Shown here piece by piece: positions 1 to 64,000 of a stretch of 64,000 nt of DNA. The stretch spans positions 2,547 to 66,546 of the forward strand of contig JAAYEQ010000005.1 of the NCBI GenBank assembly GCA_012728655.1, given 5' to 3'. The stretch is from Syntrophomonadaceae bacterium (GTDB lineage Bacteria > Bacillota > Syntrophomonadia > Syntrophomonadales > DTU052). Each line of letters begins with the position of its first letter. The stretch's first letter is position 1. The notes under the pieces were generated by a model, which searched no databases, was not told the origin of the DNA, and worked only from the letters and a program-made list of their open reading frames with translations. The position numbers and the translations under genes were made by a program.

Positions 1-59
1 GAACGTATGTTATGATGTGGGTATATAAGCAGTAACCGGGAGGATACCAAACCGGGATA

Positions 60-956
60 ATGAAAAAGTTTCTGCTGATAATGTTCATATTCCTGGGGGC
101 GGTTCTGGTGGGTATGCAGGCATCCGGCTGGAGGGTGTCTGATACCGGTACCCAGTATAATCCGCCCTATCATAGTGCTGATGAGGCCCAAGCGGATGAC
201 CAACCGGATGGGGAGGAACGGCCGGTGCCTTCAGGCATGCCCATTCTGGGAGAGTCCGCTTACCTGACGGAGAAGCAGTTCCAGGCCATGGACGAGTGGC
301 GAAAGGCGGCGGTCGAACGGGCGCGAGAGCATCCCGAGCAGGTATTTTATTGCGGTCCGGCGGATGAAAAGGTGGTTGCATTGACGTTCGACGACGGCCC
401 GGACGCAGTGATAACGCCGGAGGTTCTTGATGTCTTGAGGGATTACGGTGTTAAAGCTTCCTTCTTTTTTAAGGGGAACCGGGTTATGAAATACCGTTCA
501 GTTGTAAGAAGAGCCCTTGATGAAGGGCACCTGGTTTTGAGCCATGCTTACAGTCACCAAGAGTTGGACAAGATGAGTGCCGATGAAATCGGGCGCGAGA
601 TAATAGCCGCCGAGGAGGCTTTATGGGAGGTGACCGGACAAAGGCCGGCCATGCTTCGACCGCCTTTTGGAGCCGTCAATGGAGATGTGATCCGGGAGTC
701 TGCCCAACACGGCTACAGGCTTATACTGTGGTCAATTGATACCCTGGACTGGTCCCACAAAGACCGTTGCCATATCGCCCGGAATGTGCTGGATAACGTC
801 AGAAATGGGGATATTATTCTTATGCACAGCGACGAAGACAAAGGAGAAACAGCCGCCGCTCTGCCCTTGATTATTGAAGGGTTGAAGAAAGCGGGGTATG
901 AAATGGTTACCCTGGACCGGATGCTGGGGCTTGAAGCTTACCAAGAACAAAACTAA
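60..956 (+). CDS. Polysaccharide deacetylase (NodB homology domain), exported or membrane-anchored
   Basis: 298-aa ORF. N-terminal hydrophobic segment MKKFLLIMFIFLGAVLVG. NodB-type motifs TFDDGP, SHAYSH, LRPPFG, ILMHS. Confidence 0.85.
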   Translation: MKKFLLIMFIFLGAVLVGMQASGWRVSDTGTQYNPPYHSADEAQADDQPDGEERPVPSGMPILGESAYLTEKQFQAMDEWRKAAVERAREHPEQVFYCGPADEKVVALTFDDGPDAVITPEVLDVLRDYGVKASFFFKGNRVMKYRSVVRRALDEGHLVLSHAYSHQELDKMSADEIGREIIAAEEALWEVTGQRPAMLRPPFGAVNGDVIRESAQHGYRLILWSIDTLDWSHKDRCHIARNVLDNVRNGDIILMHSDEDKGETAAALPLIIEGLKKAGYEMVTLDRMLGLEAYQEQN

Positions 957-1109
957 TTACCTGCTGTATGCAGGGCAGACTAAACGCCGCGGTTAAGAAC
1001 CGTCTCGCACCATCTGCCATATTGTAATGAGGGAAATAATTGTGGGCCGTTTTATTAACGGCCAACCGGTTCAAGGATTAAGATTGCTTTTGATCAGAGG
1101 AAGGGTAAT

Positions 1110-1331
1110 ATGAGGTATGAACAGGTTCCAAGCGAATTGCCGAGGGTTAAGGGGCGGTTGCTGCCCCGGTGTGTATTGTGCGAGGAGGTCCCGGTAAACG
1201 GAATAGCCGGTGGTTATCTGATTAACGGCATGTTCCTCTGCGAGACCTGTGAGAGCGCGATTGTCGGGCTGGAGGTGGGTTCCAGCCGGTATAAGTATTA
1301 CGTGGAAAGGATTAAGCGCCTTTTGCGATAA
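1110..1331 (+). CDS. csfB: Sigma-G inhibitor Gin/CsfB-like small zinc protein
   Basis: 73 aa with CxxC (CVLC) and CxxC (CETC) pairs and a YKYYVERIK tail resembling CsfB. Sits just upstream of the yaaO-tmk block, as in B. subtilis. Confidence 0.7.
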   Translation: MRYEQVPSELPRVKGRLLPRCVLCEEVPVNGIAGGYLINGMFLCETCESAIVGLEVGSSRYKYYVERIKRLLR

Positions 1332-1457
1332 GGATTGGCGTTGTATTTCGATATTTCATGGACATTAAAGGTTGGAACCGACTGCTGTAGAAAAATATAT
1401 GCATATCTTTATTGAGAGCGATCGAAGCCGCCGATCGGGAGAGGGTGGGGAGATGCG

Positions 1458-2888
1458 GTGAATATCCCGATTTATGAAGCGTTACAAGCATACCGCCGGG
1501 GGAGAAATGTTCTCCTGCACATGCCGGGGCATAAAGGGGGTAAGGGATTTGCCCTGCCTGAGTTCCAGGCAATTGGGGCTGTTGACTTCACAGAAGTGCC
1601 CGGGTTGGACGATCTTCACGATCCGCAGGGAGTTATATCAGAGGCGCAGCGACTGGCGGCTGAAGCATGGGGGGCTGAAAGAAGCCTCTTTTTGGTGAAT
1701 GGGGCCACCTCCGGTATCCACTGTTTGCTCCTGGCTTTGGGAGAGGAATCCCGGGTGCTGCTGCCGCGGAATGCCCATCGCTCTTTTCTGGGAGGGCTTG
1801 TTATCTCCGGAGCCCGGCCGATATTCGTGGAGTGTGAGATGGACGCGGCTCTGGGGATTGCGGTATCGGTAAAGCCGGAAAACATCAGGGCCAAACTCGA
1901 TTCATGTTCGGATATAAAGGGGGCTTTTCTGGTAAGTCCCACCTATTATGGAACCGTTAACGAGGTAAAGGAGATCGCCGAACTGGTGCGGGAATGGGGA
2001 ATCCCGCTGATGGTCGATGAGGCGCATGGCGCTCATTTTGTTTTTCATCCCGAGTACCCGCGGGCTGCTCTCCAGGAAGGGGCTCAGGCTTCAGTGCATG
2101 GGCTGCACAAAACCATGCCGGTGCTTACCCAGGCGGGCATCCTGCATTTGGGAGCCGGTTTTCCGTGGAGCGATCGGGTACAGGCCTGCCATGACCTGCT
2201 AACCTCAACCAGTCCTTCCTATCCGCTGATGGCATCCATTGACATCGCCAGGGCCACGATGCAGAAACACGGGCGGGAATTGCTGGAACAGGCTAAAGAA
2301 CGAACAGAGGGATGCCGCGATCGGATAAACGGGATACCGGGATTTGCATCCCGCAGCCGGGAGTTCCTGGAGACGGAGGGGGTAGCAGACTACGATCCCT
2401 TAAAGCTCCTGGTTGAGATCACAGATTTGGAGCTTGATGGGTATCAGTTATCTCGCCTGCTGCGAGAGCATTATGGTATTCAGGTTGAACTGGCCGGAGA
2501 AAACCATGTACTGACCATGTTTTCCCCGTTTAACCATCCGGAAGATTGGGACAAGCTGGCGGCGGCATTAAAGGATATTTCACAGCGATATCACCGCCGC
2601 TCCCGGGATAGGAATCCGTTCCCTGGATTCCCCCCCATACCGCCATTGGCCCTGACTCCGCGAGAATCATTTCTATCTGTCCGCAAAACTGTTAAGATAA
2701 AAGAATCCAAAGGAATGATATCTGGAGAGATGGCGGCACCTTACCCGCCGGGTATCCCCTGTGTAGTACCGGGGGAGATAATTACTGCTGAAGTGGTTGA
2801 ATACTTAATATACCTTAAACAGAGAGACATCCCGGTTCACGGGTTGCGGGATCGCAGTTTGCAGTATATACAGGTGGTTGATGTATGA
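1458..2888 (+). CDS. PLP-dependent Orn/Lys/Arg decarboxylase family protein (YaaO-like)
   Basis: 476 aa. Fold-I PLP enzyme features including the SVHGLHKT lysine motif. Overlaps tmk start, at the conserved yaaO position. Confidence 0.85.
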   Translation: MNIPIYEALQAYRRGRNVLLHMPGHKGGKGFALPEFQAIGAVDFTEVPGLDDLHDPQGVISEAQRLAAEAWGAERSLFLVNGATSGIHCLLLALGEESRVLLPRNAHRSFLGGLVISGARPIFVECEMDAALGIAVSVKPENIRAKLDSCSDIKGAFLVSPTYYGTVNEVKEIAELVREWGIPLMVDEAHGAHFVFHPEYPRAALQEGAQASVHGLHKTMPVLTQAGILHLGAGFPWSDRVQACHDLLTSTSPSYPLMASIDIARATMQKHGRELLEQAKERTEGCRDRINGIPGFASRSREFLETEGVADYDPLKLLVEITDLELDGYQLSRLLREHYGIQVELAGENHVLTMFSPFNHPEDWDKLAAALKDISQRYHRRSRDRNPFPGFPPIPPLALTPRESFLSVRKTVKIKESKGMISGEMAAPYPPGIPCVVPGEIITAEVVEYLIYLKQRDIPVHGLRDRSLQYIQVVDV

Positions 2889-3517
2889 TGGCCAGGGGCT
2901 GCTTGATAAGCTTTGAGGGAATAGACGGGGCGGGCAAGACCACCCAGATTAGAGCCCTGGAGCGCGAATTGAGGGCGATGGGATACAGGATTTCAACCTT
3001 GAGGGAGCCCGGAGGCACTGAAATATCGGAGCGTATTCGCGAATTGCTCCTGGACACCAGCAGCCGCATCACTCCGGTGGCGGAGGCTTTGTTATATGCA
3101 GCGGCCCGGGCTCAACTGGTGCAGGATGTGGTGCGGCCTCTGCTGGATGAAGGTGCCGTCGTGCTGGCGGATCGATTTATCGATTCCACCATTGCTTACC
3201 AGGGCTACGGTCGGGGATTGAACATCGAAGGCCTTCACCAGTTGAACAACCTGGCCACCGGTGGGTTGGAGCCTGATCTGACCATCCTCTTGGACATACC
3301 TGTGGAATTGAGCAGCAGGCGTCGACAGGGGATGCTCGCCGATCGCATGGAGAACGAGGGTGTGGCGTTTCAAGACCGCGTGAGACGCGGATACCTGGAG
3401 ATGGCAGGCAAATTGCCGAGATTCAGGGTGATTGACGGAAGCCTGCCAGAGGAAACCATTTCGGCTATAATTATAGACATAGTAGTCAGATTCTTGAAAG
3501 GTGACCTGTGGGATTGA
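2885..3517 (+). CDS. tmk: Thymidylate kinase
   Basis: P-loop GIDGAGKTT, DRF-type motif LADRFIDST, 210 aa, synteny. Confidence 0.95.
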   Translation: MMARGCLISFEGIDGAGKTTQIRALERELRAMGYRISTLREPGGTEISERIRELLLDTSSRITPVAEALLYAAARAQLVQDVVRPLLDEGAVVLADRFIDSTIAYQGYGRGLNIEGLHQLNNLATGGLEPDLTILLDIPVELSSRRRQGMLADRMENEGVAFQDRVRRGYLEMAGKLPRFRVIDGSLPEETISAIIIDIVVRFLKGDLWD

Positions 3518-3966
3518 GAATTGATCACCATCGAAAGAGTACGAGGAATATTGACTTTCCGGACAAGAAAGACGTAAGAGGGGTCAAACCCTCAATGCGT
3601 GGTGATTTTTCGCGCGATTTGGCAGAAAAAGAGGACCAGTATTACCGGTCCCGGATGCAGGAGATTCTGAAGCGTATTGACACCATAAGCGATCGACTGG
3701 CCAGGAATCTCAGCCTGGAGGACCTGATCAGCTATAAGAAACTGGTGCAGAGTTTTCTTAAAGAAGCCACGGCTCGAGCCTATCTGGTCAACCAGGAGAG
3801 GTCGTTTACCCGCCGCGGGGCCCGTTCCATTCTGGTAACAGTTGAAAAGATCAATCATGAAGTTGAGGAGCTCGTAAACGGATTCACAACCAGAAGGAAC
3901 GATCCGATGGAAATCCTGGCCGCCCTTGACAAGATCCGCGGTTTGCTGGTGGATTTGTTGGCATGA
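3508..3966 (+). CDS. yaaR: YaaR (DUF327) family protein
   Basis: 152 aa. Lies between tmk and holB. Central and C-terminal similarity to B. subtilis YaaR (..FKxLVxxFLKEA.., ..IRGLLVDL..). Exact start uncertain (GTG 3508 or TTG 3514). Confidence 0.7.
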   Translation: MGLRIDHHRKSTRNIDFPDKKDVRGVKPSMRGDFSRDLAEKEDQYYRSRMQEILKRIDTISDRLARNLSLEDLISYKKLVQSFLKEATARAYLVNQERSFTRRGARSILVTVEKINHEVEELVNGFTTRRNDPMEILAALDKIRGLLVDLLA

Positions 3967-4901
3967 ACAGAGTAAAGCTTGCTGAGGGATTTAGAGGACA
4001 GGAAAGAGCGCTGAAACTGCTCCATCAGATTCTGGAGAAGGACGAGATTGCCCACGCTTATCTCTTTCTGGGGCCAGCCGGTGTTGGGAAGTCCGAGGCG
4101 GCGCTGGCATTTGCCCGCGCTCTGCTGGAAACAGAAAAGAATCGACATCCGGATCTGCTGATTCTTGAAGCTGAGGGTAACACCGTCAGGATCGGTGAAA
4201 TCCGTCGCCTGAAAGAGTGGCTGACTTTAAAGCCCTACCTGGCGAAACGAAGGGTGGCCCTGCTCCTTGAGGCGCACCTGATGTCCATTGAAGCGGCCAA
4301 TGCCCTGTTGAAGGTGTTGGAGGAACCGGCTGGAGAGGTGGTATTGATTTTAACCGCCGATGCGGAGACCCTTCCTCTTACTGTGGTTTCCCGCTGTCAG
4401 GTGGTCAAGTTTCAACCCCTGCCTGAAAATGAGGTGGAGGAAATTTTGCTCCGACACGGGGTGGAGAGAGAGACAGCCCTCCTGCTGTCCCGCTTGAGCA
4501 AAGGCAGTCCGGGACGCGCCCTTCGTATGGCCGAGACTGATCTTGCGGCCGTACTTGAAATGGCTGCTGCATTCTGGGAAGGAATATCCCGCGGAGACGA
4601 CATGGTGATCTATGAAACTGCAGAGACCCTGGAAAAAGATGCCGACCAAAGAGAGGCATTCCTGGCTTTGATGGAGATATACTTGCGTGATGTTTTGCTG
4701 TACGTTAAAGGCATGGTTGAACAGATGCAGTTTTTACCGCGTGAGCTGGCGGAGAAGACCGCCGGGGTAGATGTGCAAGAGGCGGGCAGGTTATTACGGG
4801 CAATAGGAAGAACTCGCCAGGCTCTCTCCAGGAGAGCCAATCCATTACTGGTTCAAGTTCATTTGTATTCTGAAATGGCAGATGCATTGAAGGGGGGATA
4901 G
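3963..4901 (+). CDS. holB: DNA polymerase III delta-prime subunit
   Basis: Clamp-loader AAA+ features GPAGVGKS and the SRC motif VVSRCQ; synteny. Confidence 0.9.
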   Translation: MNRVKLAEGFRGQERALKLLHQILEKDEIAHAYLFLGPAGVGKSEAALAFARALLETEKNRHPDLLILEAEGNTVRIGEIRRLKEWLTLKPYLAKRRVALLLEAHLMSIEAANALLKVLEEPAGEVVLILTADAETLPLTVVSRCQVVKFQPLPENEVEEILLRHGVERETALLLSRLSKGSPGRALRMAETDLAAVLEMAAAFWEGISRGDDMVIYETAETLEKDADQREAFLALMEIYLRDVLLYVKGMVEQMQFLPRELAEKTAGVDVQEAGRLLRAIGRTRQALSRRANPLLVQVHLYSEMADALKGG

Positions 4902-4903
4902 AA

Positions 4904-5599
4904 ATGCCGGAAGTAGTAGGAGTAAGATTCAAGCCTGCCGGCAAGATATATTACTTTGATGCCGAAGATTTAGACCCCAAGAAAGGGGATGCGGTTATTG
5001 TCGAAACGGCCAGGGGGATAGAGTACGGGGAGGTAGTGCTCGGCCGTCGCAATATAGACGAAGAGAACCTGGTGCTTCCACTGAAAAAGGTAATCCGGAT
5101 AGCTACCCCCGAAGACCGGGAAACGCTTATGGAAAACCGTAACAAAGAAAAAGAGGCATTTGTGATATGCCAGAATAAAATAGAAGAACACCAACTGCCG
5201 ATGAACCTTATTGATGTGGAATACACCTTTGACCGGGGGAAAATCGTATTCTATTTTACCGCCGAAGGCAGGGTGGATTTCCGGGAACTGGTGCGGGACC
5301 TGGCCGCTATCTTCCGAACCCGGATTGAACTGAGGCAGATCGGGGTTCGAGATGAGGCCAAAATGCTGGGAGGCATCGGTTCGTGCGGCCGAGTCCTTTG
5401 CTGCACCACCTTTTTGGGTGATTTTGAACCGGTCTCCATACGTATGGCCAAGGATCAAAACCTTTCCCTGAATCCAACCAAGATTTCCGGGATATGCGGA
5501 CGCCTGATGTGTTGTCTGAAATTCGAATGCGACAACACCAATAACAACTGTAAAGAGGTTGAGAATGCACGAGACGACTCAGAAGATTCAGGAGATTAG
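4904..5599 (+). CDS. ricT: PSP1-domain protein YaaT/RicT
   Basis: 231 aa. PSP1 C-terminal domain with Cys cluster GSCGRVLCC...CGRLMCCLKFE. Directly after holB. Confidence 0.9.
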   Translation: MPEVVGVRFKPAGKIYYFDAEDLDPKKGDAVIVETARGIEYGEVVLGRRNIDEENLVLPLKKVIRIATPEDRETLMENRNKEKEAFVICQNKIEEHQLPMNLIDVEYTFDRGKIVFYFTAEGRVDFRELVRDLAAIFRTRIELRQIGVRDEAKMLGGIGSCGRVLCCTTFLGDFEPVSIRMAKDQNLSLNPTKISGICGRLMCCLKFECDNTNNNCKEVENARDDSEDSGD

Positions 5600-5846
5600 C
5601 GATATTTTAAGAGAGTTGATACGCGAGGTGGCGGGGCTCAAGGAGCGGGTTATGGAACTGGAGCGCCATTTGAACATATCCCGCCCGCCCCCGCCGGTTC
5701 GTGCTCCCATTGAGCTGGAGGCCGAAAGCTACGAGAACATAGGCGGTATCTATAACGAAGGTTACCATATCTGTCCGGTGGCCTTTGGGCAGGTTCGAGA
5801 CGAAGGGGACTGTCTGTTTTGTGTGAACATCCTGGAACGCAAATGA
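5565..5846 (+). CDS. yabA: DNA replication initiation control protein YabA
   Basis: N-terminal coiled coil (LRELIREVAGLKERVMELE) and C-terminal Zn-type residues (HICP...CLFC). RBS AAGAGG 6 nt before ATG 5565. ATGA overlap with the next gene. Confidence 0.75.
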   Translation: MHETTQKIQEISDILRELIREVAGLKERVMELERHLNISRPPPPVRAPIELEAESYENIGGIYNEGYHICPVAFGQVRDEGDCLFCVNILERK

Positions 5847-6577
5847 GCTTAAGGCCTGGAGAAACCCTGGACGATCTGGCGAGAAACGGGATGAAGGTTA
5901 TCCAGAGCAAAAATGGGTATCGTTTTTCCATGGATTCCGTATTGCTGGCTCATTTTGCCGACGTAAAACCCGGAGACGAGGTTTTGGACTTAGGCTGCGG
6001 CAGCGGAGTGATATCATTCCTGCTGGCCGGAAGGCACCCATCCTGCAGGATAACCGGCCTGGAAATTCAGCCGGAGTTGGCCGACCGCGCCCGGCGAGGT
6101 GCGGAATGCAATAGTGTTGCTCATCGGATAGACGTTATTAACGGAGACCTTCGTCAGGCCGAGCGTTTTTTGGGAAACAGAAGGTTTAACCTGATAGTTG
6201 CCAATCCTCCTTTCTGGCGCAAGGGGGAAGGGCGACCCAGCCCTGACCGGGAGAAGCTTATTGCCCGGCATGAGGTGGAGAGCACTCTGGAGGATTATGT
6301 CGATGCGGCTCGACGTTTATTGGTCGGCGGCGGGCGTCTGGCCATGGTCCACCGCGCAGACCGGTTCCTGGAAATAGTGAATACCTGTGCGGAAAAGAAC
6401 CTGGCATTAAAGAGGATTCGTTTTATCCATCCTTATCTTGACCGGGATGCCAATCTGTTGTTGATTGAAGCGGTCAAAAGCCCGAGATCAAGAGTAAGGA
6501 TTCTTCCTCCCCTGGTGGTCTACAACTCTGACGGGAGTTATACCGAGGAGATTATTAGCATTTATTCTGAAGAATGA
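5843..6577 (+). CDS. tRNA(Val) adenine-N6 methyltransferase-like (YabB/TrmN6 family)
   Basis: SAM motif VLDLGCGSG and the N6-MTase NPPF motif (IVANPPFW). Start chosen at the ATGA overlap with the yabA stop. Confidence 0.8.
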   Translation: MSLRPGETLDDLARNGMKVIQSKNGYRFSMDSVLLAHFADVKPGDEVLDLGCGSGVISFLLAGRHPSCRITGLEIQPELADRARRGAECNSVAHRIDVINGDLRQAERFLGNRRFNLIVANPPFWRKGEGRPSPDREKLIARHEVESTLEDYVDAARRLLVGGGRLAMVHRADRFLEIVNTCAEKNLALKRIRFIHPYLDRDANLLLIEAVKSPRSRVRILPPLVVYNSDGSYTEEIISIYSEE

Positions 6578-6659
6578 GCATGTAGCCAAAGGGACGACAG
6601 CAACCGGCCGGACGGAGAACCGGCCTGGGAATATAAGAAAAATTGGAGGAAATGCAGGT

Positions 6660-7478
6660 TTGGGAACCCTGTACGTATGTGCAACTCCCATAGGCAACCT
6701 GGAAGATGCGAGTTACCGGCTGATCAGGATTTTGAATGAGGTTGACCTGATTGCCTGCGAGGATACCAGGCGTACGAGGATTCTCCTCCAACATTATCAA
6801 ATCGACAAACCGACCATCAGCTATTTCCAGCACAACCAGCGCAGCCGGGAGGACCTCCTGCTCGAACGGTTAAAAAAGGGTGACAGCATAGCCCTGGTCT
6901 CCGATGCCGGGATGCCGGGAATATCAGATCCCGGTCATCTGCTGATTGAAAGAGCCTGTAACGAGGGGATCGCGGTGGAGGTGATCCCGGGGCCGTCAGC
7001 CCTGATTTCCGCCCTGGTAATCTCGGGGCTGGATACCAGTTCCTTTGTCTTCGAAGGATTTCTTCCCTCTCGGGCCGGCCAACGGAGGAAGAAATTACAA
7101 AGTATGGCGCAGGAGGAGAGAACCATTGTTTTGTACGAATCCCCGCACCGGCTGTTATCCCTGCTGCAGGACATGCAGGAGGTTTGGGGCAATCGCCGGG
7201 TGGCTGTAGCCCGTGAGCTTACCAAGATTCACGAAGAGGTAAAGCGGGGACTTATATCCGAAGTGATTTCCCACTACGAAGAGCATCCTCCGCGGGGCGA
7301 GATCACCGTGGTGGTGGAGGGATATAAAAAAGAGGGAACGCCGGATTTGGACCGGATATGCGACGAGGTTATGCAGTTGATAGAGCAGGGGATGGAAAAA
7401 AAAGAGGCCCTTTCTCAAAAGGCCCGGGAATACAGCGTTAAGAAATCTGACTTGTACAATCGACTTTTCAAGATGTAA
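6660..7478 (+). CDS. rsmI: 16S rRNA (cytidine1402-2'-O)-methyltransferase
   Basis: TP-methylase fold motifs LYVCATPIGNLED, CEDTR, SDAGMPGISDPG. TTG start. Confidence 0.9.
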   Translation: MGTLYVCATPIGNLEDASYRLIRILNEVDLIACEDTRRTRILLQHYQIDKPTISYFQHNQRSREDLLLERLKKGDSIALVSDAGMPGISDPGHLLIERACNEGIAVEVIPGPSALISALVISGLDTSSFVFEGFLPSRAGQRRKKLQSMAQEERTIVLYESPHRLLSLLQDMQEVWGNRRVAVARELTKIHEEVKRGLISEVISHYEEHPPRGEITVVVEGYKKEGTPDLDRICDEVMQLIEQGMEKKEALSQKAREYSVKKSDLYNRLFKM

Positions 7479-7493
7479 GGGCGCTCACCAGTT

Positions 7494-7745
7494 TTATCCG
7501 ACCGCTTTCGCGATTTCAGTAAGGCAATGAGTGCATATGTTTTTGCCCTTGTAATGCTGAACATCTTCAGCATTACCGCAGAAGATGCATGCGGGTTCAT
7601 ACTTCTTCAGGATGATTTTTTCATTGTCCACATAGATCTCAAGGGCATCTTTTTCTTCTATTCCCATGGTTCTTCTGAGTTCAATGGGGATGACTATTCT
7701 GCCCAGCTCGTCCACCTTGCGAACAACGCCCGTTGATTTCATCAT
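7494..7745 (-). CDS. abrB: AbrB-family transition-state regulator with a Cys4 C-terminal module
   Basis: N-terminus MKSTGVVRKVDELGRIVIPIELRR (SpoVT-AbrB swapped hairpin). C-terminus CIFCG...x13...CTHC. Antiparallel between rsmI and metG, as for B. subtilis abrB. Confidence 0.85.
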   Translation of the reverse strand: MMKSTGVVRKVDELGRIVIPIELRRTMGIEEKDALEIYVDNEKIILKKYEPACIFCGNAEDVQHYKGKNICTHCLTEIAKAVG

Positions 7746-7796
7746 GCTACTATAAACCTCCTTTATCTACAAATTTTGTGTTCCGGTGTCAGATAA

Positions 7797-7825
7797 AGGA
7801 TACCAAGGCTGGGATAATTAGTCAA
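7797..7825 (-). promoter_or_regulatory. Candidate sigma-A promoter of abrB
   Basis: On the minus strand: TTGACT (7825-7820), 17-nt spacer, TATCCT (7802-7797). Confidence 0.35.
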
Positions 7826-8073
7826 GCCTTTTTTCAACAAAAATGGACATAATGATTGGATAATTGTGGAGGATTATGACATTGTTGTTAATACGCTTTA
7901 TTTTTCCGTGTGGTTAGGGCAAACTATCTTAGGAGGAATTATCCTTTTTCGATTCGTTTTTCGGATAAATTCCGACATGCCCGGAGTTTCTTCCCAAGGT
8001 CTGCTGTTGAAATGGGTGCCTTATTTTATAATGGGTATGGCGGTAAAGCAATAAATCAGACTGGAGGCGGCTT

Positions 8074-10041
8074 ATGAGCGACAGAAAAACATTTTACATC
8101 ACAACCCCGATTTATTATCCCAGCGACAACCTACATATCGGACACGCGTATACAACCGTGGCTGCGGACTGCAGTGCGCGCTTCAAGCGAATGCAGGGTT
8201 ATGATGTTTTTTATTTGACCGGAACTGATGAACACGGGCAGAAGATAGAGCGGGTGGCCCGGGAAAAGGGCATGGAAACCAAGGCTTACGTGGATGGAAT
8301 TGTGGCCAATATAAAGGTCCTATGGGAAAAACTGTTGATTACCAACGATGACTTTATAAGGACTACGGAGCCGCGCCACAAAAAAGCGGTACAGGAGATC
8401 TTTCAGCGCATATACGACAAAGGAGACATATACAAGTCGGTTTACACTGGTTGGTACTGCACCCCCTGTGAAGCCTTCTGGACCGAACGGCAGCTGGTGG
8501 ACGGCAAATGCCCTGATTGTGAACGACCGGTGGAAATGATGAGCGAAGAGAGCTTTTTCTTCGCCATGTCGAAATATCAGGATCGTTTGCTGAAACATAT
8601 CGAAGAGCACCCCGAGTTCATCCAACCGGAATCGCGCCGTAATGAGATGGTGAACTTCATCAAGGGGGGCCTGGAGGATCTGTGTGTGTCCCGGACCACC
8701 TTCCAGTGGGGGATACCGGTTCCGTTCCAGGAAGGCCACATTATTTACGTGTGGTTTGATGCCTTGACCAACTACCTGACCGCCATCGGTTTCGGATCGG
8801 ATCCGGAAAAGTTTGAACGCTACTGGCCCTGTGATGTTCACCTCGTGGGCAAGGATATTGTCAGGTTCCACACCGTCATATGGCCGATTATACTGATGGC
8901 GGCCGATCTGCCCCTGCCGAAGCAGGTCTTCGGTCATGGCTGGTTGATGCTCGAAGGCGGTAAAATGTCAAAATCCAAAGGGAATGTCATTGATCCCCTG
9001 GTGCTTATAGACAAGTACGGGGTGGATGCGGTCCGCTACTACCTCCTGAAGGAATTGACTTATGGAATGGACGGTTATTACTCGGAGGATATGCTGGCAA
9101 GCCGCATTAACTCCGACCTGGCCAATGATCTGGGGAATCTTGTCAGCCGGACCGCCGCGATGGTGGGGAGGTATTTCGACGGCATGGTCCCGGCACCGGT
9201 TGAGACGGATGACCTCGACCGGGACTTAAAGGAGACCGCCTTGGAGGCAGTTTCAGAGTGCGAGAGACATCTGGATCGCATTGATTACTCGGCGGCACTG
9301 GGAGCTATCTGGAAACTGGTCAACCGGGCCAACAAGTATATTGACGAAACCGCACCCTGGGTCCTGGCCCGGGACGAGGCTTCCCGTGGAAGACTGGCCA
9401 CCGTGATATACAATCTGGTTGAGGCGATAAGGATAATAACCGTGGCTGCAGCACCCTTTATGCCGACCTTGCCCGTCCGGGTTAATGAGCAGTTTTCGTT
9501 TTTCAAAGACCCGGAACAGATTACCTGGGAAGAAGCCAAGAGCTGGGGTCTGGTGGTTCCGGGGGGCAAAGTCCACAAGAAAGAGAATCTGTTCCCCCGA
9601 GTGGAAACCGACCAGAATAAGGGGTTGAATGCCCAGAAGGGAGATAAAGATAAAGAGCAAAACAAAGAAAAAGAAAAAGAAAAACCTGCCGTGGAGGCAG
9701 CTCAGGACCGGGAGAGTGAGTATATTACCATCGAGGATTTTGCCCGCCTGGACCTGAGGGTGGCGGAAGTCAAGGCCGCCGAAAAGATGAAGAAAGCAGA
9801 CAAGCTACTGGTCCTTACTTTGCAGGTAGGAGATGAGGAAAGGACGGTAGTATCAGGCATTGCTCCTTGGTACAACCCGGAAGAATTGGTAGGGAAAAAA
9901 GTGATCCTGGTTGCCAATCTGCAGCCGACCAAGCTGCGCGGGGTGATGTCGGAAGGGATGATCCTGGCGGCTACTGCGGGGGACCGCTTAGAGGTGCTGA
10001 CCGTGGCTTCTGACTTTCCCTCGGGGGGTAAGGTCAGATGA
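8074..10041 (+). CDS. metG: Methionine--tRNA ligase
   Basis: HIGH motif (LHIGHAYT), KMSKS motif, Zn knuckle CTPC...CPDC, C-terminal tRNA-binding (Trbp111/EMAP-like) domain after a Lys/Glu-rich linker. Confidence 0.97.
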   Translation: MSDRKTFYITTPIYYPSDNLHIGHAYTTVAADCSARFKRMQGYDVFYLTGTDEHGQKIERVAREKGMETKAYVDGIVANIKVLWEKLLITNDDFIRTTEPRHKKAVQEIFQRIYDKGDIYKSVYTGWYCTPCEAFWTERQLVDGKCPDCERPVEMMSEESFFFAMSKYQDRLLKHIEEHPEFIQPESRRNEMVNFIKGGLEDLCVSRTTFQWGIPVPFQEGHIIYVWFDALTNYLTAIGFGSDPEKFERYWPCDVHLVGKDIVRFHTVIWPIILMAADLPLPKQVFGHGWLMLEGGKMSKSKGNVIDPLVLIDKYGVDAVRYYLLKELTYGMDGYYSEDMLASRINSDLANDLGNLVSRTAAMVGRYFDGMVPAPVETDDLDRDLKETALEAVSECERHLDRIDYSAALGAIWKLVNRANKYIDETAPWVLARDEASRGRLATVIYNLVEAIRIITVAAAPFMPTLPVRVNEQFSFFKDPEQITWEEAKSWGLVVPGGKVHKKENLFPRVETDQNKGLNAQKGDKDKEQNKEKEKEKPAVEAAQDRESEYITIEDFARLDLRVAEVKAAEKMKKADKLLVLTLQVGDEERTVVSGIAPWYNPEELVGKKVILVANLQPTKLRGVMSEGMILAATAGDRLEVLTVASDFPSGGKVR

Positions 10042-10826
10042 GGCAGCAATCGGAACCATTTACGGTTATCGACTCCCATGCCCATCTCCAGGATCCCCGT
10101 TTTGCCGAGGATGTGGAAGAGGTGATCGCAAGGGCGGTCCAGGGCGGGGTGGAAATGACAATCTGCATCGGCTATGATTTGGAGTCCTCGCGGGCGGCGG
10201 TGGAACTGGCCCGCCGCCACCCTGAGATCCGTGCGGTGGTCGGGGTACACCCCCATGACGCCAAGACCATAAATGACCGGGTGCTGGCCGAGGTATGGGA
10301 TCTGGCCCGTGATCCCAGGGTGGTTGCTATCGGGGAGATGGGCCTTGATTACTACCGAAACCTGTCGTCCCCTGATGAACAGAGAAAAGGTTTCCGTGCC
10401 CAGATAAACCTGGCAAAAAAACTGGGTAAACCCATCGTAATTCATGACCGCGATGCCCATGAAGAGGTTTTAACGATAATAAAGCAGGAGAAAGCCGGTG
10501 TTAACGGGGGAATTATGCACTGTTATTCGGGACACCTGCCCCTGGCAGTCGAGTTGATGAAACAGGGATTCATGATCTCATTTGCCGGTCCCCTGACGTT
10601 CAGCAATGCCAGGAAATCGGTAGAGGTTGCCGCACGAGTACCTCTGGACCGGATCCTTATAGAAACCGACTGCCCTTACCTGACGCCGGAGCCGCACAGG
10701 GGCAAGAGAAACGAGCCCCTGTATGTTTGGGAGGTGGCCAAAAAACTGGCGGAGATCCACCGTAAGAGCTTGCAGGAGATTGCCTACATCATCGCCAATA
10801 ACACCCGCCGGGTTCTGGGACTGTAG
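10038..10826 (+). CDS. tatD: TatD-family metal-dependent DNase/hydrolase
   Basis: IDSHAHL start motif, GEMGLDY, HDRDAH, ETDCPYL; synteny (yabD). Confidence 0.9.
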   Translation: MRQQSEPFTVIDSHAHLQDPRFAEDVEEVIARAVQGGVEMTICIGYDLESSRAAVELARRHPEIRAVVGVHPHDAKTINDRVLAEVWDLARDPRVVAIGEMGLDYYRNLSSPDEQRKGFRAQINLAKKLGKPIVIHDRDAHEEVLTIIKQEKAGVNGGIMHCYSGHLPLAVELMKQGFMISFAGPLTFSNARKSVEVAARVPLDRILIETDCPYLTPEPHRGKRNEPLYVWEVAKKLAEIHRKSLQEIAYIIANNTRRVLGL

Positions 10827-11028
10827 TCGACAAGTGCCGAAAATATATGCGTAATGATGACGCTCCAAATCGAATTATTGCGAAACATGACAGCATATTG
10901 TTTATAAGCAATGGCAATACTGGTATGAAATGGCAATAAATTTGACTAACCCCCTGGATTCTTTTACAATTATAGCGTCCCACTGAAAGGGGGGTTGGTT
11001 TATTCTGGATTTCAAAAACAGAAAGAAT

Positions 11029-11964
11029 ATGGTACTGGGGATCGGGATTGCAGTCATCTCCCTTACCCTTGTTACCTATTCTTGCCTGGAGAAATCGGTA
11101 ACCATTAAAGCTGATGGCAAGGTAATTGAGCAGCGAACCTTTAAGAAAACAGTGGGCGAGGTCCTCGAGGCCAACAACATAAAGCTTGGTCCGCATGACC
11201 AGGTTACACCGGAGTTGCAGGCAGCGGTCCAAGAAAACATGGTGATTAATGTTGTCCGCGCATTCCCTGTAACCATAATCGCTGACGGAGAGACCAAAGA
11301 GATAGTAAGTATTCCCGCTAAAGTGAAAAACGTGTTGGAGCGGGCCGGCATTGAGGTGGGGAAAAAGGATTTGGTTTCGGCCAATCTTGATGACCTCACC
11401 TACAAGGGACAAGTTATCAAGGTTACCCGGGTGGCGGAGGAAACCAAGGAGATAACGACTTCGGTACCCTACAGCCGGGAGTACGTCAGCGACAATAATC
11501 TCGAGGTGGGTCTGACCCGGACGGTCAGCCGGGGAAGACCGGGCCAGATGCGTCAGGTGGTTAAGGTTACCTATCACGACGGAGTGGAGGTCAAGAGAGA
11601 GGTATTGTCCTCCGAACTGATCAAAGCACCGGTTAATGAAGTTGTGGCGCGAGGAACAATTACTTCCGTTTCCCGAGGCAATTTAAGACTCGACTTTCAC
11701 CGGGCGCTAATGGTAGAGGCTACCGCCTATACTTATACCGGGCGGAATACGGCTACCGGCAAACGTCCGGCGGTGGGTCTGGTTTCGGTGGATCCAAATG
11801 TTATTCCCATGGGATCCCGTCTGTATATTGAAGGTTACGGTTTTGCAACTGCCGCCGACCGCGGGTCTGCAATCAAGGGTAACAAGATTGATGTTTTCCT
11901 GGAGTCCAAGGAAGCTTGTTACAAATGGGGACGCCGCTGGGTTAAGGTTTATATATTGAAATAA
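11029..11964 (+). CDS. yabE: YabE-like cell-wall protein (DUF348/G5/3D domains)
   Basis: N-terminal TM segment, repeated beta-rich modules, C-terminal 3D (RlpA-like) motif ATAYTYTG...GSRLYIEGYG...DRGSAIKGNKIDVF. Confidence 0.8.
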   Translation: MVLGIGIAVISLTLVTYSCLEKSVTIKADGKVIEQRTFKKTVGEVLEANNIKLGPHDQVTPELQAAVQENMVINVVRAFPVTIIADGETKEIVSIPAKVKNVLERAGIEVGKKDLVSANLDDLTYKGQVIKVTRVAEETKEITTSVPYSREYVSDNNLEVGLTRTVSRGRPGQMRQVVKVTYHDGVEVKREVLSSELIKAPVNEVVARGTITSVSRGNLRLDFHRALMVEATAYTYTGRNTATGKRPAVGLVSVDPNVIPMGSRLYIEGYGFATAADRGSAIKGNKIDVFLESKEACYKWGRRWVKVYILK

Positions 11965-12051
11965 GGCCCGGCAGCAACCTTCCGCTTATTGCCAGAATCT
12001 TTTAGTTTTCGACTTGAGAGACTAATCAGTGAGGCGATAAGCGAGGAGGTG

Positions 12052-12588
12052 ATGGAACTGCGAGGCAAGGCTTTACCAATTTTTATTCTTATTGCAATAA
12101 TTTCAGCCCTGGTTGTTGCAGGTTGTGACCGGGATGAGCAGGCACCGAGACGACCGATCACACCCCGGGAAAAAACTACCACTGAGGATTCGACTCTGAC
12201 CAGGAGGGCTCAGCAGCCGTCAACACAGGCTACATCTACCGAAGCCCGCAAATTGGCGGACCGCCTGACTAACAAGGCGGTAGAGGTAAAAGGGGTTCGA
12301 TCGGCAACGGTTGTGGTACAACCGGCCAACAACAGGTATACAGTCCTGGTGGGTCTGACTTTGAATTCGGAGGTAAAAGAGGATCAAACTGAGGCGATAA
12401 AAAAAGAGGTTTCGGAAAAGCTGAGCAAGACTGACAAGAGAATTGATCGGGTGCTGGTAACGACCAATCCTGATCTAGTAAGAAGGATAGAAGACATCGC
12501 CCGAGGTATTTTGGGCGGCAAGCCGGTACAAAGCTTTGCTGAAGAGATAACCGAGGTAACCAGACGTATCGTACCTACAATTGATTAA
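12052..12588 (+). CDS. YhcN/YlaJ-like sporulation lipoprotein
   Basis: RBS GAGGAGG before ATG 12052. Signal peptide with lipobox LVVAGC. C-terminal YhcN-type region (VKGVRSATVVV...VLVGL...RVLVTTNPD). Confidence 0.65.
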   Translation: MELRGKALPIFILIAIISALVVAGCDRDEQAPRRPITPREKTTTEDSTLTRRAQQPSTQATSTEARKLADRLTNKAVEVKGVRSATVVVQPANNRYTVLVGLTLNSEVKEDQTEAIKKEVSEKLSKTDKRIDRVLVTTNPDLVRRIEDIARGILGGKPVQSFAEEITEVTRRIVPTID

Positions 12589-12606
12589 GCGGTGGAAACA
12601 ACAAAG

Positions 12607-12633
12607 AACCTGGGAATGAATCCCGGGTTTTTT
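12607..12633 (+). terminator. Rho-independent terminator
   Basis: AACCTGGGA-atgaa-TCCCGGGTT (one G-U pair) followed by TTTTTG. Confidence 0.7.
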
Positions 12634-12692
12634 GTTGCGAAATCTTTTGTAGTAAAATAATACTAGCTTAGTGGTAAGGCGGGCTGCTTGCT

Positions 12693-13547
12693 TTGGATAA
12701 TGCCACTCTTTCCGGTGTGCGACGCCTGCTGGCGGAAAAGGGGTTGCGGCCGCACAAAGGATTGGGACAAAATTTTCTCATTGACAAGAATATATTGCAA
12801 AAGATCGCCAATGCCGCTGAATGCACAAAGAATGACGTGGTTTTGGAGATTGGAGCCGGCTTGGGTTCCCTGACCTTGTATTTGGCGGATTTGGCCGGTC
12901 AGGTTGTTGCCGTCGAGATTGATAAGAAGCTGATTCCCATATTGCAGGAAGTACTCGCAGCCCGAACAAATATTGCCCTGATATCGGGAGATATTCTGGC
13001 CCTAGATTGGGAACAAGAGATTTTTGGCTTTCTTAAGGACCCACGGGACCGGATTATAATCTGCGCCAACCTCCCTTATTATATAACCAGCCCTGTTATA
13101 TTTAAGATCCTGGAACACGGAAACCGGATCAAACGGGCGGTGCTGATGATACAACGAGAGGTGGCGGAAAGGCTGCTGGCCCCTCCCGGAAACAGAAACT
13201 ATGGTCTCATAACCGTTAACGTCAATAGAATGGCTGAAGTTGAGATGATAGCCCGGGTATCCAGAAACTGTTTCTATCCTTCGCCGGAGGTGGATTCGGC
13301 AGTAATCAGGCTGTCTCCGCGGTCCCGGCCTTCGATTCTGGTAGAGAACGAAGAGGTGTTTGCCGAGTTGGTCAGGGCCGCCTTTCAGGCCCGGCGCAAA
13401 ACAATATTGAATGTCCTGGTTAGCAGAAATCTGGCGGATCGAGATAAGGCAATGGAGGTTCTTCTGGCACTGGGAGTGGACCCTAATCGGAGGGGTGAAA
13501 CTTTAAGCGTAGAGGACTTCGCTCAGATTGCCAACCGCTTATCGTAA
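12693..13547 (+). CDS. rsmA: 16S rRNA (adenine1518/1519-N6)-dimethyltransferase
   Basis: GQNFL motif, SAM motif VLEIGAGLGSLT, NLPYYI motif. TTG start. Confidence 0.93.
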   Translation: MDNATLSGVRRLLAEKGLRPHKGLGQNFLIDKNILQKIANAAECTKNDVVLEIGAGLGSLTLYLADLAGQVVAVEIDKKLIPILQEVLAARTNIALISGDILALDWEQEIFGFLKDPRDRIIICANLPYYITSPVIFKILEHGNRIKRAVLMIQREVAERLLAPPGNRNYGLITVNVNRMAEVEMIARVSRNCFYPSPEVDSAVIRLSPRSRPSILVENEEVFAELVRAAFQARRKTILNVLVSRNLADRDKAMEVLLALGVDPNRRGETLSVEDFAQIANRLS

Positions 13548-13561
13548 AGGGGGAAGAAATT

Positions 13562-14032
13562 ATGGTGTTTTTCAGCCCCACCCACGGCCGATTAACTTTG
13601 GAGCAAATGGTTGATGACATTCGAGCTTTTATCGCAGAAGATACCAGTTTTCAGTATAAACTAATAGTGGGCTCGGACTCCCAGATTCGTGATGGAACCT
13701 GTTTTGTCACGGCTATTATCGTACACCGTGTCGGAAAAGGAGCGCATTACTACTATACTAAAAGGCATGATCGCAAAATAACCAGCCTGCGCCAGCGCAT
13801 CTTTTATGAAACCTCTTTGAGCCTTGAAATGGCCGACAAATTGTCTGAATATCTCTCACGGAAAGAGGGAGAAAACCTCAAGGTGGAAATTCATCTCGAT
13901 GTGGGAACCCATGGGGAGACAAAGGAATTGGTTAAAGATATCATCGGAATGGTTGTGGGCAGCGGTTTCGATGCCCGGATCAAACCCCATGCCAGTGGAG
14001 CCAGCAAGGTAGCGGACCGTCACACCAAGTAA
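13562..14032 (+). CDS. YkuK (DUF458) RNase H-like family protein
   Basis: 156 aa. Pattern IVGSDSQ...FVTAIIVHRVGKGAHYYY matches what I recall of the DUF458/YkuK family. Not checked by search. Confidence 0.6.
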   Translation: MVFFSPTHGRLTLEQMVDDIRAFIAEDTSFQYKLIVGSDSQIRDGTCFVTAIIVHRVGKGAHYYYTKRHDRKITSLRQRIFYETSLSLEMADKLSEYLSRKEGENLKVEIHLDVGTHGETKELVKDIIGMVVGSGFDARIKPHASGASKVADRHTK

Positions 14033-14166
14033 GAACCTCGCCATCCCGAATATAACCGGGATAGACCCAAAAAGGCACAGAACTGTGGCCGGTTTTTATA
14101 ATTGATATCCAATGTTGCCGGATAGCAAAGAAGCAGTTGACAGGTCACATAATGGGGAGGTTTCAC

Positions 14167-14415
14167 ATGGACATCACCTTTGATGAATTCCTTTATCAGG
14201 GAGTCGAGCGCGCCAAGCCATGCATAGAAAGCGAATTGGAAAAGAGAAAACTTTTAGACCGTTATCTCGACTGGTGTCAGTCCAACTATGCCGAGCCATA
14301 CGATTGGAAGACGCTTCGGGAATGGGACTCTAAGGTGTTCGATGAGATCGTTGCCAATTACGTTCGCGCTTACGGCCCCTTTAAACCCGAAGAATACCCG
14401 GAAGAGGAATGGTGA
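14167..14415 (+). CDS. Hypothetical acidic, Trp/Tyr-rich small protein
   Basis: 82 aa from ATG 14167, preceded by GGGGAGG. No family recognised. Confidence 0.4.
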   Translation: MDITFDEFLYQGVERAKPCIESELEKRKLLDRYLDWCQSNYAEPYDWKTLREWDSKVFDEIVANYVRAYGPFKPEEYPEEEW

Positions 14416-14688
14416 CAGGTTCACATCCGTTTTCCCCGCCTCAGTTGTTTTGACATTGTCCGCCGCCTTCCCCGGCGACCGCTGTAAATTCCCGGATTGA
14501 AAACCGATTCCGATTTCGCTGTTCAATAGAATTATCATCAAGAATGGATCCGGCGGATGATAGTCTTTCAATTTGATCGATGCAAATACGCGGCCATCCT
14601 GCTGCCGGGGCAGATGGGGTTCGGTTTGTCATAGTGATGCGAATCGGCTGAGGTAAAATAAAAACACGACATATGACTGCGAGGTGGC

Positions 14689-15528
14689 ATGTTGTCCGCA
14701 ACCGGATCCAAGTATGAAAAGCTGTGTCAGGAGATTTCCGGCTACGGTAAAGTGATGGTGGCCTACTCGGGCGGGGTGGACAGTACCCTGCTCCTGCGGG
14801 TGGCTCTGGACTGCCTGGGACGGGATAATGTTCTGGCGGTTACTTCGCAATCCCCGCTGACTCACGAGCTGGATATAACGGCGGCCCGTGAAACTGCCCG
14901 GGCCCTGGGCGCACATCACCGAATAATTACAGTGAATAAGCTGGAGAATGAAAACATCGCCTCCAATCCGGCCAATCGCTGCTACTACTGCAAACTCCAT
15001 CTCTATACCCTGCTGGAGCAGTTGGCCCGGCAGGAGGGTTATTCCGTCATTATCGAGGGCAGCAATGTATCCGACCTGGGTGATTACCGTCCTGGATTCG
15101 AGGCCCTGAAACAATTCAACCTGGTGAGAAGCCCCTTGCTCTCCGGCGGTTTCGATAAGGCAGAAGTGCGCCAATTGGCCCGCCAACTGGGATTGAGCAA
15201 TTGGAACCGTCCATCCAATGCCTGTCTGGCTTCGCGATTCCCCTATGGCGAACGCCTGACCGCAGAGAAACTCGCCGCCGTATCCCGGGCTGAAACCGAG
15301 CTTGCTGCCATGGGATTGACCGGAGTGCGGGTCAGATACCATGGTCCGGTGGCTCGAATCGAAATGCCTCCCGGGGATTTTGACCGGATTTTGAAATCGG
15401 ATATGAGGGCCGCCATTTCGCAGGCGGTCAAAAAATGCGGATTTACCTATGTCAGCCTGGATCTGGACGGATATGTACAGGGAAGCCTGAATAAGGAATT
15501 GCAGCGAAAGCCGGGAGACAGAGCATAG
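14689..15528 (+). CDS. LarE-family PP-loop ATP-dependent sulfur transferase
   Basis: PP-loop SGGVDS. Conserved PSNACLASRFPYG segment containing the LarE-type cysteine. Confidence 0.8.
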   Translation: MLSATGSKYEKLCQEISGYGKVMVAYSGGVDSTLLLRVALDCLGRDNVLAVTSQSPLTHELDITAARETARALGAHHRIITVNKLENENIASNPANRCYYCKLHLYTLLEQLARQEGYSVIIEGSNVSDLGDYRPGFEALKQFNLVRSPLLSGGFDKAEVRQLARQLGLSNWNRPSNACLASRFPYGERLTAEKLAAVSRAETELAAMGLTGVRVRYHGPVARIEMPPGDFDRILKSDMRAAISQAVKKCGFTYVSLDLDGYVQGSLNKELQRKPGDRA

Positions 15529-15614
15529 CCATGATTTCCCGTCCACCGGGAAGGTGCCTTGATTCCCGCTCCCGGGCCGGGAACTAATTCCGCTTTAAAA
15601 CCCGGTTATAGTCA

Positions 15615-15685
15615 TTGACAATCGGATAGGTATTATATAAAATATTTGGTTTAGCTTGACTTGGACAACCAAAATGCTATACAAT
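15615..15685 (+). promoter_or_regulatory. Two tandem sigma-A-type promoters upstream of veg
   Basis: P1: TTGACA (15615-15620), 17 nt, TAAAAT (15638-15643). P2: TTGACT (15656-15661), 16 nt, TATACA (15678-15683) with TG two bases upstream. Confidence 0.6.
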
Positions 15686-15717
15686 AAATTAGAAAAAAGA
15701 ATAAGAAGGTGATATGT

Positions 15718-15993
15718 TTGGATTCTCCCAGGCCAATATCACAGATAAAGCAGGATTTGGATTCTTTTGTTGGCAGCCGCATCAGATTGAAAGCCAATCG
15801 GGGAAGGAACCGTATCATAGAGCGAGAGGGTGTCCTGGAATCCACTTATCCTAACATCTTTATCATTAAGATAAATGAGCGTAAAGTAGAGAGAAGAATT
15901 TCGTACAGTTACGCCGATGTACTGACGGAGACAGTTGAGCTGTTTGTCTACGATGACAATGAAGAGATTAAAATTGCGAGTGGCCATAAATAA
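15718..15993 (+). CDS. veg: Veg protein
   Basis: Aligns with B. subtilis Veg (ISQIKQDLD...RLKANRGRNRIIEREGVLESTYPNIF...SYSYADVLTETVEL). TTG 15718 after AAGGTGA; the ORF-track GTG at 15709 overlaps the RBS. Confidence 0.85.
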   Translation: MDSPRPISQIKQDLDSFVGSRIRLKANRGRNRIIEREGVLESTYPNIFIIKINERKVERRISYSYADVLTETVELFVYDDNEEIKIASGHK

Positions 15994-16017
15994 CCGCAGG
16001 CAGCGGTTATTTTTTTT
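15992..16017. terminator. Rho-independent terminator between convergent veg and the glycosyltransferase gene
   Basis: AACCGC-aggca-GCGGTT followed by a T8 run. Confidence 0.8.
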
Positions 16018-16036
16018 GCGCCAACATCAGAGGGCT

Positions 16037-17263
16037 CTAATTGGCGGACGCCCCTACCGGTATTACCAGAGGTTTCTTAATTCTTACGATGTATGAGCCG
16101 TATACGGGGGGTATCCCGGCACGGCGAACCCCGTCCTTTTGCAGCGTCATTCCATAAACCCCACTGCCAACCCGAATTACTATTCTTCTCTTCCGGCGCA
16201 GCAGGGGTATTTCATGCCGGAAACCCGAAATTCGTGCATGGCCCGGCCTCTGTACCAACTCCATGGTGCGCTCGATAGCCTGCAAAATCTGGCGCGCTCT
16301 TTCCAACCAGGTGTTTCTTTGGGCCAGTTCGATTCGAGCCTGACGAAGGTGAGCCGGATCTTCATTGAGTGCCCGGCGGACATTTATGATGAATTCATCA
16401 TCGTTTGCGGAGTAATAAATTTCCGGGAACCCTTGCGTTTCGGGGAGGGCGGTGGTTACAACCGGAATTCCGGCCGCCATGTATTCCCACATCTTAATGG
16501 GATTAACCGCTTCCGTCAGCTGCGAAACCCGGAACGGTATGATGGCGACATCGAAAAGCTGGGTGTATTGAGGCAGCACTTCAAACCGCTTGTAGCCAAG
16601 CCAGTGGAGATTGGGACGCCGGGGGACGCTGGTAAGGTTGTACAGAGGGCCCACCATTACCACATGGCCGTGGGGAAGACTGTCGGCCACCCTTAGTATC
16701 AGGTCGAAATTCAGCCAGGTGGCTATGGCGCCATGATAACCTACGATTGGGGGCTTTAAGTCTTTCATATCATCAGGGATCGCAAGATTGCGGTGTTGAG
16801 CTCGATTGAAGTGATCAAAATCGCACCCGTTGGGAACCAGGATAGTATTGGGATTGACGGTCAGGCTGTCACGGTAAAGCCGTTCGGAAGAGGCTACCAC
16901 CAAATCAGCCGAGGTCAATGCCCGACGCAGGTAAGGCGCCAGGGAAACAAACTCCTCCACCGGTTCGTCCAGGTAATCGAAAACCACCAGGGAGGGGTTG
17001 TAACGGGGAATGAGGTCCACATGGGCCGGAGAACTGAAGTAGAATATCGGTCTTTGCTTGATGTATGCACGGGGATCAACTTTATTGAGGATGACCAGGT
17101 TGTTCGATACCCTGACCGCTCCTCGTGTATGGGGTGTATTGGTGCCGGGGTTCATATAAAATACCTTGGCACCCAGGGAAGCAAAGGCCCGCATAAGCTG
17201 CTGCGGCCGCTGGACCTGCCAGTCAAAATCAATGGTCGGGGGATACAGAATGGTATAGCTCAT
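16037..17263 (-). CDS. GT-B fold glycosyltransferase (family 1/4-like) with a basic C-terminal extension
   Basis: 408 aa from ATG 17263 (GGAGG 8 nt upstream). C-terminal GT1 signature region (GYHGAI...FDVAIIPF...NPIKMWEYMAAGIPVV). About 70 extra Arg/Lys-rich residues at the C-terminus. Confidence 0.75.
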   Translation of the reverse strand: MSYTILYPPTIDFDWQVQRPQQLMRAFASLGAKVFYMNPGTNTPHTRGAVRVSNNLVILNKVDPRAYIKQRPIFYFSSPAHVDLIPRYNPSLVVFDYLDEPVEEFVSLAPYLRRALTSADLVVASSERLYRDSLTVNPNTILVPNGCDFDHFNRAQHRNLAIPDDMKDLKPPIVGYHGAIATWLNFDLILRVADSLPHGHVVMVGPLYNLTSVPRRPNLHWLGYKRFEVLPQYTQLFDVAIIPFRVSQLTEAVNPIKMWEYMAAGIPVVTTALPETQGFPEIYYSANDDEFIINVRRALNEDPAHLRQARIELAQRNTWLERARQILQAIERTMELVQRPGHARISGFRHEIPLLRRKRRIVIRVGSGVYGMTLQKDGVRRAGIPPVYGSYIVRIKKPLVIPVGASAN

Positions 17264-17384
17264 GTGTTTACCTCCCCGCAATACAGGGCGCCAGGCATGG
17301 TTACTGCCTGAATCGCAGTGCTGTTTATCTATCTCCTCACAGTTTATTCGCAGTTGCCGCTGAAGGTGAATAATCCTGTTTGTT

Positions 17385-18461
17385 CTATGGATTTTTCATG
17401 TTGATGGTTACCCTTTTTACTTTCATAACCCACCACCTCTGGTTGGAGTTGCTGTCAACGGTGAAACAACGGCCATAATCGTGCCTGCTCCCTGAAGCCG
17501 GTGCTCTCAACACCTTAAGGAACTCCTCGGCTCGGTGGTGATAAGTATGTCTCGCATATACGTGGGCCTGACCGTTGCGGGCAATCCGCTGTCGTTCTTC
17601 GGGCCGGGCCAGGTAGTATTCCACCAGCTCCACGGTTTCCTGCGGTGATTTGGACCAGACCAGATGCTCGTGGTTGGAGAAAAGGTTTTCAACCGCCGGG
17701 GTCCACTGGGTCAGGTAGAAGGCTCCGCAGCCCAGGGCTTCAAAGGTTCTCATGCTCATCATGGTGGGAGAGGTGTCAACCGAGTGCAGACCCAGCACGA
17801 TCTTGGCGGAGGAATAAGCTGTCCTCATTTCCTCGTAAGTTAAGTTGCCCCCATAAATTTCCGGTTCAATAAAAAACCGGTTTTTGCGATTGAGCCACCA
17901 ATCCAGGCCGTATACTTTAAGATCAAAGTTTTTATCGATCAGCGGCTTCAGTATGATCTCCATGCCCTTTAAGCGGGCCGGGAATTGACTGTAGTTGTTG
18001 CCGACAAATATACAGTCGTGGTTGAAACGCGGGTCCGGTTCCACCCGGTGATGGAATGACGGTGAACAGGCAAACAACATCAAATGGGCCTTTATGCCAT
18101 GCGAATAATACTTGTCGATGCATTCAGCCGCGGTGGTGAAGACATACTGCGAGTTTTTGGCCATGGGCAGGGAGAGACTTTCAAAAAATACCGGATCCTC
18201 ACTGGCCCAAAAAATATGAGGGATCCCCTTCCGGCGCAGGATGGGGAAGATTATATCGCCCAGTTTGCCCCAGCCGCCTTGAGAGCATACGAAATCGGGA
18301 TTAAAAGAGGAGATTGCGTGTTCCAGGAAATCAGGATCCCGCTGGGAACCCAAACCGACGTCAACGATTTTAACGGTTTCGCCGAGCTCGGTCAGGGTCC
18401 GGCCCAGCCCGTGAGTGATCATGGGATTGAAGTCCGTGAATAAAAACCTCAAAGGGAGCAC
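17385..18461 (-). CDS. CgeB-family glycosyltransferase (spore maturation protein CgeB-like)
   Basis: 358 aa. Pattern FWASEDP...FVGN...LKVYG..W....Y.G.L.YEE....YSSAKIVLGLH......MSMRTFEALGCGAF...Y..RP.ER..IA..G resembles CgeB (expected DUF3880 plus Glyco_trans_1_2). Confidence 0.7.
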   Translation of the reverse strand: MLPLRFLFTDFNPMITHGLGRTLTELGETVKIVDVGLGSQRDPDFLEHAISSFNPDFVCSQGGWGKLGDIIFPILRRKGIPHIFWASEDPVFFESLSLPMAKNSQYVFTTAAECIDKYYSHGIKAHLMLFACSPSFHHRVEPDPRFNHDCIFVGNNYSQFPARLKGMEIILKPLIDKNFDLKVYGLDWWLNRKNRFFIEPEIYGGNLTYEEMRTAYSSAKIVLGLHSVDTSPTMMSMRTFEALGCGAFYLTQWTPAVENLFSNHEHLVWSKSPQETVELVEYYLARPEERQRIARNGQAHVYARHTYHHRAEEFLKVLRAPASGSRHDYGRCFTVDSNSNQRWWVMKVKRVTINMKNP

Positions 18462-18475
18462 CTCTTCTTAGGAGA

Positions 18476-19204
18476 TTAATCAGTATTTAGCCAGAAGTTC
18501 GGGTGATCGGGCGACATGGCATGATCCGGGGCATGACCAAAGTCGATCGCCACCTTGCCCCATTGCTCGGCCATGGTGGTGCAGATTACCGTCGCATTAC
18601 ACCCGGCGGAAACCAGGGACCATTCGTGACCTATCCGGGCCATTGCTTCGATACAGGAGTCAAGCTCCTCATACCCGTCGATGCGGACAGTGCCAGGGAC
18701 TACCACCCCCAGTTTCTCATACAGGTAACGGGCAAACTGTTCGGCCGGGCGGCCCACCAGCAGCGGCGGGTATCGGCGAATCAGATCAACGAAAGGCTTA
18801 AACATGGGCAGGTATACGTTTTCAAAGGCGTAGCAGATCGATCGGGGCCGAATTCCCAGGGCCTTGAATACCCGGCAGGTAAAATCATCATCGGCAAATA
18901 CCCCTACCATATCGGCTTTGGTGATAGCATCAATCATTCGATCCCTTAATTCCAGGTTGGGCAGTTTTACCCCGCAGTAGGCGCTGGAACCGGCCCAGGG
19001 CACATTTTTCTCGATCCAATCGAGGCTGTAAACCAACTCCTGGGCCAACACCGTTAGTTCCCCGTCGCCCAACCGGATTAAAGAAAACGGCCTTCCTGAA
19101 AACAGGGAATACCCGATATGCTCAACAATTTCTTCCGCGGTAGCGTAATCCCGGGGAGAGAAAATTACACTCAAGGGTCTCACCTCGGAATGGTGATGGA
19201 ACAC
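18476..19204 (-). CDS. Putative GT-D fold (DUF1792-like) glycosyltransferase
   Basis: 242 aa. SLIRLGDGE motif near the N-terminus, as in the RFGDGE motif of DUF1792/GT-D enzymes. Embedded between two CgeB paralogues. Confidence 0.5.
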   Translation of the reverse strand: MFHHHSEVRPLSVIFSPRDYATAEEIVEHIGYSLFSGRPFSLIRLGDGELTVLAQELVYSLDWIEKNVPWAGSSAYCGVKLPNLELRDRMIDAITKADMVGVFADDDFTCRVFKALGIRPRSICYAFENVYLPMFKPFVDLIRRYPPLLVGRPAEQFARYLYEKLGVVVPGTVRIDGYEELDSCIEAMARIGHEWSLVSAGCNATVICTTMAEQWGKVAIDFGHAPDHAMSPDHPNFWLNTD

Positions 19205-19288
19205 ATTACCAGTTACAGTATATGGGTGGAAACAGAGAGGGGTTACGAAAGGAGTTGAGAGGGGGGGGCGGGGCGGTGTCCGTGCGAT

Positions 19289-20260
19289 TCAGAGGCGGCC
19301 GAAAGCCCTGAGTATCTGTTCCGCCCGCAATTGATAAGTATGCTCTTCATATACATATCTTTGGGCGCACAAAGCTCGTTCCCGGCGTTCATTTTCGCTC
19401 ATGCCCAGGATGGTTTCGACGGCGTTCAGGGTTTGGTCGGTATTCCTGGCCTGGAATATCAGGTCGCCAAACAGCGCTTCCTGGGCTTTGGTGTAATGGC
19501 CCAGGTACAGACCGCCCCCGCAGCCCAGCGCTTCAAAGGGGCGCATTGAGGTTTGGGTGATCGAGGTATCGTCACAGTTGACGCCCAGCACTATCTTGGC
19601 GGAACTGTAAACCCAAGGCAGTTCCTCATACGGGAGCAGACCGCCGTAAACCCAGGGGTAGGATAGAAGATTTACCGGCCTCGTTGGATCATCCCAGTAT
19701 AACCCCCAGATTTTAATGGAAAAGCCTCGTTCTACCAGGGGCATGATAAACCACCGGATTTCCTGGTAGCGGGAATCGTAATTTGTGGCCACCAGTATCA
19801 TATCGTAGAGATAATCCTCTCGGGGCCCGGTATAGCGGTGGAATTCCGGATTACACGCAAACAGCAGCACTTCAGAACCTTTCCCCATTGATTCATACCG
19901 GGAAACGCACTCGGCAGTGGTGGTAAAGATGTAATCTACCAGGGGGGCATAGGCCATAGAGACGGACTCGGTTGAAACCGGATCTTCGATGGCCCAGTAC
20001 AAATGCGGCAGGGAAAGACTGCGAATCAGGTGGCAAACTGTAGGGACATCAAATCCCGGATAACCTTCGGTGAAAACAAAGTCCGGTTTAAACTCGCGGA
20101 TTATCGAAAGTAACCGGCGCCGCTGTTCTCGCGGCGAAACTCCTCCCCAGAGGCGTTCCTCTCCGCCCATGATAATCCTAACCTGACATCCGATTTGCCG
20201 GAAACCTGCTGCCAGGCCGTATTTAATTAATGGCGATTCATTGGTAAACAGAACCCGCAT
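19289..20260 (-). CDS. CgeB-family glycosyltransferase, second paralogue
   Basis: 323 aa from ATG 20260 (AGGGGG upstream). Collinear with the 17385-18461 product (YWAIEDP, LVATNY, IKIWG, YSSAKIVLGVN, SMRPFEALGCGG). Confidence 0.7.
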   Translation of the reverse strand: MRVLFTNESPLIKYGLAAGFRQIGCQVRIIMGGEERLWGGVSPREQRRRLLSIIREFKPDFVFTEGYPGFDVPTVCHLIRSLSLPHLYWAIEDPVSTESVSMAYAPLVDYIFTTTAECVSRYESMGKGSEVLLFACNPEFHRYTGPREDYLYDMILVATNYDSRYQEIRWFIMPLVERGFSIKIWGLYWDDPTRPVNLLSYPWVYGGLLPYEELPWVYSSAKIVLGVNCDDTSITQTSMRPFEALGCGGGLYLGHYTKAQEALFGDLIFQARNTDQTLNAVETILGMSENERRERALCAQRYVYEEHTYQLRAEQILRAFGRL

Positions 20261-20419
20261 GGTTTTCCCCCTCATTCCCCTGCCGGCCTATAATTGGAAG
20301 TTCTTGCAGCCGGGAAAAAGCTTAAGGCCGGAAACTACTACCATAGTATATTGGCAAATCGGTTTTTTGACACCGGGCAAGGTTCAAAAGGTCGGGGTCG
20401 TTAACGGCTCGGGGTAATT

Positions 20420-21238
20420 TTGAGTCCTTTTAATACCCTGGTGCATAAAAAGATAATAGTGATGCCAACAGAAAGAGTATCAGGGGATGATAGTATTATT
20501 AATCCGCCTCGGGTTTTAATCGGGTGTCCGGTACGGAACAGGGGGTGGATACTGCCCCGCTACCTGCGGTCCCTGTTGGAATTGGAATACCCGCAGCACT
20601 GCATAGAATATGCCTTCGTTGTCAATGACAGCACTGACGACACCCTTGGCATCCTCCAGGAATTTGCACGCAGTTCCATTTCACCGGTACATATCACCAT
20701 CAAGAATATGGGCAGCCGGCGCCCGTCCTCACGGGGAGCCTATAATATCGGAAACCTGGCGATTCTGCGCAATATCCTGTTGCAAATTTTTCTAAGCAGC
20801 GAGTGCAGCCATCTTTTCTCCGTCGACAGCGATATCCTGGTAACCCCCGATAGTCTGAGCGCGTTGCTCCGGCTGAACCTGCCGATAGTTTCGCTTCTGG
20901 TGCGAAACGACCACCATCTTGGTGACCTGGGGTATTACAACATATCACAATTACAGGGAGACCATTACCGGCCGGTTCAGGATTTTCCCCGCGGCGGCGT
21001 GATACAGGTTGACTGCACCGGTGCCGCTTATCTGATTCAACGCGGGGTAATCGAGATGGGAGTAAGGTATTACCCCCACCGGCAGGGGGAAGATGTAGGT
21101 TTTTGCGAAGATGCCCGGGCGAGAGGTATCTCCATATGGTGCCACACCGGCGTGGAGGGCAGCCATGTGATGACCGGGGCCCGATGTTCAAAAGAAACAC
21201 AAACTGGAGCCTTTTTAAAAGAAGGAGGTGCAACCTAA
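20420..21238 (+). CDS. GT-A fold glycosyltransferase (family 2-like)
   Basis: Pattern RVLIGCPVRN...FVVNDSTDDT...SVDSD (DxD-like)...GEDVGFCEDA. Start uncertain (TTG 20420 or ATG 20462). Confidence 0.55.
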   Translation: MSPFNTLVHKKIIVMPTERVSGDDSIINPPRVLIGCPVRNRGWILPRYLRSLLELEYPQHCIEYAFVVNDSTDDTLGILQEFARSSISPVHITIKNMGSRRPSSRGAYNIGNLAILRNILLQIFLSSECSHLFSVDSDILVTPDSLSALLRLNLPIVSLLVRNDHHLGDLGYYNISQLQGDHYRPVQDFPRGGVIQVDCTGAAYLIQRGVIEMGVRYYPHRQGEDVGFCEDARARGISIWCHTGVEGSHVMTGARCSKETQTGAFLKEGGAT

Positions 21239-21351
21239 GCACACTTCATTCCTGCCTTTCATAATATATCCTAGAAATCAAGCCAGAAGCGTTTTCCTTC
21301 CCGCGGCGGCAGTAAGGAGGTCAAGGATTACACATAAAGGAGGGAAGATGA

Positions 21352-21918
21352 ATGGGTTTGATTTGTGAATACCCCTGCCGGCTCGATCTTTTCGCCGAGG
21401 TTGTCAAAGCCAAAAATATACAGCGCCAGGAAAAAGTGCTTGACGAAATCATCTGTATTCCAGCCGAGGATGTCGGAGGAAGAATCACCCAGATTGACGA
21501 TATTAAAGTACAGTTGATATCAGCAGAGGAAACATTTGTTGGCAACCACAGAGTGAAGGTGAGCCTGGCTTTCAACCTGATACTCATTGTAGTTGTTGGC
21601 GAAGACCCGGGAACTTTTGAGATCGTAACCCTGGAGGGGTTCAACTTCAGCAAGAGCATACCCTTGGATGAGTTTACCCCTCCCTTGAGTCCGCAAGAAT
21701 TCAAGGAAGAGGTTGAGAGATCCCAGATAATCCTCAAGAACTGGAGTTTTGAAGGAGAGATCTTGGGTAATTGCGAGGACCCCAACAGCCCCTGTTTCAC
21801 GGTTACCCCTGTACCCGGAACCTGCATTTCGCTCAAAGTATTTGTTGATATCATCGACAAACTCACCAAGTTCCATGACATAGTCGCGTTTGCCGAACTT
21901 GATCCCGACGATTGCTAA
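21352..21918 (+). CDS. Hypothetical protein with Cys-containing termini, possible spore-coat component
   Basis: 188 aa with a good RBS (GGAGG 8 nt upstream). N-terminal CEYPC, internal CEDPNSPC, C-terminal DPDDC. Beta-rich repeats loosely reminiscent of SPOCS/DUF3794 proteins (unverified). Confidence 0.5.
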   Translation: MGLICEYPCRLDLFAEVVKAKNIQRQEKVLDEIICIPAEDVGGRITQIDDIKVQLISAEETFVGNHRVKVSLAFNLILIVVVGEDPGTFEIVTLEGFNFSKSIPLDEFTPPLSPQEFKEEVERSQIILKNWSFEGEILGNCEDPNSPCFTVTPVPGTCISLKVFVDIIDKLTKFHDIVAFAELDPDDC

Positions 21919-21926
21919 CCCCCTGT

Positions 21927-21986
21927 GCCTGGCGTCAGCCAGGCGTTTACTTAGAAGAAAGGGGGGACTTGGGCAAGTCTCCCCTG
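21927..21986 (+). terminator. Two consecutive hairpins after the 188-aa gene
   Basis: GCCTGGC-gtca-GCCAGGC (21927-21944) then GGGGGGACTT-gggc-AAGTCTCCCC (21962-21986, one G-U). T-tracts are weak. Confidence 0.4.
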
Positions 21987-22008
21987 TCAGCCTGGGAGGA
22001 ATGAGTTT

Positions 22009-22215
22009 TTGGATGAGAAAAACAATCGGACCCAAGTCAGGGACCGGGTTAGAAGACTGATTGACTCACAGAGGGAATTCAACGAACTGGTGAACCAGTT
22101 TCGACGGGAAACCAGCGACCCCGAAGTGCAGCGAATCCTGGGGGAAATCGCCAACCGAGGTCTTGAAATCGTGAACCGACTGTCTCGATTGCTGGCCATA
22201 AAATGCGTAACTTGA
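22009..22215 (+). CDS. Hypothetical small Arg-rich helical protein
   Basis: 68 aa. TTG start 9 nt after GGGAGGA. No family recognised. Confidence 0.4.
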   Translation: MDEKNNRTQVRDRVRRLIDSQREFNELVNQFRRETSDPEVQRILGEIANRGLEIVNRLSRLLAIKCVT

Positions 22216-22546
22216 AGGTAGGCAAACCCTCTGGTGGAGGGTTGTTGATAAAAAGTCTTAACCTGCTCCCTCTGACTTAACTGACGTAAAAGCTTCCTTG
22301 CCGGAAAGATTGCCGGACTTCGCTTGCCGGGTTGGCCCCGTTAATCGTATGCTGCAAGCCGGGAAAAAATAACGGCCGGCTGAAAACAGCCAGAAAAATA
22401 ACGTTAAATGAGCATAAAAGCAGTAAAAATAGGGATTTATCGCCGTATTCAGTAACCCGGCCCCGATTCCCGACATATAATTAGGTAACGAATTGGATAA
22501 TCTTCCAGCTTTGGAGGTGTCAATAAGAGCAGGGGAGGGGGTCAGA

Positions 22547-22708
22547 ATGGCTACGGATAAGTTTGAACACGCTACCTTCTATCTGACAAAAAACCAGGTT
22601 GATCAAATCAAGAAGCTTGCAAAAGACAACCAGATCTCGCGCAGTGCATTGGTGCGCATGATTATAAGAGAATACCTTGCCAGACAGGATGAAAACAAGA
22701 AGGAGTAG
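22547..22708 (+). CDS. Ribbon-helix-helix (CopG/Arc-like) DNA-binding protein
   Basis: 53 aa from ATG 22547 after GGAGGGGG. RHH pattern: beta strand HATFYLTK, then helices QVDQIKKLAK and SRSALVRMIIREYL. Confidence 0.65.
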   Translation: MATDKFEHATFYLTKNQVDQIKKLAKDNQISRSALVRMIIREYLARQDENKKE

Positions 22709-22735
22709 TGCAAACAGCGCATGCATGGCTGAACA

Positions 22736-22760
22736 AAAAGCACCCGGAAAGGGTGCTTTT
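22736..22760 (+). terminator. Rho-independent terminator after the RHH gene
   Basis: AAAAGCACCC-ggaaa-GGGTGCTTTT, a perfect 10-bp stem. Confidence 0.7.
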
Positions 22761-22935
22761 GGCCTGCTGTCTGCGGTGGCAAGCTTTATCATCATGTGTT
22801 AACCGAACAAAAGTTGAGCGCGATTGGTTTACCCAGGCCGAAATCTATAATACAATTAAGGCAGACAAGCTCGAAAACTACAATTTAATGTATAATGTTG
22901 TCGAAACTAGTAGTGATAAATGGAGAGGGCTGGAT

Positions 22936-24873
22936 ATGCAGAGCGATGTAATGCCAATATGGAATAATTCCACGAAAAAACAATCCTTGAAAACAGCGGA
23001 TAGAATGGAGCAGGCGTGGAATTTGTTTATGCGGGACGGTGTTGTTGACAGCAGCATAGTAAGGCCCGAGATTGCCAATTCCTGGCGCCGTTGTTACAAA
23101 CAGGGCAGGAAAAGCGGACTGGTTCCGCAAAGCGTGCTGAAAGAGCACCAGAAGAGCAATGAACTCTTAATTGAAGTATCGAAACCGGTAATAAGCGATC
23201 TGGTAAATATGATGAACAAGCAACTCGACAGTTTTTCCGTAATGCTGCTGGACGCCGAAGGAGTGGTTATTCACCGGATTAATTATAACAATAACATTGT
23301 GACCCTGGGGCATCTATGTGATGAGAGGCATCGCGGTACCAGCGGTCCGGCACTGGCAATTGCCAATAATGTGGGAACTGAGGTGGTCGGTTATGAGCAT
23401 CTTTATCCCAACGCCCATCACTGGCATACCATCGGAGTCCCGATTCGTGACGGCGACATGCATACTGTCGGTGTTATAGCGTTGCTGAATACCACAGGTC
23501 AGTACATCCCTCTTACCATGCAAATCGTTTCCCTGGCCGCTTCCATAATTGAATCCCGTCTGCACCGCCAGAAATTGCTGCTGGATGTATCATCTACGGT
23601 CATGAATGCACTAAACAGTGCCGCCATGCTGGTTAATGAACAGGGAATAGTTGTGTGCGCCAATGAACTGTGTCTGAATCTCCTGGGAACGACCCCGGAG
23701 AGGCTCTTTGGCAATAATCTGGCGGAGCACCTGACTGCCGTTAATAACCAAGATTTGCTGCTGACTCTGGCATCCGGCGACGACACTTTCTATGTGCCGA
23801 TTAAGAACCGTGACAGCGGCTGTCGGCACTCCAATCGAATTTGCCGGGTGGACAGGCAAATAATTCAGATCGAACCCCGGGAAACCTTGTTTATGTTGAC
23901 TTTTAAGCCAATGTATCAATATCTGTTTAACAAATCGGTTGCTGAAACCGACGCCTTTTCTGTTCTGGCCGGTAAAAATAAGGCGTTTCTTAAAGTAATC
24001 GAGACGGCTCGAAAGGCTGCAGGTATGAATTGCAACATCCTGATTGAGGGGGAAAGCGGAACCGGCAAGGAATTGATCGCTCAGGCCATCCATCGACAAA
24101 GCGCACGTCCCGGACGTTTTGTTGCCGTTAACAGCGGCGCCATTCCCAAAGAATTGTGGAACAGTGAGCTTTTCGGTTATGAAGAGGGTGCTTTTACCGG
24201 CGCAAAGAAAGGCGGGAATCCGGGGAAGTTTGAACTGGCCCATAAAGGAACCCTCTTTCTTGATGAAATTGCTGAAATGCCTCTGCCCATGCAGGTATCG
24301 CTTTTGCGTTTGCTGGAAGATAAAACGGTTACCCGACTGGGGGGGAAAGATTCCCGGATTTTTGATGTACGTGTTATCGCGGCCACCAACCGCAACCTGA
24401 TGAATGAAGTGAGGAATGGCAGTTTTCGTGAGGACCTGTTTTATCGGTTGAATGTGGTTTATCTCAAGGTCCCGCCCTTGCGCGAACGCAAGGATGATAT
24501 TCCCATTTTGGCAGAGCTGATGTTACAACGGTGCTGTTCAAAAAACAATATGAGTGCTCCACAGATTGACCGCCAGGTTATAGATGTTTTTTGTGATTAT
24601 AATTGGCCCGGCAATGTCCGGCAACTGCAAAATGTAATGGAATGCAGTCTTATTCAAGATGATGACGGTGTGATCACCCGTGATGACTTACCCTCTTATC
24701 TATTGGAAGACAGTAATTCAGCGACTAAGGCGGGGAAACTTCAACAGGTGGAAGAGACTGTGATTCGGGAAGCCCTGCAGAGGAATAATGGAAACATCAG
24801 CCAAACTGCCAGGGAACTAGGGATCACCCGGAAAACTCTGTACAGGAAGATGAAGAAGATCGCCAACGGTTGA
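22936..24873 (+). CDS. Sigma-54-dependent transcriptional activator (AcoR-like sensory N-terminus, PAS, AAA+, Fis HTH)
   Basis: Walker A GESGTGKE, GAFTGA motif (EEGAFTGAKKGG), Walker B LFLDEI, C-terminal HTH ISQTARELGITRKTLYRKMKK, N-terminal SWRRC motif typical of AcoR-type regulators. Start set at ATG 22936 (GGAGAGGG upstream) because the longer ORF runs through a terminator hairpin. Confidence 0.9.
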   Translation: MQSDVMPIWNNSTKKQSLKTADRMEQAWNLFMRDGVVDSSIVRPEIANSWRRCYKQGRKSGLVPQSVLKEHQKSNELLIEVSKPVISDLVNMMNKQLDSFSVMLLDAEGVVIHRINYNNNIVTLGHLCDERHRGTSGPALAIANNVGTEVVGYEHLYPNAHHWHTIGVPIRDGDMHTVGVIALLNTTGQYIPLTMQIVSLAASIIESRLHRQKLLLDVSSTVMNALNSAAMLVNEQGIVVCANELCLNLLGTTPERLFGNNLAEHLTAVNNQDLLLTLASGDDTFYVPIKNRDSGCRHSNRICRVDRQIIQIEPRETLFMLTFKPMYQYLFNKSVAETDAFSVLAGKNKAFLKVIETARKAAGMNCNILIEGESGTGKELIAQAIHRQSARPGRFVAVNSGAIPKELWNSELFGYEEGAFTGAKKGGNPGKFELAHKGTLFLDEIAEMPLPMQVSLLRLLEDKTVTRLGGKDSRIFDVRVIAATNRNLMNEVRNGSFREDLFYRLNVVYLKVPPLRERKDDIPILAELMLQRCCSKNNMSAPQIDRQVIDVFCDYNWPGNVRQLQNVMECSLIQDDDGVITRDDLPSYLLEDSNSATKAGKLQQVEETVIREALQRNNGNISQTARELGITRKTLYRKMKKIANG

Positions 24874-25171
24874 GTACCACCAAACCCTGATGCCTTTTAA
24901 TGCAAGAGGTGAGAAAAACACCGCTTATCATTCGGCTAATAATTGTTTACTTACTACACACAGTATCTTTGATATACACCGGTGGCCGGAACCCTCAATT
25001 GTCCCACCATTAGAGACCGTTCGGTCGGGTAATGCTCCTCCGAACGGTTGATTCTTTATTGTTCAGACTTAATCGGTTGTCATCATTTGATCAAGATATC
25101 AACTTTCTCTTTCCTTTCTACCCCCCTAAAATCCCTGATTATCACTACTTCATAGGCTTTGCCCTGCGCTT

Positions 25172-25187
25172 TGGCACGGTTTTTGCA
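25172..25187 (+). promoter_or_regulatory. Sigma-54 (-24/-12) promoter
   Basis: TGGCACggtttTTGCA: GG at 25173-25174 and GC at 25185-25186, exact GG-N10-GC spacing. About 170 nt upstream of the acyl-CoA dehydrogenase start and directly downstream of the EBP gene. Confidence 0.8.
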
Positions 25188-25357
25188 AGTTGATCTAAAC
25201 GAAAATTCGACGCGGAAAACGGGGGTATTGGTTCGGTACAGCCGATGAGCAGACCGCCAGTACTGTCAGTAAAATTCGCAATCGGGAGGTGACACGGAGT
25301 TCAAGCAACCAAGCACGAAAGCTGTTTAGGTCAAAAATACTGCAGGGAGGGAATACT

Positions 25358-26545
25358 ATGATGTGGTTTATGAATGAAGAACGCGAGTTGATGCGTAATA
25401 TCGCCCGGGAATTTGTCGAGAAAGAGGTTCTTCCAGTTGCCCAGGAATTGGACATGAATGAAGAATATCCGCGACATCTCTTTAGAAGAGCCGGGGAATT
25501 GGGATTAATAGGGGTTGTATACCCCAAAGAATACGGCGGGTTGGATGGAGATTGGGTAACCAAAATGCTGATAACCGAGGAATTGTGTAAAGGGTCTCCT
25601 ACGCTTAACGTAGTTATCGGTGCCCACAGCTCTCTGGCCGGCGGTGTTTTAAATCTCCTGGGGACCCACGAGCAAAAGGCAAAGTACCTTACACCGGCGG
25701 TAAAAGGGGAACAGATTTTGGCGCTGGCTTCAACCGAGTCTGCAGGTTGTTTTAACATGGAAGAATTCCAGACCAGAGCCTATCAGGACGGCGATGAGTG
25801 GGTCATAAACGGTACCAAGATATTTATAACCAATATTATGGTGGCCGACACTTACATCGTTACCGCCAGAACTGCCGAGCACTATGATCCGGTGACCCGC
25901 AAAGGATTCAGCATGTTCATCGTGGAGAAGGATACTCCGGGATTGGAATTCGGTAAAATCGAGAACAAACTGGGGTGGCATGGTTCCAATACCGGACCGG
26001 TATATTTTAAGAATGTGCGGGTGCCTAAAGAAAACATTTTAGGACCTTTGCATGAAAGTGTCGGTGCTTTTGCTCTCAGCGCCTGCGACGAATACATGTC
26101 GTGCGGTGCGGCCGGTTTGGGTATAGCCGAAGCCTGTTACGAGAAAGCCCTGGCCTACGCCAAGAGCAGAATGCAGAAGGGCAAATCGCTTTATGACAAC
26201 TATCAGGTTATCAGGCATAAATTTGCGCGTATGGCAACGGAAATTGAGGCTTTGCGGGCACTCACCTTCGGTACGGCCATGATAAGAGATACCGGTGTTT
26301 ATCCGCTGGCCCTGGCGCGCATGTGCAAGACCAAAGGATACGAAACCGCCATGCTGTGCGCCAACGAAGCGGTCCAGATTTTCGGCGGTCTGGGCGTAGT
26401 TCGAGAAACCGGGGTGGAACGCTTCTTCCGCGATGCCAGGTTGTTTGGAATCGCCGGAGGGGCGATTGAGCCTCTGTTCGATCAGATAAACATGTTTAAG
26501 GACCACAATATGGAATTCATCGTCAGACAAGCCCCGCAATCGTAG
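25358..26545 (+). CDS. Acyl-CoA dehydrogenase (IVD/LCAD-type catalytic-base position)
   Basis: 395 aa from ATG 25358 (GGGAGGG upstream). ACAD N, middle and C domains (YPKEYGG, ALASTESAGCFN, WVINGTKIFITN, IFGGLGV..E..VERFFRDARL). Confidence 0.9.
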   Translation: MMWFMNEERELMRNIAREFVEKEVLPVAQELDMNEEYPRHLFRRAGELGLIGVVYPKEYGGLDGDWVTKMLITEELCKGSPTLNVVIGAHSSLAGGVLNLLGTHEQKAKYLTPAVKGEQILALASTESAGCFNMEEFQTRAYQDGDEWVINGTKIFITNIMVADTYIVTARTAEHYDPVTRKGFSMFIVEKDTPGLEFGKIENKLGWHGSNTGPVYFKNVRVPKENILGPLHESVGAFALSACDEYMSCGAAGLGIAEACYEKALAYAKSRMQKGKSLYDNYQVIRHKFARMATEIEALRALTFGTAMIRDTGVYPLALARMCKTKGYETAMLCANEAVQIFGGLGVVRETGVERFFRDARLFGIAGGAIEPLFDQINMFKDHNMEFIVRQAPQS

Positions 26546-26579
26546 TTGCAGCCGGAACACCAAAACAGTATCCGCACGC

Positions 26580-26732
26580 TTGAATGGGGCATTTGCCCGT
26601 GGATTACATCAGATTTTGGGAGGGATTCCGCTTACCGAAGGAATACAAAGGCTGTTTAAAGGTATTGAAGAGGGCATACTTCACATCTTGACTCATCCCC
26701 AGTACAAACCTGCGGTTGAGGCGAAGTATTAG
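26580..26732 (+). pseudogene. Probable 3' remnant of a second SDR gene
   Basis: The frame ending at TAG 26730-26732 reads ..GGIPLTEGIQRLFKGIEEGILHILTHPQYKPAVEAKY. This is collinear, without gaps, with the C-terminus of the downstream SDR (..HGIELEQAIDMLFEALEKDQFYAQTTSQARPRIEQRF). No ATG, no RBS and no Rossmann part. Confidence 0.35.
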
Positions 26733-26874
26733 ATGATTATGGATTCCATGCCCCAGTAAGTATCGCTGCGGTAAAGCGAGCTGGGCAGACTGTAAGTTTA
26801 AACACCGTCTACTGTTCACTTGATTGGAGATTTTGCAACCGGCTGTTGCACAAAAATTAAGGAGGGATTGAATC

Positions 26875-27723
26875 ATGATCGATTTGAAAGGAAGGACAGT
26901 AGCAATAACCGGGGCTGCCAGCGGTCTTGGCATGGGAATGGCCAAGAGATGTCATAAGTTGGGAGCCAAGTTGGCCCTGGCCGACATTGAGGCTCCGGCA
27001 TTGGCTGCTTTGGAAGAAGAGCTTAAAGCCATGGGAGCCGACTTCTTTACCATGGTAATGGATGTTTCCAAGTATGAGGACATGCAGGCATTTGCCGACA
27101 AAACCTTTGCCACCTACGGAGAGGTTGCGCTGTTCTTCAATAATGCCGGCGTGGAGATCTCAGGCTGTGTCTGGGAGTTGTCAATCAAGGATTGGCAATG
27201 GGTTTACGGGGTGAATGTGTTTGGAGTAATCCATGGGATAAAATGCTTTGTTCCCAGAATGATCAAACAGGAAAAGGAGTCAATAATTATCAATACCGCC
27301 TCCATGGCCGGGTTGATTTCAGGCTCTTTTTCACCTATTTACCTGAGCGGCAAACACGCCGTAGTCACCATAACCGAGTCGTTGGAACTGCAGCTGCAGG
27401 AGAAAAAGAGCAAAGTCAAGGCCTTTGTCTTCTGTCCCGGATATGTGAAGACTCGTTTGCATGAATCACATCGCAATCGTCCACCGGAACTTCAAAACGA
27501 CCCCAATGACCCCTATTACCAATCTGAAGATTACAAGAAGAAACAGGGCATGATGCAATATGCGGTGCCCCATGGCATTGAGTTGGAGCAAGCCATAGAT
27601 ATGCTCTTTGAAGCCTTGGAAAAAGACCAGTTTTACGCGCAGACCACGTCACAAGCACGCCCCAGGATCGAACAGCGCTTCCGCAATATCCTCGAGAATA
27701 AGCGTCCCCAATTCGGAGGGTAA
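26875..27723 (+). CDS. Short-chain dehydrogenase/reductase (classical SDR)
   Basis: TGAASGLG cofactor motif, NNAG, catalytic YLSGK (YxxxK). RBS AAGGAGGG upstream. Confidence 0.9.
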   Translation: MIDLKGRTVAITGAASGLGMGMAKRCHKLGAKLALADIEAPALAALEEELKAMGADFFTMVMDVSKYEDMQAFADKTFATYGEVALFFNNAGVEISGCVWELSIKDWQWVYGVNVFGVIHGIKCFVPRMIKQEKESIIINTASMAGLISGSFSPIYLSGKHAVVTITESLELQLQEKKSKVKAFVFCPGYVKTRLHESHRNRPPELQNDPNDPYYQSEDYKKKQGMMQYAVPHGIELEQAIDMLFEALEKDQFYAQTTSQARPRIEQRFRNILENKRPQFGG

Positions 27724-27885
27724 AGAAAAAGCATCGAAGTCGAAACCGGCATATTGGCGGAGAGAACTCCGTCAATATGCCGGGACTGCTTTTATTTGCT
27801 CTTTCCTGAAAAAACCATACAGTATCGGCAATTACGAGGCCGGCACTTTGGAGCGCTTGTGATTCAGGGGATTAGGAGGGAAACA

Positions 27886-28653
27886 ATGGCGAGGATCGTA
27901 GCCTGCTATAAATGGGTAGTCGATGAAGCAGATATCAGGATCAACCCGGACCGTTCGGTAGATCTCAGTAAAGCGAAAAAGAAGATCAGCGATTATGACA
28001 AATGCGCCATCGAGGCGGCGGTGCAGACAGCGACGGCAATAGGGGGAAAAGCCGTGGGGCTGACTTTTGGAACCGCAGATGCCAGACAATCATTAAAAGA
28101 TGCTTTATCACGGGGACTGGAAGAGGTTTACTACATCAATGCCGAAGAGGCGGCACAGGCAGACGGGGCCGCCACCGCCAATGCACTCGCGGCGGCGATA
28201 AAGAAAATGGAAGAGGTAAACCTTGTAATCTGTGCTGAAGGAGCAAGTGATACCTATCAGCGTCAGATCGCTCCAAGAATCGGAGCCGTCCTTGATTGGC
28301 CGGTAGCAACCTCGGTATCCAAATTGGAGGTAACCGGGAACACCCTGACCGCAGTGAGGAAACTGGATGACTGTCTGCAGACGGTAAAGGTGGAACTGCC
28401 GGCGGTAGTGTCGGTTTTACCGGAAATCAATAATCCGCCGATTCCCACTTTGAAAGCAGTTCTGGCAGCAGGTAAAAAACCGGTTAAAGAGTTCAGCGCC
28501 GGCGAACTGAACGCGGATTTGGTTCCAAAGACCAGAGTTGCCGATTTGCAGGGCTATGTCATGAGTCGCAAAAACCTCATTTTTAAAGATGGTGAAGCTG
28601 TTGATCAGGTTAAAGAACTCGTGGCTGCTTTGAAAAAGGAAGGTGTTATCTGA
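27886..28653 (+). CDS. etfB: Electron transfer flavoprotein beta subunit
   Basis: 255 aa from ATG 27886 (AGGAGGG upstream). EtfB-like pattern IVACYKWV...IS.YD..AIEAA...VICAEGASDTYQRQIAPRIGAVLDWP. Confidence 0.88.
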   Translation: MARIVACYKWVVDEADIRINPDRSVDLSKAKKKISDYDKCAIEAAVQTATAIGGKAVGLTFGTADARQSLKDALSRGLEEVYYINAEEAAQADGAATANALAAAIKKMEEVNLVICAEGASDTYQRQIAPRIGAVLDWPVATSVSKLEVTGNTLTAVRKLDDCLQTVKVELPAVVSVLPEINNPPIPTLKAVLAAGKKPVKEFSAGELNADLVPKTRVADLQGYVMSRKNLIFKDGEAVDQVKELVAALKKEGVI

Positions 28654-29558
28654 TGTCGGGTGTTTATATTTTCAGCGACAAAAATGATATAGCCGCGGAG
28701 ATTATAGGTTTTGCCAAGAGTGCGGGGAAAGACGCCATCCTCCTGGTTTTCGACGAGCAAACGGCGAAGGTAATGGGTAATTCGGGAGCCGATAAAATTT
28801 ATCTTGTTAATGGCGAAAGTGAACTGGTGGAAAGCTATGCCAGGTCAATTGCTCAACTGCTCCGGGAGGAAGGGGCTGAATTATTTGCAGTCGGTGCCAC
28901 TCCCAGAGGAAGGGATCTGGCAGCCCGAGTAGCCGTATATCTCAACTGTGGCATGGCAAGCGACGTATCGACACTCAGCTGCGGCGATGGCCAATGGCTG
29001 ACCCAAAGGATAATATATGGAGGAGCCGTGCAACAGACGGAAGTCCTGGAGGGATTGGCGGTTGTGACCATTCCCGGAGGGAAATTCGAGCCGGTATCCG
29101 GTACCGGTGAAATGGTCAATATTACCCTGGCGGCCGATCGGCGGATCAGCCTGGAGGAGACTATGCCCATCGGTCATCAAGGAGCGGATCTTTCCGCAGC
29201 CGAAAAAGTGGTATGCGTCGGAATGGGCCTGGAAAAAGAAGAAGACATGCAGCTGGCGAAAGACTTGGCCGCAGCATTAGGAGCCGAAATAGGTTGTACC
29301 CGCGGAATTGCCGAAGAAAGACACTGGCTCCCCGCAGAACGGTATATCGGAATTTCCGGGGCGGTGATCAAGCCCAAGCTCTATATATCTATGGGGGTGT
29401 CCGGCCAGGTTCAACATGTGGTGGGAATACGTGATTCACAGGTAATCGTTGGCATTGATATAAACGAAAAGGCCCCGATATTCGCCGCTGCCGATTACGG
29501 TATAGTGGGTGACATGTATGAAGTGGTGCCCCTGTTGATTAAAGCATTATCGGAATAG
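28653..29558 (+). CDS. etfA: Electron transfer flavoprotein alpha subunit
   Basis: 301 aa. TGATG overlap with etfB. FAD-binding C-terminal motif GISGAVIKPKLYISMGVSGQVQHVVG...VGIDINEKAPIF..ADYGIVGD. Confidence 0.9.
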   Translation: MSGVYIFSDKNDIAAEIIGFAKSAGKDAILLVFDEQTAKVMGNSGADKIYLVNGESELVESYARSIAQLLREEGAELFAVGATPRGRDLAARVAVYLNCGMASDVSTLSCGDGQWLTQRIIYGGAVQQTEVLEGLAVVTIPGGKFEPVSGTGEMVNITLAADRRISLEETMPIGHQGADLSAAEKVVCVGMGLEKEEDMQLAKDLAAALGAEIGCTRGIAEERHWLPAERYIGISGAVIKPKLYISMGVSGQVQHVVGIRDSQVIVGIDINEKAPIFAAADYGIVGDMYEVVPLLIKALSE

Positions 29559-29580
29559 CCTGCCGTATTAATCAAAAATT

Positions 29581-29621
29581 AAAGACCGGTTCATGCCGTG
29601 TGGCTGCAACCGGTCTTTTTT
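29581..29621 (+). terminator. Rho-independent terminator of the etf operon
   Basis: AAAGACCGGT-18 nt-ACCGGTCTTT followed by TTT. Confidence 0.7.
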
Positions 29622-29656
29622 GTTCAAAGAAGTTTTTGGAAACCGCGTTTATGCCG

Positions 29657-29685
29657 TTGACAACAGCAGACCGGGTCATTATTAT
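29657..29685 (+). promoter_or_regulatory. Sigma-A-type promoter of the rubrerythrin/FDP cassette
   Basis: TTGACA (29657-29662), 17 nt, TATTAT (29680-29685). Confidence 0.6.
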
Positions 29686-29693
29686 AAAAAATA

Positions 29694-29719
29694 TAATGAT
29701 TTCAAATTTGAAATCATTA
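29694..29719. promoter_or_regulatory. Perfect 26-bp palindromic operator candidate (Fur/PerR-family-like)
   Basis: TAATGATTTCAAA|TTTGAAATCATTA, perfect dyad, starting 9 nt after the -10 hexamer. Confidence 0.55.
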
Positions 29720-29844
29720 CTTATTTGGGTCGACGGGCATAGGCGGTACCGGAGGACTGCCATATCAAGGGGTGGTTCCTCGGCCGATAAACCCGGGCCC
29801 GTAAACAAATTTTAATGATTATCTATTGAGGAGTGAGCGTTTTT

Positions 29845-30393
29845 ATGAAAAAATGGGTATGCGGGGTATGCGGTTGTATTCACGAAGGAACTGTACCACC
29901 GGAGAAATGTTCCCAATGCGGTGCAGGCAAGGAGAAGTTTTCGGAGTTTTCGTCCGACAGGTTGGTTTGGGCCGATGAACACCGGATCGGGGTTGGTGCC
30001 GGAGTAGACCCCGAGGTGGTGGAGCTTCTGAGAGCCAACTTTATCGGAGAGTGTACCGAGGTTGGCATGTATCTGGCCATGAGCAGACAGGCTGATCGGG
30101 AAGGTTATCCGGAAATAGCCGAGGCCTACAAGCGGATTGCCTGGGAAGAAGCGGAGCACGCCGCCAAATTTGCAGAACTGCTCGGTGAAGTTGTGGCCGC
30201 AGACACCAGAAGAAATCTGGAGATGCGGGTGGAAGCGGAATTCGGTGCCTGTCAGGGCAAGAAAGACCTGGCGACGAAAGCAAAACAGCTCAACTATGAC
30301 GCAATCCATGACACCGTTCACGAGATGTGCAAAGATGAAGCCCGACACGGTGCAGCCTTTGCCGGCCTGTTAAAGCGTTATTTCCAAGCCTAA
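29845..30393 (+). CDS. Reverse rubrerythrin (N-terminal rubredoxin-like, C-terminal diiron ferritin-like domain)
   Basis: CGVC-x12-CSQC at the N-terminus. ExxH diiron motifs EEAEH and DEARH. GAGGAG RBS before ATG 29845. Confidence 0.88.
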
Positions 30394-30506
30394 TAGCACC
30401 GGACCTGATAAGTTAGGCCATCTGGGAGCGGATTGCTACCCCGGTAACGGAGCACTTCAGGGGTGGTATCCGTTCCAATAATTTTAGGGAACAAGGGAGG
30501 GAAAAC

Positions 30507-33113
30507 ATGAAACGCGCAGTACCTGTTAAGGATGGTATTTGGTGGGTGGGAGCCCTTAACCCGGATCTCAAGGTTTTTGATATTGTAATGACCACCGAAT
30601 ATGGAACCACTTACAACTCCTATTTGGTTAAGGGATCACAAAAGACTGCTCTTATCGAAGCGGTCAAGGACGGCTTTTTACCTGAATTTCTGGAGCGGAT
30701 CAAGGAGGTTGTAGATCCGTCCACCATCGATTTTCTGATCCTTAATCACACCGAACCTGACCATACCGGTTCGGTTGCCGAGTTGTTAAAAATCGCACCG
30801 CAGATAACAGTGGTTGGAAGTCAAATCGCGCTTACATTTCTGGCCGAGATTGCCAATCGTGACTTTCGCAGCATGGCTGTCAAAGATGGGGATGTTATCT
30901 CTCTGGGTGACAAGACCCTGCGCTTTATTGATGCTCCGTTTTTGCACTGGCCTGACACCATTTTCACCTATTGTGAAGAAGACCGGATACTGTTCAGTTG
31001 TGATGTCTTTGGATCCCATTACACTGACGAGCGATTGTTCAACGACCTTATTGACGCCGACTTTACAGATGCCTTTGAATACTACTTCCGGATGATTCTC
31101 GGCCCGTTTAAGCCCTACCTGGCACAGGCTTTGGACAAGATTGCCGGTCTGCCGATTGATATTATCTGCCCGAGTCACGGTCCCATTCTGCGGTCGAATT
31201 TGGACGAGTATATAAATCGTTACCGGGAATGGACCAAGCCGGCGCAACCCAGTGAGAAGCCGCGAATAATAGTCCCTTATGTTTCCGCATATGGCTACAC
31301 CAAGAGTATTGCGAAATCGATAATTGAAGGTGTATCCATGATGGGTGATTTTGACATCCAAAGCTACGATCTGGTGGAAACCCCGGTGGAAGAAGTGCTG
31401 CCAAAGATTGAGGATGCCGACGCTCTGCTGGTGGGGTCGCCCACCCTGGTAGGGGATGCGCCGCCTCCCATCTGGCAACTGCTCTACAGCCTGTCCCCGG
31501 TGGTACACGGCAACAAACTGGCCGGTGCTTTCGGCTCCTACGGGTGGAGCGGCGAAGCGGTGCCCAATATTGAGACCAGATTGCGCGCCTTGAGAATGCA
31601 GGTAGTACCCGGCCTCAAGATCAACTTTAAGCCTTCGGAAGCTCAACTGGAGAAAGCATTTGAGTGGGGCGTGAATTTTGGACGTCGGTTAATCGATTTT
31701 CTCACGCCCAAGTCCAAGATCAGCTGGCGCTGCCTGGTCTGTGGGCAGGTTTTCCAGGGAGAGGAGCCGCCCAATGTCTGCCCGGCATGCGGAGTCAGCC
31801 GCGAGAATTTCGTGCGGGTGCAGCCGGAAGATGAGTTTATCAACGACACTCAGAACACCTATGTAATTGCCGGCGGGGGAATTGCCGCCCTGACCGCAGC
31901 CGAAGCTATCCGTAAACGTGACCGTACCGGAAAGATACAGATTTATACCCAGGAACCCTTCCCCATATACTACCGTACGGCCTTGGCCGAATGTATGGTC
32001 GAAAGGCTGGCTGATGAGGCCTTGTTCGTCCATCCGGAATCCTGGTTCCGGGAAAACCGCATTGAAGTTTTTACTGGAAAAACCGTCTCGGATATAAACC
32101 CCGGCGAAAGGAAAATCACCCTGGAGGATGGTACGCAGGTTTCATACTCCAAGCTGATTATTGCTACCGGAGCTCACAGTTTCATTCCTCCAATTCCCGG
32201 CAACGATCTGCAGGGAGTTTTCACGCTGCGCAGCCTGGAAGATGCCGACCGCATCAGGGAATACAGCCGGGGCCTAAAGAAAGCGGTTATCATAGGCGGT
32301 GGAGTCCTGGGGCTGGAAGCGGCCTATGAACTGAAGGAAGGCGGATTTGAGGTCACCATAATCGAAAACTCACCCCGGCTTATGCCGCGGCAGTTGGACC
32401 GGGAGGCTTCACAGCGCTTGGAGGAAATCCTGACCAATGCCGGAATCGAACTGGTCCTGGGCGCTTCAACCGGCGAGATATTGGGACCGGAGCGGGTCAC
32501 GGGGGTCAGGTTGTCCGATGGACGGGAGATTCCTTGCGACTTTGTACTGCTTTCCACTGGGGTCAGGCCCAATACCGCACTGGCGCAAACGGCGGGCATT
32601 AGCGTCAACCGCGGAATAGTGGTCGACAGCGGTATGCGAACCAGCGCCAATGATATCCTGGCCTGCGGTGATGTAGCCGAATACAACGGGGTTGTCGCCG
32701 GGTTATGGACGGTGGCGGTAGAAATGGGGCGCGTAGCCGGAGCGAATGCTGCCGGGGATTGGCTGGAATACGATCCTCCGAAATTATCCACCATGTTGGC
32801 GGTGTTTGGCCGGGAGATATTCTCGGTGGGCGACGTCAATCAGCCCCCGGAAGGTTGCCGCATTGTGACCAGCACCGACCCGGAGGAGGGGTCGTTCAAA
32901 AAATACTTTATCAAGGATGGCGTATTGATTGGAGCCATTATTATTGCTCCCAGGGTTCAGGCAACCGGAGCACTGCGTGCGGTGGGCCGGGGCGGTAAAG
33001 TGAAGGCCGACAAGTGGAAGTGCCGTCGGTGCGGGTATATACACGAGGGCCCGGAACCGCCGGATGTATGTCCGGTTTGTGGCGCTCCCAGGAACCTGTT
33101 TGACCCGGCGTAA
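30507..33113 (+). CDS. Multidomain flavodiiron protein: MBL-like diiron, flavodoxin, short rubredoxin, NAD(P)H:rubredoxin oxidoreductase-like FAD domain, second short rubredoxin
   Basis: 868 aa. HTEPDH diiron motif. Flavodoxin-like middle part. CLVC-x12-CPAC (aa ~410-430). GGGIAALTAAE and GGGVLGLEAA dinucleotide motifs. C-terminal CRRC-x12-CPVC. Confidence 0.9.
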   Translation: MKRAVPVKDGIWWVGALNPDLKVFDIVMTTEYGTTYNSYLVKGSQKTALIEAVKDGFLPEFLERIKEVVDPSTIDFLILNHTEPDHTGSVAELLKIAPQITVVGSQIALTFLAEIANRDFRSMAVKDGDVISLGDKTLRFIDAPFLHWPDTIFTYCEEDRILFSCDVFGSHYTDERLFNDLIDADFTDAFEYYFRMILGPFKPYLAQALDKIAGLPIDIICPSHGPILRSNLDEYINRYREWTKPAQPSEKPRIIVPYVSAYGYTKSIAKSIIEGVSMMGDFDIQSYDLVETPVEEVLPKIEDADALLVGSPTLVGDAPPPIWQLLYSLSPVVHGNKLAGAFGSYGWSGEAVPNIETRLRALRMQVVPGLKINFKPSEAQLEKAFEWGVNFGRRLIDFLTPKSKISWRCLVCGQVFQGEEPPNVCPACGVSRENFVRVQPEDEFINDTQNTYVIAGGGIAALTAAEAIRKRDRTGKIQIYTQEPFPIYYRTALAECMVERLADEALFVHPESWFRENRIEVFTGKTVSDINPGERKITLEDGTQVSYSKLIIATGAHSFIPPIPGNDLQGVFTLRSLEDADRIREYSRGLKKAVIIGGGVLGLEAAYELKEGGFEVTIIENSPRLMPRQLDREASQRLEEILTNAGIELVLGASTGEILGPERVTGVRLSDGREIPCDFVLLSTGVRPNTALAQTAGISVNRGIVVDSGMRTSANDILACGDVAEYNGVVAGLWTVAVEMGRVAGANAAGDWLEYDPPKLSTMLAVFGREIFSVGDVNQPPEGCRIVTSTDPEEGSFKKYFIKDGVLIGAIIIAPRVQATGALRAVGRGGKVKADKWKCRRCGYIHEGPEPPDVCPVCGAPRNLFDPA

Positions 33114-33197
33114 TGAGATCATCCCCCGGATAACACCGGACGGGAGCGGTGATCGGGAATGTTCAGGGCTCTCATCTCGGATAATCATATGCACTCC

Positions 33198-33236
33198 AAG
33201 ACCGGTATCAGCGCATGCTGGTAACCGGTCTTTTTA
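33198..33236 (+). terminator. Rho-independent terminator after the FDP gene
   Basis: AAGACCGGT-17 nt-ACCGGTCTT followed by TTT. The stem sequence is identical to that of the 29581-29621 terminator. Confidence 0.7.
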
Positions 33237-33380
33237 TCTCCGGGGGGTTCAAACGGCTGCCGAGTGGAAAAGCTAAATTAGAATTTAACCCCATTGTCGA
33301 GTAGGCAAGGAGGTTGTCATGCTGTCGAAGGATGTCTAAACTTAACATAAAGGATCGAAAGCGAACGGATTGGGGGTAAT

Positions 33381-34709
33381 ATGATGGAAAACCGATGGAA
33401 AGAGATGTACAAGAGAAAGCTCAAAACGCCGGATGAGGCGGTGGCCGAGATCCGGGATGGGGAGGGGATTGGATTTTCGCTGGCTAACGGACGGCCGGAA
33501 GCCTTCTGTAACGCACTGGCGAAAAGGGTGTTGGCAGGGGAACTGAAAGATATTAAGGTTTTCGCGGGGCTGGGATTGAGTCCTACCCTGTTGAACAGCC
33601 CAGAGGTTGCGGACAAGATTGAATTTGATTCCCCCTACCTGGGGCCCATTGAACGGTTTTTCGTGCAGCAGGGATTGTATACGTATACCCCGGTCAAACT
33701 GGGTGATGCGGATATAATCGCTCGCCGGCACCTGCGTCCCGGATCGGTTATGGCCATGACGGTATCGCCGATGGATCGCAACGGATTTTTCAGCTGCGGC
33801 ATCAACGTGGACTATGGGTATGGTTTGGCCAGAATGCACCCGGGCAAGCGCCTGCTGATAGTGGAGGTTAACGAACACATGCCCAGGACCTTCGGGGTTA
33901 ACCTTTTCCACATAAGCGAAGTGGATATTATAATCGAGAATAACGTTCCGTTGAAGACCCTGCCCGAGGTTAAGGTTACTGAGGAAGACAGAAGAATTGC
34001 GGAGTACATAGTGGAACACGTACCGGACGGAGCTTGTATACAGCTGGGTATCGGCGGCATTCCCAATGCCGTGGGCGAGTTTTTGAAGGACAAGAAAGAC
34101 CTCGGGGTTCATACCGAGATGATAACCGACAGCATGCTGGATCTCTGGGAGTGCGGCGCCATTACCTGCCGCAAGAAGAATTTCATTCCCTACAAGTGGG
34201 TGGCATCCTTTGCTCTGGGTTCGCAGAGGCTTTATGACTTTCTCCATGAGAATCCGATGGTCGATTTCTACACCGTGGGGTTCGTAAACCGCCCCTCGAT
34301 CATCGGCAGGAACGACAACATGATCTCGGTAAATGCCACGCTGGAGGTGGACCTGACCGGACAGTGCGCCTCCGAGTCGATAGGACCACGGCAGTATACC
34401 GGGACCGGAGGACAACTGGACTTTGTGCAGGGTGCCTGGCTGTCCAAAGGCGGACAATCATTTATTGCTCTGCACTCCACTTATACCGATAAATCCGGTC
34501 AGAGGAAGTCCAAGATTGTTCCCACCCTCTCTCCGGGCACATTTGTCACCACCCCCCGGACCGAGGTTAACTGGATCGTAACCGAGTATGGAGCGGCCCA
34601 GCTTAAGGGGCAAAATGTCAGGCAACGGGCTGAGGCCCTGATCAACCTGGCCCATCCGGACTTCCGGGACGAACTCCGATTCCAGGCCAAAAAACTGATG
34701 CTGCTATAG
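33381..34709 (+). CDS. Acetyl-CoA hydrolase/transferase family protein (4-hydroxybutyrate/butyryl-CoA:acetate CoA-transferase-like)
   Basis: 442 aa. Family I CoA-transferase motifs LGIGGIPNAV and TGTGGQLDFVQGA. Confidence 0.88.
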   Translation: MMENRWKEMYKRKLKTPDEAVAEIRDGEGIGFSLANGRPEAFCNALAKRVLAGELKDIKVFAGLGLSPTLLNSPEVADKIEFDSPYLGPIERFFVQQGLYTYTPVKLGDADIIARRHLRPGSVMAMTVSPMDRNGFFSCGINVDYGYGLARMHPGKRLLIVEVNEHMPRTFGVNLFHISEVDIIIENNVPLKTLPEVKVTEEDRRIAEYIVEHVPDGACIQLGIGGIPNAVGEFLKDKKDLGVHTEMITDSMLDLWECGAITCRKKNFIPYKWVASFALGSQRLYDFLHENPMVDFYTVGFVNRPSIIGRNDNMISVNATLEVDLTGQCASESIGPRQYTGTGGQLDFVQGAWLSKGGQSFIALHSTYTDKSGQRKSKIVPTLSPGTFVTTPRTEVNWIVTEYGAAQLKGQNVRQRAEALINLAHPDFRDELRFQAKKLMLL

Positions 34710-34795
34710 CTCATGACTGAGCTTCCTCGGCAGGACGTTCCCTTCAAGGTTGTGACGATAAGCCGGTCCGGTGGTTCAAATGTAAAAAATGCAGT

Positions 34796-34822
34796 AAAAG
34801 ACGGAGCTTTCCGTCTTTTCTG
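34796..34822. terminator. Bidirectional terminator between convergent genes
   Basis: AAAAGACGGA-gctt-TCCGTCTTTT, with T/A runs on both sides. Confidence 0.7.
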
Positions 34823-34974
34823 TTGGCGATGCTGGTGGGGGTTGGTCTTTTTGTAGATGTATGCGGTACTGGTTCTTGTGCCAAAAAGGTACCGATGTCC
34901 GCGGGGGATTGCGGCCGCCGGGGAGAGTACTGACACGTTCTTTTATTACCGAGGTACCGGTGTTCACTGTCGGG

Positions 34975-35679
34975 TTAACCACCGGACAGCCCTGCTTCCA
35001 CATGCCTCAGGTGCCGCAGCATTCCTTCCCGGGCGGCTTCAGGATCTCCGGCCAGGATGGCATCCAGGATAGCCTGGTGCTCGTTTAATATCCGCTCGGC
35101 GGTTTTGGGATTTGAATACATCTCGGTGCGATTTGCCAGGAAGGTCTGGTGCATCATATTATCCAGGGTTTTAATGATCCTGCGCAACAGCGGGTTTTTG
35201 GTGGCATCGGCAATGGCGAAGTGAAAGAAGAGATCGAATTCCACCCCTTGCTCATGGCGTTCGGCGGTAGCCTTCATATCGTTCAGTACTTCAACCATCT
35301 TGAGCCGGTCCTGCTCGGTAGCCCTCTGAGCGGCAAGGGCTGCGGCTTCGGCTTCCAGGATCCTCCGCACTTCCATTAACTGCGCCAAGGGGTTGCGCTC
35401 TACCGAGAGCACCAGGGCCAGGGGCGCGATCATCTCATTGTTCACGCTGGCGCTCACATAGGTGCCTTCTCCCGGCTTTACCTCAAGTATTCCCATTGCC
35501 TGCAGGGCCACCACGGCTTCCCGGACCGAGGCCCGGCTGACCCCGAGCATCTGGGCCATATCCCGCTCCGAAGGCAGCCTGTCACCGGGATTAAAGGTGC
35601 CGGTACTGATCAATTCTCGCAGCTGTTCAACGATCTCCTCGTAGATTTTTTTCGTTTTAATGGGCCTGAACTCTCCCAT
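34975..35679 (-). CDS. GntR-family regulator, FadR subfamily (FCD domain; LldR/PdhR-like)
   Basis: Winged HTH LPSERDMAQMLGVSRASVREAVVAL and an all-helical FCD C-terminal domain. Last gene of the oxidoreductase operon. Confidence 0.88.
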   Translation of the reverse strand: MGEFRPIKTKKIYEEIVEQLRELISTGTFNPGDRLPSERDMAQMLGVSRASVREAVVALQAMGILEVKPGEGTYVSASVNNEMIAPLALVLSVERNPLAQLMEVRRILEAEAAALAAQRATEQDRLKMVEVLNDMKATAERHEQGVEFDLFFHFAIADATKNPLLRRIIKTLDNMMHQTFLANRTEMYSNPKTAERILNEHQAILDAILAGDPEAAREGMLRHLRHVEAGLSGG

Positions 35680-35710
35680 AACGACCTCCTATTAAAGAGA
35701 TGCGCCTGGA

Positions 35711-36649
35711 TTAGACCGCAATTTTCGCCCGTTCTCGCATAAAAACAATTTCATAATTGATATCATTCTGTATTTCGGCGATGCGCTGCGCGGCGTCGGG
35801 GCCTTTAAGGAAACGGCTAAAGCGCCCCTGCTTCATTAAGTATTCATCCACGGGATCCGGGTCTTTTTTTCCACTGATTATAAGTGAGGTGGGGTTATTG
35901 AAAGTGATTTTGCCGTTTTCAGCTTCCCATAATAACCAGGCGCCGCAGCGCACGGCCATACGGCTCATCTGTACGGTTTCCGACATATCGAACTGCCATC
36001 CCAAATAGCAGGGGGCCAGGATTTCGATGTACTTCATGCCCGGTATGTTTTTGGCTTTCACCACCTTGTCGTAAAGGTCGCCGGGGTAGGCCACCGTAGC
36101 CGTTGCCACGTAAGGGATATTGTGCTCCAGCATCAGCAGAGCCATGTTCTTTTTCGGCTGGCGCTTGCCGGCGGGGGTGGTGGTGGTATAACTGCCGCGC
36201 GGGGTTGCCCCGCTGCGCTGAACGCCGGTGTTGCTGTAAGCTTCATTGTTATAACAGAAGTGGATGAAGTTGTCGTTGCGCTCGGCTGCAGCCGACAGGG
36301 CCTGAAAGCCGATGTCATAGGTGCCGCCGTCGCCCACCCAGGTGAATACGGTGGGAAGCTCGCCTTGCAGACGGCCCTTTTCCTTCATTATTTCCAGCGC
36401 GGCGGCAATACCGGAGGCCGAGGAACCGGCGGTGGCAAAACATATATTCATGCAGGGCCAGTTGTAGCCCAGTCTGGGAGTCATGCCCATGCTGGCTACC
36501 GCGCAGGAAGGGGTCAGCAGCATGATGGCATTGGGACCCAAAGCTTTGCCTACAATCCGCAGGGCCATGGTGGCGGGACAGCCGCCGCACGACCCATTAC
36601 CGCTTAAAACCTGCTCGGTATCGGGTAGTTTTTTTATGCTGGTCGCCAT
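35711..36649 (-). CDS. 2-oxoacid:ferredoxin oxidoreductase, beta (TPP-binding) subunit
   Basis: CGGCP...C Cys motif near the N-terminus. TPP motif GDGGTYDIG...NNEAYSNTG. Confidence 0.9.
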   Translation of the reverse strand: MATSIKKLPDTEQVLSGNGSCGGCPATMALRIVGKALGPNAIMLLTPSCAVASMGMTPRLGYNWPCMNICFATAGSSASGIAAALEIMKEKGRLQGELPTVFTWVGDGGTYDIGFQALSAAAERNDNFIHFCYNNEAYSNTGVQRSGATPRGSYTTTTPAGKRQPKKNMALLMLEHNIPYVATATVAYPGDLYDKVVKAKNIPGMKYIEILAPCYLGWQFDMSETVQMSRMAVRCGAWLLWEAENGKITFNNPTSLIISGKKDPDPVDEYLMKQGRFSRFLKGPDAAQRIAEIQNDINYEIVFMRERAKIAV

Positions 36650-36680
36650 ATATCATCCATTCCTTTCCTGGTCTGTATCT

Positions 36681-37811
36681 TCATTCATCCATCATGGCGC
36701 GGATCTCGGCGGCCATGAATCGGCGGGTGAGGTCAACGCCGCCAATACCCATAACCCGGTTTTTAACCGTGACATCGTTGCGTCGGCCGAATAGGACGCT
36801 TTTCAGTTCTGAAGCCAGTATTCCTCCGGGATGGCCGAAGTTGTAATTGCGATCCAGTACCATCACCTGCGCGTTTCTCGGCAGTGCGTTTATTATATCC
36901 TCGGCCGGGAAAGGCACCACCAGTCGCGGTCTGAGGAGGCCGGCTTTGATTCCCTGCTCGCGCAGGATGTCGATGGAAAGTCTTAATTCGCCGGCCATGC
37001 TGTTGATGGCAAAAACAACTACTTCGGCGTCATCCAGGCGATAGGTGTCAATGGTGTCGCCGTCCCACATGCCGGTGATATCTTTATACTCCCGAGCTGC
37101 CTGTTTTGCCAGCGGGATGGCGTCCAGGATATCGTCCGCCAGCATCCGGCGGAAGACTGCGTATTCGGGAGCATTGGTTACATTGCTGAAGGATGAGGGA
37201 TGAGCCGGGTCGAGCCGCCATTCCGGCTGGTACGGAGGCAGGAAGCGGTCAATGTCCTCCTGCGGCGGCAGGGTCAGGGGCATCAGACAATGGGAGATGG
37301 AAAAGCCGTCGAAGTTAACCATCACCGGGATGTTAATCTGTTCCGCCACCCGGAAGGCCTGCAGTATGGTGTTGAACACCTCCTGATTTGAAGAGCAGTG
37401 ATATTGGATCCAGCCGGTATCGCGCTGAGAAAATGAGTCCTGATGATCGGCCCACAGGGTCCAGGGAGCAAAAATGCCGCGGTTTACGTTGCACATTACC
37501 ACCGGCAAACGTCCGCCGGAAGCCATATGTAAAACTTCATGCATATACAAAAGCCCGTTGGCCGAGGTGGCGGTAAAAACGCGGGCACCGGCCGCAGACG
37601 CAGCCACCGCTGCGGCCATGGCGCTGTGTTCGCCTTCAACCGGAATGAAGCGGGCGTCGAGCTCGCCGCTCTCAATCATGCCGGCCAGGGCTTCCATAAT
37701 ACCGGTCTGGGGGGTGATGGGGTATCCGGGCACCACATCCACCCGGGCGCTTTTAACGGCCAGCGCCGCGGCATGGGTACCGGTAACCATTACAACTTGC
37801 GCTGTTTGCAT
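36681..37811 (-). CDS. 2-oxoacid:ferredoxin oxidoreductase, alpha subunit
   Basis: 376 aa. PorA/VorA-type core (GYPITPQT, EGEHSAMAAA, TATSANGL). Confidence 0.9.
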   Translation of the reverse strand: MQTAQVVMVTGTHAAALAVKSARVDVVPGYPITPQTGIMEALAGMIESGELDARFIPVEGEHSAMAAAVAASAAGARVFTATSANGLLYMHEVLHMASGGRLPVVMCNVNRGIFAPWTLWADHQDSFSQRDTGWIQYHCSSNQEVFNTILQAFRVAEQINIPVMVNFDGFSISHCLMPLTLPPQEDIDRFLPPYQPEWRLDPAHPSSFSNVTNAPEYAVFRRMLADDILDAIPLAKQAAREYKDITGMWDGDTIDTYRLDDAEVVVFAINSMAGELRLSIDILREQGIKAGLLRPRLVVPFPAEDIINALPRNAQVMVLDRNYNFGHPGGILASELKSVLFGRRNDVTVKNRVMGIGGVDLTRRFMAAEIRAMMDE

Positions 37812-37815
37812 ACGG

Positions 37816-38073
37816 CTACTCCTCCTTTACCATGCTGATGGCGCCGGTGGGGCATTCCCGGGCGCACACCCCGCAGCCCTTGCAGTAGCGATAATCGATA
37901 GTAATCTCCTGGCGGTCGATGACCGCTTCCGGACAATACACCCAGCACAATTGGCATTTGCTGCATAATTTATTGTCAACGAGGGGACGGTGGGCTCTCC
38001 AGGAACCGGTATCACCGCCCGATCCCTTCATCGGCCAGGAAATGGGCCGGTAGGCTTTGGTAACTGCTTGCAT
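37816..38073 (-). CDS. 2-oxoacid:ferredoxin oxidoreductase, delta (2x[4Fe-4S]) subunit
   Basis: CSKCQLCWVYCP and CKGCGVCARECP cluster motifs, 85 aa. Confidence 0.85.
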   Translation of the reverse strand: MQAVTKAYRPISWPMKGSGGDTGSWRAHRPLVDNKLCSKCQLCWVYCPEAVIDRQEITIDYRYCKGCGVCARECPTGAISMVKEE

Positions 38074-38108
38074 CGGTTTTCCTTCCTTTCGCCAATCCAG
38101 AATAATGA

Positions 38109-38651
38109 CTACCCGGTGATCCGGGTTACGGTGTGATAAGCCCTGCCCGCGGCGGCCAGATTGCGTTCGGCGTTACCGTTCGGCCATTTGTTCAATATGG
38201 TCTGTTCTACGATGCTTTGCGGGATGTTGAGCACCCGGCATACCGCGCCAAACAGCGGAATATTGATCAGGGGCCCGTCGCCGGAAATCAACCCGGCTTC
38301 GCGGGCGATGGCATCGGCATCCACCTGCCAGGTCGGGTGATTGGCTACCGCCACCGGGTGGGGGGCATTGACGATCACGGTGCCGGATTCGGCAATGCCT
38401 TCGTTAACTGCCGCCTCGATCAGCTTTTCGCTCATCACGACCACATAGTCCGGCAGGTCGCATTGACTGTGCGCGTAGATGGTGGTGGGGGATATACGCA
38501 CCGCCGCCCGCACCGGGGCTCCGCGGCGTTCCACCCCGAAGAATGGCAGGGCCTGCCCGTACTCACCGTTTTCCACAGCCGCCTGGGCCAGCAGGTGGGA
38601 CAGGGTAACGGATCCCTGTCCGCCAAATCCGTTGATTCTTATCTCGAGCAT
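38109..38651 (-). CDS. 2-oxoacid:ferredoxin oxidoreductase, gamma subunit
   Basis: GFGGQG motif near the N-terminus, 180 aa. First gene of the gamma-delta-alpha-beta order. Confidence 0.88.
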   Translation of the reverse strand: MLEIRINGFGGQGSVTLSHLLAQAAVENGEYGQALPFFGVERRGAPVRAAVRISPTTIYAHSQCDLPDYVVVMSEKLIEAAVNEGIAESGTVIVNAPHPVAVANHPTWQVDADAIAREAGLISGDGPLINIPLFGAVCRVLNIPQSIVEQTILNKWPNGNAERNLAAAGRAYHTVTRITG

Positions 38652-38888
38652 GTTGTTCCTCCATTCCCGCTAAAGTACTTGTTGTCCGCACTCCCGCCGA
38701 AAGCGGGTTTCCCTGCTTTACGCCCCGGAATGTCTGCGAGACTGCATAATGCCCGCGGCAAACTCTGTCTCTGAGCGTTAACTGCGCTTTGTCGTTGCTT
38801 GTCACCAGTATGCTGCTTGGTGGAAAAGGACAGCATCATCCCCGGTATTCGGCATCGGGGCGACCATTAATATAAGCAGGCAATCAGG

Positions 38889-38899
38889 TGGTCAGACCA
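38889..38899. promoter_or_regulatory. FadR-subfamily GntR operator candidate
   Basis: TGGTCAGACCA fits the TNGTNNNACNA consensus of FadR/LldR/PdhR-type operators. About 240 nt upstream of the gamma-subunit start. Overlapped by a second dyad, ATCAGGT...ACCTGAT (38884-38909). Confidence 0.55.
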
Positions 38900-39141
38900 G
38901 ATACCTGATCATGATTTTAAATTATTCTTCCAGCTTTTAAAAGTATGAAAACAAGAATACCCGACGCGTATATTGAGTGAAACAGAAAAAAGTGCGTTAT
39001 TAATCACCTGCCGAACCGAGCAAGACGCAAATACCGCCGGTTTAAGGCGCGGCTTTATGGGAATAATCTTCTAACACGATATGGAAATCGACATGCCCAA
39101 GAATGAAATGCTGTCGGGCGGTCGTATCAAAGGAGGGAAAT

Positions 39142-39708
39142 ATGTTAAGGTTTCATCCCCTTATTGCGGCTGCGGTTCTGGTAGCCCTGCTGTTGGGATT
39201 TCACCAGTACCAGATTCATCAAAACCCCTGTTATGAAGTCCTGCGCCTGCATGTGGTGGCCAACAGCAATCGCCTCGATGATCAAAAGGTTAAGCTGAAG
39301 GTTCGCGACTCGATTATTAACCTGATGGGAAACCGGTTGGCAAAGGTTGAAAGTGCGGATGCCGCCTACCGGATTGCCGCCGACAGCATACCGGATATTG
39401 AGCAGGCAGCCCGGGAAACGCTGGCCGCGCACGGTTACGATTATCCGGTAACGGTTTCGGTAGGGAACTTCGATTTCCCCACCCGCTTTTACGGGGCGCA
39501 GGTTTTTCCCTGTGGTGAGTATGCAGCAGTGCGGGTGGTATTGGGTGAAGGTCGGGGACAAAACTGGTGGTGTGTGCTGTTCCCTCCCCTGTGCTTAAAA
39601 AACCTGGACCAAGACGGTGGAAAAGCCGGGGGTGTGGAATTGAGGCTCAAGGTAGTGGAAATCTTTAAAGATAAGAATTGGCTGCACAGGAGCGTCGCAG
39701 GCCGGTAA
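39142..39708 (+). CDS. spoIIR: Stage II sporulation protein R
   Basis: LRLHVVANSN..DDQ.VKLKVRD and GEGRGQNWWCVLFPPLC signature. AGGAGGG RBS before ATG 39142. Confidence 0.88.
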   Translation: MLRFHPLIAAAVLVALLLGFHQYQIHQNPCYEVLRLHVVANSNRLDDQKVKLKVRDSIINLMGNRLAKVESADAAYRIAADSIPDIEQAARETLAAHGYDYPVTVSVGNFDFPTRFYGAQVFPCGEYAAVRVVLGEGRGQNWWCVLFPPLCLKNLDQDGGKAGGVELRLKVVEIFKDKNWLHRSVAGR

Positions 39709-39716
39709 GACGGGCA

Positions 39717-39755
39717 ACGGGAGACAATGGGGCGGGTCTCCCGTTTTGTTTTTGG
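39717..39755 (+). terminator. Rho-independent terminator after spoIIR
   Basis: ACGGGAGAC-10 nt-GTCTCCCGT followed by TTTTGTTTTT. Confidence 0.8.
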
Positions 39756-39812
39756 CATTTTTTTTAGTGTGGAATATAATCAAGTTATCCATTGGCAAAG
39801 GGATGTACAGGG

Positions 39813-40679
39813 ATGAAACAGATTACCGTTTCCGCCCCGGCCAAGATTAACCTCACCCTGGATGTACTGGGGAAGCGTGCGGATGGGTACCACGACATAG
39901 AATCGGTTATGCACCAGGTCAACCTCTGCGACCGGGTCTCCGTAACTCAAATACCGGAGGGGATAGAAGTCTGCAGTAACAGGGGTGAACTGCCGAACGG
40001 AAAAGCCAACCTGGCATACCGGGCGGCCGAGGTCATGGTATCCAGATTGGGAATCAAAACAGGATTTCGCATCTTTCTAGAGAAAAATATACCACTGGGT
40101 GCGGGTTTGGCCGGCGGCAGCACCGATGCGGCTGCGGTGATCAAGGCCATCGATCAACTCCTGGGCTTGAACATGCCCCTCAATGATATGCTGGAGATAG
40201 GGCAGCAGGCAGGTTCGGACGTTCCCTTCTGCCTGCTTGGTGATACTGCGGTTGCCCGGGGAAAGGGAGAGTTGTTGACCAGGGTTAACCGAAGGATTAA
40301 GCTGCATCTGGTTCTGGTTAACCCCGGTTTTCAGGTTTCCACCGCCCGGGTTTATAACCTGATCGATCAAGAGACCATAACCGAACGTCCAAATGCGGAA
40401 AGGATGGTCGAGGCTTTAACCGACGGCGATTTTGCCGGAGTAATTTCTTCATTGGGCAATGTCATGGAGAAGGTGACCCTTAAACTGCACCCTGAGGTGG
40501 CTGCAATCAAGGATAACCTGGTACGGGCGGGTGCTGCGGGAGCTTTGATGTCCGGGAGCGGCCCTACGGTATTCGGGTTGTTTTCCGATGCTGAAGCGGC
40601 TCGCCGGGCGTTTAAAAGCCTAAACGGGCTTTACCCTTATACATTCCGGTGTTCGTCATACGTGGAAAACGGGGGATAG
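39813..40679 (+). CDS. ispE: 4-diphosphocytidyl-2-C-methyl-D-erythritol kinase
   Basis: APAKINLTLDV N-terminus. GHMP kinase motif PLGAGLAGGSTDAAAV. Confidence 0.92.
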   Translation: MKQITVSAPAKINLTLDVLGKRADGYHDIESVMHQVNLCDRVSVTQIPEGIEVCSNRGELPNGKANLAYRAAEVMVSRLGIKTGFRIFLEKNIPLGAGLAGGSTDAAAVIKAIDQLLGLNMPLNDMLEIGQQAGSDVPFCLLGDTAVARGKGELLTRVNRRIKLHLVLVNPGFQVSTARVYNLIDQETITERPNAERMVEALTDGDFAGVISSLGNVMEKVTLKLHPEVAAIKDNLVRAGAAGALMSGSGPTVFGLFSDAEAARRAFKSLNGLYPYTFRCSSYVENGG

Positions 40680-40680
40680 A

Positions 40681-41400
40681 ATGGAGAAAAGGCTGAAACC
40701 AATTGATCTTGAGAACTACCGGCCTCTGCGGGAACTGGTGTTTGAAGCCTTAAGGGATGCCATTATCAAAGGGATACTAAAACCGGGAGAACGCCTGATG
40801 GAGGTACAGGTGGCTGAGGAATTGGGAGTCTCCCGCACGCCGGTGCGGGAAGCCATCAGGAAACTGGAACTGGAGGACCTGGTGGTGATGATCCCTCACA
40901 AAGGGGCTTACGTGTCCAGCATCTCCTTGAAGGATATCGCCGATGTTTTTGAAGTGCGATCCTCATTGGAGGCTTTGGCGGCGGGTTTGGCGGCCGAACG
41001 CATAACTGCCGAAGAACTCGAGGAATTGGAACGGATACTGGTCAAAAAGGCCGAGATCATTGAGGCCCATGATCTGGACCGGTTGGTCGAGATTGATACC
41101 CGGTTCCACGCCTGTTTATATCAGGCCAGCCGCAATACCAAACTGGTTCAGATCATCAACAACCTGAGTGAACAGATCCACCGTTTTCGAAGTACCTCTT
41201 TGGCCTCGCCGGGCCGAATGAGGGAAGCGCTGGAGGAGCACCGGAAGATCGTGGAAGCCATTTCTGAACGCAACGTCAGTCTGGCCCAGACTTTGGCACA
41301 GGAACACATCGAAAATGCACAGAACAGCATTCTGGAAGCGATTGGAGAAACGGGAACGGCAGTAACTGGCTCGCAGGAGGAAAGCGATGACAAGCTATGA
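40681..41400 (+). CDS. GntR-family regulator (FCD domain)
   Basis: wHTH GERLMEVQVAEELGVSRTPVREAIRKLE plus a helical FCD domain. Confidence 0.85.
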   Translation: MEKRLKPIDLENYRPLRELVFEALRDAIIKGILKPGERLMEVQVAEELGVSRTPVREAIRKLELEDLVVMIPHKGAYVSSISLKDIADVFEVRSSLEALAAGLAAERITAEELEELERILVKKAEIIEAHDLDRLVEIDTRFHACLYQASRNTKLVQIINNLSEQIHRFRSTSLASPGRMREALEEHRKIVEAISERNVSLAQTLAQEHIENAQNSILEAIGETGTAVTGSQEESDDKL

Positions 41401-42151
41401 TGCGGTTATTCTGGCCGGGGGTGTCAATTCCGGTGAACTGCGCAAATACGCGCCTTATGAGAATGAAGCCCTAATTATTATCGGCAAATATCCCATGATT
41501 CATTATGTCTATCAGGCGGTAAAGAATACACCAAGGTTGGGGAATGTCATCATCAGCGGGCCGTGTGAATCCCTGCGGCCCATATTCGGCAAGGACGACA
41601 GCCTGATGTTCACCGATTCAGGAGAGGATGCCATAGACAGTTTCGCCAACGCCCTGGGACTCGTCAACTCCGAGAGAATTCTGATTATGCCGGCGGATAT
41701 CCCGTTTATTACCCCGGAGGCGATTGAAGATTTTCTGAACCAGTGTGAGCAGAACGAAGCCGATGTTCATTATGCCATCGTCCCCAGGGAGGTGACGGAG
41801 AAGAGTTTTCCCAGGGTGAAGAGGACGTATGTCAGATTAAAAGAGGGGGTATTTACCGGGGGGAACCTCTTCCTGATCCGTGCCGCCGTGGCACCGCGGG
41901 GAATAGCGCTGGGCAAGAAGCTGGTAGCCAACCGGAAGAATCCACTGGCCCAGGCTCGTTTGTTCGGTATGGACCTGGTTTTGAAATATGTCACCGGAAG
42001 GTTGTCAATCGGAGAAGTGGAGGAGCGTTTTTTCAAAATCCTTAACCTGACGGGGAAAGCAATTATCTCCAACTATGCCGAGGTGGGAGTGGATGTCGAC
42101 AAACCCAGCGATCTTAAACTGGCCGAGGAGATCCTGGGGAAGGTCAAGTAG
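41387..42151 (+). CDS. Nucleotidyltransferase (MobA-like NTP-transferase) family protein
   Basis: N-terminal AVILAGG motif, GT-A-like NTP_transf_3 architecture, 254 aa. Confidence 0.7.
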   Translation: MTSYDAVILAGGVNSGELRKYAPYENEALIIIGKYPMIHYVYQAVKNTPRLGNVIISGPCESLRPIFGKDDSLMFTDSGEDAIDSFANALGLVNSERILIMPADIPFITPEAIEDFLNQCEQNEADVHYAIVPREVTEKSFPRVKRTYVRLKEGVFTGGNLFLIRAAVAPRGIALGKKLVANRKNPLAQARLFGMDLVLKYVTGRLSIGEVEERFFKILNLTGKAIISNYAEVGVDVDKPSDLKLAEEILGKVK

Positions 42152-42270
42152 AGTCGGCTCTGCGCTCACAAGGGGTTATCGACTTTTCTTTAAAGAAACC
42201 GACCGTTTTCCAACTGTTGGCGGCTAAGTTCAGCCGACTGCCGCCGGGAAGGATTAATGGGGGTGGAATC

Positions 42271-43443
42271 ATGCCGCTTTCGGGGATCAGGGTCCTGGAC
42301 CTCTCGCGTTTGCTGCCCGGGCCGTTTGCCTCACAGATTCTGGCCGATTATGGAGCTGAGGTGATTAAGGTAGAGGATACGGGTGCCGGTGATTACCTGC
42401 GAGACTCCCTTCCGCTGCTTGATAACCTGGGAACCTTTTTTTGGAGCATAAACCGCGGAAAGAAGAGCATCAAGCTGGATCTGAAGACCGACGCCGGGCG
42501 GGAGATATTCTTGCGGCTGGCGGCCGGTGCGGATGTGGTTCTGGAAGGTTTCAGACCCGGAGTAATGGACAGGCTGGGAGTGGGATATTCGGTTTTAGCG
42601 GAGATTAATCCCGGCATAATATACTGTTCCCTGACCGGTTATGGCCAGGATGGACCTTACCGGGACCGGGCCGGTCATGATATCAATTATCTTAACTATA
42701 CCGGGATTTCCAGCCTGACACGGACGGCGGAAGGGAAACCCGTTATTCTCGGATTGCAGTTGGCCGATGTTGGCGGCGGATCACTGTGGGCGGTCATCGC
42801 CATACTTTTGGCCTTGCAGGCCCGCAACCGTACAGGCAGGGGGCAGTATTGCGATGTGTCCATGATGGACGGGGTCTTTGCCTGGACGCCGTTTGAACTG
42901 GCCCATTGGCAAACCCGGGACCAGCGCCCGGATTCGGGGCAGCAGGCAGTTTTGAAGGGCGGCTATGCCTGTTATCAGATTTACGAGACCCGGGACGGCA
43001 AGTACGTCAGCCTGGGTGCACTGGAGCACAAATTCTGGGCCGGGTTCTGCCAAAAAATAGGTCGTCCCGATTTTACACAATATCATATGGATCCTTTAGC
43101 CCAGTCTCGGATCATCGACGAACTCAACCGGATGTTCAAGACCAGGACCCGGGATGAGTGGGTCGAGTTTTTTGCCGACGTTGATGTCTGTTTTTCCCCG
43201 CTGCTGGAATACGAAGAGGCGGTCAATAACGAACAGTTGCGGCATCGGCAGATGCTGGCGGAGGTTGGTGACGGTGAGAAACCGGCCATTGCGGTGGGAG
43301 TACCGGTAAAGCTCTCGGCCACTCCCGGCAGAACCCGGAGCACAGCCCCGGCCCCCGGACAGCATACGGTCGAGCTGCTGCGTGAATTGGGGTATTCCGA
43401 CAGCGAGATTGCAGAGCTCAAAGCAAGGAAAATCGTGGTTTGA
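42271..43443 (+). CDS. Family III CoA-transferase (CaiB/BaiF/alpha-methylacyl-CoA racemase-like)
   Basis: N-terminal GIRVLDLSRLLPGPFASQILADYGAEVIKVE signature. ATG 42271. Confidence 0.88.
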   Translation: MPLSGIRVLDLSRLLPGPFASQILADYGAEVIKVEDTGAGDYLRDSLPLLDNLGTFFWSINRGKKSIKLDLKTDAGREIFLRLAAGADVVLEGFRPGVMDRLGVGYSVLAEINPGIIYCSLTGYGQDGPYRDRAGHDINYLNYTGISSLTRTAEGKPVILGLQLADVGGGSLWAVIAILLALQARNRTGRGQYCDVSMMDGVFAWTPFELAHWQTRDQRPDSGQQAVLKGGYACYQIYETRDGKYVSLGALEHKFWAGFCQKIGRPDFTQYHMDPLAQSRIIDELNRMFKTRTRDEWVEFFADVDVCFSPLLEYEEAVNNEQLRHRQMLAEVGDGEKPAIAVGVPVKLSATPGRTRSTAPAPGQHTVELLRELGYSDSEIAELKARKIVV

Positions 43444-43458
43444 TGCGGAAAAGGAGAG

Positions 43459-44040
43459 GTGAGAGAGGTGGCGGAACTGAAATACAGGTACACTGCTCCT
43501 TCAGGGCAGACGATAAGCCTTTTTCAGGGTGATCTGACCGAAGAGGACGTAGACGCCATCGTCAATGCCGCCAATGAGAGGCTGCAACACGGAGGCGGGG
43601 TGGCGGGAGCCATCGTCGCCCGGGGAGGTCGGGTGATCCAGGAAGAGAGCAACCGTGTAGCTCCGGTGCCCACCGGGAAGGCGGCCATAACCGGGGCCGG
43701 CAACTTGAAAGCCAGGTGGGTGATACACGCTGTGGGTCCTGTTTACCGGGCTGACGATCCCCGCATGGATGAACTGCTCAGGTCCGCAGCCTGGAGCAGC
43801 CTGATGCTGGCACACGAGCGGGGGCTGAAGAGCATTGCTTTTCCGGCCATCAGCAGCGGCATCTTCGGATTTCCGAAAAAACCCTGCGCCGCTATTCTGA
43901 TTTCGGCCGCGTTGGACTTTACTGTTCAATACCCGGACAGCACCTTGCGCGACATCCGCTTTACCATCATCGACAGTCCGACAGTTGATGTTTTTCTCCA
44001 GGAGTTTAAAGAAAGGTTCGGGGTTGATCAATCCGGCTAA
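43459..44040 (+). CDS. Macro-domain protein (ADP-ribose/O-acetyl-ADP-ribose hydrolase-like)
   Basis: DAIVNAANERLQHGGGVAGAI and AFPAISSGIFGFP motifs. Start is GTG 43459 or GTG 43468. Confidence 0.88.
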   Translation: MREVAELKYRYTAPSGQTISLFQGDLTEEDVDAIVNAANERLQHGGGVAGAIVARGGRVIQEESNRVAPVPTGKAAITGAGNLKARWVIHAVGPVYRADDPRMDELLRSAAWSSLMLAHERGLKSIAFPAISSGIFGFPKKPCAAILISAALDFTVQYPDSTLRDIRFTIIDSPTVDVFLQEFKERFGVDQSG

Positions 44041-44372
44041 GTGCGGCTTAATCAACCCGAACCCCTCTCTTGCTTTTTGTCCGCGGTACCCATGAACATA
44101 ATCTGGTTTTGAATCCTCGACAACCGGGCCATGGATGTTTGCCGGGCGGAGCAACGGGGTTGTCGCCTGACCCGAACCGCCTGCCGGTAACCTTGCTGTT
44201 GCCAATGAATACATAATTAATCAAGGCACCGATATATGGCCGGTCATTCTCGCGGTTTTTTCGGATTTGGACACAGCCCGGGTTATTGTATAAAATGAAA
44301 TGGGATTTATAAAATTTCGGCCTGCGGAACACGTGCTCAAGAAAATTAATGAGTTAATGAGGAAGTGAAGTT

Positions 44373-45749
44373 TTGTCAAAGATTACCGGGGTTATACTGG
44401 CAGCGGGCAAAGGCGTGCGCATGCGGTCGCGGCTGGCCAAGGTTTTGCATCCTGTGGCCGGAGTTCCGATGATCAGCCATGTAGTCAATGCCGCCCGCGC
44501 GTCTGGAATAGAACGGTTGGTGGTTGTTGTCGGGCACGGCCGGGAACAGGTGGTCAAAGCCGTAGCGGACGATACGATTCAGTTTGTGGTTCAGGAAGAA
44601 CAGCTCGGAACCGGACATGCGCTCCTGCAGGCGGAAGCGGCTGCAGCGGGATCCGAATTGATACTGGTTTTATGTGGGGATACCCCTCTGCTTCGAGCCC
44701 GGACTCTGGAGAAGTTCATTGACTTTCACCGGGACAGCCGCGCAGCGGCCACCGTGCTCACGGCGAAAATGGAGAACCCCCAGGGGTATGGCCGGATAAT
44801 CCGGGATGATCAGGGTGATATTGTACGTATAGTCGAGGAAAAGGATGCCACCCCGGAAGAGAGGGAAATTCGAGAAATAAATTCGGGGATTTACTGCTTT
44901 AACGGTGAGGTTTTTGGGATTCTTAAGCATGTTAACCGCGATAATGCACAGGGGGAGTATTATTTAACTGACGTATTGCTGGAATACAGAAAAAACGGAC
45001 AGCGGGTTTTGGCTGTGCCGGCGGCTGAAGAGGAGGATATCTACGGTATCAATGACCGGGCGCAGCTCGCTTTTGCCGAGAGGATACTGCGGCAGCGAAA
45101 ATGTCTTGAACTCATGCTGGCGGGAGTAACCATAATGGACCCCGCTACCACGTATATAGATGCCCAGGTAAAAATAGGTCAGGATACTGTTATCCTGCCG
45201 TTTACCATGATTGAGGGGCAGACGGTTATCGGTGAAAACTGTGTGATCGGTCCCGGAGCCAGGATCATTTCTTCCCGGATCGGCGACCGGGTTACCATCG
45301 ATAATTCCAAGATAATTGAGAGCCGGGTGGGCGATGGCTGTGACATCGGACCGTATGCGTACATAAGACCGGGAACCGAGCTGCACGAAGACGTTAAGAT
45401 AGGCGATTTTGTTGAGGTTAAGAAGTCCGTGGTCGGCTCGGGCAGTAAAATACCGCACCTGTCCTATGTTGGAGATGCTGTCATTGGCCGCCGTGTCAAC
45501 GTAGGCGCAGGGACTATTACCTGTAACTATGATGGAGAGAAAAAGCACCCGACGATTATTGAAGATGGGGCCTTCATCGGCAGCAATACCAACCTGGTGG
45601 CACCGGTAAGGATTGGAGAAAAGGCCTTTACCGGGGCGGGCTCCACCATTACACGGGATGTACCTCCCTTCTCATTGGGAGTTGAGCGAGCACCACAAAA
45701 GGTAATAGATAACTGGCGTCACCGCAGGAAAAAGCATGACGAAGAGTGA
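44373..45749 (+). CDS. glmU: Bifunctional GlcNAc-1-P uridyltransferase / GlcN-1-P acetyltransferase
   Basis: [11 protein letters not shown] motif and a C-terminal left-handed beta-helix with hexapeptide repeats. Confidence 0.95.
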
Positions 45750-45772
45750 GTATCGGGGGGAATGGGGCTGAA

Positions 45773-46720
45773 ATGAATGGTTCAAGGTGGAGACTCAAGG
45801 TGTTTACCGGCAATGCCAACCCGGAATTGGCCCAGGAGATTGCTGAATACCTTGGGGTTCACATCGCGGATTCCAAAGTAAAAACGTTTTCCGACGGGGA
45901 AATAAGCGTGGCTATTGACGAAAGCGTCCGCGGGGTGGACGTATACATTGTCCAGCCTACCTGTGCACCGGTCAATGATTACCTGATGGAACTCCTGATC
46001 ATGATCGATGCCGTTCGCCGGGCGTCCGCAGCCCGTATAAACGCGGTCATACCGTACTACGGATATGCTCGGCAGGACCGGAAAACCAGGGCTCGTGATC
46101 CGATAACCGCCAAAATGGTGGCGAATTTGATAGCCTCGGCCGGTGCCGACCGGGTGATTACGGTGGACTTGCACGCCGGACAGATACAGGGGTTCTTTGA
46201 TATCCCCGTTGATCACCTGCCGGGGGTTCCCATGCTGGCCGAGTATTTTAGGAATCGCAGCATAGAGGATGTTGTAGTACTGTCGCCGGATTTGGGCGGT
46301 GTTACCAGGGCCCGCGATCTGGCCAATCGCCTGCACGCATCGATTGCCATAATCGACAAATGGCGGCCGAAGCCTAATGTGGCCGAGGTTATGAATGTTA
46401 TTGGTGATATTGAAGGAAAATCGGTTATCATTGTCGATGATATGATAGATACTGCCGGAACTATTACCATGGCGTCCCGCGTTATGCTGGAAAGAGGGGC
46501 CAAGGAAGTATATGCCTGTGCGACGCACCCGGTGTTGTCAGGACCGGCCCTGGAGCGGCTTGCTGAAGCGCCGTTGCAGGAGATAGTGGTCACGAATACC
46601 ATTCCCATTCCAAAAGACAAGCGACTTAAGAATATGACCATCCTCTCGGTGGCGCCGTTGATTGGAGAGGCCATCCTGCGAATACATGAAGATTTGTCAG
46701 TCAGCAAACTGTTTGATTAG
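45773..46720 (+). CDS. prs: Ribose-phosphate pyrophosphokinase
   Basis: PRPP-binding loop [13 protein letters not shown] and YARQDRK motif. Start is ATG 45773, or 45746 upstream. Confidence 0.95.
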
Positions 46721-46814
46721 GTGATCCCGGGGCTAAAGTTTTAAGCTTGAGTTTACGGGATAACATAAACCGGGGCGGGAGATGCAAGGAATAAAACCTT
46801 AGGAGGTGACAGAA

Positions 46815-47444
46815 TTGGCGAAAACTATAAATCTGGATTGCATAAAGCGGGAGATCACCACCAAAGGGGGATTAAAAGGCCTGCGTAAGCAGGACATGGT
46901 ACCGGGGATAATCTACGGGAAAGACGTTTCTCCATTACCCCTGGCCTTCAAAAAAGCGGATTTGAGCAGGGCGTTCCGCACCAAAGGCGTGCTGTACCGG
47001 CTGAATATCAGCGGAGAGCAGCCGACTATGGCGTTGCTGCGGGAGGTACAGCGGAAGCCCCTGACCGGCGAGATCGTCCATGTAGACTTCATGCGGGTAA
47101 AGATGACGGAAAGAATCACCGCGCAGGTTCCGGTTGTGGTGGTCGGCGAGGAAGAACTGGTGAAGCAGGGGGCCATTCTGCAGGCTGGAATCAAAGAGGT
47201 CGAAATCGAATGTCTGCCCGGTGATTTGCCTGACAGCCTGCCCCTGGATGTTTCCGGGAAAAGCATTGGAGATACCGTTCTGGTCCAGGACCTGAAACAT
47301 CCGGAAGGGGTAAGGATTCTGACCGACGAGAATACTGTGGTTTTGGTTATTTCGCACCCGGGCCGTGGGGCTCAGGAGACCGAGGAAACAGCCGAGACAG
47401 CGGGAGGAGACGAAGCGGCTGAAGACGCGACCCCCGGGGAATAG
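46815..47444 (+). CDS. rplY: 50S ribosomal protein L25 / general stress protein Ctc
   Basis: L25 N-terminal domain (GKGGLKGLRKQDMVPGIIYG) plus Ctc-type C-terminal domain and an acidic tail. TTG 46815, 8 nt after AGGAGG. Confidence 0.9.
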   Translation: MAKTINLDCIKREITTKGGLKGLRKQDMVPGIIYGKDVSPLPLAFKKADLSRAFRTKGVLYRLNISGEQPTMALLREVQRKPLTGEIVHVDFMRVKMTERITAQVPVVVVGEEELVKQGAILQAGIKEVEIECLPGDLPDSLPLDVSGKSIGDTVLVQDLKHPEGVRILTDENTVVLVISHPGRGAQETEETAETAGGDEAAEDATPGE

Positions 47445-47454
47445 GATGGTATAG

Positions 47455-48015
47455 GTGAAGTTGATTGTTGGGTTGGGGAACCCCGGCCAGGAATACAAAA
47501 ACACCCGCCACAATATGGGGTTTATGGTGGTTGAAGAGTTGGCCCGTGAGCTGAGGGTGATCAAGCAGAAATATGTCCACAACGGAGTAATCGCCTGGAC
47601 CCAGTTTCACGGGGAAACCGTATTGATTGCCAAACCGCTTACTTTCATGAATCTGTCGGGGAAAGCGGTTCAGCCGATGGTAAGAGCCTACCATATAACC
47701 CTCCCGGAATTAATGGTTGTTGTAGACGACTTGGATCTGGACCTCGGAGTGATTCGCCTGCGGGCTCGGGGAGGCAGCGGTGGACACAAGGGACTGCAAT
47801 CCATTATCGATTGTCTGGGGACCCAGGATTTTCCACGGCTGCGGCTGGGTATCGGCAGGCCTCCCGACGAGGAGGTCATTGACTGGGTTTTGACTCGGTT
47901 CAGTCAGGATGAAGAGACCCTGGTCAAAGAGGCTGTCGACCGGGCGGTGAAGGCCTTGAAGCTCTGGCTGGTTTCCGGCATCGAGAAGGCCATGAATCAG
48001 TACAACCGATCCTGA
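47455..48015 (+). CDS. pth: Peptidyl-tRNA hydrolase
   Basis: LIVGLGNPG..Y..TRHNMGF signature. GTG start. Confidence 0.95.
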   Translation: MKLIVGLGNPGQEYKNTRHNMGFMVVEELARELRVIKQKYVHNGVIAWTQFHGETVLIAKPLTFMNLSGKAVQPMVRAYHITLPELMVVVDDLDLDLGVIRLRARGGSGGHKGLQSIIDCLGTQDFPRLRLGIGRPPDEEVIDWVLTRFSQDEETLVKEAVDRAVKALKLWLVSGIEKAMNQYNRS

Positions 48016-48364
48016 CAGAGCCCCGATCGGCATTGGAATTTGAAAAACAGAACTATTACGTGGTCATCATTGAAAGCCTGTCCTTTATACCGCGACTGGT
48101 TCCGGTGAATTTCATACCATCACGGGATGTTTATCCGGTCCAACGGGTTTGAGGTCCTGTTTTGTTTACACCGATAAGTGGTTATACCCCTTGCAATACG
48201 GGGGTTGGCCGGCACCTGCAGCTCTGATTGCAAACTGAATGTTTAAATAACCTGTATCCTGCAGTCGGCGATCGCAGAGCTGTAACAAGGTCGGGGCTCA
48301 TTGGCCCTGCCGGGGGCCTTTTACTCTCCGATGTAAGGACCGGTCCCTAGAAAGGGGGAAATAG

Positions 48365-49822
48365 ATGAATGTAGCATTCATGGTTGCGGCAATACTGCTG
48401 GTATGCGCCGTTTCAAGCAAAGTGCTTTACCGGTTTGGCGTACCGATACTGATATTGTTCCTGACCATCGGCATGCTGATGGGTTCGGAAGGCCCGGGCG
48501 GGATCTATTTTGACAACGCCCAACTGGCCGAGAACATCTGCAACCTGGCCTTGTTGATAATAATCTTTTCAGGGGGGTTTGACACCAACTGGAAAGCGGC
48601 GCGGCCGGTTGCGCTGGTTTCAGGAATTCTGGCTTCATTGGGCGTCTTTCTCACTGCCGCTTTAGTGGGAATCTTTGCCCATCTTACTCTGGGTTTTACC
48701 CTGCTCGAAGGGATGCTATTGGGTTCCATCATTTCTTCAACCGATTACGCTTCCGTGTTTTCTATCCTGCGCTCACAGCAGTCCGACCTGAAGGACAACT
48801 TGGCGCCGCTGCTGGAAATGGAAAGCGGTTCCAACGACCCGGCGGCCTATATGCTTACGGTTATCTTTCTCGGGCTTTTGACCGGTGAAAGTCAGAATGT
48901 CTGGATATTGTTGGTAACTCAAATCGCCGTTGGAACCTTATTTGGCGTTGTCGTGGGCAAGGCGGCGGTATGGCTCATTAACAACATAAATCTTGATATC
49001 GACGGTCTTTATCCGATTATGGTCATCGGGGTGGCCTTATTGACGTATTCCGGAGCCGGCATGCTTGGGGGGAACGGGTTTTTGGCCGCCTATATTACCG
49101 GAATAATTATGGGGAACAGCAGGCTGGTAAAGAAAGTCAGCCTGGTTCGCTATTTTGACGGGTTGTCCTGGCTGATGCAGATCCTGCTGTTTATAACCCT
49201 GGGATTGCTGGTCTTTCCCTCCCAGTTGTTGAGCGTAGTTGTCGCCGGTGTTCTGGTCGCCGTATTTTTGATTTTTGTCGCGCGTCCGTTGGTTGTATTC
49301 CTGGTGCTGAGCATCTTTAAGCGACCGTTTAAGGAGCAACTGCTGGTATCCTGGGTGGGGGTTCGTGGTGCGGCCTCCATCGTTTTTGCCACCTATCCTT
49401 TGACGGCGGGTGTGCCCGTAGCGGAACAGATATTTAATATAGTTTTCTTCGTGGCCCTGGTATCGGTTTTATTGCAGGGGACCCTCTTTCTGCCCATCGC
49501 CAGGAAACTTGATCTGATAGAACCTGAAGGGAACGTATTCCGGACCTTTACCGATTATTCGGGTGAGATATATGCCGAACTGCTCGAGGTGACGATCCCC
49601 GAAGGCAGTCCCCTGGCGGGGAAAGCCATCATGGATCTTGATATATCCCCGGAGGTATTGATTATGATGATTAAACGGGAGGGGAAGATGATCACGCCCC
49701 GGGGAAAAACAATACTTCGGGCGGGGGATACCCTTATGCTGGCCGGAGAACACGAGGTGCTGCTGGAGATAGATGCCCGGGCCCGTAGTGCGCGGGATAA
49801 TTCCCTGACCAATCCGGCGTAA
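48365..49822 (+). CDS. K+/H+ (CPA1-type) antiporter with C-terminal TrkA-C/RCK_C domain
   Basis: About 12 hydrophobic segments, ESGSNDP motif, soluble C-terminal domain (EVTIPEGSPLAGKAIMDLD...GDTLMLAG). Confidence 0.85.
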   Translation: MNVAFMVAAILLVCAVSSKVLYRFGVPILILFLTIGMLMGSEGPGGIYFDNAQLAENICNLALLIIIFSGGFDTNWKAARPVALVSGILASLGVFLTAALVGIFAHLTLGFTLLEGMLLGSIISSTDYASVFSILRSQQSDLKDNLAPLLEMESGSNDPAAYMLTVIFLGLLTGESQNVWILLVTQIAVGTLFGVVVGKAAVWLINNINLDIDGLYPIMVIGVALLTYSGAGMLGGNGFLAAYITGIIMGNSRLVKKVSLVRYFDGLSWLMQILLFITLGLLVFPSQLLSVVVAGVLVAVFLIFVARPLVVFLVLSIFKRPFKEQLLVSWVGVRGAASIVFATYPLTAGVPVAEQIFNIVFFVALVSVLLQGTLFLPIARKLDLIEPEGNVFRTFTDYSGEIYAELLEVTIPEGSPLAGKAIMDLDISPEVLIMMIKREGKMITPRGKTILRAGDTLMLAGEHEVLLEIDARARSARDNSLTNPA

Positions 49823-49987
49823 GCCGTCGGGGATTGATTCACGGTGGGCACAGTCGGCTGCGGGAAGTGGTATATTGTAATAGGCCAATGGAATGGCGAA
49901 GGCGCCTGGATAGAGTCCGGATTCAATACAGTTAGGTATACCCTGTGGGTTGTTCCGGAGACAATAGGTCCAGGAGGAAGAGCCCAC

Positions 49988-50149
49988 ATGAAGATATATT
50001 ATATCTGCGAAAGCTGCCAGGAGGTTTTTTACGAAGGCAAACTGGGCGATGAAGAGGGTATTCTCACCGTTGACGCCCTATGCCCGGATTGTGCCGAGGA
50101 AATATATCCTGCAGGTGAATTACGATTCACCAATCATTTTTATTCATAA
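49988..50149 (+). CDS. fin: Anti-sigma-F factor Fin (YabK)-like small zinc protein
   Basis: 53 aa from ATG 49988 (AGGAGGA upstream). YYICESC ... CPDC pairs. Lies between pth and mfd, exactly where B. subtilis fin lies. Confidence 0.6.
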   Translation: MKIYYICESCQEVFYEGKLGDEEGILTVDALCPDCAEEIYPAGELRFTNHFYS

Positions 50150-50174
50150 AAAGAAGTATCATATGGTGTAACCG

Positions 50175-53100
50175 GTGGAGGTCCTTACATCAGGACGTCC
50201 ACTCTTTGTCGTTGGAGGAGGGTTGGCCGTGTCGGTGGTTCAACAGGTCGCCGAGACACTGCAGCGGGGCAACAACTGCCTTTTAAGCGGTTTGGACGGC
50301 TCATGCAAAACCTATGTAATATCGCAACTGGTGCAGAGCCTGGGGCGAAAACTGGTTTACATGACCGGCGAAATTGAACAGGCTTATGATGCCGCCCGTT
50401 CTTTGCGCGGTATCCTGGGCAACGATGCCGTTAAGGTCCTGCCCCCCAAGAATTACATTGCCCGGGAGTCGGAGGCCTACTCTCACGATAGCCTGGAACG
50501 GATGACATTTTTCAGCGAGATACTCGAACACCCCCGGAAGACTGAAGTCCTGGTGATGTCGGCCCCGTCGCTGCTCTTCGAGACGATTGATCCCGATCTC
50601 TACCGGGCATCGGCCATCAGGCTCACCACCGGCGATGCTGTTGATGTGAATGAATTGCTGGCCCGGCTGGTTGACAGCGGGTATCGACGGCAGGCCCTGG
50701 TCGAGGGGCCGGGGCAGTTCTCAGTCCGGGGAGGGATCATTGATATCTTCCCGGTCAGGATGAGTGAACCGGTACGGGTGGAACTGTTTGGGGATGAGAT
50801 TGAATCCCTGCGTCATTTCGCGCCCGATACCCAGCGATCTACCGGGAAGCTGAAAAGCGTCAACATCTGGCCGGTGCGGGAAGTTGCCGGCAAAGGGGGA
50901 CGGGCATGGCAATACCTGGCAGGTGATTGGCCCCTATGGATTGATGACCTCGCTCAATTCCGAGAGTCCTGGCTGACCCACCTGCGCCGTTACCGTACTT
51001 TCCTGCGCCAGACCCGCAGCGAGACGGAAGTCGAGCGCTTCAAGGTTTTCGAGTGGGATGAATTTGAATGCGAACTGCGGCGGCGTCCGGCAGTTTACCA
51101 TTCCTTCTTTGCCAAGAGCCTGCCCGTTGAAATCCCGGTGCACCTGCGGCAGCATATCGCCCAGCATGAGTGTGAGCCTCTCTGGGTAAAGCCGCACCAA
51201 CTGCCGCAGAGCATCCAGGAATGGCGGTCCCGGGGCTGGAAGGTAACCCTGGCGATACCGGAAAAGAAGGTCCAGGATCACATCCGGCGGGATCTGGAAG
51301 AGAGTATGGTAACCGGCGGCTATGAGTTTGTGAGGTGGCGTCTGGAACAGGGGTTTGTCAGCTCAACCCTGGGTGAGGTCCTGGTGACGGAAAAAGAGCT
51401 GGGACGCAAGAGGAGAAGCCGTTACCATAAAGCGGCCAGGAGTTCGGGAGTAGGTTTGTCCGAGCTGGCCGTTGGTGATTATGTCGTCCACGAACACCAC
51501 GGGATTGGGATTTTCCAGGGAGTTTCCCAGCAGGAGATCGACGGCATTAAAAAGGAATACCTGACTATACAGTATGCCGGCACCGACCGGCTCTACCTGC
51601 CCATTGACAAGCTGGACCTCTTGACGAAATACACCGGGGGAGGTGAGCCGCGGCTCAACCGGCTGGGGGGAAGCGAATGGGAGCGTACCAAGAAAAGAGT
51701 TCAGTCTTCGATCCGGGAAATGGCCCGGGAACTGCTGGAACTGTACAGCGCGCGGGAAAAGATGAGGGGGTTTGCATTCACGCCCGATAACCCCTGGCAG
51801 AAGGAGTTTGACGAGGGGTTTGAATTTGAGGAGACTCCGGACCAAGCCCGGGCAATCCGCGAGGTTTTTTCCGACATGGAAAAACCCCGCCCTATGGACC
51901 GGCTGGTGTGCGGGGATGTTGGTTACGGCAAGACCGAAGTGGCAATGCGGGCGGCTTTCAAGGCCATTATGGACCGCAAGCAGGTGGCGGTACTGGTCCC
52001 CACCACCATACTGGCGGAGCAGCACTACCGCACTTTCACCAAAAGGTTTGCGCCCTACCCAGCGGTTATCGAGATCCTGAGCCGGTTTCGCACCCCGTCG
52101 CAGCAGAAAAGGGTCATTGAGGACCTGCGCCGCGGGGTGGTTGATATTGTAATCGGTACCCACCGCTTGCTCTCTCGTGATGTTCAGTTCCGGGACCTGG
52201 GGCTGCTGATTATCGATGAGGAGCACCGCTTTGGGGTGCGTCAGAAGGAGAGGATAAAGACCCTGGCGCGGACGGTGGATGTCATAAGCCTGACGGCCAC
52301 CCCCATTCCCCGGACTCTGCACATGGCCCTGACGGGACTGCGTGACCTCTCGGTCATTGAAACCCCGCCTCCGGAGAGGTACCCCATCAACACCTATGTC
52401 ATGGAGTACAACCCGGAGCTGGTGAGGGAAGCGATACTGGCGGAGGTGGGCAGGGGAGGCCAGGTCTTCTATCTGCACAACCGCATCAACAACATGGAGA
52501 AAGTAAGGCAGGAACTGGAAGCGATGCTTCCCGGCCTCTCCATTGATATGGCTCATGGTCGCATGGAGGAAAAGGAACTGGCGGCGGTAATGAACCGTTT
52601 CATGGACGGGAAGACTAATGTCCTCTTGTGCACTACCATAATTGAATCCGGATTGGACATGCCCAACGTGAATACCCTTATCGTTGACGAGGCCGATCGA
52701 TTGGGGCTCGCCCAGCTTTACCAGATCAGAGGCCGTATCGGACGTTCCAACCGGGTGGCTTATGCCTATCTGACCTATCGCCCTGATCGCTCCATAACCG
52801 AGACGGCGCAGAAACGACTTAATGCCATTCGGGAGTTTACCGAGCTGGGTTCCGGTATGCGCATTGCCCTCCGGGATCTGGAGATAAGGGGAGCCGGCAA
52901 CATTCTGGGACCGGAGCAGCACGGCTACATTGAAGCGGTAGGATTTGACCTTTACTGCCGGCTTCTGGAAGAAGAAACAGCCAGGACCCGGGGCGAAACC
53001 CCGGTCCGGCCGGAGATGCCGCAACTGGATATCAAAGTGGACAGCTATATCCCGGATTCCTATATCGAAGACCCGGGCTTGAAGATCCAGGTTTACCGTC

Positions 53101-53435
53101 AGGCGATGATGGCCGCCACCCCGGCGGAGATTACGGAAATAGAAAAGAGCCTGCAGGACCGATTTGGACCGCCGCCGCCGCCGGTACAGAATCTCCTGCG
53201 GATCTCCCGCCTGCGGTTGAAGGCCAGGGACAAGAGCATCAAACACATAAATACCGACAACCGGCAGATTGAACTGACCCTGGACAGCCCGCTGGGGACT
53301 CGGGCGGAAGGGCTGGTCGGGCTGCAGCAGAAATACGGATTCAAGATCAGCGTAACCAATCAGAACACATTGGTATTAAAATCGGGCAGGGGAATAACGC
53401 TGGATATGCTGGAGGATCTCCTGGGAGTTATTTAG
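50175..53435 (+). CDS. mfd: Transcription-repair coupling factor
   Basis: UvrB-homology N-terminus, CarD-like RID (GDYVVHEHHGIG), SF2 helicase motifs GDVGYGKTEV and IIDEEHRFG, TRG motif region, C-terminal D7. Confidence 0.95.
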   Translation: MEVLTSGRPLFVVGGGLAVSVVQQVAETLQRGNNCLLSGLDGSCKTYVISQLVQSLGRKLVYMTGEIEQAYDAARSLRGILGNDAVKVLPPKNYIARESEAYSHDSLERMTFFSEILEHPRKTEVLVMSAPSLLFETIDPDLYRASAIRLTTGDAVDVNELLARLVDSGYRRQALVEGPGQFSVRGGIIDIFPVRMSEPVRVELFGDEIESLRHFAPDTQRSTGKLKSVNIWPVREVAGKGGRAWQYLAGDWPLWIDDLAQFRESWLTHLRRYRTFLRQTRSETEVERFKVFEWDEFECELRRRPAVYHSFFAKSLPVEIPVHLRQHIAQHECEPLWVKPHQLPQSIQEWRSRGWKVTLAIPEKKVQDHIRRDLEESMVTGGYEFVRWRLEQGFVSSTLGEVLVTEKELGRKRRSRYHKAARSSGVGLSELAVGDYVVHEHHGIGIFQGVSQQEIDGIKKEYLTIQYAGTDRLYLPIDKLDLLTKYTGGGEPRLNRLGGSEWERTKKRVQSSIREMARELLELYSAREKMRGFAFTPDNPWQKEFDEGFEFEETPDQARAIREVFSDMEKPRPMDRLVCGDVGYGKTEVAMRAAFKAIMDRKQVAVLVPTTILAEQHYRTFTKRFAPYPAVIEILSRFRTPSQQKRVIEDLRRGVVDIVIGTHRLLSRDVQFRDLGLLIIDEEHRFGVRQKERIKTLARTVDVISLTATPIPRTLHMALTGLRDLSVIETPPPERYPINTYVMEYNPELVREAILAEVGRGGQVFYLHNRINNMEKVRQELEAMLPGLSIDMAHGRMEEKELAAVMNRFMDGKTNVLLCTTIIESGLDMPNVNTLIVDEADRLGLAQLYQIRGRIGRSNRVAYAYLTYRPDRSITETAQKRLNAIREFTELGSGMRIALRDLEIRGAGNILGPEQHGYIEAVGFDLYCRLLEEETARTRGETPVRPEMPQLDIKVDSYIPDSYIEDPGLKIQVYRQAMMAATPAEITEIEKSLQDRFGPPPPPVQNLLRISRLRLKARDKSIKHINTDNRQIELTLDSPLGTRAEGLVGLQQKYGFKISVTNQNTLVLKSGRGITLDMLEDLLGVI

Positions 53436-53440
53436 GGGCA

Positions 53441-53668
53441 TCAGAACACCAGCCGCAGCATTCCCAAAACCACATCGGAAACAAGATCCATAATTATCAC
53501 CGGGCTGGGCAGGGGGACCTTCAGAGCCGTCAATACACTCAGGGTAAAGCCGAGGAACCATATGCAACCGGCGGTTATAAGCTCAGGCCACGCTTCTTCC
53601 CGTAACAACGGGATAGCTTCATAGACGCCGATACATGCAAAAGCAATCGCTATCAGGAATAGACTCAT
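53441..53668 (-). CDS. Small two-TM membrane protein, candidate germinant-receptor D subunit
   Basis: 75 aa with two hydrophobic helices. Starts 12 nt after the GerxC stop, same strand. Confidence 0.45.
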   Translation of the reverse strand: MSLFLIAIAFACIGVYEAIPLLREEAWPELITAGCIWFLGFTLSVLTALKVPLPSPVIIMDLVSDVVLGMLRLVF

Positions 53669-53680
53669 GCAAAGGCTCCT

Positions 53681-54907
53681 TTACCGGGTTTTCACCGTTC
53701 TGAAGGCCAACGAGCTTCTCACTATCTTGCCGTGGACTTCCACCTGTACATCCAGGGTTGGGAATATCTCGTCCCAGTTATCTTTCATGACCTGCCACTC
53801 CCGGGGATACTTGCCGTAAAAGGCTCGGCCAAAACCGAAAATATCGGATTCCAGTTCATCCTGAGCGACCTTCAGCGCCGATACAACCTCGTTGTGAATG
53901 GCAGTTGCCATGCGGCTTTCCATGCGGGCCCATGTCTTTTCATCGCTCAGCAGCGGGAATTGCCCTTGCGTTTGGGCAAAGACGGCATCCAATTCAATCC
54001 TGACCTTTATAACCGGCCGGCCGTCAATTAGCTTCGGTATGATTTTACTGCTGGTTTGTCCTATTTCCAGGCTTATCAGGCGGTTTTCCTCCAGCGGATT
54101 GCGGATCACTATTATCCCGCTCTTAACTTTCCCTCGGACCCATAAAACACCCCGGCTCTGGTGGTCGTTCAGCCAGCCCACCAGCCGGTCTCCTTTGAAG
54201 GCTCCCAGGCCTGAAATCCGGGCGCTGTTCGAAACTACTGTCTCGTGGAGCATACTCTGCTGGGGCTGTTCTGTGGGGCGGTGGACGATTTCCGCCGCTC
54301 CCAGCACCGGTTCAAGGCCGTCGGTCTCCAACTCGCGGCAGAATTCCAAAATTGTAGGGATAAGGGCAGTTGATTTCCTGGCCTCAACCACCTTGCTGAG
54401 TCCCTCAAATCCCCGGCCCGGCTGGCGTTCCAGCTCAAACCGGGCTGACATAATCTCCTGAATGTCGGCTCCTTTCACTACCAAAAGCTGTGCGTTATTG
54501 CGCGGCTCCAGATCTCGCATAAAGAAGTCCATTACCTGGGCCATCCCGGCCGCTTCCCGAGCCAAACGCTCGCCGATGAGCACCACCCGGCAGTGGGCCC
54601 AGAATACCTGGCGCGGAGATTCACTGGCGAGGTTGCGTATTGCCTGAAAAACTGTGTGTCCGGTGGTGGTGACCGGCCAGAAAGGTTTTTCATCAATTAT
54701 ATCCTGACCCGCGCCGGAGATGGCAAACGGTTTGGCTATATGAACGCTTACCTTGATAAGTCCGTCTTCCGAGCGGTCGAAAGCGGCTAAAGTGACCAGG
54801 CCCATATCCTCAATCTCGACACGATCCCAACACCCGGAAGAGAAGAGGCATCCCAGGAAGAGGCATATAAGCAAAACCTTACCCCTGATCCGCATTCGAA
54901 ATCCCAT
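53681..54907 (-). CDS. Ger(x)C-family germinant receptor lipoprotein
   Basis: Signal peptide with lipobox FSSGC followed by WDRVEIED, typical of GerAC-type proteins. Start is 54907 or 54895. Confidence 0.85.
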   Translation of the reverse strand: MGFRMRIRGKVLLICLFLGCLFSSGCWDRVEIEDMGLVTLAAFDRSEDGLIKVSVHIAKPFAISGAGQDIIDEKPFWPVTTTGHTVFQAIRNLASESPRQVFWAHCRVVLIGERLAREAAGMAQVMDFFMRDLEPRNNAQLLVVKGADIQEIMSARFELERQPGRGFEGLSKVVEARKSTALIPTILEFCRELETDGLEPVLGAAEIVHRPTEQPQQSMLHETVVSNSARISGLGAFKGDRLVGWLNDHQSRGVLWVRGKVKSGIIVIRNPLEENRLISLEIGQTSSKIIPKLIDGRPVIKVRIELDAVFAQTQGQFPLLSDEKTWARMESRMATAIHNEVVSALKVAQDELESDIFGFGRAFYGKYPREWQVMKDNWDEIFPTLDVQVEVHGKIVRSSLAFRTVKTR

Positions 54908-56000
54908 CCCCGACGTAATTCTTAATGATCGCCGCCAGGTATAAGGCTGACAGGATCAGTATCAAGAAGCTGATGGAGTACACTATCATGGCTTGGGTTA
55001 GAACATCCATCAGGCCGATCAGGCTTTCATAGGATAAAATGCTGATCACGACCATTAAGGCGCCGAGGGGGTAAGCCAGCGGACGGAAGTCTTTCAGATC
55101 CAGAAGCTGGGCCAGGCCCACCGCAGTCGCCCAGAAAAACAGGCAAACTTTGATTCCGGCACCCAAAATCCACACCACTGCGATCAGCGATTCAATCCGC
55201 TCGAAGAAATCGCCCAGACTTACCATCCGTGCCAGAGCAAAAGCCGGATGGGAAGCGGAATTAAACAGGGGGCCGAAAACTGCAGCCATGCCAAGGCAAT
55301 GCATGACAAGAATCAGAACGATTATTAATACGGCCCCCATCGATAAAGGCATAGCTGATCGGGGGTTATTGAGGTAAGGAAGCAGCATGCCGATGATCAG
55401 ATATTCCGTATAGAAGGAGAGGACACTTGCCGATGGCCAGATGAGTTCCCCAAATCCCTCACCGAAGAAAAAGGGGCGAAGATAGCCGGGGTCCATAAGA
55501 TTGGAAGTTGAAGCCACGACTAGAAGCAGGAGAAAAATTATTATGGGCATTGTAATGCCTGCGATTCGGGCATTGATCTCCATCCCGTTGCGAGCCGAGT
55601 TGGCGATCAGGAAGGCGGCTGAGATCAAAAATACCTGGATCGGAGTTTCTTCCAGCAGACCCGTGCCCACGGTTTCACCCAGGGTGCGGAGGACGGAGAA
55701 CGCGATCATAAAATAAAACCAAAGGATCGAAAAACCCACCAGCATCCCGACAATTGGGCCCAGGAGTTTCTTGGTATAACCAATGATCGTCTGGTCCGGG
55801 TATTTAAGTCCCAGGTGGACTATCAGCCATACCAAAAGCACCGCTATCAGAGAACCGATGATATCGTTCACCCAGGCGGTGGCAGGGTTGTTTACCAGAG
55901 TGACGGTGGGACATATCAGGACGACCGGGACCAGACGGGTTATAACCAGCAGAGCAAAGTACTGGTATCCCGAGATTCTTCCTCTTTCCAGGAGATTCAC
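54879..56000 (-). CDS. Ger(x)B-family germinant receptor permease (APC superfamily)
   Basis: 373 aa, about 10 TM segments, N-terminal ISGYQYFALLV pattern. Overlaps the A and C genes. Confidence 0.88.
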   Translation of the reverse strand: MNLLERGRISGYQYFALLVITRLVPVVLICPTVTLVNNPATAWVNDIIGSLIAVLLVWLIVHLGLKYPDQTIIGYTKKLLGPIVGMLVGFSILWFYFMIAFSVLRTLGETVGTGLLEETPIQVFLISAAFLIANSARNGMEINARIAGITMPIIIFLLLLVVASTSNLMDPGYLRPFFFGEGFGELIWPSASVLSFYTEYLIIGMLLPYLNNPRSAMPLSMGAVLIIVLILVMHCLGMAAVFGPLFNSASHPAFALARMVSLGDFFERIESLIAVVWILGAGIKVCLFFWATAVGLAQLLDLKDFRPLAYPLGALMVVISILSYESLIGLMDVLTQAMIVYSISFLILILSALYLAAIIKNYVGDGISNADQG

Positions 56001-57637
56001 CGGGGGATCCCCCCTTTGGGGCCTGAATCCTCATCGGGTTTGGGCGGTTCAGGCCTCTGTCCGGAGGCTTCTCCGGTTTGATTGGGACCGGCGATAAACG
56101 GGGGACGTTTAATCCGGCTCCACCAGGGCAATCTTACCACGCTGTCGCCGAGACCGGCGGGGACCAGCGGCAAAAGGGGTTCGGCATAGGATATGCCGAA
56201 GGAGCGCAGTGATGCCAGGTGGATTAGCAAGGCGGCAAATCCCCAGATGGCCCCGTACAATCCCAGAGTACCTCCCAGGATTAAGAATACAAAACGCAGC
56301 ATTCTTGCGGCAATCCCCATGCTGAATATGGGGCATGACAAAGACGCAATGGCGGTTAATGAAACCGTGATCACCATAAACGGGGAGACCAAACCGGCTT
56401 GAACCGCTATCTGACCCAGAAACAGAACCCCCAGGATGCTGACGGCCGGACCGAATACCAGGGGAACCCGAACCGTGGCTTCCCGTAAGATTTCAAAAGC
56501 TACGTCCAGTATGATCGCCTCAACCAGGGCGGGAAAAGGAATCCCCTCCCGCTGAGCGGCGATGGAGATTGCCAGGTTGGTGGGAATCATCTCCTGGTGA
56601 TAGGTCACCGCAGCGACAAAGAAAGTCGGCAGCAACAGGGCGATAAAGAATAGGAACAAACGCAGCAACCGCAGGAGACTCCCGATCATGAACCGTTCAA
56701 AGTAGTCATCGGGGACGGACAGGAACATGAACAGGTTGCAGGGCACAATGAGAGTGAAAGGGGTCCCGTCCGTAAGAATGGCTATCCGCCCTTCCAAAAG
56801 AGCGCCGACCACCCGGTCCACCCTTTCGGTGCGCAGGACGGTGGGGAACGGAGAGAAAGGATTGTCCTCGATGAACTCTTCCAGTACTCCCGATCCCTGA
56901 ATGCTGTCGACCGAGACGCGGTCAATCCGGTCTCGTACTTCCTGCACCACCTCATCTTTGGCTACCCCCTCAATATAGACCACGGCGATGAAGGTGCGGC
57001 CAATGGCCCCCACTGTGCGCTCCTCCACCCGCAGCCGCGGATCGTGTATGCGCCGGCGGATGATGCTGGTGTTGGTTCTCAGGGTTTCCACAAAGGCTTC
57101 TTTTGAACCCCTTATGGTCGGTTCAGTTGTGGATGATTCAATGTTCCTCTGCCTCCAGCCCTTGACATCGGCTATCAGGGCCAGGTTATGGCCGTCAACC
57201 ATGATAGCCGAGTTGCCGAAGCAGATCTCTCTCAGCAGATCCTCCATCCGACCCACTTCGGACAGTTCATCTTTCGCGATTAAACGGGACTTCAGCTCAT
57301 TGTAAATGTCGGCCGGGGAAGGTTCATCCAGAGCAGGCCAATCGGAGAGAACGCCAATCGGTCTGAGTATTCCCTGGATGACCATTTGGTCATCGACCAG
57401 TCCGTCGATATGCACCACCAGTACTTCGACATCCGAATAGGCCCCGAAGTTTATACGGCGTACGCTGAGATCAGAGCTGTCGCCGAAGGCTTCGCGAATC
57501 CTTTTTTCGTTGTCGGATATGCTGGTGCTGATGTCTCCGGAGGCAAAAACATCCGGTTCCAGGGAGCAATGAACCAAGTGTTCCCCGGGGGTGCCGGATT
57601 CTTTGCTGTTGCGGGATATCCGGAATCGACGTCTCAT
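55997..57637 (-). CDS. Ger(x)A-family germinant receptor subunit
   Basis: 546 aa. Soluble N-terminal domain plus C-terminal TM bundle. Motifs TEPTIRGSKEAFVE and PTVLRTERVD, as in GerAA/GerKA. Confidence 0.9.
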   Translation of the reverse strand: MRRRFRISRNSKESGTPGEHLVHCSLEPDVFASGDISTSISDNEKRIREAFGDSSDLSVRRINFGAYSDVEVLVVHIDGLVDDQMVIQGILRPIGVLSDWPALDEPSPADIYNELKSRLIAKDELSEVGRMEDLLREICFGNSAIMVDGHNLALIADVKGWRQRNIESSTTEPTIRGSKEAFVETLRTNTSIIRRRIHDPRLRVEERTVGAIGRTFIAVVYIEGVAKDEVVQEVRDRIDRVSVDSIQGSGVLEEFIEDNPFSPFPTVLRTERVDRVVGALLEGRIAILTDGTPFTLIVPCNLFMFLSVPDDYFERFMIGSLLRLLRLFLFFIALLLPTFFVAAVTYHQEMIPTNLAISIAAQREGIPFPALVEAIILDVAFEILREATVRVPLVFGPAVSILGVLFLGQIAVQAGLVSPFMVITVSLTAIASLSCPIFSMGIAARMLRFVFLILGGTLGLYGAIWGFAALLIHLASLRSFGISYAEPLLPLVPAGLGDSVVRLPWWSRIKRPPFIAGPNQTGEASGQRPEPPKPDEDSGPKGGIPR

Positions 57638-57902
57638 TTTGCCTGCACTCCGTATGCATCACCGCCGCTATTCTCTCCGGCGGGGCGGCTCGCAATTTGG
57701 TATCGGCCGCTGGCATCGCGGGTCCATCCGTGACGAAAAAGAAGAACCGACTTCTGAAAGGGCCCGCTGCAGACCAGGCCCGGCGGCTGCATGGTTTGCA
57801 TGTGCGGTGGTACCAAGATCTAAAATCTGCGGTTGCCTGGCTTTTTATGCATTTTCCCCCAAACAGAGGCAACAACATATCCGGTAAACTGCACACCCAG
57901 AG

Positions 57903-57933
57903 TGAATAAATGGGGATTATGGGTTATATACTA
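57903..57933 (+). promoter_or_regulatory. Candidate forespore (sigma-G/F-type) promoter of spoVT
   Basis: TGAATA (57903-57908), 18 nt, TATACTA (57927-57933), compared with consensus GHATR-N17/18-CATxxTA. Confidence 0.4.
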
Positions 57934-57982
57934 TCAGTGAGTAAGAGAACCATAACCATGAAAAAAAGGAGGGATAGACCTA

Positions 57983-58546
57983 GTGAAAGCAACAGGCATC
58001 GTACGGCGGATTGATGACCTGGGGCGTGTGGTAATCCCGAAAGAGATTAGGAGAACCTTGCGCATCAGAGAAGGAGATCCCCTTGAGATTTTTGTCGACC
58101 GCGATGGAGAAGTAATTCTCAAGAAATATTCGCCTATCGGGGAACTGGGAGACTTCGCCAAGGAATATGCGGACTCTCTCCACGAAGCCATTGGACACAT
58201 TGCCCTGATTGCCGACCGTGACAACATTATCGCCGTAGCCGGAGCGCCCAAGAAGGAGTTTCTTAACAAGGCCATCGGTCCCGGCGTGGAAAAAACTCTG
58301 GAAGAACGCAAAGTGGCAGTCATAAACGATCTTAAAGAGCATCCCCACTGCAAACAGTGCCCGGTTAATGAATCTGAAGGCGGTTGCAAGGTGACTGCTG
58401 AGGTGATCGCCCCCATAATATCCCAGGGAGACCCTATCGGGGCCGTCATAATCATGTCAAAGGAACCGGGTGTAAAAATGGGAGAACTGGAGGTCAAACT
58501 GGCCGAAACCGCAGCCGGGTTTTTGGCCAAACAGATGGAACAATAA
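57983..58546 (+). CDS. spoVT: Stage V sporulation protein T
   Basis: AbrB-type N-terminus KATGIVRRIDDLGRVVIPKEIRRTLRI plus a GAF-like C-terminal domain; synteny after mfd. Confidence 0.92.
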   Translation: MKATGIVRRIDDLGRVVIPKEIRRTLRIREGDPLEIFVDRDGEVILKKYSPIGELGDFAKEYADSLHEAIGHIALIADRDNIIAVAGAPKKEFLNKAIGPGVEKTLEERKVAVINDLKEHPHCKQCPVNESEGGCKVTAEVIAPIISQGDPIGAVIIMSKEPGVKMGELEVKLAETAAGFLAKQMEQ

Positions 58547-58561
58547 CCAAAGGAGCCATTT

Positions 58562-58588
58562 AACGGCCTTGCAAAAGGCCGTTTTTTT
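58562..58588 (+). terminator. Rho-independent terminator after spoVT
   Basis: AACGGCCTT-gcaa-AAGGCCGTT followed by TTTTT. Confidence 0.85.
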
Positions 58589-58852
58589 GACTTTCAGTGT
58601 CCCGTCGATATAAACATGGAAGTATAAAGATGGGGTTTTTCAGCAAGAACCGGTCGGTTTGCGATCAGCCGGCCGGTGTTGTCTTTACGAACGGCTGACA
58701 GAAATTTCACCCATTTCCGGATTTTGATCCGGCGAATGAATTTTTACGTTTTCCCCGGTCGATAATGATACAATACACTCAGGGTCTGTCGGGCCTTTTA
58801 TAAGTTGGTGGTCCCAGCGGACCTGTACCAAGCGGACATCGGAGAGGAGATA

Positions 58853-60409
58853 TTGAGCAGGAAAAGCTTTCTTAAAGGTGCCTTCATCCTGGGAATAGCC
58901 GGCGTGGTCAGCAAGCTCCTGGGGGCTGTGTACCGGATACCTTTGGCGCGGCTGCTGGGCGGTGAAGGGATGGGCCTCTACCAGATGGCCTATCCTATTT
59001 ATACAACTATACTGGCCCTGGCTACTGCCGGGGTGCCGGTGGCCATCTCGATTATGGTAGCCCGCAAAGAATCCAGCGGTTTGAGCGGGGACAGCCGCAG
59101 AATCTTCCGGGTTTCATTTATAATGCTGTTTATAATCGGCGTGGTCCTGTCGACAGCAGTCTTTTTGTCGGCCGATTTTTTGGCCCGAGAAGTCCTGCGC
59201 CAGCCTAAAGCGTTTCTGCCCATTGCCGCCGTGGCCCCGGCCATATTTTTTGCCGGAATGCTGTGTGTTTTTCGCGGCTATTTCCAGGGGCATCAGTGGA
59301 TGGTACCCACTGCGGTATCCCAGGTTGTGGAACAGATTTTTCGGGTCGCTTTTGTGCTGATTCTGGCCTTCTGGCTTTTCCCGCGGGGTCTGGACCTGGC
59401 CGCAGCCGGAGCCACTTTCGGTGCGGTTATCGGAGCGGTGGCCGGCCTTATCGTTCTGATAATATTTTATGTAAAGTTTCGCAGACGTCCGGTGCCGGGC
59501 GAGAGCCTGAAATACTCACATGAATCCTCACGCCAATTGGCGGTACAGTTGATTAAACTGGCGGTGCCGGTATCCCTGGGGGCGATGGTGGTGCCCCTGG
59601 TGCAGATGCTGGATGCGGTTATTGTGCCCACGCGCCTGATATCAACCGGTTTTTCCGTGTCGCGGGCTACCGAGCTGTATGGACAGCTTTCCGGCATGGC
59701 TTCGGTGCTCATCAATCTTCCCACCATCTTTACCATCGCTATTGCCACCAGCCTGGTGCCGGCCGTAGCCGAGGCGGTATCAATGCAAGACCGGCCCGTG
59801 GTGCGACAGCGCATCAATGAAGGCCTCCGGGTGGCGATGCTCCTGGCTTTGCCCTCGGCCGCCGGTCTCTGTGTCCTGGCTTATCCGATTACCGATCTTC
59901 TCTTTGCCGCCCCCGAAGCGGGCATACCCCTGGCCTATCTGTCTTTTTCGGTTATTGTCCTGGCCCTCTTCCAGGTAACCAGTGCCGCACTGCAGGGTAT
60001 GGGGCATCCCGAGATACCTCTGCGGCACCTGATGATTACCGGGCTCCTGAAAGTATTTTTCAACTATTATCTGACCGGAATAGTCTATTTGAATATAAAA
60101 GGCCCAGCTATAGGCACCAGTCTGGCGTTTCTGGTGGGGTCCGCTCTTAATATGGTCCAACTGGCCCGCCGCACCGGGGTTCGTTTTGAGTGGGGTCGAT
60201 TTGTTAAACTGGCTCTGATAACGGCGATGATGGGCATAGTGGTTATTCTGTCCTATGACAGTATGGTCTTCCGGGGGGTTTATTCTCATTTTGCCACCCT
60301 GGTTGCCATAGCGATAGGAGTAGGCGTTTACGGATTGGCCCTCCTGGTCACAAGGGAGTTGGACCTGGCGCTGATCCGGCGGTTATTGAGGTTTGGCAGA
60401 GGTGGTTGA
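58853..60409 (+). CDS. MOP-superfamily flippase (SpoVB/YabM/MurJ-like polysaccharide biosynthesis protein)
   Basis: About 14 TM segments. N-terminal FLKGAFILGIAGVVSKLLGAVYRIPLARLLG typical of the family. TTG 58853 after GGAGAGGAG. Confidence 0.85.
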   Translation: MSRKSFLKGAFILGIAGVVSKLLGAVYRIPLARLLGGEGMGLYQMAYPIYTTILALATAGVPVAISIMVARKESSGLSGDSRRIFRVSFIMLFIIGVVLSTAVFLSADFLAREVLRQPKAFLPIAAVAPAIFFAGMLCVFRGYFQGHQWMVPTAVSQVVEQIFRVAFVLILAFWLFPRGLDLAAAGATFGAVIGAVAGLIVLIIFYVKFRRRPVPGESLKYSHESSRQLAVQLIKLAVPVSLGAMVVPLVQMLDAVIVPTRLISTGFSVSRATELYGQLSGMASVLINLPTIFTIAIATSLVPAVAEAVSMQDRPVVRQRINEGLRVAMLLALPSAAGLCVLAYPITDLLFAAPEAGIPLAYLSFSVIVLALFQVTSAALQGMGHPEIPLRHLMITGLLKVFFNYYLTGIVYLNIKGPAIGTSLAFLVGSALNMVQLARRTGVRFEWGRFVKLALITAMMGIVVILSYDSMVFRGVYSHFATLVAIAIGVGVYGLALLVTRELDLALIRRLLRFGRGG

Positions 60410-60413
60410 AGTT

Positions 60414-61184
60414 ATGACAGGCAAAGCGGTTACAGAACTGGTGCAGACAATGAGAACTTTATTGTCACCGCAGGGGTGTCCCTGGGACCGGGAACAGACC
60501 CATAAATCATTGACCAGATATCTGATAGAGGAGACCTATGAGGTAATTGAGGCTATCGATGAGGGCGATATGGATAAACTGCGGGAGGAATTGGGAGACT
60601 TACTATTGCAAGTGGTGTTCCACGCGGCTTTAGCCGAGCGTTCCGGTCACTTCGATTTGGATGACGTTGCCGATACCGTGAACCAAAAGATGATAAACCG
60701 GCATCCCCATGTTTTCGGGAGGATGGAGATCAACACCAGCGATGAGGTAATGCAGAACTGGGAAGGTTTTAAACGCGAAGAAGGGAAAACATCAATTCTG
60801 GAGGGCATACCGAGGATACTTCCTGCGCTGCTGCGGGCGTACAAGCTCCAGGAAAAAGCACAAAGGGTCGGCTTCGACTGGCCGCAAATAGACGGGGCTT
60901 TGGAAAAGCTGCAAGAAGAAATCGAAGAGTATGTCGCCGCCTGCCGAAACAACGACTGTGACCGCAAAGAGGATGAGATGGGCGATATCCTGTTTGCGGT
61001 GGTGAACATTGCACGGATGTCAGGAGTGGAGCCGGAACGGGCCTTGCAGAAATGCAATGACAAGTTTACCCGCAGGTTTCAATTCATTGAAGCCCGCTTG
61101 CGCGAAGAGGGCTGTTCCCTGGAGGATGCCGGTCTGGAACGGATGGACAACCTATGGAATGAGGCCAAAAAGCGGGGCTTGTAG
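60414..61184 (+). CDS. mazG: Nucleoside triphosphate pyrophosphohydrolase MazG (tandem MazG domains, no methylase domain)
   Basis: CPWDREQTH, EETYEV..AI, EELGDLLLQVVFH motifs, and a second EExGDxLF repeat (EMGDILFAVVNIA). Confidence 0.9.
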   Translation: MTGKAVTELVQTMRTLLSPQGCPWDREQTHKSLTRYLIEETYEVIEAIDEGDMDKLREELGDLLLQVVFHAALAERSGHFDLDDVADTVNQKMINRHPHVFGRMEINTSDEVMQNWEGFKREEGKTSILEGIPRILPALLRAYKLQEKAQRVGFDWPQIDGALEKLQEEIEEYVAACRNNDCDRKEDEMGDILFAVVNIARMSGVEPERALQKCNDKFTRRFQFIEARLREEGCSLEDAGLERMDNLWNEAKKRGL

Positions 61185-61328
61185 CGAGTGCTGCTATCCC
61201 GTCAGCTTCGAGGGCCCCTGTTGATCTGGGACCATGGAACTATTTTTGTCTGGAAAAGCAGGAAATTACTAATTAATAGAGAATAGGCTCTAAAGCAAAT
61301 CCCAAATTTCGTCAAAGGAGGGTAATGG

Positions 61329-61601
61329 ATGAATAAAGCCGAATTAATCAGTGATGTCGCGGCCAGATCCAGTATGACCAAAAAAGACGTGGAAAAAGTT
61401 GTGAGCGCTCTTTTTTCATCGATTGAAGAAAGCCTGAAAAGGCAGGAAAAAGTGCAGTTGGTCGGGTTTGGTACTTTCGAAGTACGCGATCGTAAACCTC
61501 GCACCGGGCGCAATCCTCAAACCGGGGAGGAAATCAAGATACCAGCCAGTAGAGTTCCAGCTTTTAAGGCCGGCAAGAATCTTAGAAACGCAGTTGTATA
61601 G
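61329..61601 (+). CDS. hup: DNA-binding protein HU
   Basis: MNKAELI...[38 protein letters not shown]. Confidence 0.95.
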
Positions 61602-61861
61602 TGCGTCTGGATAAGTACCTCAAGGTTTCTCGGCTCATAAAGCGGCGCACGGTGGCCAAAGAGTTTGCGGAAAATGAGAGGATAACAGTTAACGGCCGGG
61701 TAGCGAAACCATCCACGAAAGTAAATGTGGGTGACATACTGACAATTCACATGGGCGGACGTCAGATTACGGTTGAGATACTGGAGTTAAAAGACAACGT
61801 AAAAACGGGCGAAGCACAGTCCCTATACCGGGTTGTTAACGAAGAACCACCTCGTGATTGA
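61601..61861 (+). CDS. yabO: S4-domain RNA-binding protein (YabO-like)
   Basis: MRLDKYLKVSRLIKRRT S4 motif, 86 aa. GTG start overlapping the hup stop. Confidence 0.85.
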   Translation: MRLDKYLKVSRLIKRRTVAKEFAENERITVNGRVAKPSTKVNVGDILTIHMGGRQITVEILELKDNVKTGEAQSLYRVVNEEPPRD

Positions 61862-61876
61862 GGTGGTTTTATTTTT
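61845..61876 (+). terminator. Rho-independent terminator after yabO
   Basis: AACCACCT-cgtgattg-AGGTGGTT followed by TTATTTTT. Confidence 0.8.
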
Positions 61877-62061
61877 CCTTCTTTCCGCCGGGCTTCTGTG
61901 TCAATTCCCTTTTCCCCGTCTCATATTAAAGCCCTGCTCAACATATATATTCTTAGGCCGGAACCCGGCATTGGAAAACATTCGGTATTGATCCGCCCAT
62001 CAGCCAATGGGTGGCTGCGGCCGCTAGGGTCTTGACTTCTTGGCGGAGAGGAGGAATTACA

Positions 62062-62331
62062 GTGCAGGACCACTGTCTTACGCTCAGCAATCGCGAGCTC
62101 TTGGAGGCAACCGGGGTATTGTTTGTCAACAGTTTTGACGACCGCGAGGTTGTACTGGACACCACCCATGGTTCCTTGTGTTTGCGCGGAGAGGAACTGC
62201 ATATCAGCCAGCTAAGCCTGGATGAGGGCAGGGTGGTGGTTCAAGGGAAGCTGGCAGTAATCGAATATAAATCGCCGGGCAAGAGCCTTAAAGGGAGAGG
62301 GAAGAGTCTGGCCGAGAGGATTTTGAAGTGA
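62062..62331 (+). CDS. yabP: Sporulation protein YabP
   Basis: H.L.L.NRE.L...GV..V.SFDD.EV.L.T..G.L...GE.LHI..L.L..G...V.G pattern. GTG 62062 after GGAGAGGAGG. Confidence 0.85.
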   Translation: MQDHCLTLSNRELLEATGVLFVNSFDDREVVLDTTHGSLCLRGEELHISQLSLDEGRVVVQGKLAVIEYKSPGKSLKGRGKSLAERILK

Positions 62332-62353
62332 TACAGGAGGCCGTGTAGACGAA

Positions 62354-62740
62354 ATGTGGAGTCAGGCCTGGGAGTTTTTGCTTACCGCCGCCATCGGACT
62401 CATTGTCGCCGGCGTCTTTCATTTCCATCAAAACAATATCAAGCATTTTCCCATCCGGGGTGTCTGGCTGTGGGTGTTTGACCTGTGCGTGTGGCTGGTC
62501 GTTATTCCCCTGGTTTTTGCCGGGCTCCTCCTGATCAACCAGGGAGAAGTACGTTTTCGCACTTTTCTGGCCCTGTTTTTGGGCGGCATTCTGTACATGG
62601 CTTACCTGAAGCCGCTGCTCAGTCGTCCGGTGGAAATGGCCTCATCATATACAGCAAAATCCGTCCGGTCTGTTCTGTCCGTGCTCGCCATTCCGCGGCG
62701 GTTCTTCAAATCGGGGCCACCCCCGGAAGATGGCGAGTAG
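62354..62740 (+). CDS. yabQ: Spore cortex biosynthesis protein YabQ
   Basis: 128 aa, about 4 TM segments, directly after yabP. Confidence 0.75.
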   Translation: MWSQAWEFLLTAAIGLIVAGVFHFHQNNIKHFPIRGVWLWVFDLCVWLVVIPLVFAGLLLINQGEVRFRTFLALFLGGILYMAYLKPLLSRPVEMASSYTAKSVRSVLSVLAIPRRFFKSGPPPEDGE

Positions 62741-62808
62741 CTCCCAGGATATACCGGATCCCTTGCACCTGATACTGCCGCTTGATCCACAAACGGAGAA
62801 GAAAACTT

Positions 62809-62837
62809 TTGACAGGAATTCACTGAGAATGTAATAT
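62809..62837 (+). promoter_or_regulatory. Near-consensus sigma-A promoter for the orphan HTH gene
   Basis: TTGACA (62809-62814), 17 nt, TAATAT (62832-62837). Confidence 0.6.
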
Positions 62838-62846
62838 ATTTATACA

Positions 62847-62868
62847 CATATTGTGGACATATTGTGGA
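62847..62868 (+). repeat. Perfect tandem 11-bp direct repeat (CATATTGTGGA x2)
   Basis: 62847-62857 and 62858-62868 are identical. Located between the -10 hexamer and the RBS of the HTH gene. Confidence 0.9.
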
Positions 62869-62886
62869 TAATCCTGGAGAGCTAGG

Positions 62887-63120
62887 ATGCAGATTGAGAT
62901 TCGGGGTCTGGAGAAGCTGAGCTTCAGGGAAAGACAGGTAGTAGCGTTGAAGGAAATGGGCCGGAAAAATGAAGAGATAGCCCGTATCCTTAATATAACC
63001 ACCAGTACGGTGGCAACCCTGCTTAACCGGGCCCGGGGAAAGGGTTATGAGGTAGTTCTCGTCATACCTGGACAGGCTCTCGGGATTTACGAGGTGAATG
63101 ATGAAGACCAGGCGGACTAA
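62887..63120 (+). CDS. Small LuxR/GerE- or sigma-70-region-4-type HTH protein
   Basis: 77 aa. LSFRERQVVALKEMGRKNEEIARILNITTSTVATLLNRARGKG. RBS GGAG 7 nt before the ATG. Overlaps the divIC start by 23 nt. Confidence 0.65.
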   Translation: MQIEIRGLEKLSFRERQVVALKEMGRKNEEIARILNITTSTVATLLNRARGKGYEVVLVIPGQALGIYEVNDEDQAD

Positions 63121-63421
63121 ACCAAGGAAACGAAAAGCCGGACTGTTCAATTTGAAGTGGCTGGCAGTTTTTCTGGTAATATGTTCGTTGTCTTTCGGTT
63201 CTCAGGCAGTAACCATATGGAAGATGAAGCAGGAAATCAAAGCCCTGACGCTGAAGAAAGAGCGGTTACTTGAGGAAAACAGGCATTATCAGGCTCACCT
63301 GCAGGAGATACAATCCGACGAGATGCTCGAAAAAATGGCCCGCGAAGAGCTGGGTATGATTAAACCCGGTGAAAAGGTTCTGGTAGAAGTACTCCCCCCG
63401 GAAAATAATCAAAATAATTGA
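63098..63421 (+). CDS. divIC: Septum formation initiator (DivIC/FtsB family)
   Basis: Basic N-terminus, single TM (WLAVFLVICSLSF), coiled coil, C-terminal ARE.LGMIKPGE motif. Confidence 0.8.
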   Translation: MMKTRRTKPRKRKAGLFNLKWLAVFLVICSLSFGSQAVTIWKMKQEIKALTLKKERLLEENRHYQAHLQEIQSDEMLEKMAREELGMIKPGEKVLVEVLPPENNQNN

Positions 63422-63492
63422 CATCCTTGGATTTTGTTCTATACAATAATATAGGAATTCTAGTGTGCATTTTTAGGGGGCCTTTTTCTCAC

Positions 63493-63879
63493 ATGCCAAC
63501 CGAACAAAAAGATATCATTCCAGGGCTAATTACGGAAGGCGTTGTTCAAGGAACCACGAAGTTCGGGGCTTTTGTTCAGTTAGAGGACGGAACGGTTGGG
63601 TTGGTGCACATTTCCGAAATAGCCGATACTTACGTTCGCGATGTTAAAGATTACTTGCAAGAAGGAGACCGGGTGCGGGTCAAAGTACTAAACGTTCGGG
63701 ATGGCAAGGTAGGGCTCTCCATCAAGCAGGCTCGTGAACCGGAACGTCCCAAAAAGGATAAAGGAGATCTCGAGGAAAAGCTCATGCGTTTTTTCAAGGA
63801 AAGCGATGAACGATTGCAGTCGCTGAAACTTACCAAGGAACCCAGGAGACGTAATAGGAGCTTTTCAGACACTCCGTGA
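63493..63879 (+). CDS. yabR: S1-domain RNA-binding protein (YabR-like)
   Basis: S1 motif G.V.G.T.FGAFV.LEDGT.GLVHISEIA..YV.DV.DYL..GD.V.VKV. ATG 63493. Confidence 0.85.
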   Translation: MPTEQKDIIPGLITEGVVQGTTKFGAFVQLEDGTVGLVHISEIADTYVRDVKDYLQEGDRVRVKVLNVRDGKVGLSIKQAREPERPKKDKGDLEEKLMRFFKESDERLQSLKLTKEPRRRNRSFSDTP

Positions 63880-63895
63880 AGGAGTGTCTTTATGT
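63867..63895 (+). terminator. Rho-independent terminator after yabR
   Basis: AGACACTCC-gtgaa-GGAGTGTCT followed by a T-rich tract. The stop codon lies in the loop. Confidence 0.7.
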
Positions 63896-64000
63896 GTTTA
63901 TAGATAAAATGAGCTTTTCGAGTGAGGCAGGGGAAATGCAACCTCTGCCTCAATGTATATATAAACCGCAGTTTTTTACAGATTTGGGGGTGGGTTGGTG

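Follow-up and report, generated by a model that had tools for sequence, protein, structure and literature searches.

The closest known systems to the locus described here are YdiO-YdiQRST and CaiA-FixABCX. In E. coli FixABCX feeds CaiA, and in clostridia EtfAB feeds Bcd. Members of the acyl-CoA dehydrogenase (ACAD) clade studied here (at least 48% identity) adjoin EtfB-EtfA-FixC-FixX plus an SDR, an enoyl-CoA hydratase (ECH) or both at about 20 loci in three phyla, in Syntrophomonadaceae, Spirochaetia, and Actinobacteria; Syntrophomonas, Syntrophothermus, S. zehnderi, and S. curvata are the named hosts of related loci. FixC and FixX of these relatives are 42–55% identical to FixC/X and YdiS/T of E. 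coli. The regulator varies by phylum: a sigma-54 enhancer-binding protein (EBP) with its promoter in Syntrophomonadaceae and Spirochaetia, and an AraC or TetR protein in Actinobacteria. The grouping of ACAD, EtfBA, and SDR and/or ECH recurs across the neighborhoods compared, with the EBP in two of the three host groups. The module is widespread but unstudied, and our literature search found no published experiment on any of its members.

The 64-kb stretch analyzed here (the window) comes from a Syntrophomonadaceae metagenome-assembled genome and contains a trimmed and recombined, mosaic derivative of this module. Judging from the relatives, the ancestral module included FixC and FixX (an ETF:quinone oxidoreductase and a ferredoxin-like protein) and usually a hydratase. 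Because tblastn detected no homolog of any of the three anywhere in the window, the locus is not the self-contained unit that an earlier note on this DNA had described. The features which that note had placed here (EBP gene, promoter, ACAD gene, SDR remnant, intact SDR gene, etfB, etfA, and terminator) were all recovered in place, and its statement that the unit encodes no thiolase, hydratase or ligase also holds, by tblastn for the hydratase and, for thiolase and ligase, by Pfam searches of the larger ORFs across the window. CoA-transferase genes are located at 33381-34709 and 42217-43443; among the relatives, the module has no conserved companion gene for a thiolase or a CoA-activating enzyme. 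At least four independent metagenome contigs carry the locus with 99.9% conservation, and dN/dS values of 0.04–0.10 for EBP, ACAD, EtfB, and EtfA (the SDR being left out owing to saturated dS) indicate purifying selection.

The EBP (645 residues; 22936..24873, + strand; Pfam Sigma54_activat, 217 bits, with AAA_lid_14 and HTH_8) consists of a GAF-like/PAS N-terminal sensor, an AAA+ domain, and a Fis-type HTH. Its SWRRC motif (residues 49–53), unbroken GAFTGA motif, and Fis HTH are as previously described, and its sensory part gives weak matches: PAS models at residues 221–283 (E values of 2e-5 to 1e-2), a likewise weak GAF/DhaR-like similarity at the N-terminus, and NCBIfam matches to DhaR (over residues 34–641) and PrdR that both score under their cut-offs. 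Orthologs with 50–61% identity adjoin the same ACAD in three related loci (L005, L008, and L009). Downstream of the gene lies a terminator-like hairpin with a perfect 9-bp inverted repeat and a T-rich tail (25016..25048, + strand; fold of 25008–25066, −21.9 kcal/mol, z −3.9), which suggests that the EBP gene forms its own transcription unit. This hairpin does not appear in the earlier list of features.

Sequence matching and conservation in the relatives identify a −24/−12 promoter, TGGCACGGTTTTTGCA, at 25172..25187 on the + strand. The pattern TGGCAC-N5-TTGCW has this as its sole exact match in the window, compared with 0.08 expected from shuffles. The predicted transcription start at about 25197–25199 would give a leader of about 160 nt, in which an Rfam search matched no family. 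The promoter GG and TTGCA are invariant on alignment with L005 and L008–L010, and a −24/−12 element is present 5′ of the ACAD gene and/or etfB in eight related loci (L005, L008–L011, L013, L015, and L016), each with an orthologous EBP gene apart from L010, whose contig stops before the equivalent position. This recurrence at an equivalent position supports the proposed sigma-54/EBP control of ACAD-SDR(-EtfBA).

The ACAD (395 residues; 25358..26545, + strand) contains all three Pfam ACAD domains (N, M, and C), and its translation probably begins at the second ATG (25361), where homologs also start. It is 88% identical to the ACAD of L008, with dN/dS of 0.04. The catalytic glutamate is Glu245 on helix G, and the canonical YEG position is occupied by Gly367; both residues are invariant throughout the clade and in E. 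coli YdiO and CaiA, with which the enzyme shares a relocated catalytic glutamate. No NCBIfam equivalog cut-off is attained; the top match, acryloyl-CoA reductase AcrC, stays under its own with 279 bits. Among solved proteins, its best relatives are the Bcd subunits from bifurcating Bcd-EtfAB complexes, but identity to solved Bcds is at most about 40% and the catalytic Glu position of Bcd, like that of AcrC, is missing, in keeping with the earlier view that the enzyme is not the ordinary butyryl-CoA dehydrogenase of the central pathway.

Downstream, an intact classical SDR of 282 residues (26875..27723, + strand; Pfam adh_short, 151 bits) has TGxxxGxG, NNAG, and YxxxK motifs and is extended at the C-terminus. 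It resembles PRK06194, although its 288 bits fall short of the 308 required by that NCBIfam model. Its closest solved relatives are an uncharacterized Burkholderia SDR and the LigD/L/O C-alpha dehydrogenases; enzymes of the LigD type use non-CoA substrates. An SDR gene is kept directly 3′ of the ACAD gene in 14 loci, and tandem pairs occur in L011 and L013. A second, paralogous PRK06194-type SDR has decayed in the window to a frameshifted and deleted C-terminal remnant (about 26588..26732, + strand), in which GIPLTEGIQRLFKGIEEGILHILTHPQYKPAVEAKY* corresponds to the C-terminal region in SDR paralogs. tblastn with these paralogs gave E values of 1.5e-8 (L013b), 2e-8 (L007), and 1.7e-7 (L011a) in the small search space of the 329-bp spacer, and a weaker, out-of-frame match to the motif CPG..V..L lies just upstream.

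Between the SDR gene and etfB, a terminator scan and folding identified a very stable hairpin followed by a U-rich tail, GCUUUUAUUU (27738..27800, + strand). It has a 17-bp core stem, or 21 pairs with the outer extension, and folds at −35.2 kcal/mol (z −7.6). No repeat copies were found elsewhere in the window, and the interval between it and etfB contains no sigma-54 promoter and no good sigma-70 promoter. The hairpin, which is likewise missing from the earlier feature list, could terminate transcription internally, attenuate it or stabilize the RNA, and it may block expression of etfBA.

EtfB (255 residues; 27886..28653, + strand; Pfam ETF, 130 bits), whose start is placed as in the L002 gene call, is nearest to FixA/YdiQ (37–40% identity to the E. 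coli proteins), with top NCBIfam matches to PRK12342 (YdiQ-type, 196 bits) and FixA, neither of which reaches its cut-off. EtfA (301 residues; 28653..29558, + strand; Pfam ETF_alpha and ETF) is nearest to FixB/YdiR (35–38% identity), lacks an N-terminal ferredoxin domain, and scores 230 bits with PRK11916, below its cut-off. None of the three motifs of group-2 (bifurcating) ETFs, RxGV, GxxSPTxV, and RPxFGG (PMC10734219), is present: EtfB lacks the first two, and EtfA has RIIYGG in place of the third. The ETF is thus apparently of the non-bifurcating FixAB/YdiQR type. The nearest relative of EtfA (71%) sits in a stand-alone EtfB-EtfA-FixC-FixX cluster, and phylogenetic discordance indicates that EtfBA differs in ancestry from ACAD, SDR, and EBP. 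Given this distinct origin and the stable hairpin before etfB, a single transcript over all five genes, as the operon was originally drawn, is doubtful. An intrinsic terminator closes etfA (29581..29621, + strand; −22.2 kcal/mol, z −5.7, followed by U6).

Three other readings of the locus were weighed. The ACAD could work reductively, taking electrons from the ETF as an enoyl-CoA (or enone-type) reductase and serving as an electron sink, with SDR and ECH in the reverse beta-oxidation direction, for example in dismutation of crotonate or other unsaturated acids or in saturating the double bonds of unsaturated fatty acids. CaiA, named 'crotonobetainyl-CoA reductase' in RefSeq, belongs with FixABCX to the nearest architectures, the AcrC and Bcd matches point the same way, the module adjoins an oleate hydratase in fermentative or facultative Actinobacteria, and on crotonate S. 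wolfei induces a further ACAD, although one from another clade than the ACAD of the window (PMC9676460, PMC3582634). We nevertheless consider reduction unlikely: the ETF lacks the motifs tied to the NADH-oxidizing bifurcating FAD, no electron donor suggests itself once FixCX is missing from the window, the hosts depend obligately on fatty-acid oxidation, and the Glu position of Bcd and AcrC is missing. Similarly, there is only a slim chance that the module is dedicated to an unusual acyl-CoA (alicyclic, 2-/3-methyl-branched or hydroxy-acid derived) rather than to ordinary fatty acids. In isovaleryl-CoA and long-chain ACADs, which accept branched or bulky substrates, the catalytic Glu likewise lies on helix G, and 2-methyl-3-hydroxyacyl-CoA is typically handled by SDR-type rather than HADH-type dehydrogenases. 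In addition, a sensor/regulator reserved for the module implies that a particular inducer exists, and the cyclohexane-1-carbonyl-CoA dehydrogenase model matches the ACAD with 217 bits. However, that model scores lower than generic ones, as do all the specialized models, which fall far under their cut-offs; the module has no conserved association with any ring-cleaving, carboxylase, CoA-ligase or transferase gene; and the context hints favor long-chain fatty acids. The resemblance to alicyclic, branched or hydroxy-acyl-CoA modules suggested previously is therefore without specific support.

It is less probable still that the locus is a remnant in decay or partly disabled, having lost FixCX, ECH, and one SDR and gained a foreign EtfBA behind a terminator, so that no working pathway remains or only ACAD-SDR is expressed. 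The SDR pseudogene, the missing FixC, FixX, and ECH, the discordant EtfBA phylogeny, and the hairpin with no promoter found after it would all fit such decay, as would a 1-bp indel that splits etfB in one metagenome contig. Against this, all five ORFs are full-length, the four genes with measurable dN/dS are under purifying selection, the promoter is a perfect consensus, and the sole etfB indel may be an assembly error. Moreover, Syntrophocurvum has an ACAD-SDR pair without an adjoining ETF, so that separation of the parts is tolerated.

The reading we prefer, to which we give about an even chance, is that the locus serves catabolism in a syntrophic fatty-acid oxidizer, as a unit induced by its substrate and dependent on sigma-54. 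The GAF-like/PAS activator would sense a small molecule and open the promoter at 25172–25187, from which the ACAD-SDR pair would be transcribed, with EtfBA expressed through read-through of the hairpin or from an unrecognized promoter. The ACAD, with its YdiO/CaiA/IVD-style glutamate, would convert a specific acyl-CoA to the 2-enoyl-CoA and pass electrons to the FixAB/YdiQR-type ETF, which may be reoxidized by a FixCX-type ETF:menaquinone or other ETF:quinone oxidoreductase from another part of the genome. A crotonase, presumably likewise encoded outside the window, would hydrate the product, and the SDR would then oxidize the hydroxyacyl intermediate. Counting against this reading are the lack of FixC, FixX, and ECH in the window, the hairpin before etfB with no promoter found after it, the non-CoA substrates of the LigD-type SDRs, and the want of a thiolase or CoA-activating enzyme among the conserved neighbors. 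As the earlier note held, the sequence does not reveal the substrate, no family model attaining its cut-off; context offers a hint. An oleate hydratase adjoins the module in C. acnes (passing its equivalog cut-off) and, as a 76% identical homolog, in Mobilicoccus, and a long-chain acyl-CoA synthetase (passing its cut-off) adjoins it in S. zehnderi, these being distant relatives (ACAD identity 52–54%) and the S. zehnderi module a variant with ECH and a different SDR. Together with the fatty-acid-oxidizing hosts, these neighbors point, weakly, to fatty acyl-CoAs of medium or long chain, perhaps with double bonds or hydroxyl groups, as the most likely class of substrate.

Using tblastn with the window proteins, FixC and FixX of Syntrophomonas curvata, and the enoyl-CoA hydratase (ECH) and oleate hydratase of Cutibacterium acnes as queries, we searched the loci that carry the same clade of acyl-CoA dehydrogenase (ACAD) as the window. 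The relatives share a recurrent module consisting of EtfB-EtfA-FixC-FixX, an ACAD, and a PRK06194-type SDR and/or ECH, from which FixC, FixX and ECH are missing in the window unit. The earlier note had regarded the unit as self-contained; the window copy is instead a trimmed derivative of this module and not a self-contained novel pathway. Against the window, tblastn detected neither FixC nor FixX in the unit; FixX had a single weak match, to a 2-oxoacid oxidoreductase ferredoxin subunit (37837–37983). ECH had no homologue in the window. No thiolase was detected among the larger ORFs scanned with Pfam. A 2-oxoacid:ferredoxin oxidoreductase set (ferredoxin-like delta, POR_N/PFOR_II alpha and TPP beta subunits) occupies 34975–38651 on the reverse strand and adjoins a GntR/FCD regulator. 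Another GntR/FCD regulator (40681–41400), flanked by ispE and an NTP-transferase gene, stands shortly before a family III CoA-transferase (42217–43443).

All-against-all clustering of the ORFs from 20 loci returned the sigma-54 enhancer-binding protein (EBP), ACAD, SDR, EtfB, EtfA, FixC, FixX and ECH as conserved families, along with two shared families (f9 and f11) that make up a two-component system; no further conserved neighbor (thiolase, CoA ligase/transferase or transporter) emerged. ECH is present in many of the relatives and thiolase in none. The regulator tracks the phylum: Firmicutes and Spirochaetes have the EBP, Streptomyces, Cellulomonas and Pengzhenrongella an AraC-type regulator, and C. 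acnes and Mobilicoccus a TetR regulator. The idea that EBP sensor type goes with SDR type was dropped, as one locus (L014) breaks the pattern. The last two are animal-associated Actinobacteria in which the module adjoins an oleate hydratase. The gene order in C. acnes (locus L006, 7307–17325) is oleate hydratase-ACAD-SDR-ECH-EtfBA-FixCX, with an alpha/beta hydrolase gene coming next. Oleate hydratase and the Fix genes of Mobilicoccus are instead divergent from ACAD-SDR-ECH, and the alpha/beta hydrolase was not found there. The full module is also present in S. curvata, a cultured organism, arranged as EBP | ACAD-SDR-EtfBA-FixCX. Literature searches returned no publication on any module member, including the Syntrophomonas and C. 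acnes clusters.

All elements of the unit that the earlier note had listed were recovered by ORF mapping and domain scans. The 645-residue EBP (22936–24873) contains Sigma54_activat (PF00158, 217 bits, residues 345–510 in Pfam), AAA_lid_14 and HTH_8 domains, and its translation shows a Walker A motif (GESGTGKE) and an intact GAFTGA loop. The reported SWRRC motif is readable at residues 49–53; we take an N-terminal SWxRC motif to be typical of AcoR/DhaR-type regulators. Searches of Pfam and solved structures with the 340-residue N-terminal sensor gave marginal PAS, GAF and DhaR-sensor matches only, the sole solved-structure match being the E. coli DhaR sensor domain (E 0.067). NCBIfam alignments extend over residues 34–641 for DhaR and 219–641 for PrdR, each at about half of the family cut-off. 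AcoR/DhaR/PrdR-type EBPs of Firmicutes and Proteobacteria have the same architecture as the window EBP, GAF-like + PAS + AAA+ (GAFTGA) + Fis HTH, but differ in their target operon. From these alignments, AcoR/DhaR-like GAF-PAS sensor is a fair description of the N-terminus; because the sensor matches are marginal, the effector is not inferable from them. A small CopG/ribbon-helix-helix ORF (71 aa, 22493–22708) lies directly upstream of the EBP gene, and a terminator-like hairpin that was absent from the earlier list follows the gene at 25016–25048.

Upstream of the ACAD gene, in the correct orientation, the sigma-54 promoter TGGCACGGTTTTTGCA (25172–25187) matches the TGGCAC-N5-TTGCW consensus exactly and is the single such match in the 64-kb window (0.08 expected). 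Catabolic operons under sigma-54 control are well known. The −24/−12 element is kept in eight related loci (L005, L008–L011, L013, L015 and L016), upstream of ACAD and/or etfB, and the 5′ leaders of the window, S. curvata (L005) and L008–L010 align poorly except at the promoter and RBS. For the activator sequences of the EBP, inverted repeats expected 80–200 bp upstream, short palindromes such as TTGATCAA at 25087–25094 are all that was seen. No clear activator motif is shared with L005 or L008–L010, and no convincing common inverted repeat was found among 11 intergenic regions. An Rfam scan of 22000–30600 gave no credible riboswitch or RNA element in the leader, and a Pfam scan of the larger window ORFs gave no Sigma54 domain of the kind expected for rpoN. 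The −24/−12 elements and EBPs kept in related genomes lend the presence of an rpoN gene indirect support.

The ACAD (25358–26545) is intact, with N-terminal, middle and C-terminal domains (PF02771, PF02770 and PF00441). In the alignment, Glu245 on helix G is invariant across the clade and is also found in E. coli YdiO and CaiA, and the canonical catalytic site of Bcd, Y-E-G, is occupied by an invariant glycine, Gly367 (IAGGAIE versus IYEGTSE). A helix-G glutamate is also the arrangement of isovaleryl-CoA and long-chain ACADs. At identities of at least 48%, the clade includes uncultured Syntrophomonas (88, 85 and 84%), S. curvata (67%), Syntrophothermus, S. zehnderi, Ca. Syntrophocurvum and two Spirochaetia MAGs, as well as the actinobacterial members C. 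acnes, Mobilicoccus, Cellulomonas, Streptomyces, Pengzhenrongella and Propionibacteriaceae.

The intact SDR (26875–27723) is a classical SDR (PF00106, 151 bits) whose translation shows ITGAASGLG (TGxxxGxG), FFNNAG (NNAG) and YLSGK (YxxxK). It narrowly misses the cut-off of the uncharacterized NCBIfam family PRK06194 (288.2 bits over residues 1–278; cut-off 308), for which the partner SDR of C. acnes scores 214. Its closest solved relatives, an uncharacterized Burkholderia SDR and LigD-type C-alpha dehydrogenases, identify no substrate. The decayed SDR fragment proposed earlier is genuine: the 329-bp spacer between ACAD and SDR is similar to paralogous SDRs in their C-terminal region (E ~1e-8), and immediately before this stretch the CPG..V motif is matched more weakly and in another frame. 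The origin of this remnant is explained by the tandem SDR pairs that occur in two related loci. Between SDR and etfB, inside the presumed operon, lies an exceptionally stable hairpin that ends in a U-rich tail (27738–27800; −35.2 kcal/mol, z −7.6) and is likewise missing from the earlier list. A REP-like repeat was rejected as its identity, the window holding only its own two arms.

EtfB (27886–28653) and EtfA (28653–29558) are both intact and are followed by the previously listed terminator (29581–29621), a −22 kcal/mol fold and then U6. Their best NCBIfam matches are to YdiQ/YdiR/FixA models, all below cut-off (196 versus 338, 170 versus 219 and 230 versus 528), and their identities to E. 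coli YdiQR/FixAB are 35–40%; the FixC and FixX of the relatives are 42–55% identical to E. coli FixC/X and YdiS/T. Group-2 ETFs are reported to carry three motifs around their bifurcating FAD, two in the small subunit (RxGV and GxxSPTxV) and one in the large (RPxFGG; PMC10734219). None of the three was detected by a regex scan in the window ETF, in any relative, or in E. coli YdiQR/FixAB, and the window EtfA has RIIYGG at the RPxFGG site, retaining the arginine alone. By that criterion the window ETF falls outside the canonical bifurcating type. The nearest relative of EtfA (71%) lies within a stand-alone EtfB-EtfA-FixC-FixX cluster of a Syntrophomonadaceae bacterium (L096/L097); about 2 kb from that cluster, a Mu-type transposase/IstB pair interrupts a B12-binding/radical-SAM region.

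Beyond the terminator, a near-consensus sigma-70 promoter, TTGACA-17-TATTAT, is directly followed by a perfect 26-bp palindrome, TAATGATTTCAAATTTGAAATCATTA (together 29657–29719), which looks like the operator of an oxidative-stress/redox repressor. Downstream of it are a rubrerythrin gene (29845–30393) and a gene for an 868-residue flavodiiron-rubredoxin-NADH:rubredoxin oxidoreductase-rubredoxin fusion (30507–33113). Around the unit lie Firmicute housekeeping and sporulation genes (metG, ksgA, spoIIR, ispE, glmU, prs, L25 and gerA).

Gene order and phylogeny also mark the window copy as derived. The window EtfBA sits downstream of ACAD-SDR, comes after the strong hairpin and lacks its own promoter; a sigma-54 promoter before etfB was rejected, the GG-N10-GC spacing not being satisfied. 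In neighbor-joining trees the window ACAD, SDR and EBP group with L008–L010, whereas EtfB and EtfA group with L012/L016 and L011/L005. Identities to the same loci agree with the trees, at 85–88% for ACAD versus 53–59% for EtfA/B. A rival and less likely reading of the missing genes and the SDR remnant is that the locus is in partial decay. The dN/dS ratios of EBP, ACAD, EtfB and EtfA are 0.04–0.10, with dS saturated, and purifying selection still acts on all four. The same locus is found at 99.9% identity in several metagenome contigs, and a Syntrophomonadaceae bacterium MAG in NCBI encodes a protein 100% identical to the window EtfA. In one JGI contig (3300012521, 99.93% identical), a 1-bp indel at ~4910–4928 (window ~28305–28323) splits etfB into ORFs of 139 and 109 residues, which reflects a misassembly or else a variant in the population whose etfB is disrupted. 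Taken together, the missing FixCX and ECH, the SDR remnant, the discordant EtfBA trees and the dN/dS ratios show a locus that is mosaic but probably functional.

Among known systems, E. coli YdiO-YdiQRST and CaiA/CaiD-FixABCX come closest. The former (with AraC-type YdiP, YdiF and FadK), which RefSeq calls only 'putative', is an anaerobic ACAD/enoyl-CoA reductase system with its own ETF, ETF:quinone oxidoreductase and ferredoxin-like protein. It shares with the window ACAD the helix-G glutamate and Gly-Gly at the canonical site, its YdiQ/YdiR models are those best matched by the window ETF subunits (37–38% identity), its YdiS/YdiT are 42–54% identical to the FixC/FixX of the relatives, and ydiP has its counterpart in the AraC regulators similarly placed in actinobacterial modules. 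However, the window ACAD is 32% identical to YdiO and below the model cut-off, the ydi cluster has no partner SDR or ECH (the window has an SDR and the relatives also ECH), its FixC/FixX counterparts and CoA-transferase/ligase have no adjacent copies in the window unit, and its control is AraC rather than sigma-54 with an EBP. With CaiA/CaiD-FixABCX, the carnitine pathway, the relatives share the gene logic of an ACAD, a crotonase-family enzyme and FixABCX. CaiA has the relocated catalytic glutamate in common with the window ACAD (27% identity), EtfB is 40% identical to FixA, and the FixX of the relatives is 55% identical to E. coli FixX; ECH is only 27% identical to CaiD, there is no CaiB/CaiC/CaiT counterpart, the SDR is extra, and the window lacks ECH and FixCX.

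These likenesses bear on a rival to fatty acyl-CoA oxidation, namely a reductive, CaiA/Bcd-like role. The best solved-structure matches of the window ACAD are clostridial Bcds (236 and 233 bits; PDB 5ol2, 4l1f/4kpu). Clostridial Bcd-EtfAB also shows ACAD-etfB-etfA linkage without FixCX, as in the window. An ordinary butyryl-CoA dehydrogenase, which the earlier note had given as an example of an ordinary role that would refute its reading, differs from the window system in both defining features tested: the window ACAD has glycine in place of the YEG glutamate and the ETF has none of RxGV, GxxSPTxV and RPxFGG, and NCBIfam cut-offs are not reached. The hosts of the module include fatty-acid-oxidizing syntrophs. 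A second rival is an unusual, non-fatty-acid substrate. The earlier statement that the substrate is unreadable from sequence stands, no protein of the unit reaching an NCBIfam equivalog cut-off. Neighboring genes in the relatives point elsewhere: the oleate hydratase of C. acnes (737 bits, cut-off 567) lies directly upstream of ACAD, a 76% identical homologue adjoins the module in Mobilicoccus, and a long-chain acyl-CoA synthetase (722 bits, cut-off 625) lies upstream of the S. zehnderi cluster. Host and neighbor-gene context thus weakly suggests medium- or long-chain fatty acyl-CoA, possibly unsaturated or hydroxylated, as the substrate class. Sample identifiers could not be paired between an oleate-SIP study and the metagenome samples that hold the window organism.

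Given the parts, the promoter, their conservation and the active-site type, we infer the direction, partners, effector and substrate of the most likely mechanism, an oxidative one, as follows. An effector would activate the EBP, opening the sigma-54 promoter so that ACAD and SDR are made, with EtfBA produced by read-through from the same promoter. ACAD would oxidize its acyl-CoA and reduce the Fix-type ETF, whose re-oxidation would fall to an ETF:quinone oxidoreductase, of FixCX type or another, encoded elsewhere, and the SDR may take a hydroxyacyl intermediate. That the parent module is an unrecognized, phylogenetically widespread anaerobic pathway for long-chain unsaturated or hydroxylated fatty acids, e.g., oleate- or 10-hydroxystearate-derived acyl-CoAs, is a speculative proposal that we consider unlikely.

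The Fix system of S. wolfei has been described as low in abundance, with an unsettled and possibly bifurcating role (PMC4324140, PMC6687939, PMC5017805). Its EtfAB3-FixCX (Swol_2121–2124), compared here through the literature, belongs to the same host family and has been discussed as a possible reverse-electron-transfer/ferredoxin-reducing system. The neighboring ACAD, Swol_2126, was rejected as a characterized orthologue, its published peptides being unlike the clade (PMC9676460). Unlike the S. wolfei system as described, the window and about ten Firmicute/Spirochaete loci tie the Fix-type ETF to one ACAD clade and a sigma-54 activator, and we therefore argue for a substrate-specific role.

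For the window itself, the gain is mainly a better annotation. The C. acnes module adjoining oleate hydratase hints at unsaturated fatty-acid handling on skin. The data suggest that the Fix-type ETFs of related loci serve one specific, inducible ACAD clade as its dedicated partners. If the fatty-acid proposal were true, the 'orphan' Fix/EtfAB3 of syntrophic fatty-acid oxidizers would give this ACAD substrate-specific electron outlets that do not bifurcate, and would not be general ferredoxin-reducing devices. For the role of Fix-type ETFs in such organisms, the module offers a concrete alternative, a substrate-inducible branch from ACAD through ETF to quinone, which the cultured S. curvata makes open to experiment.
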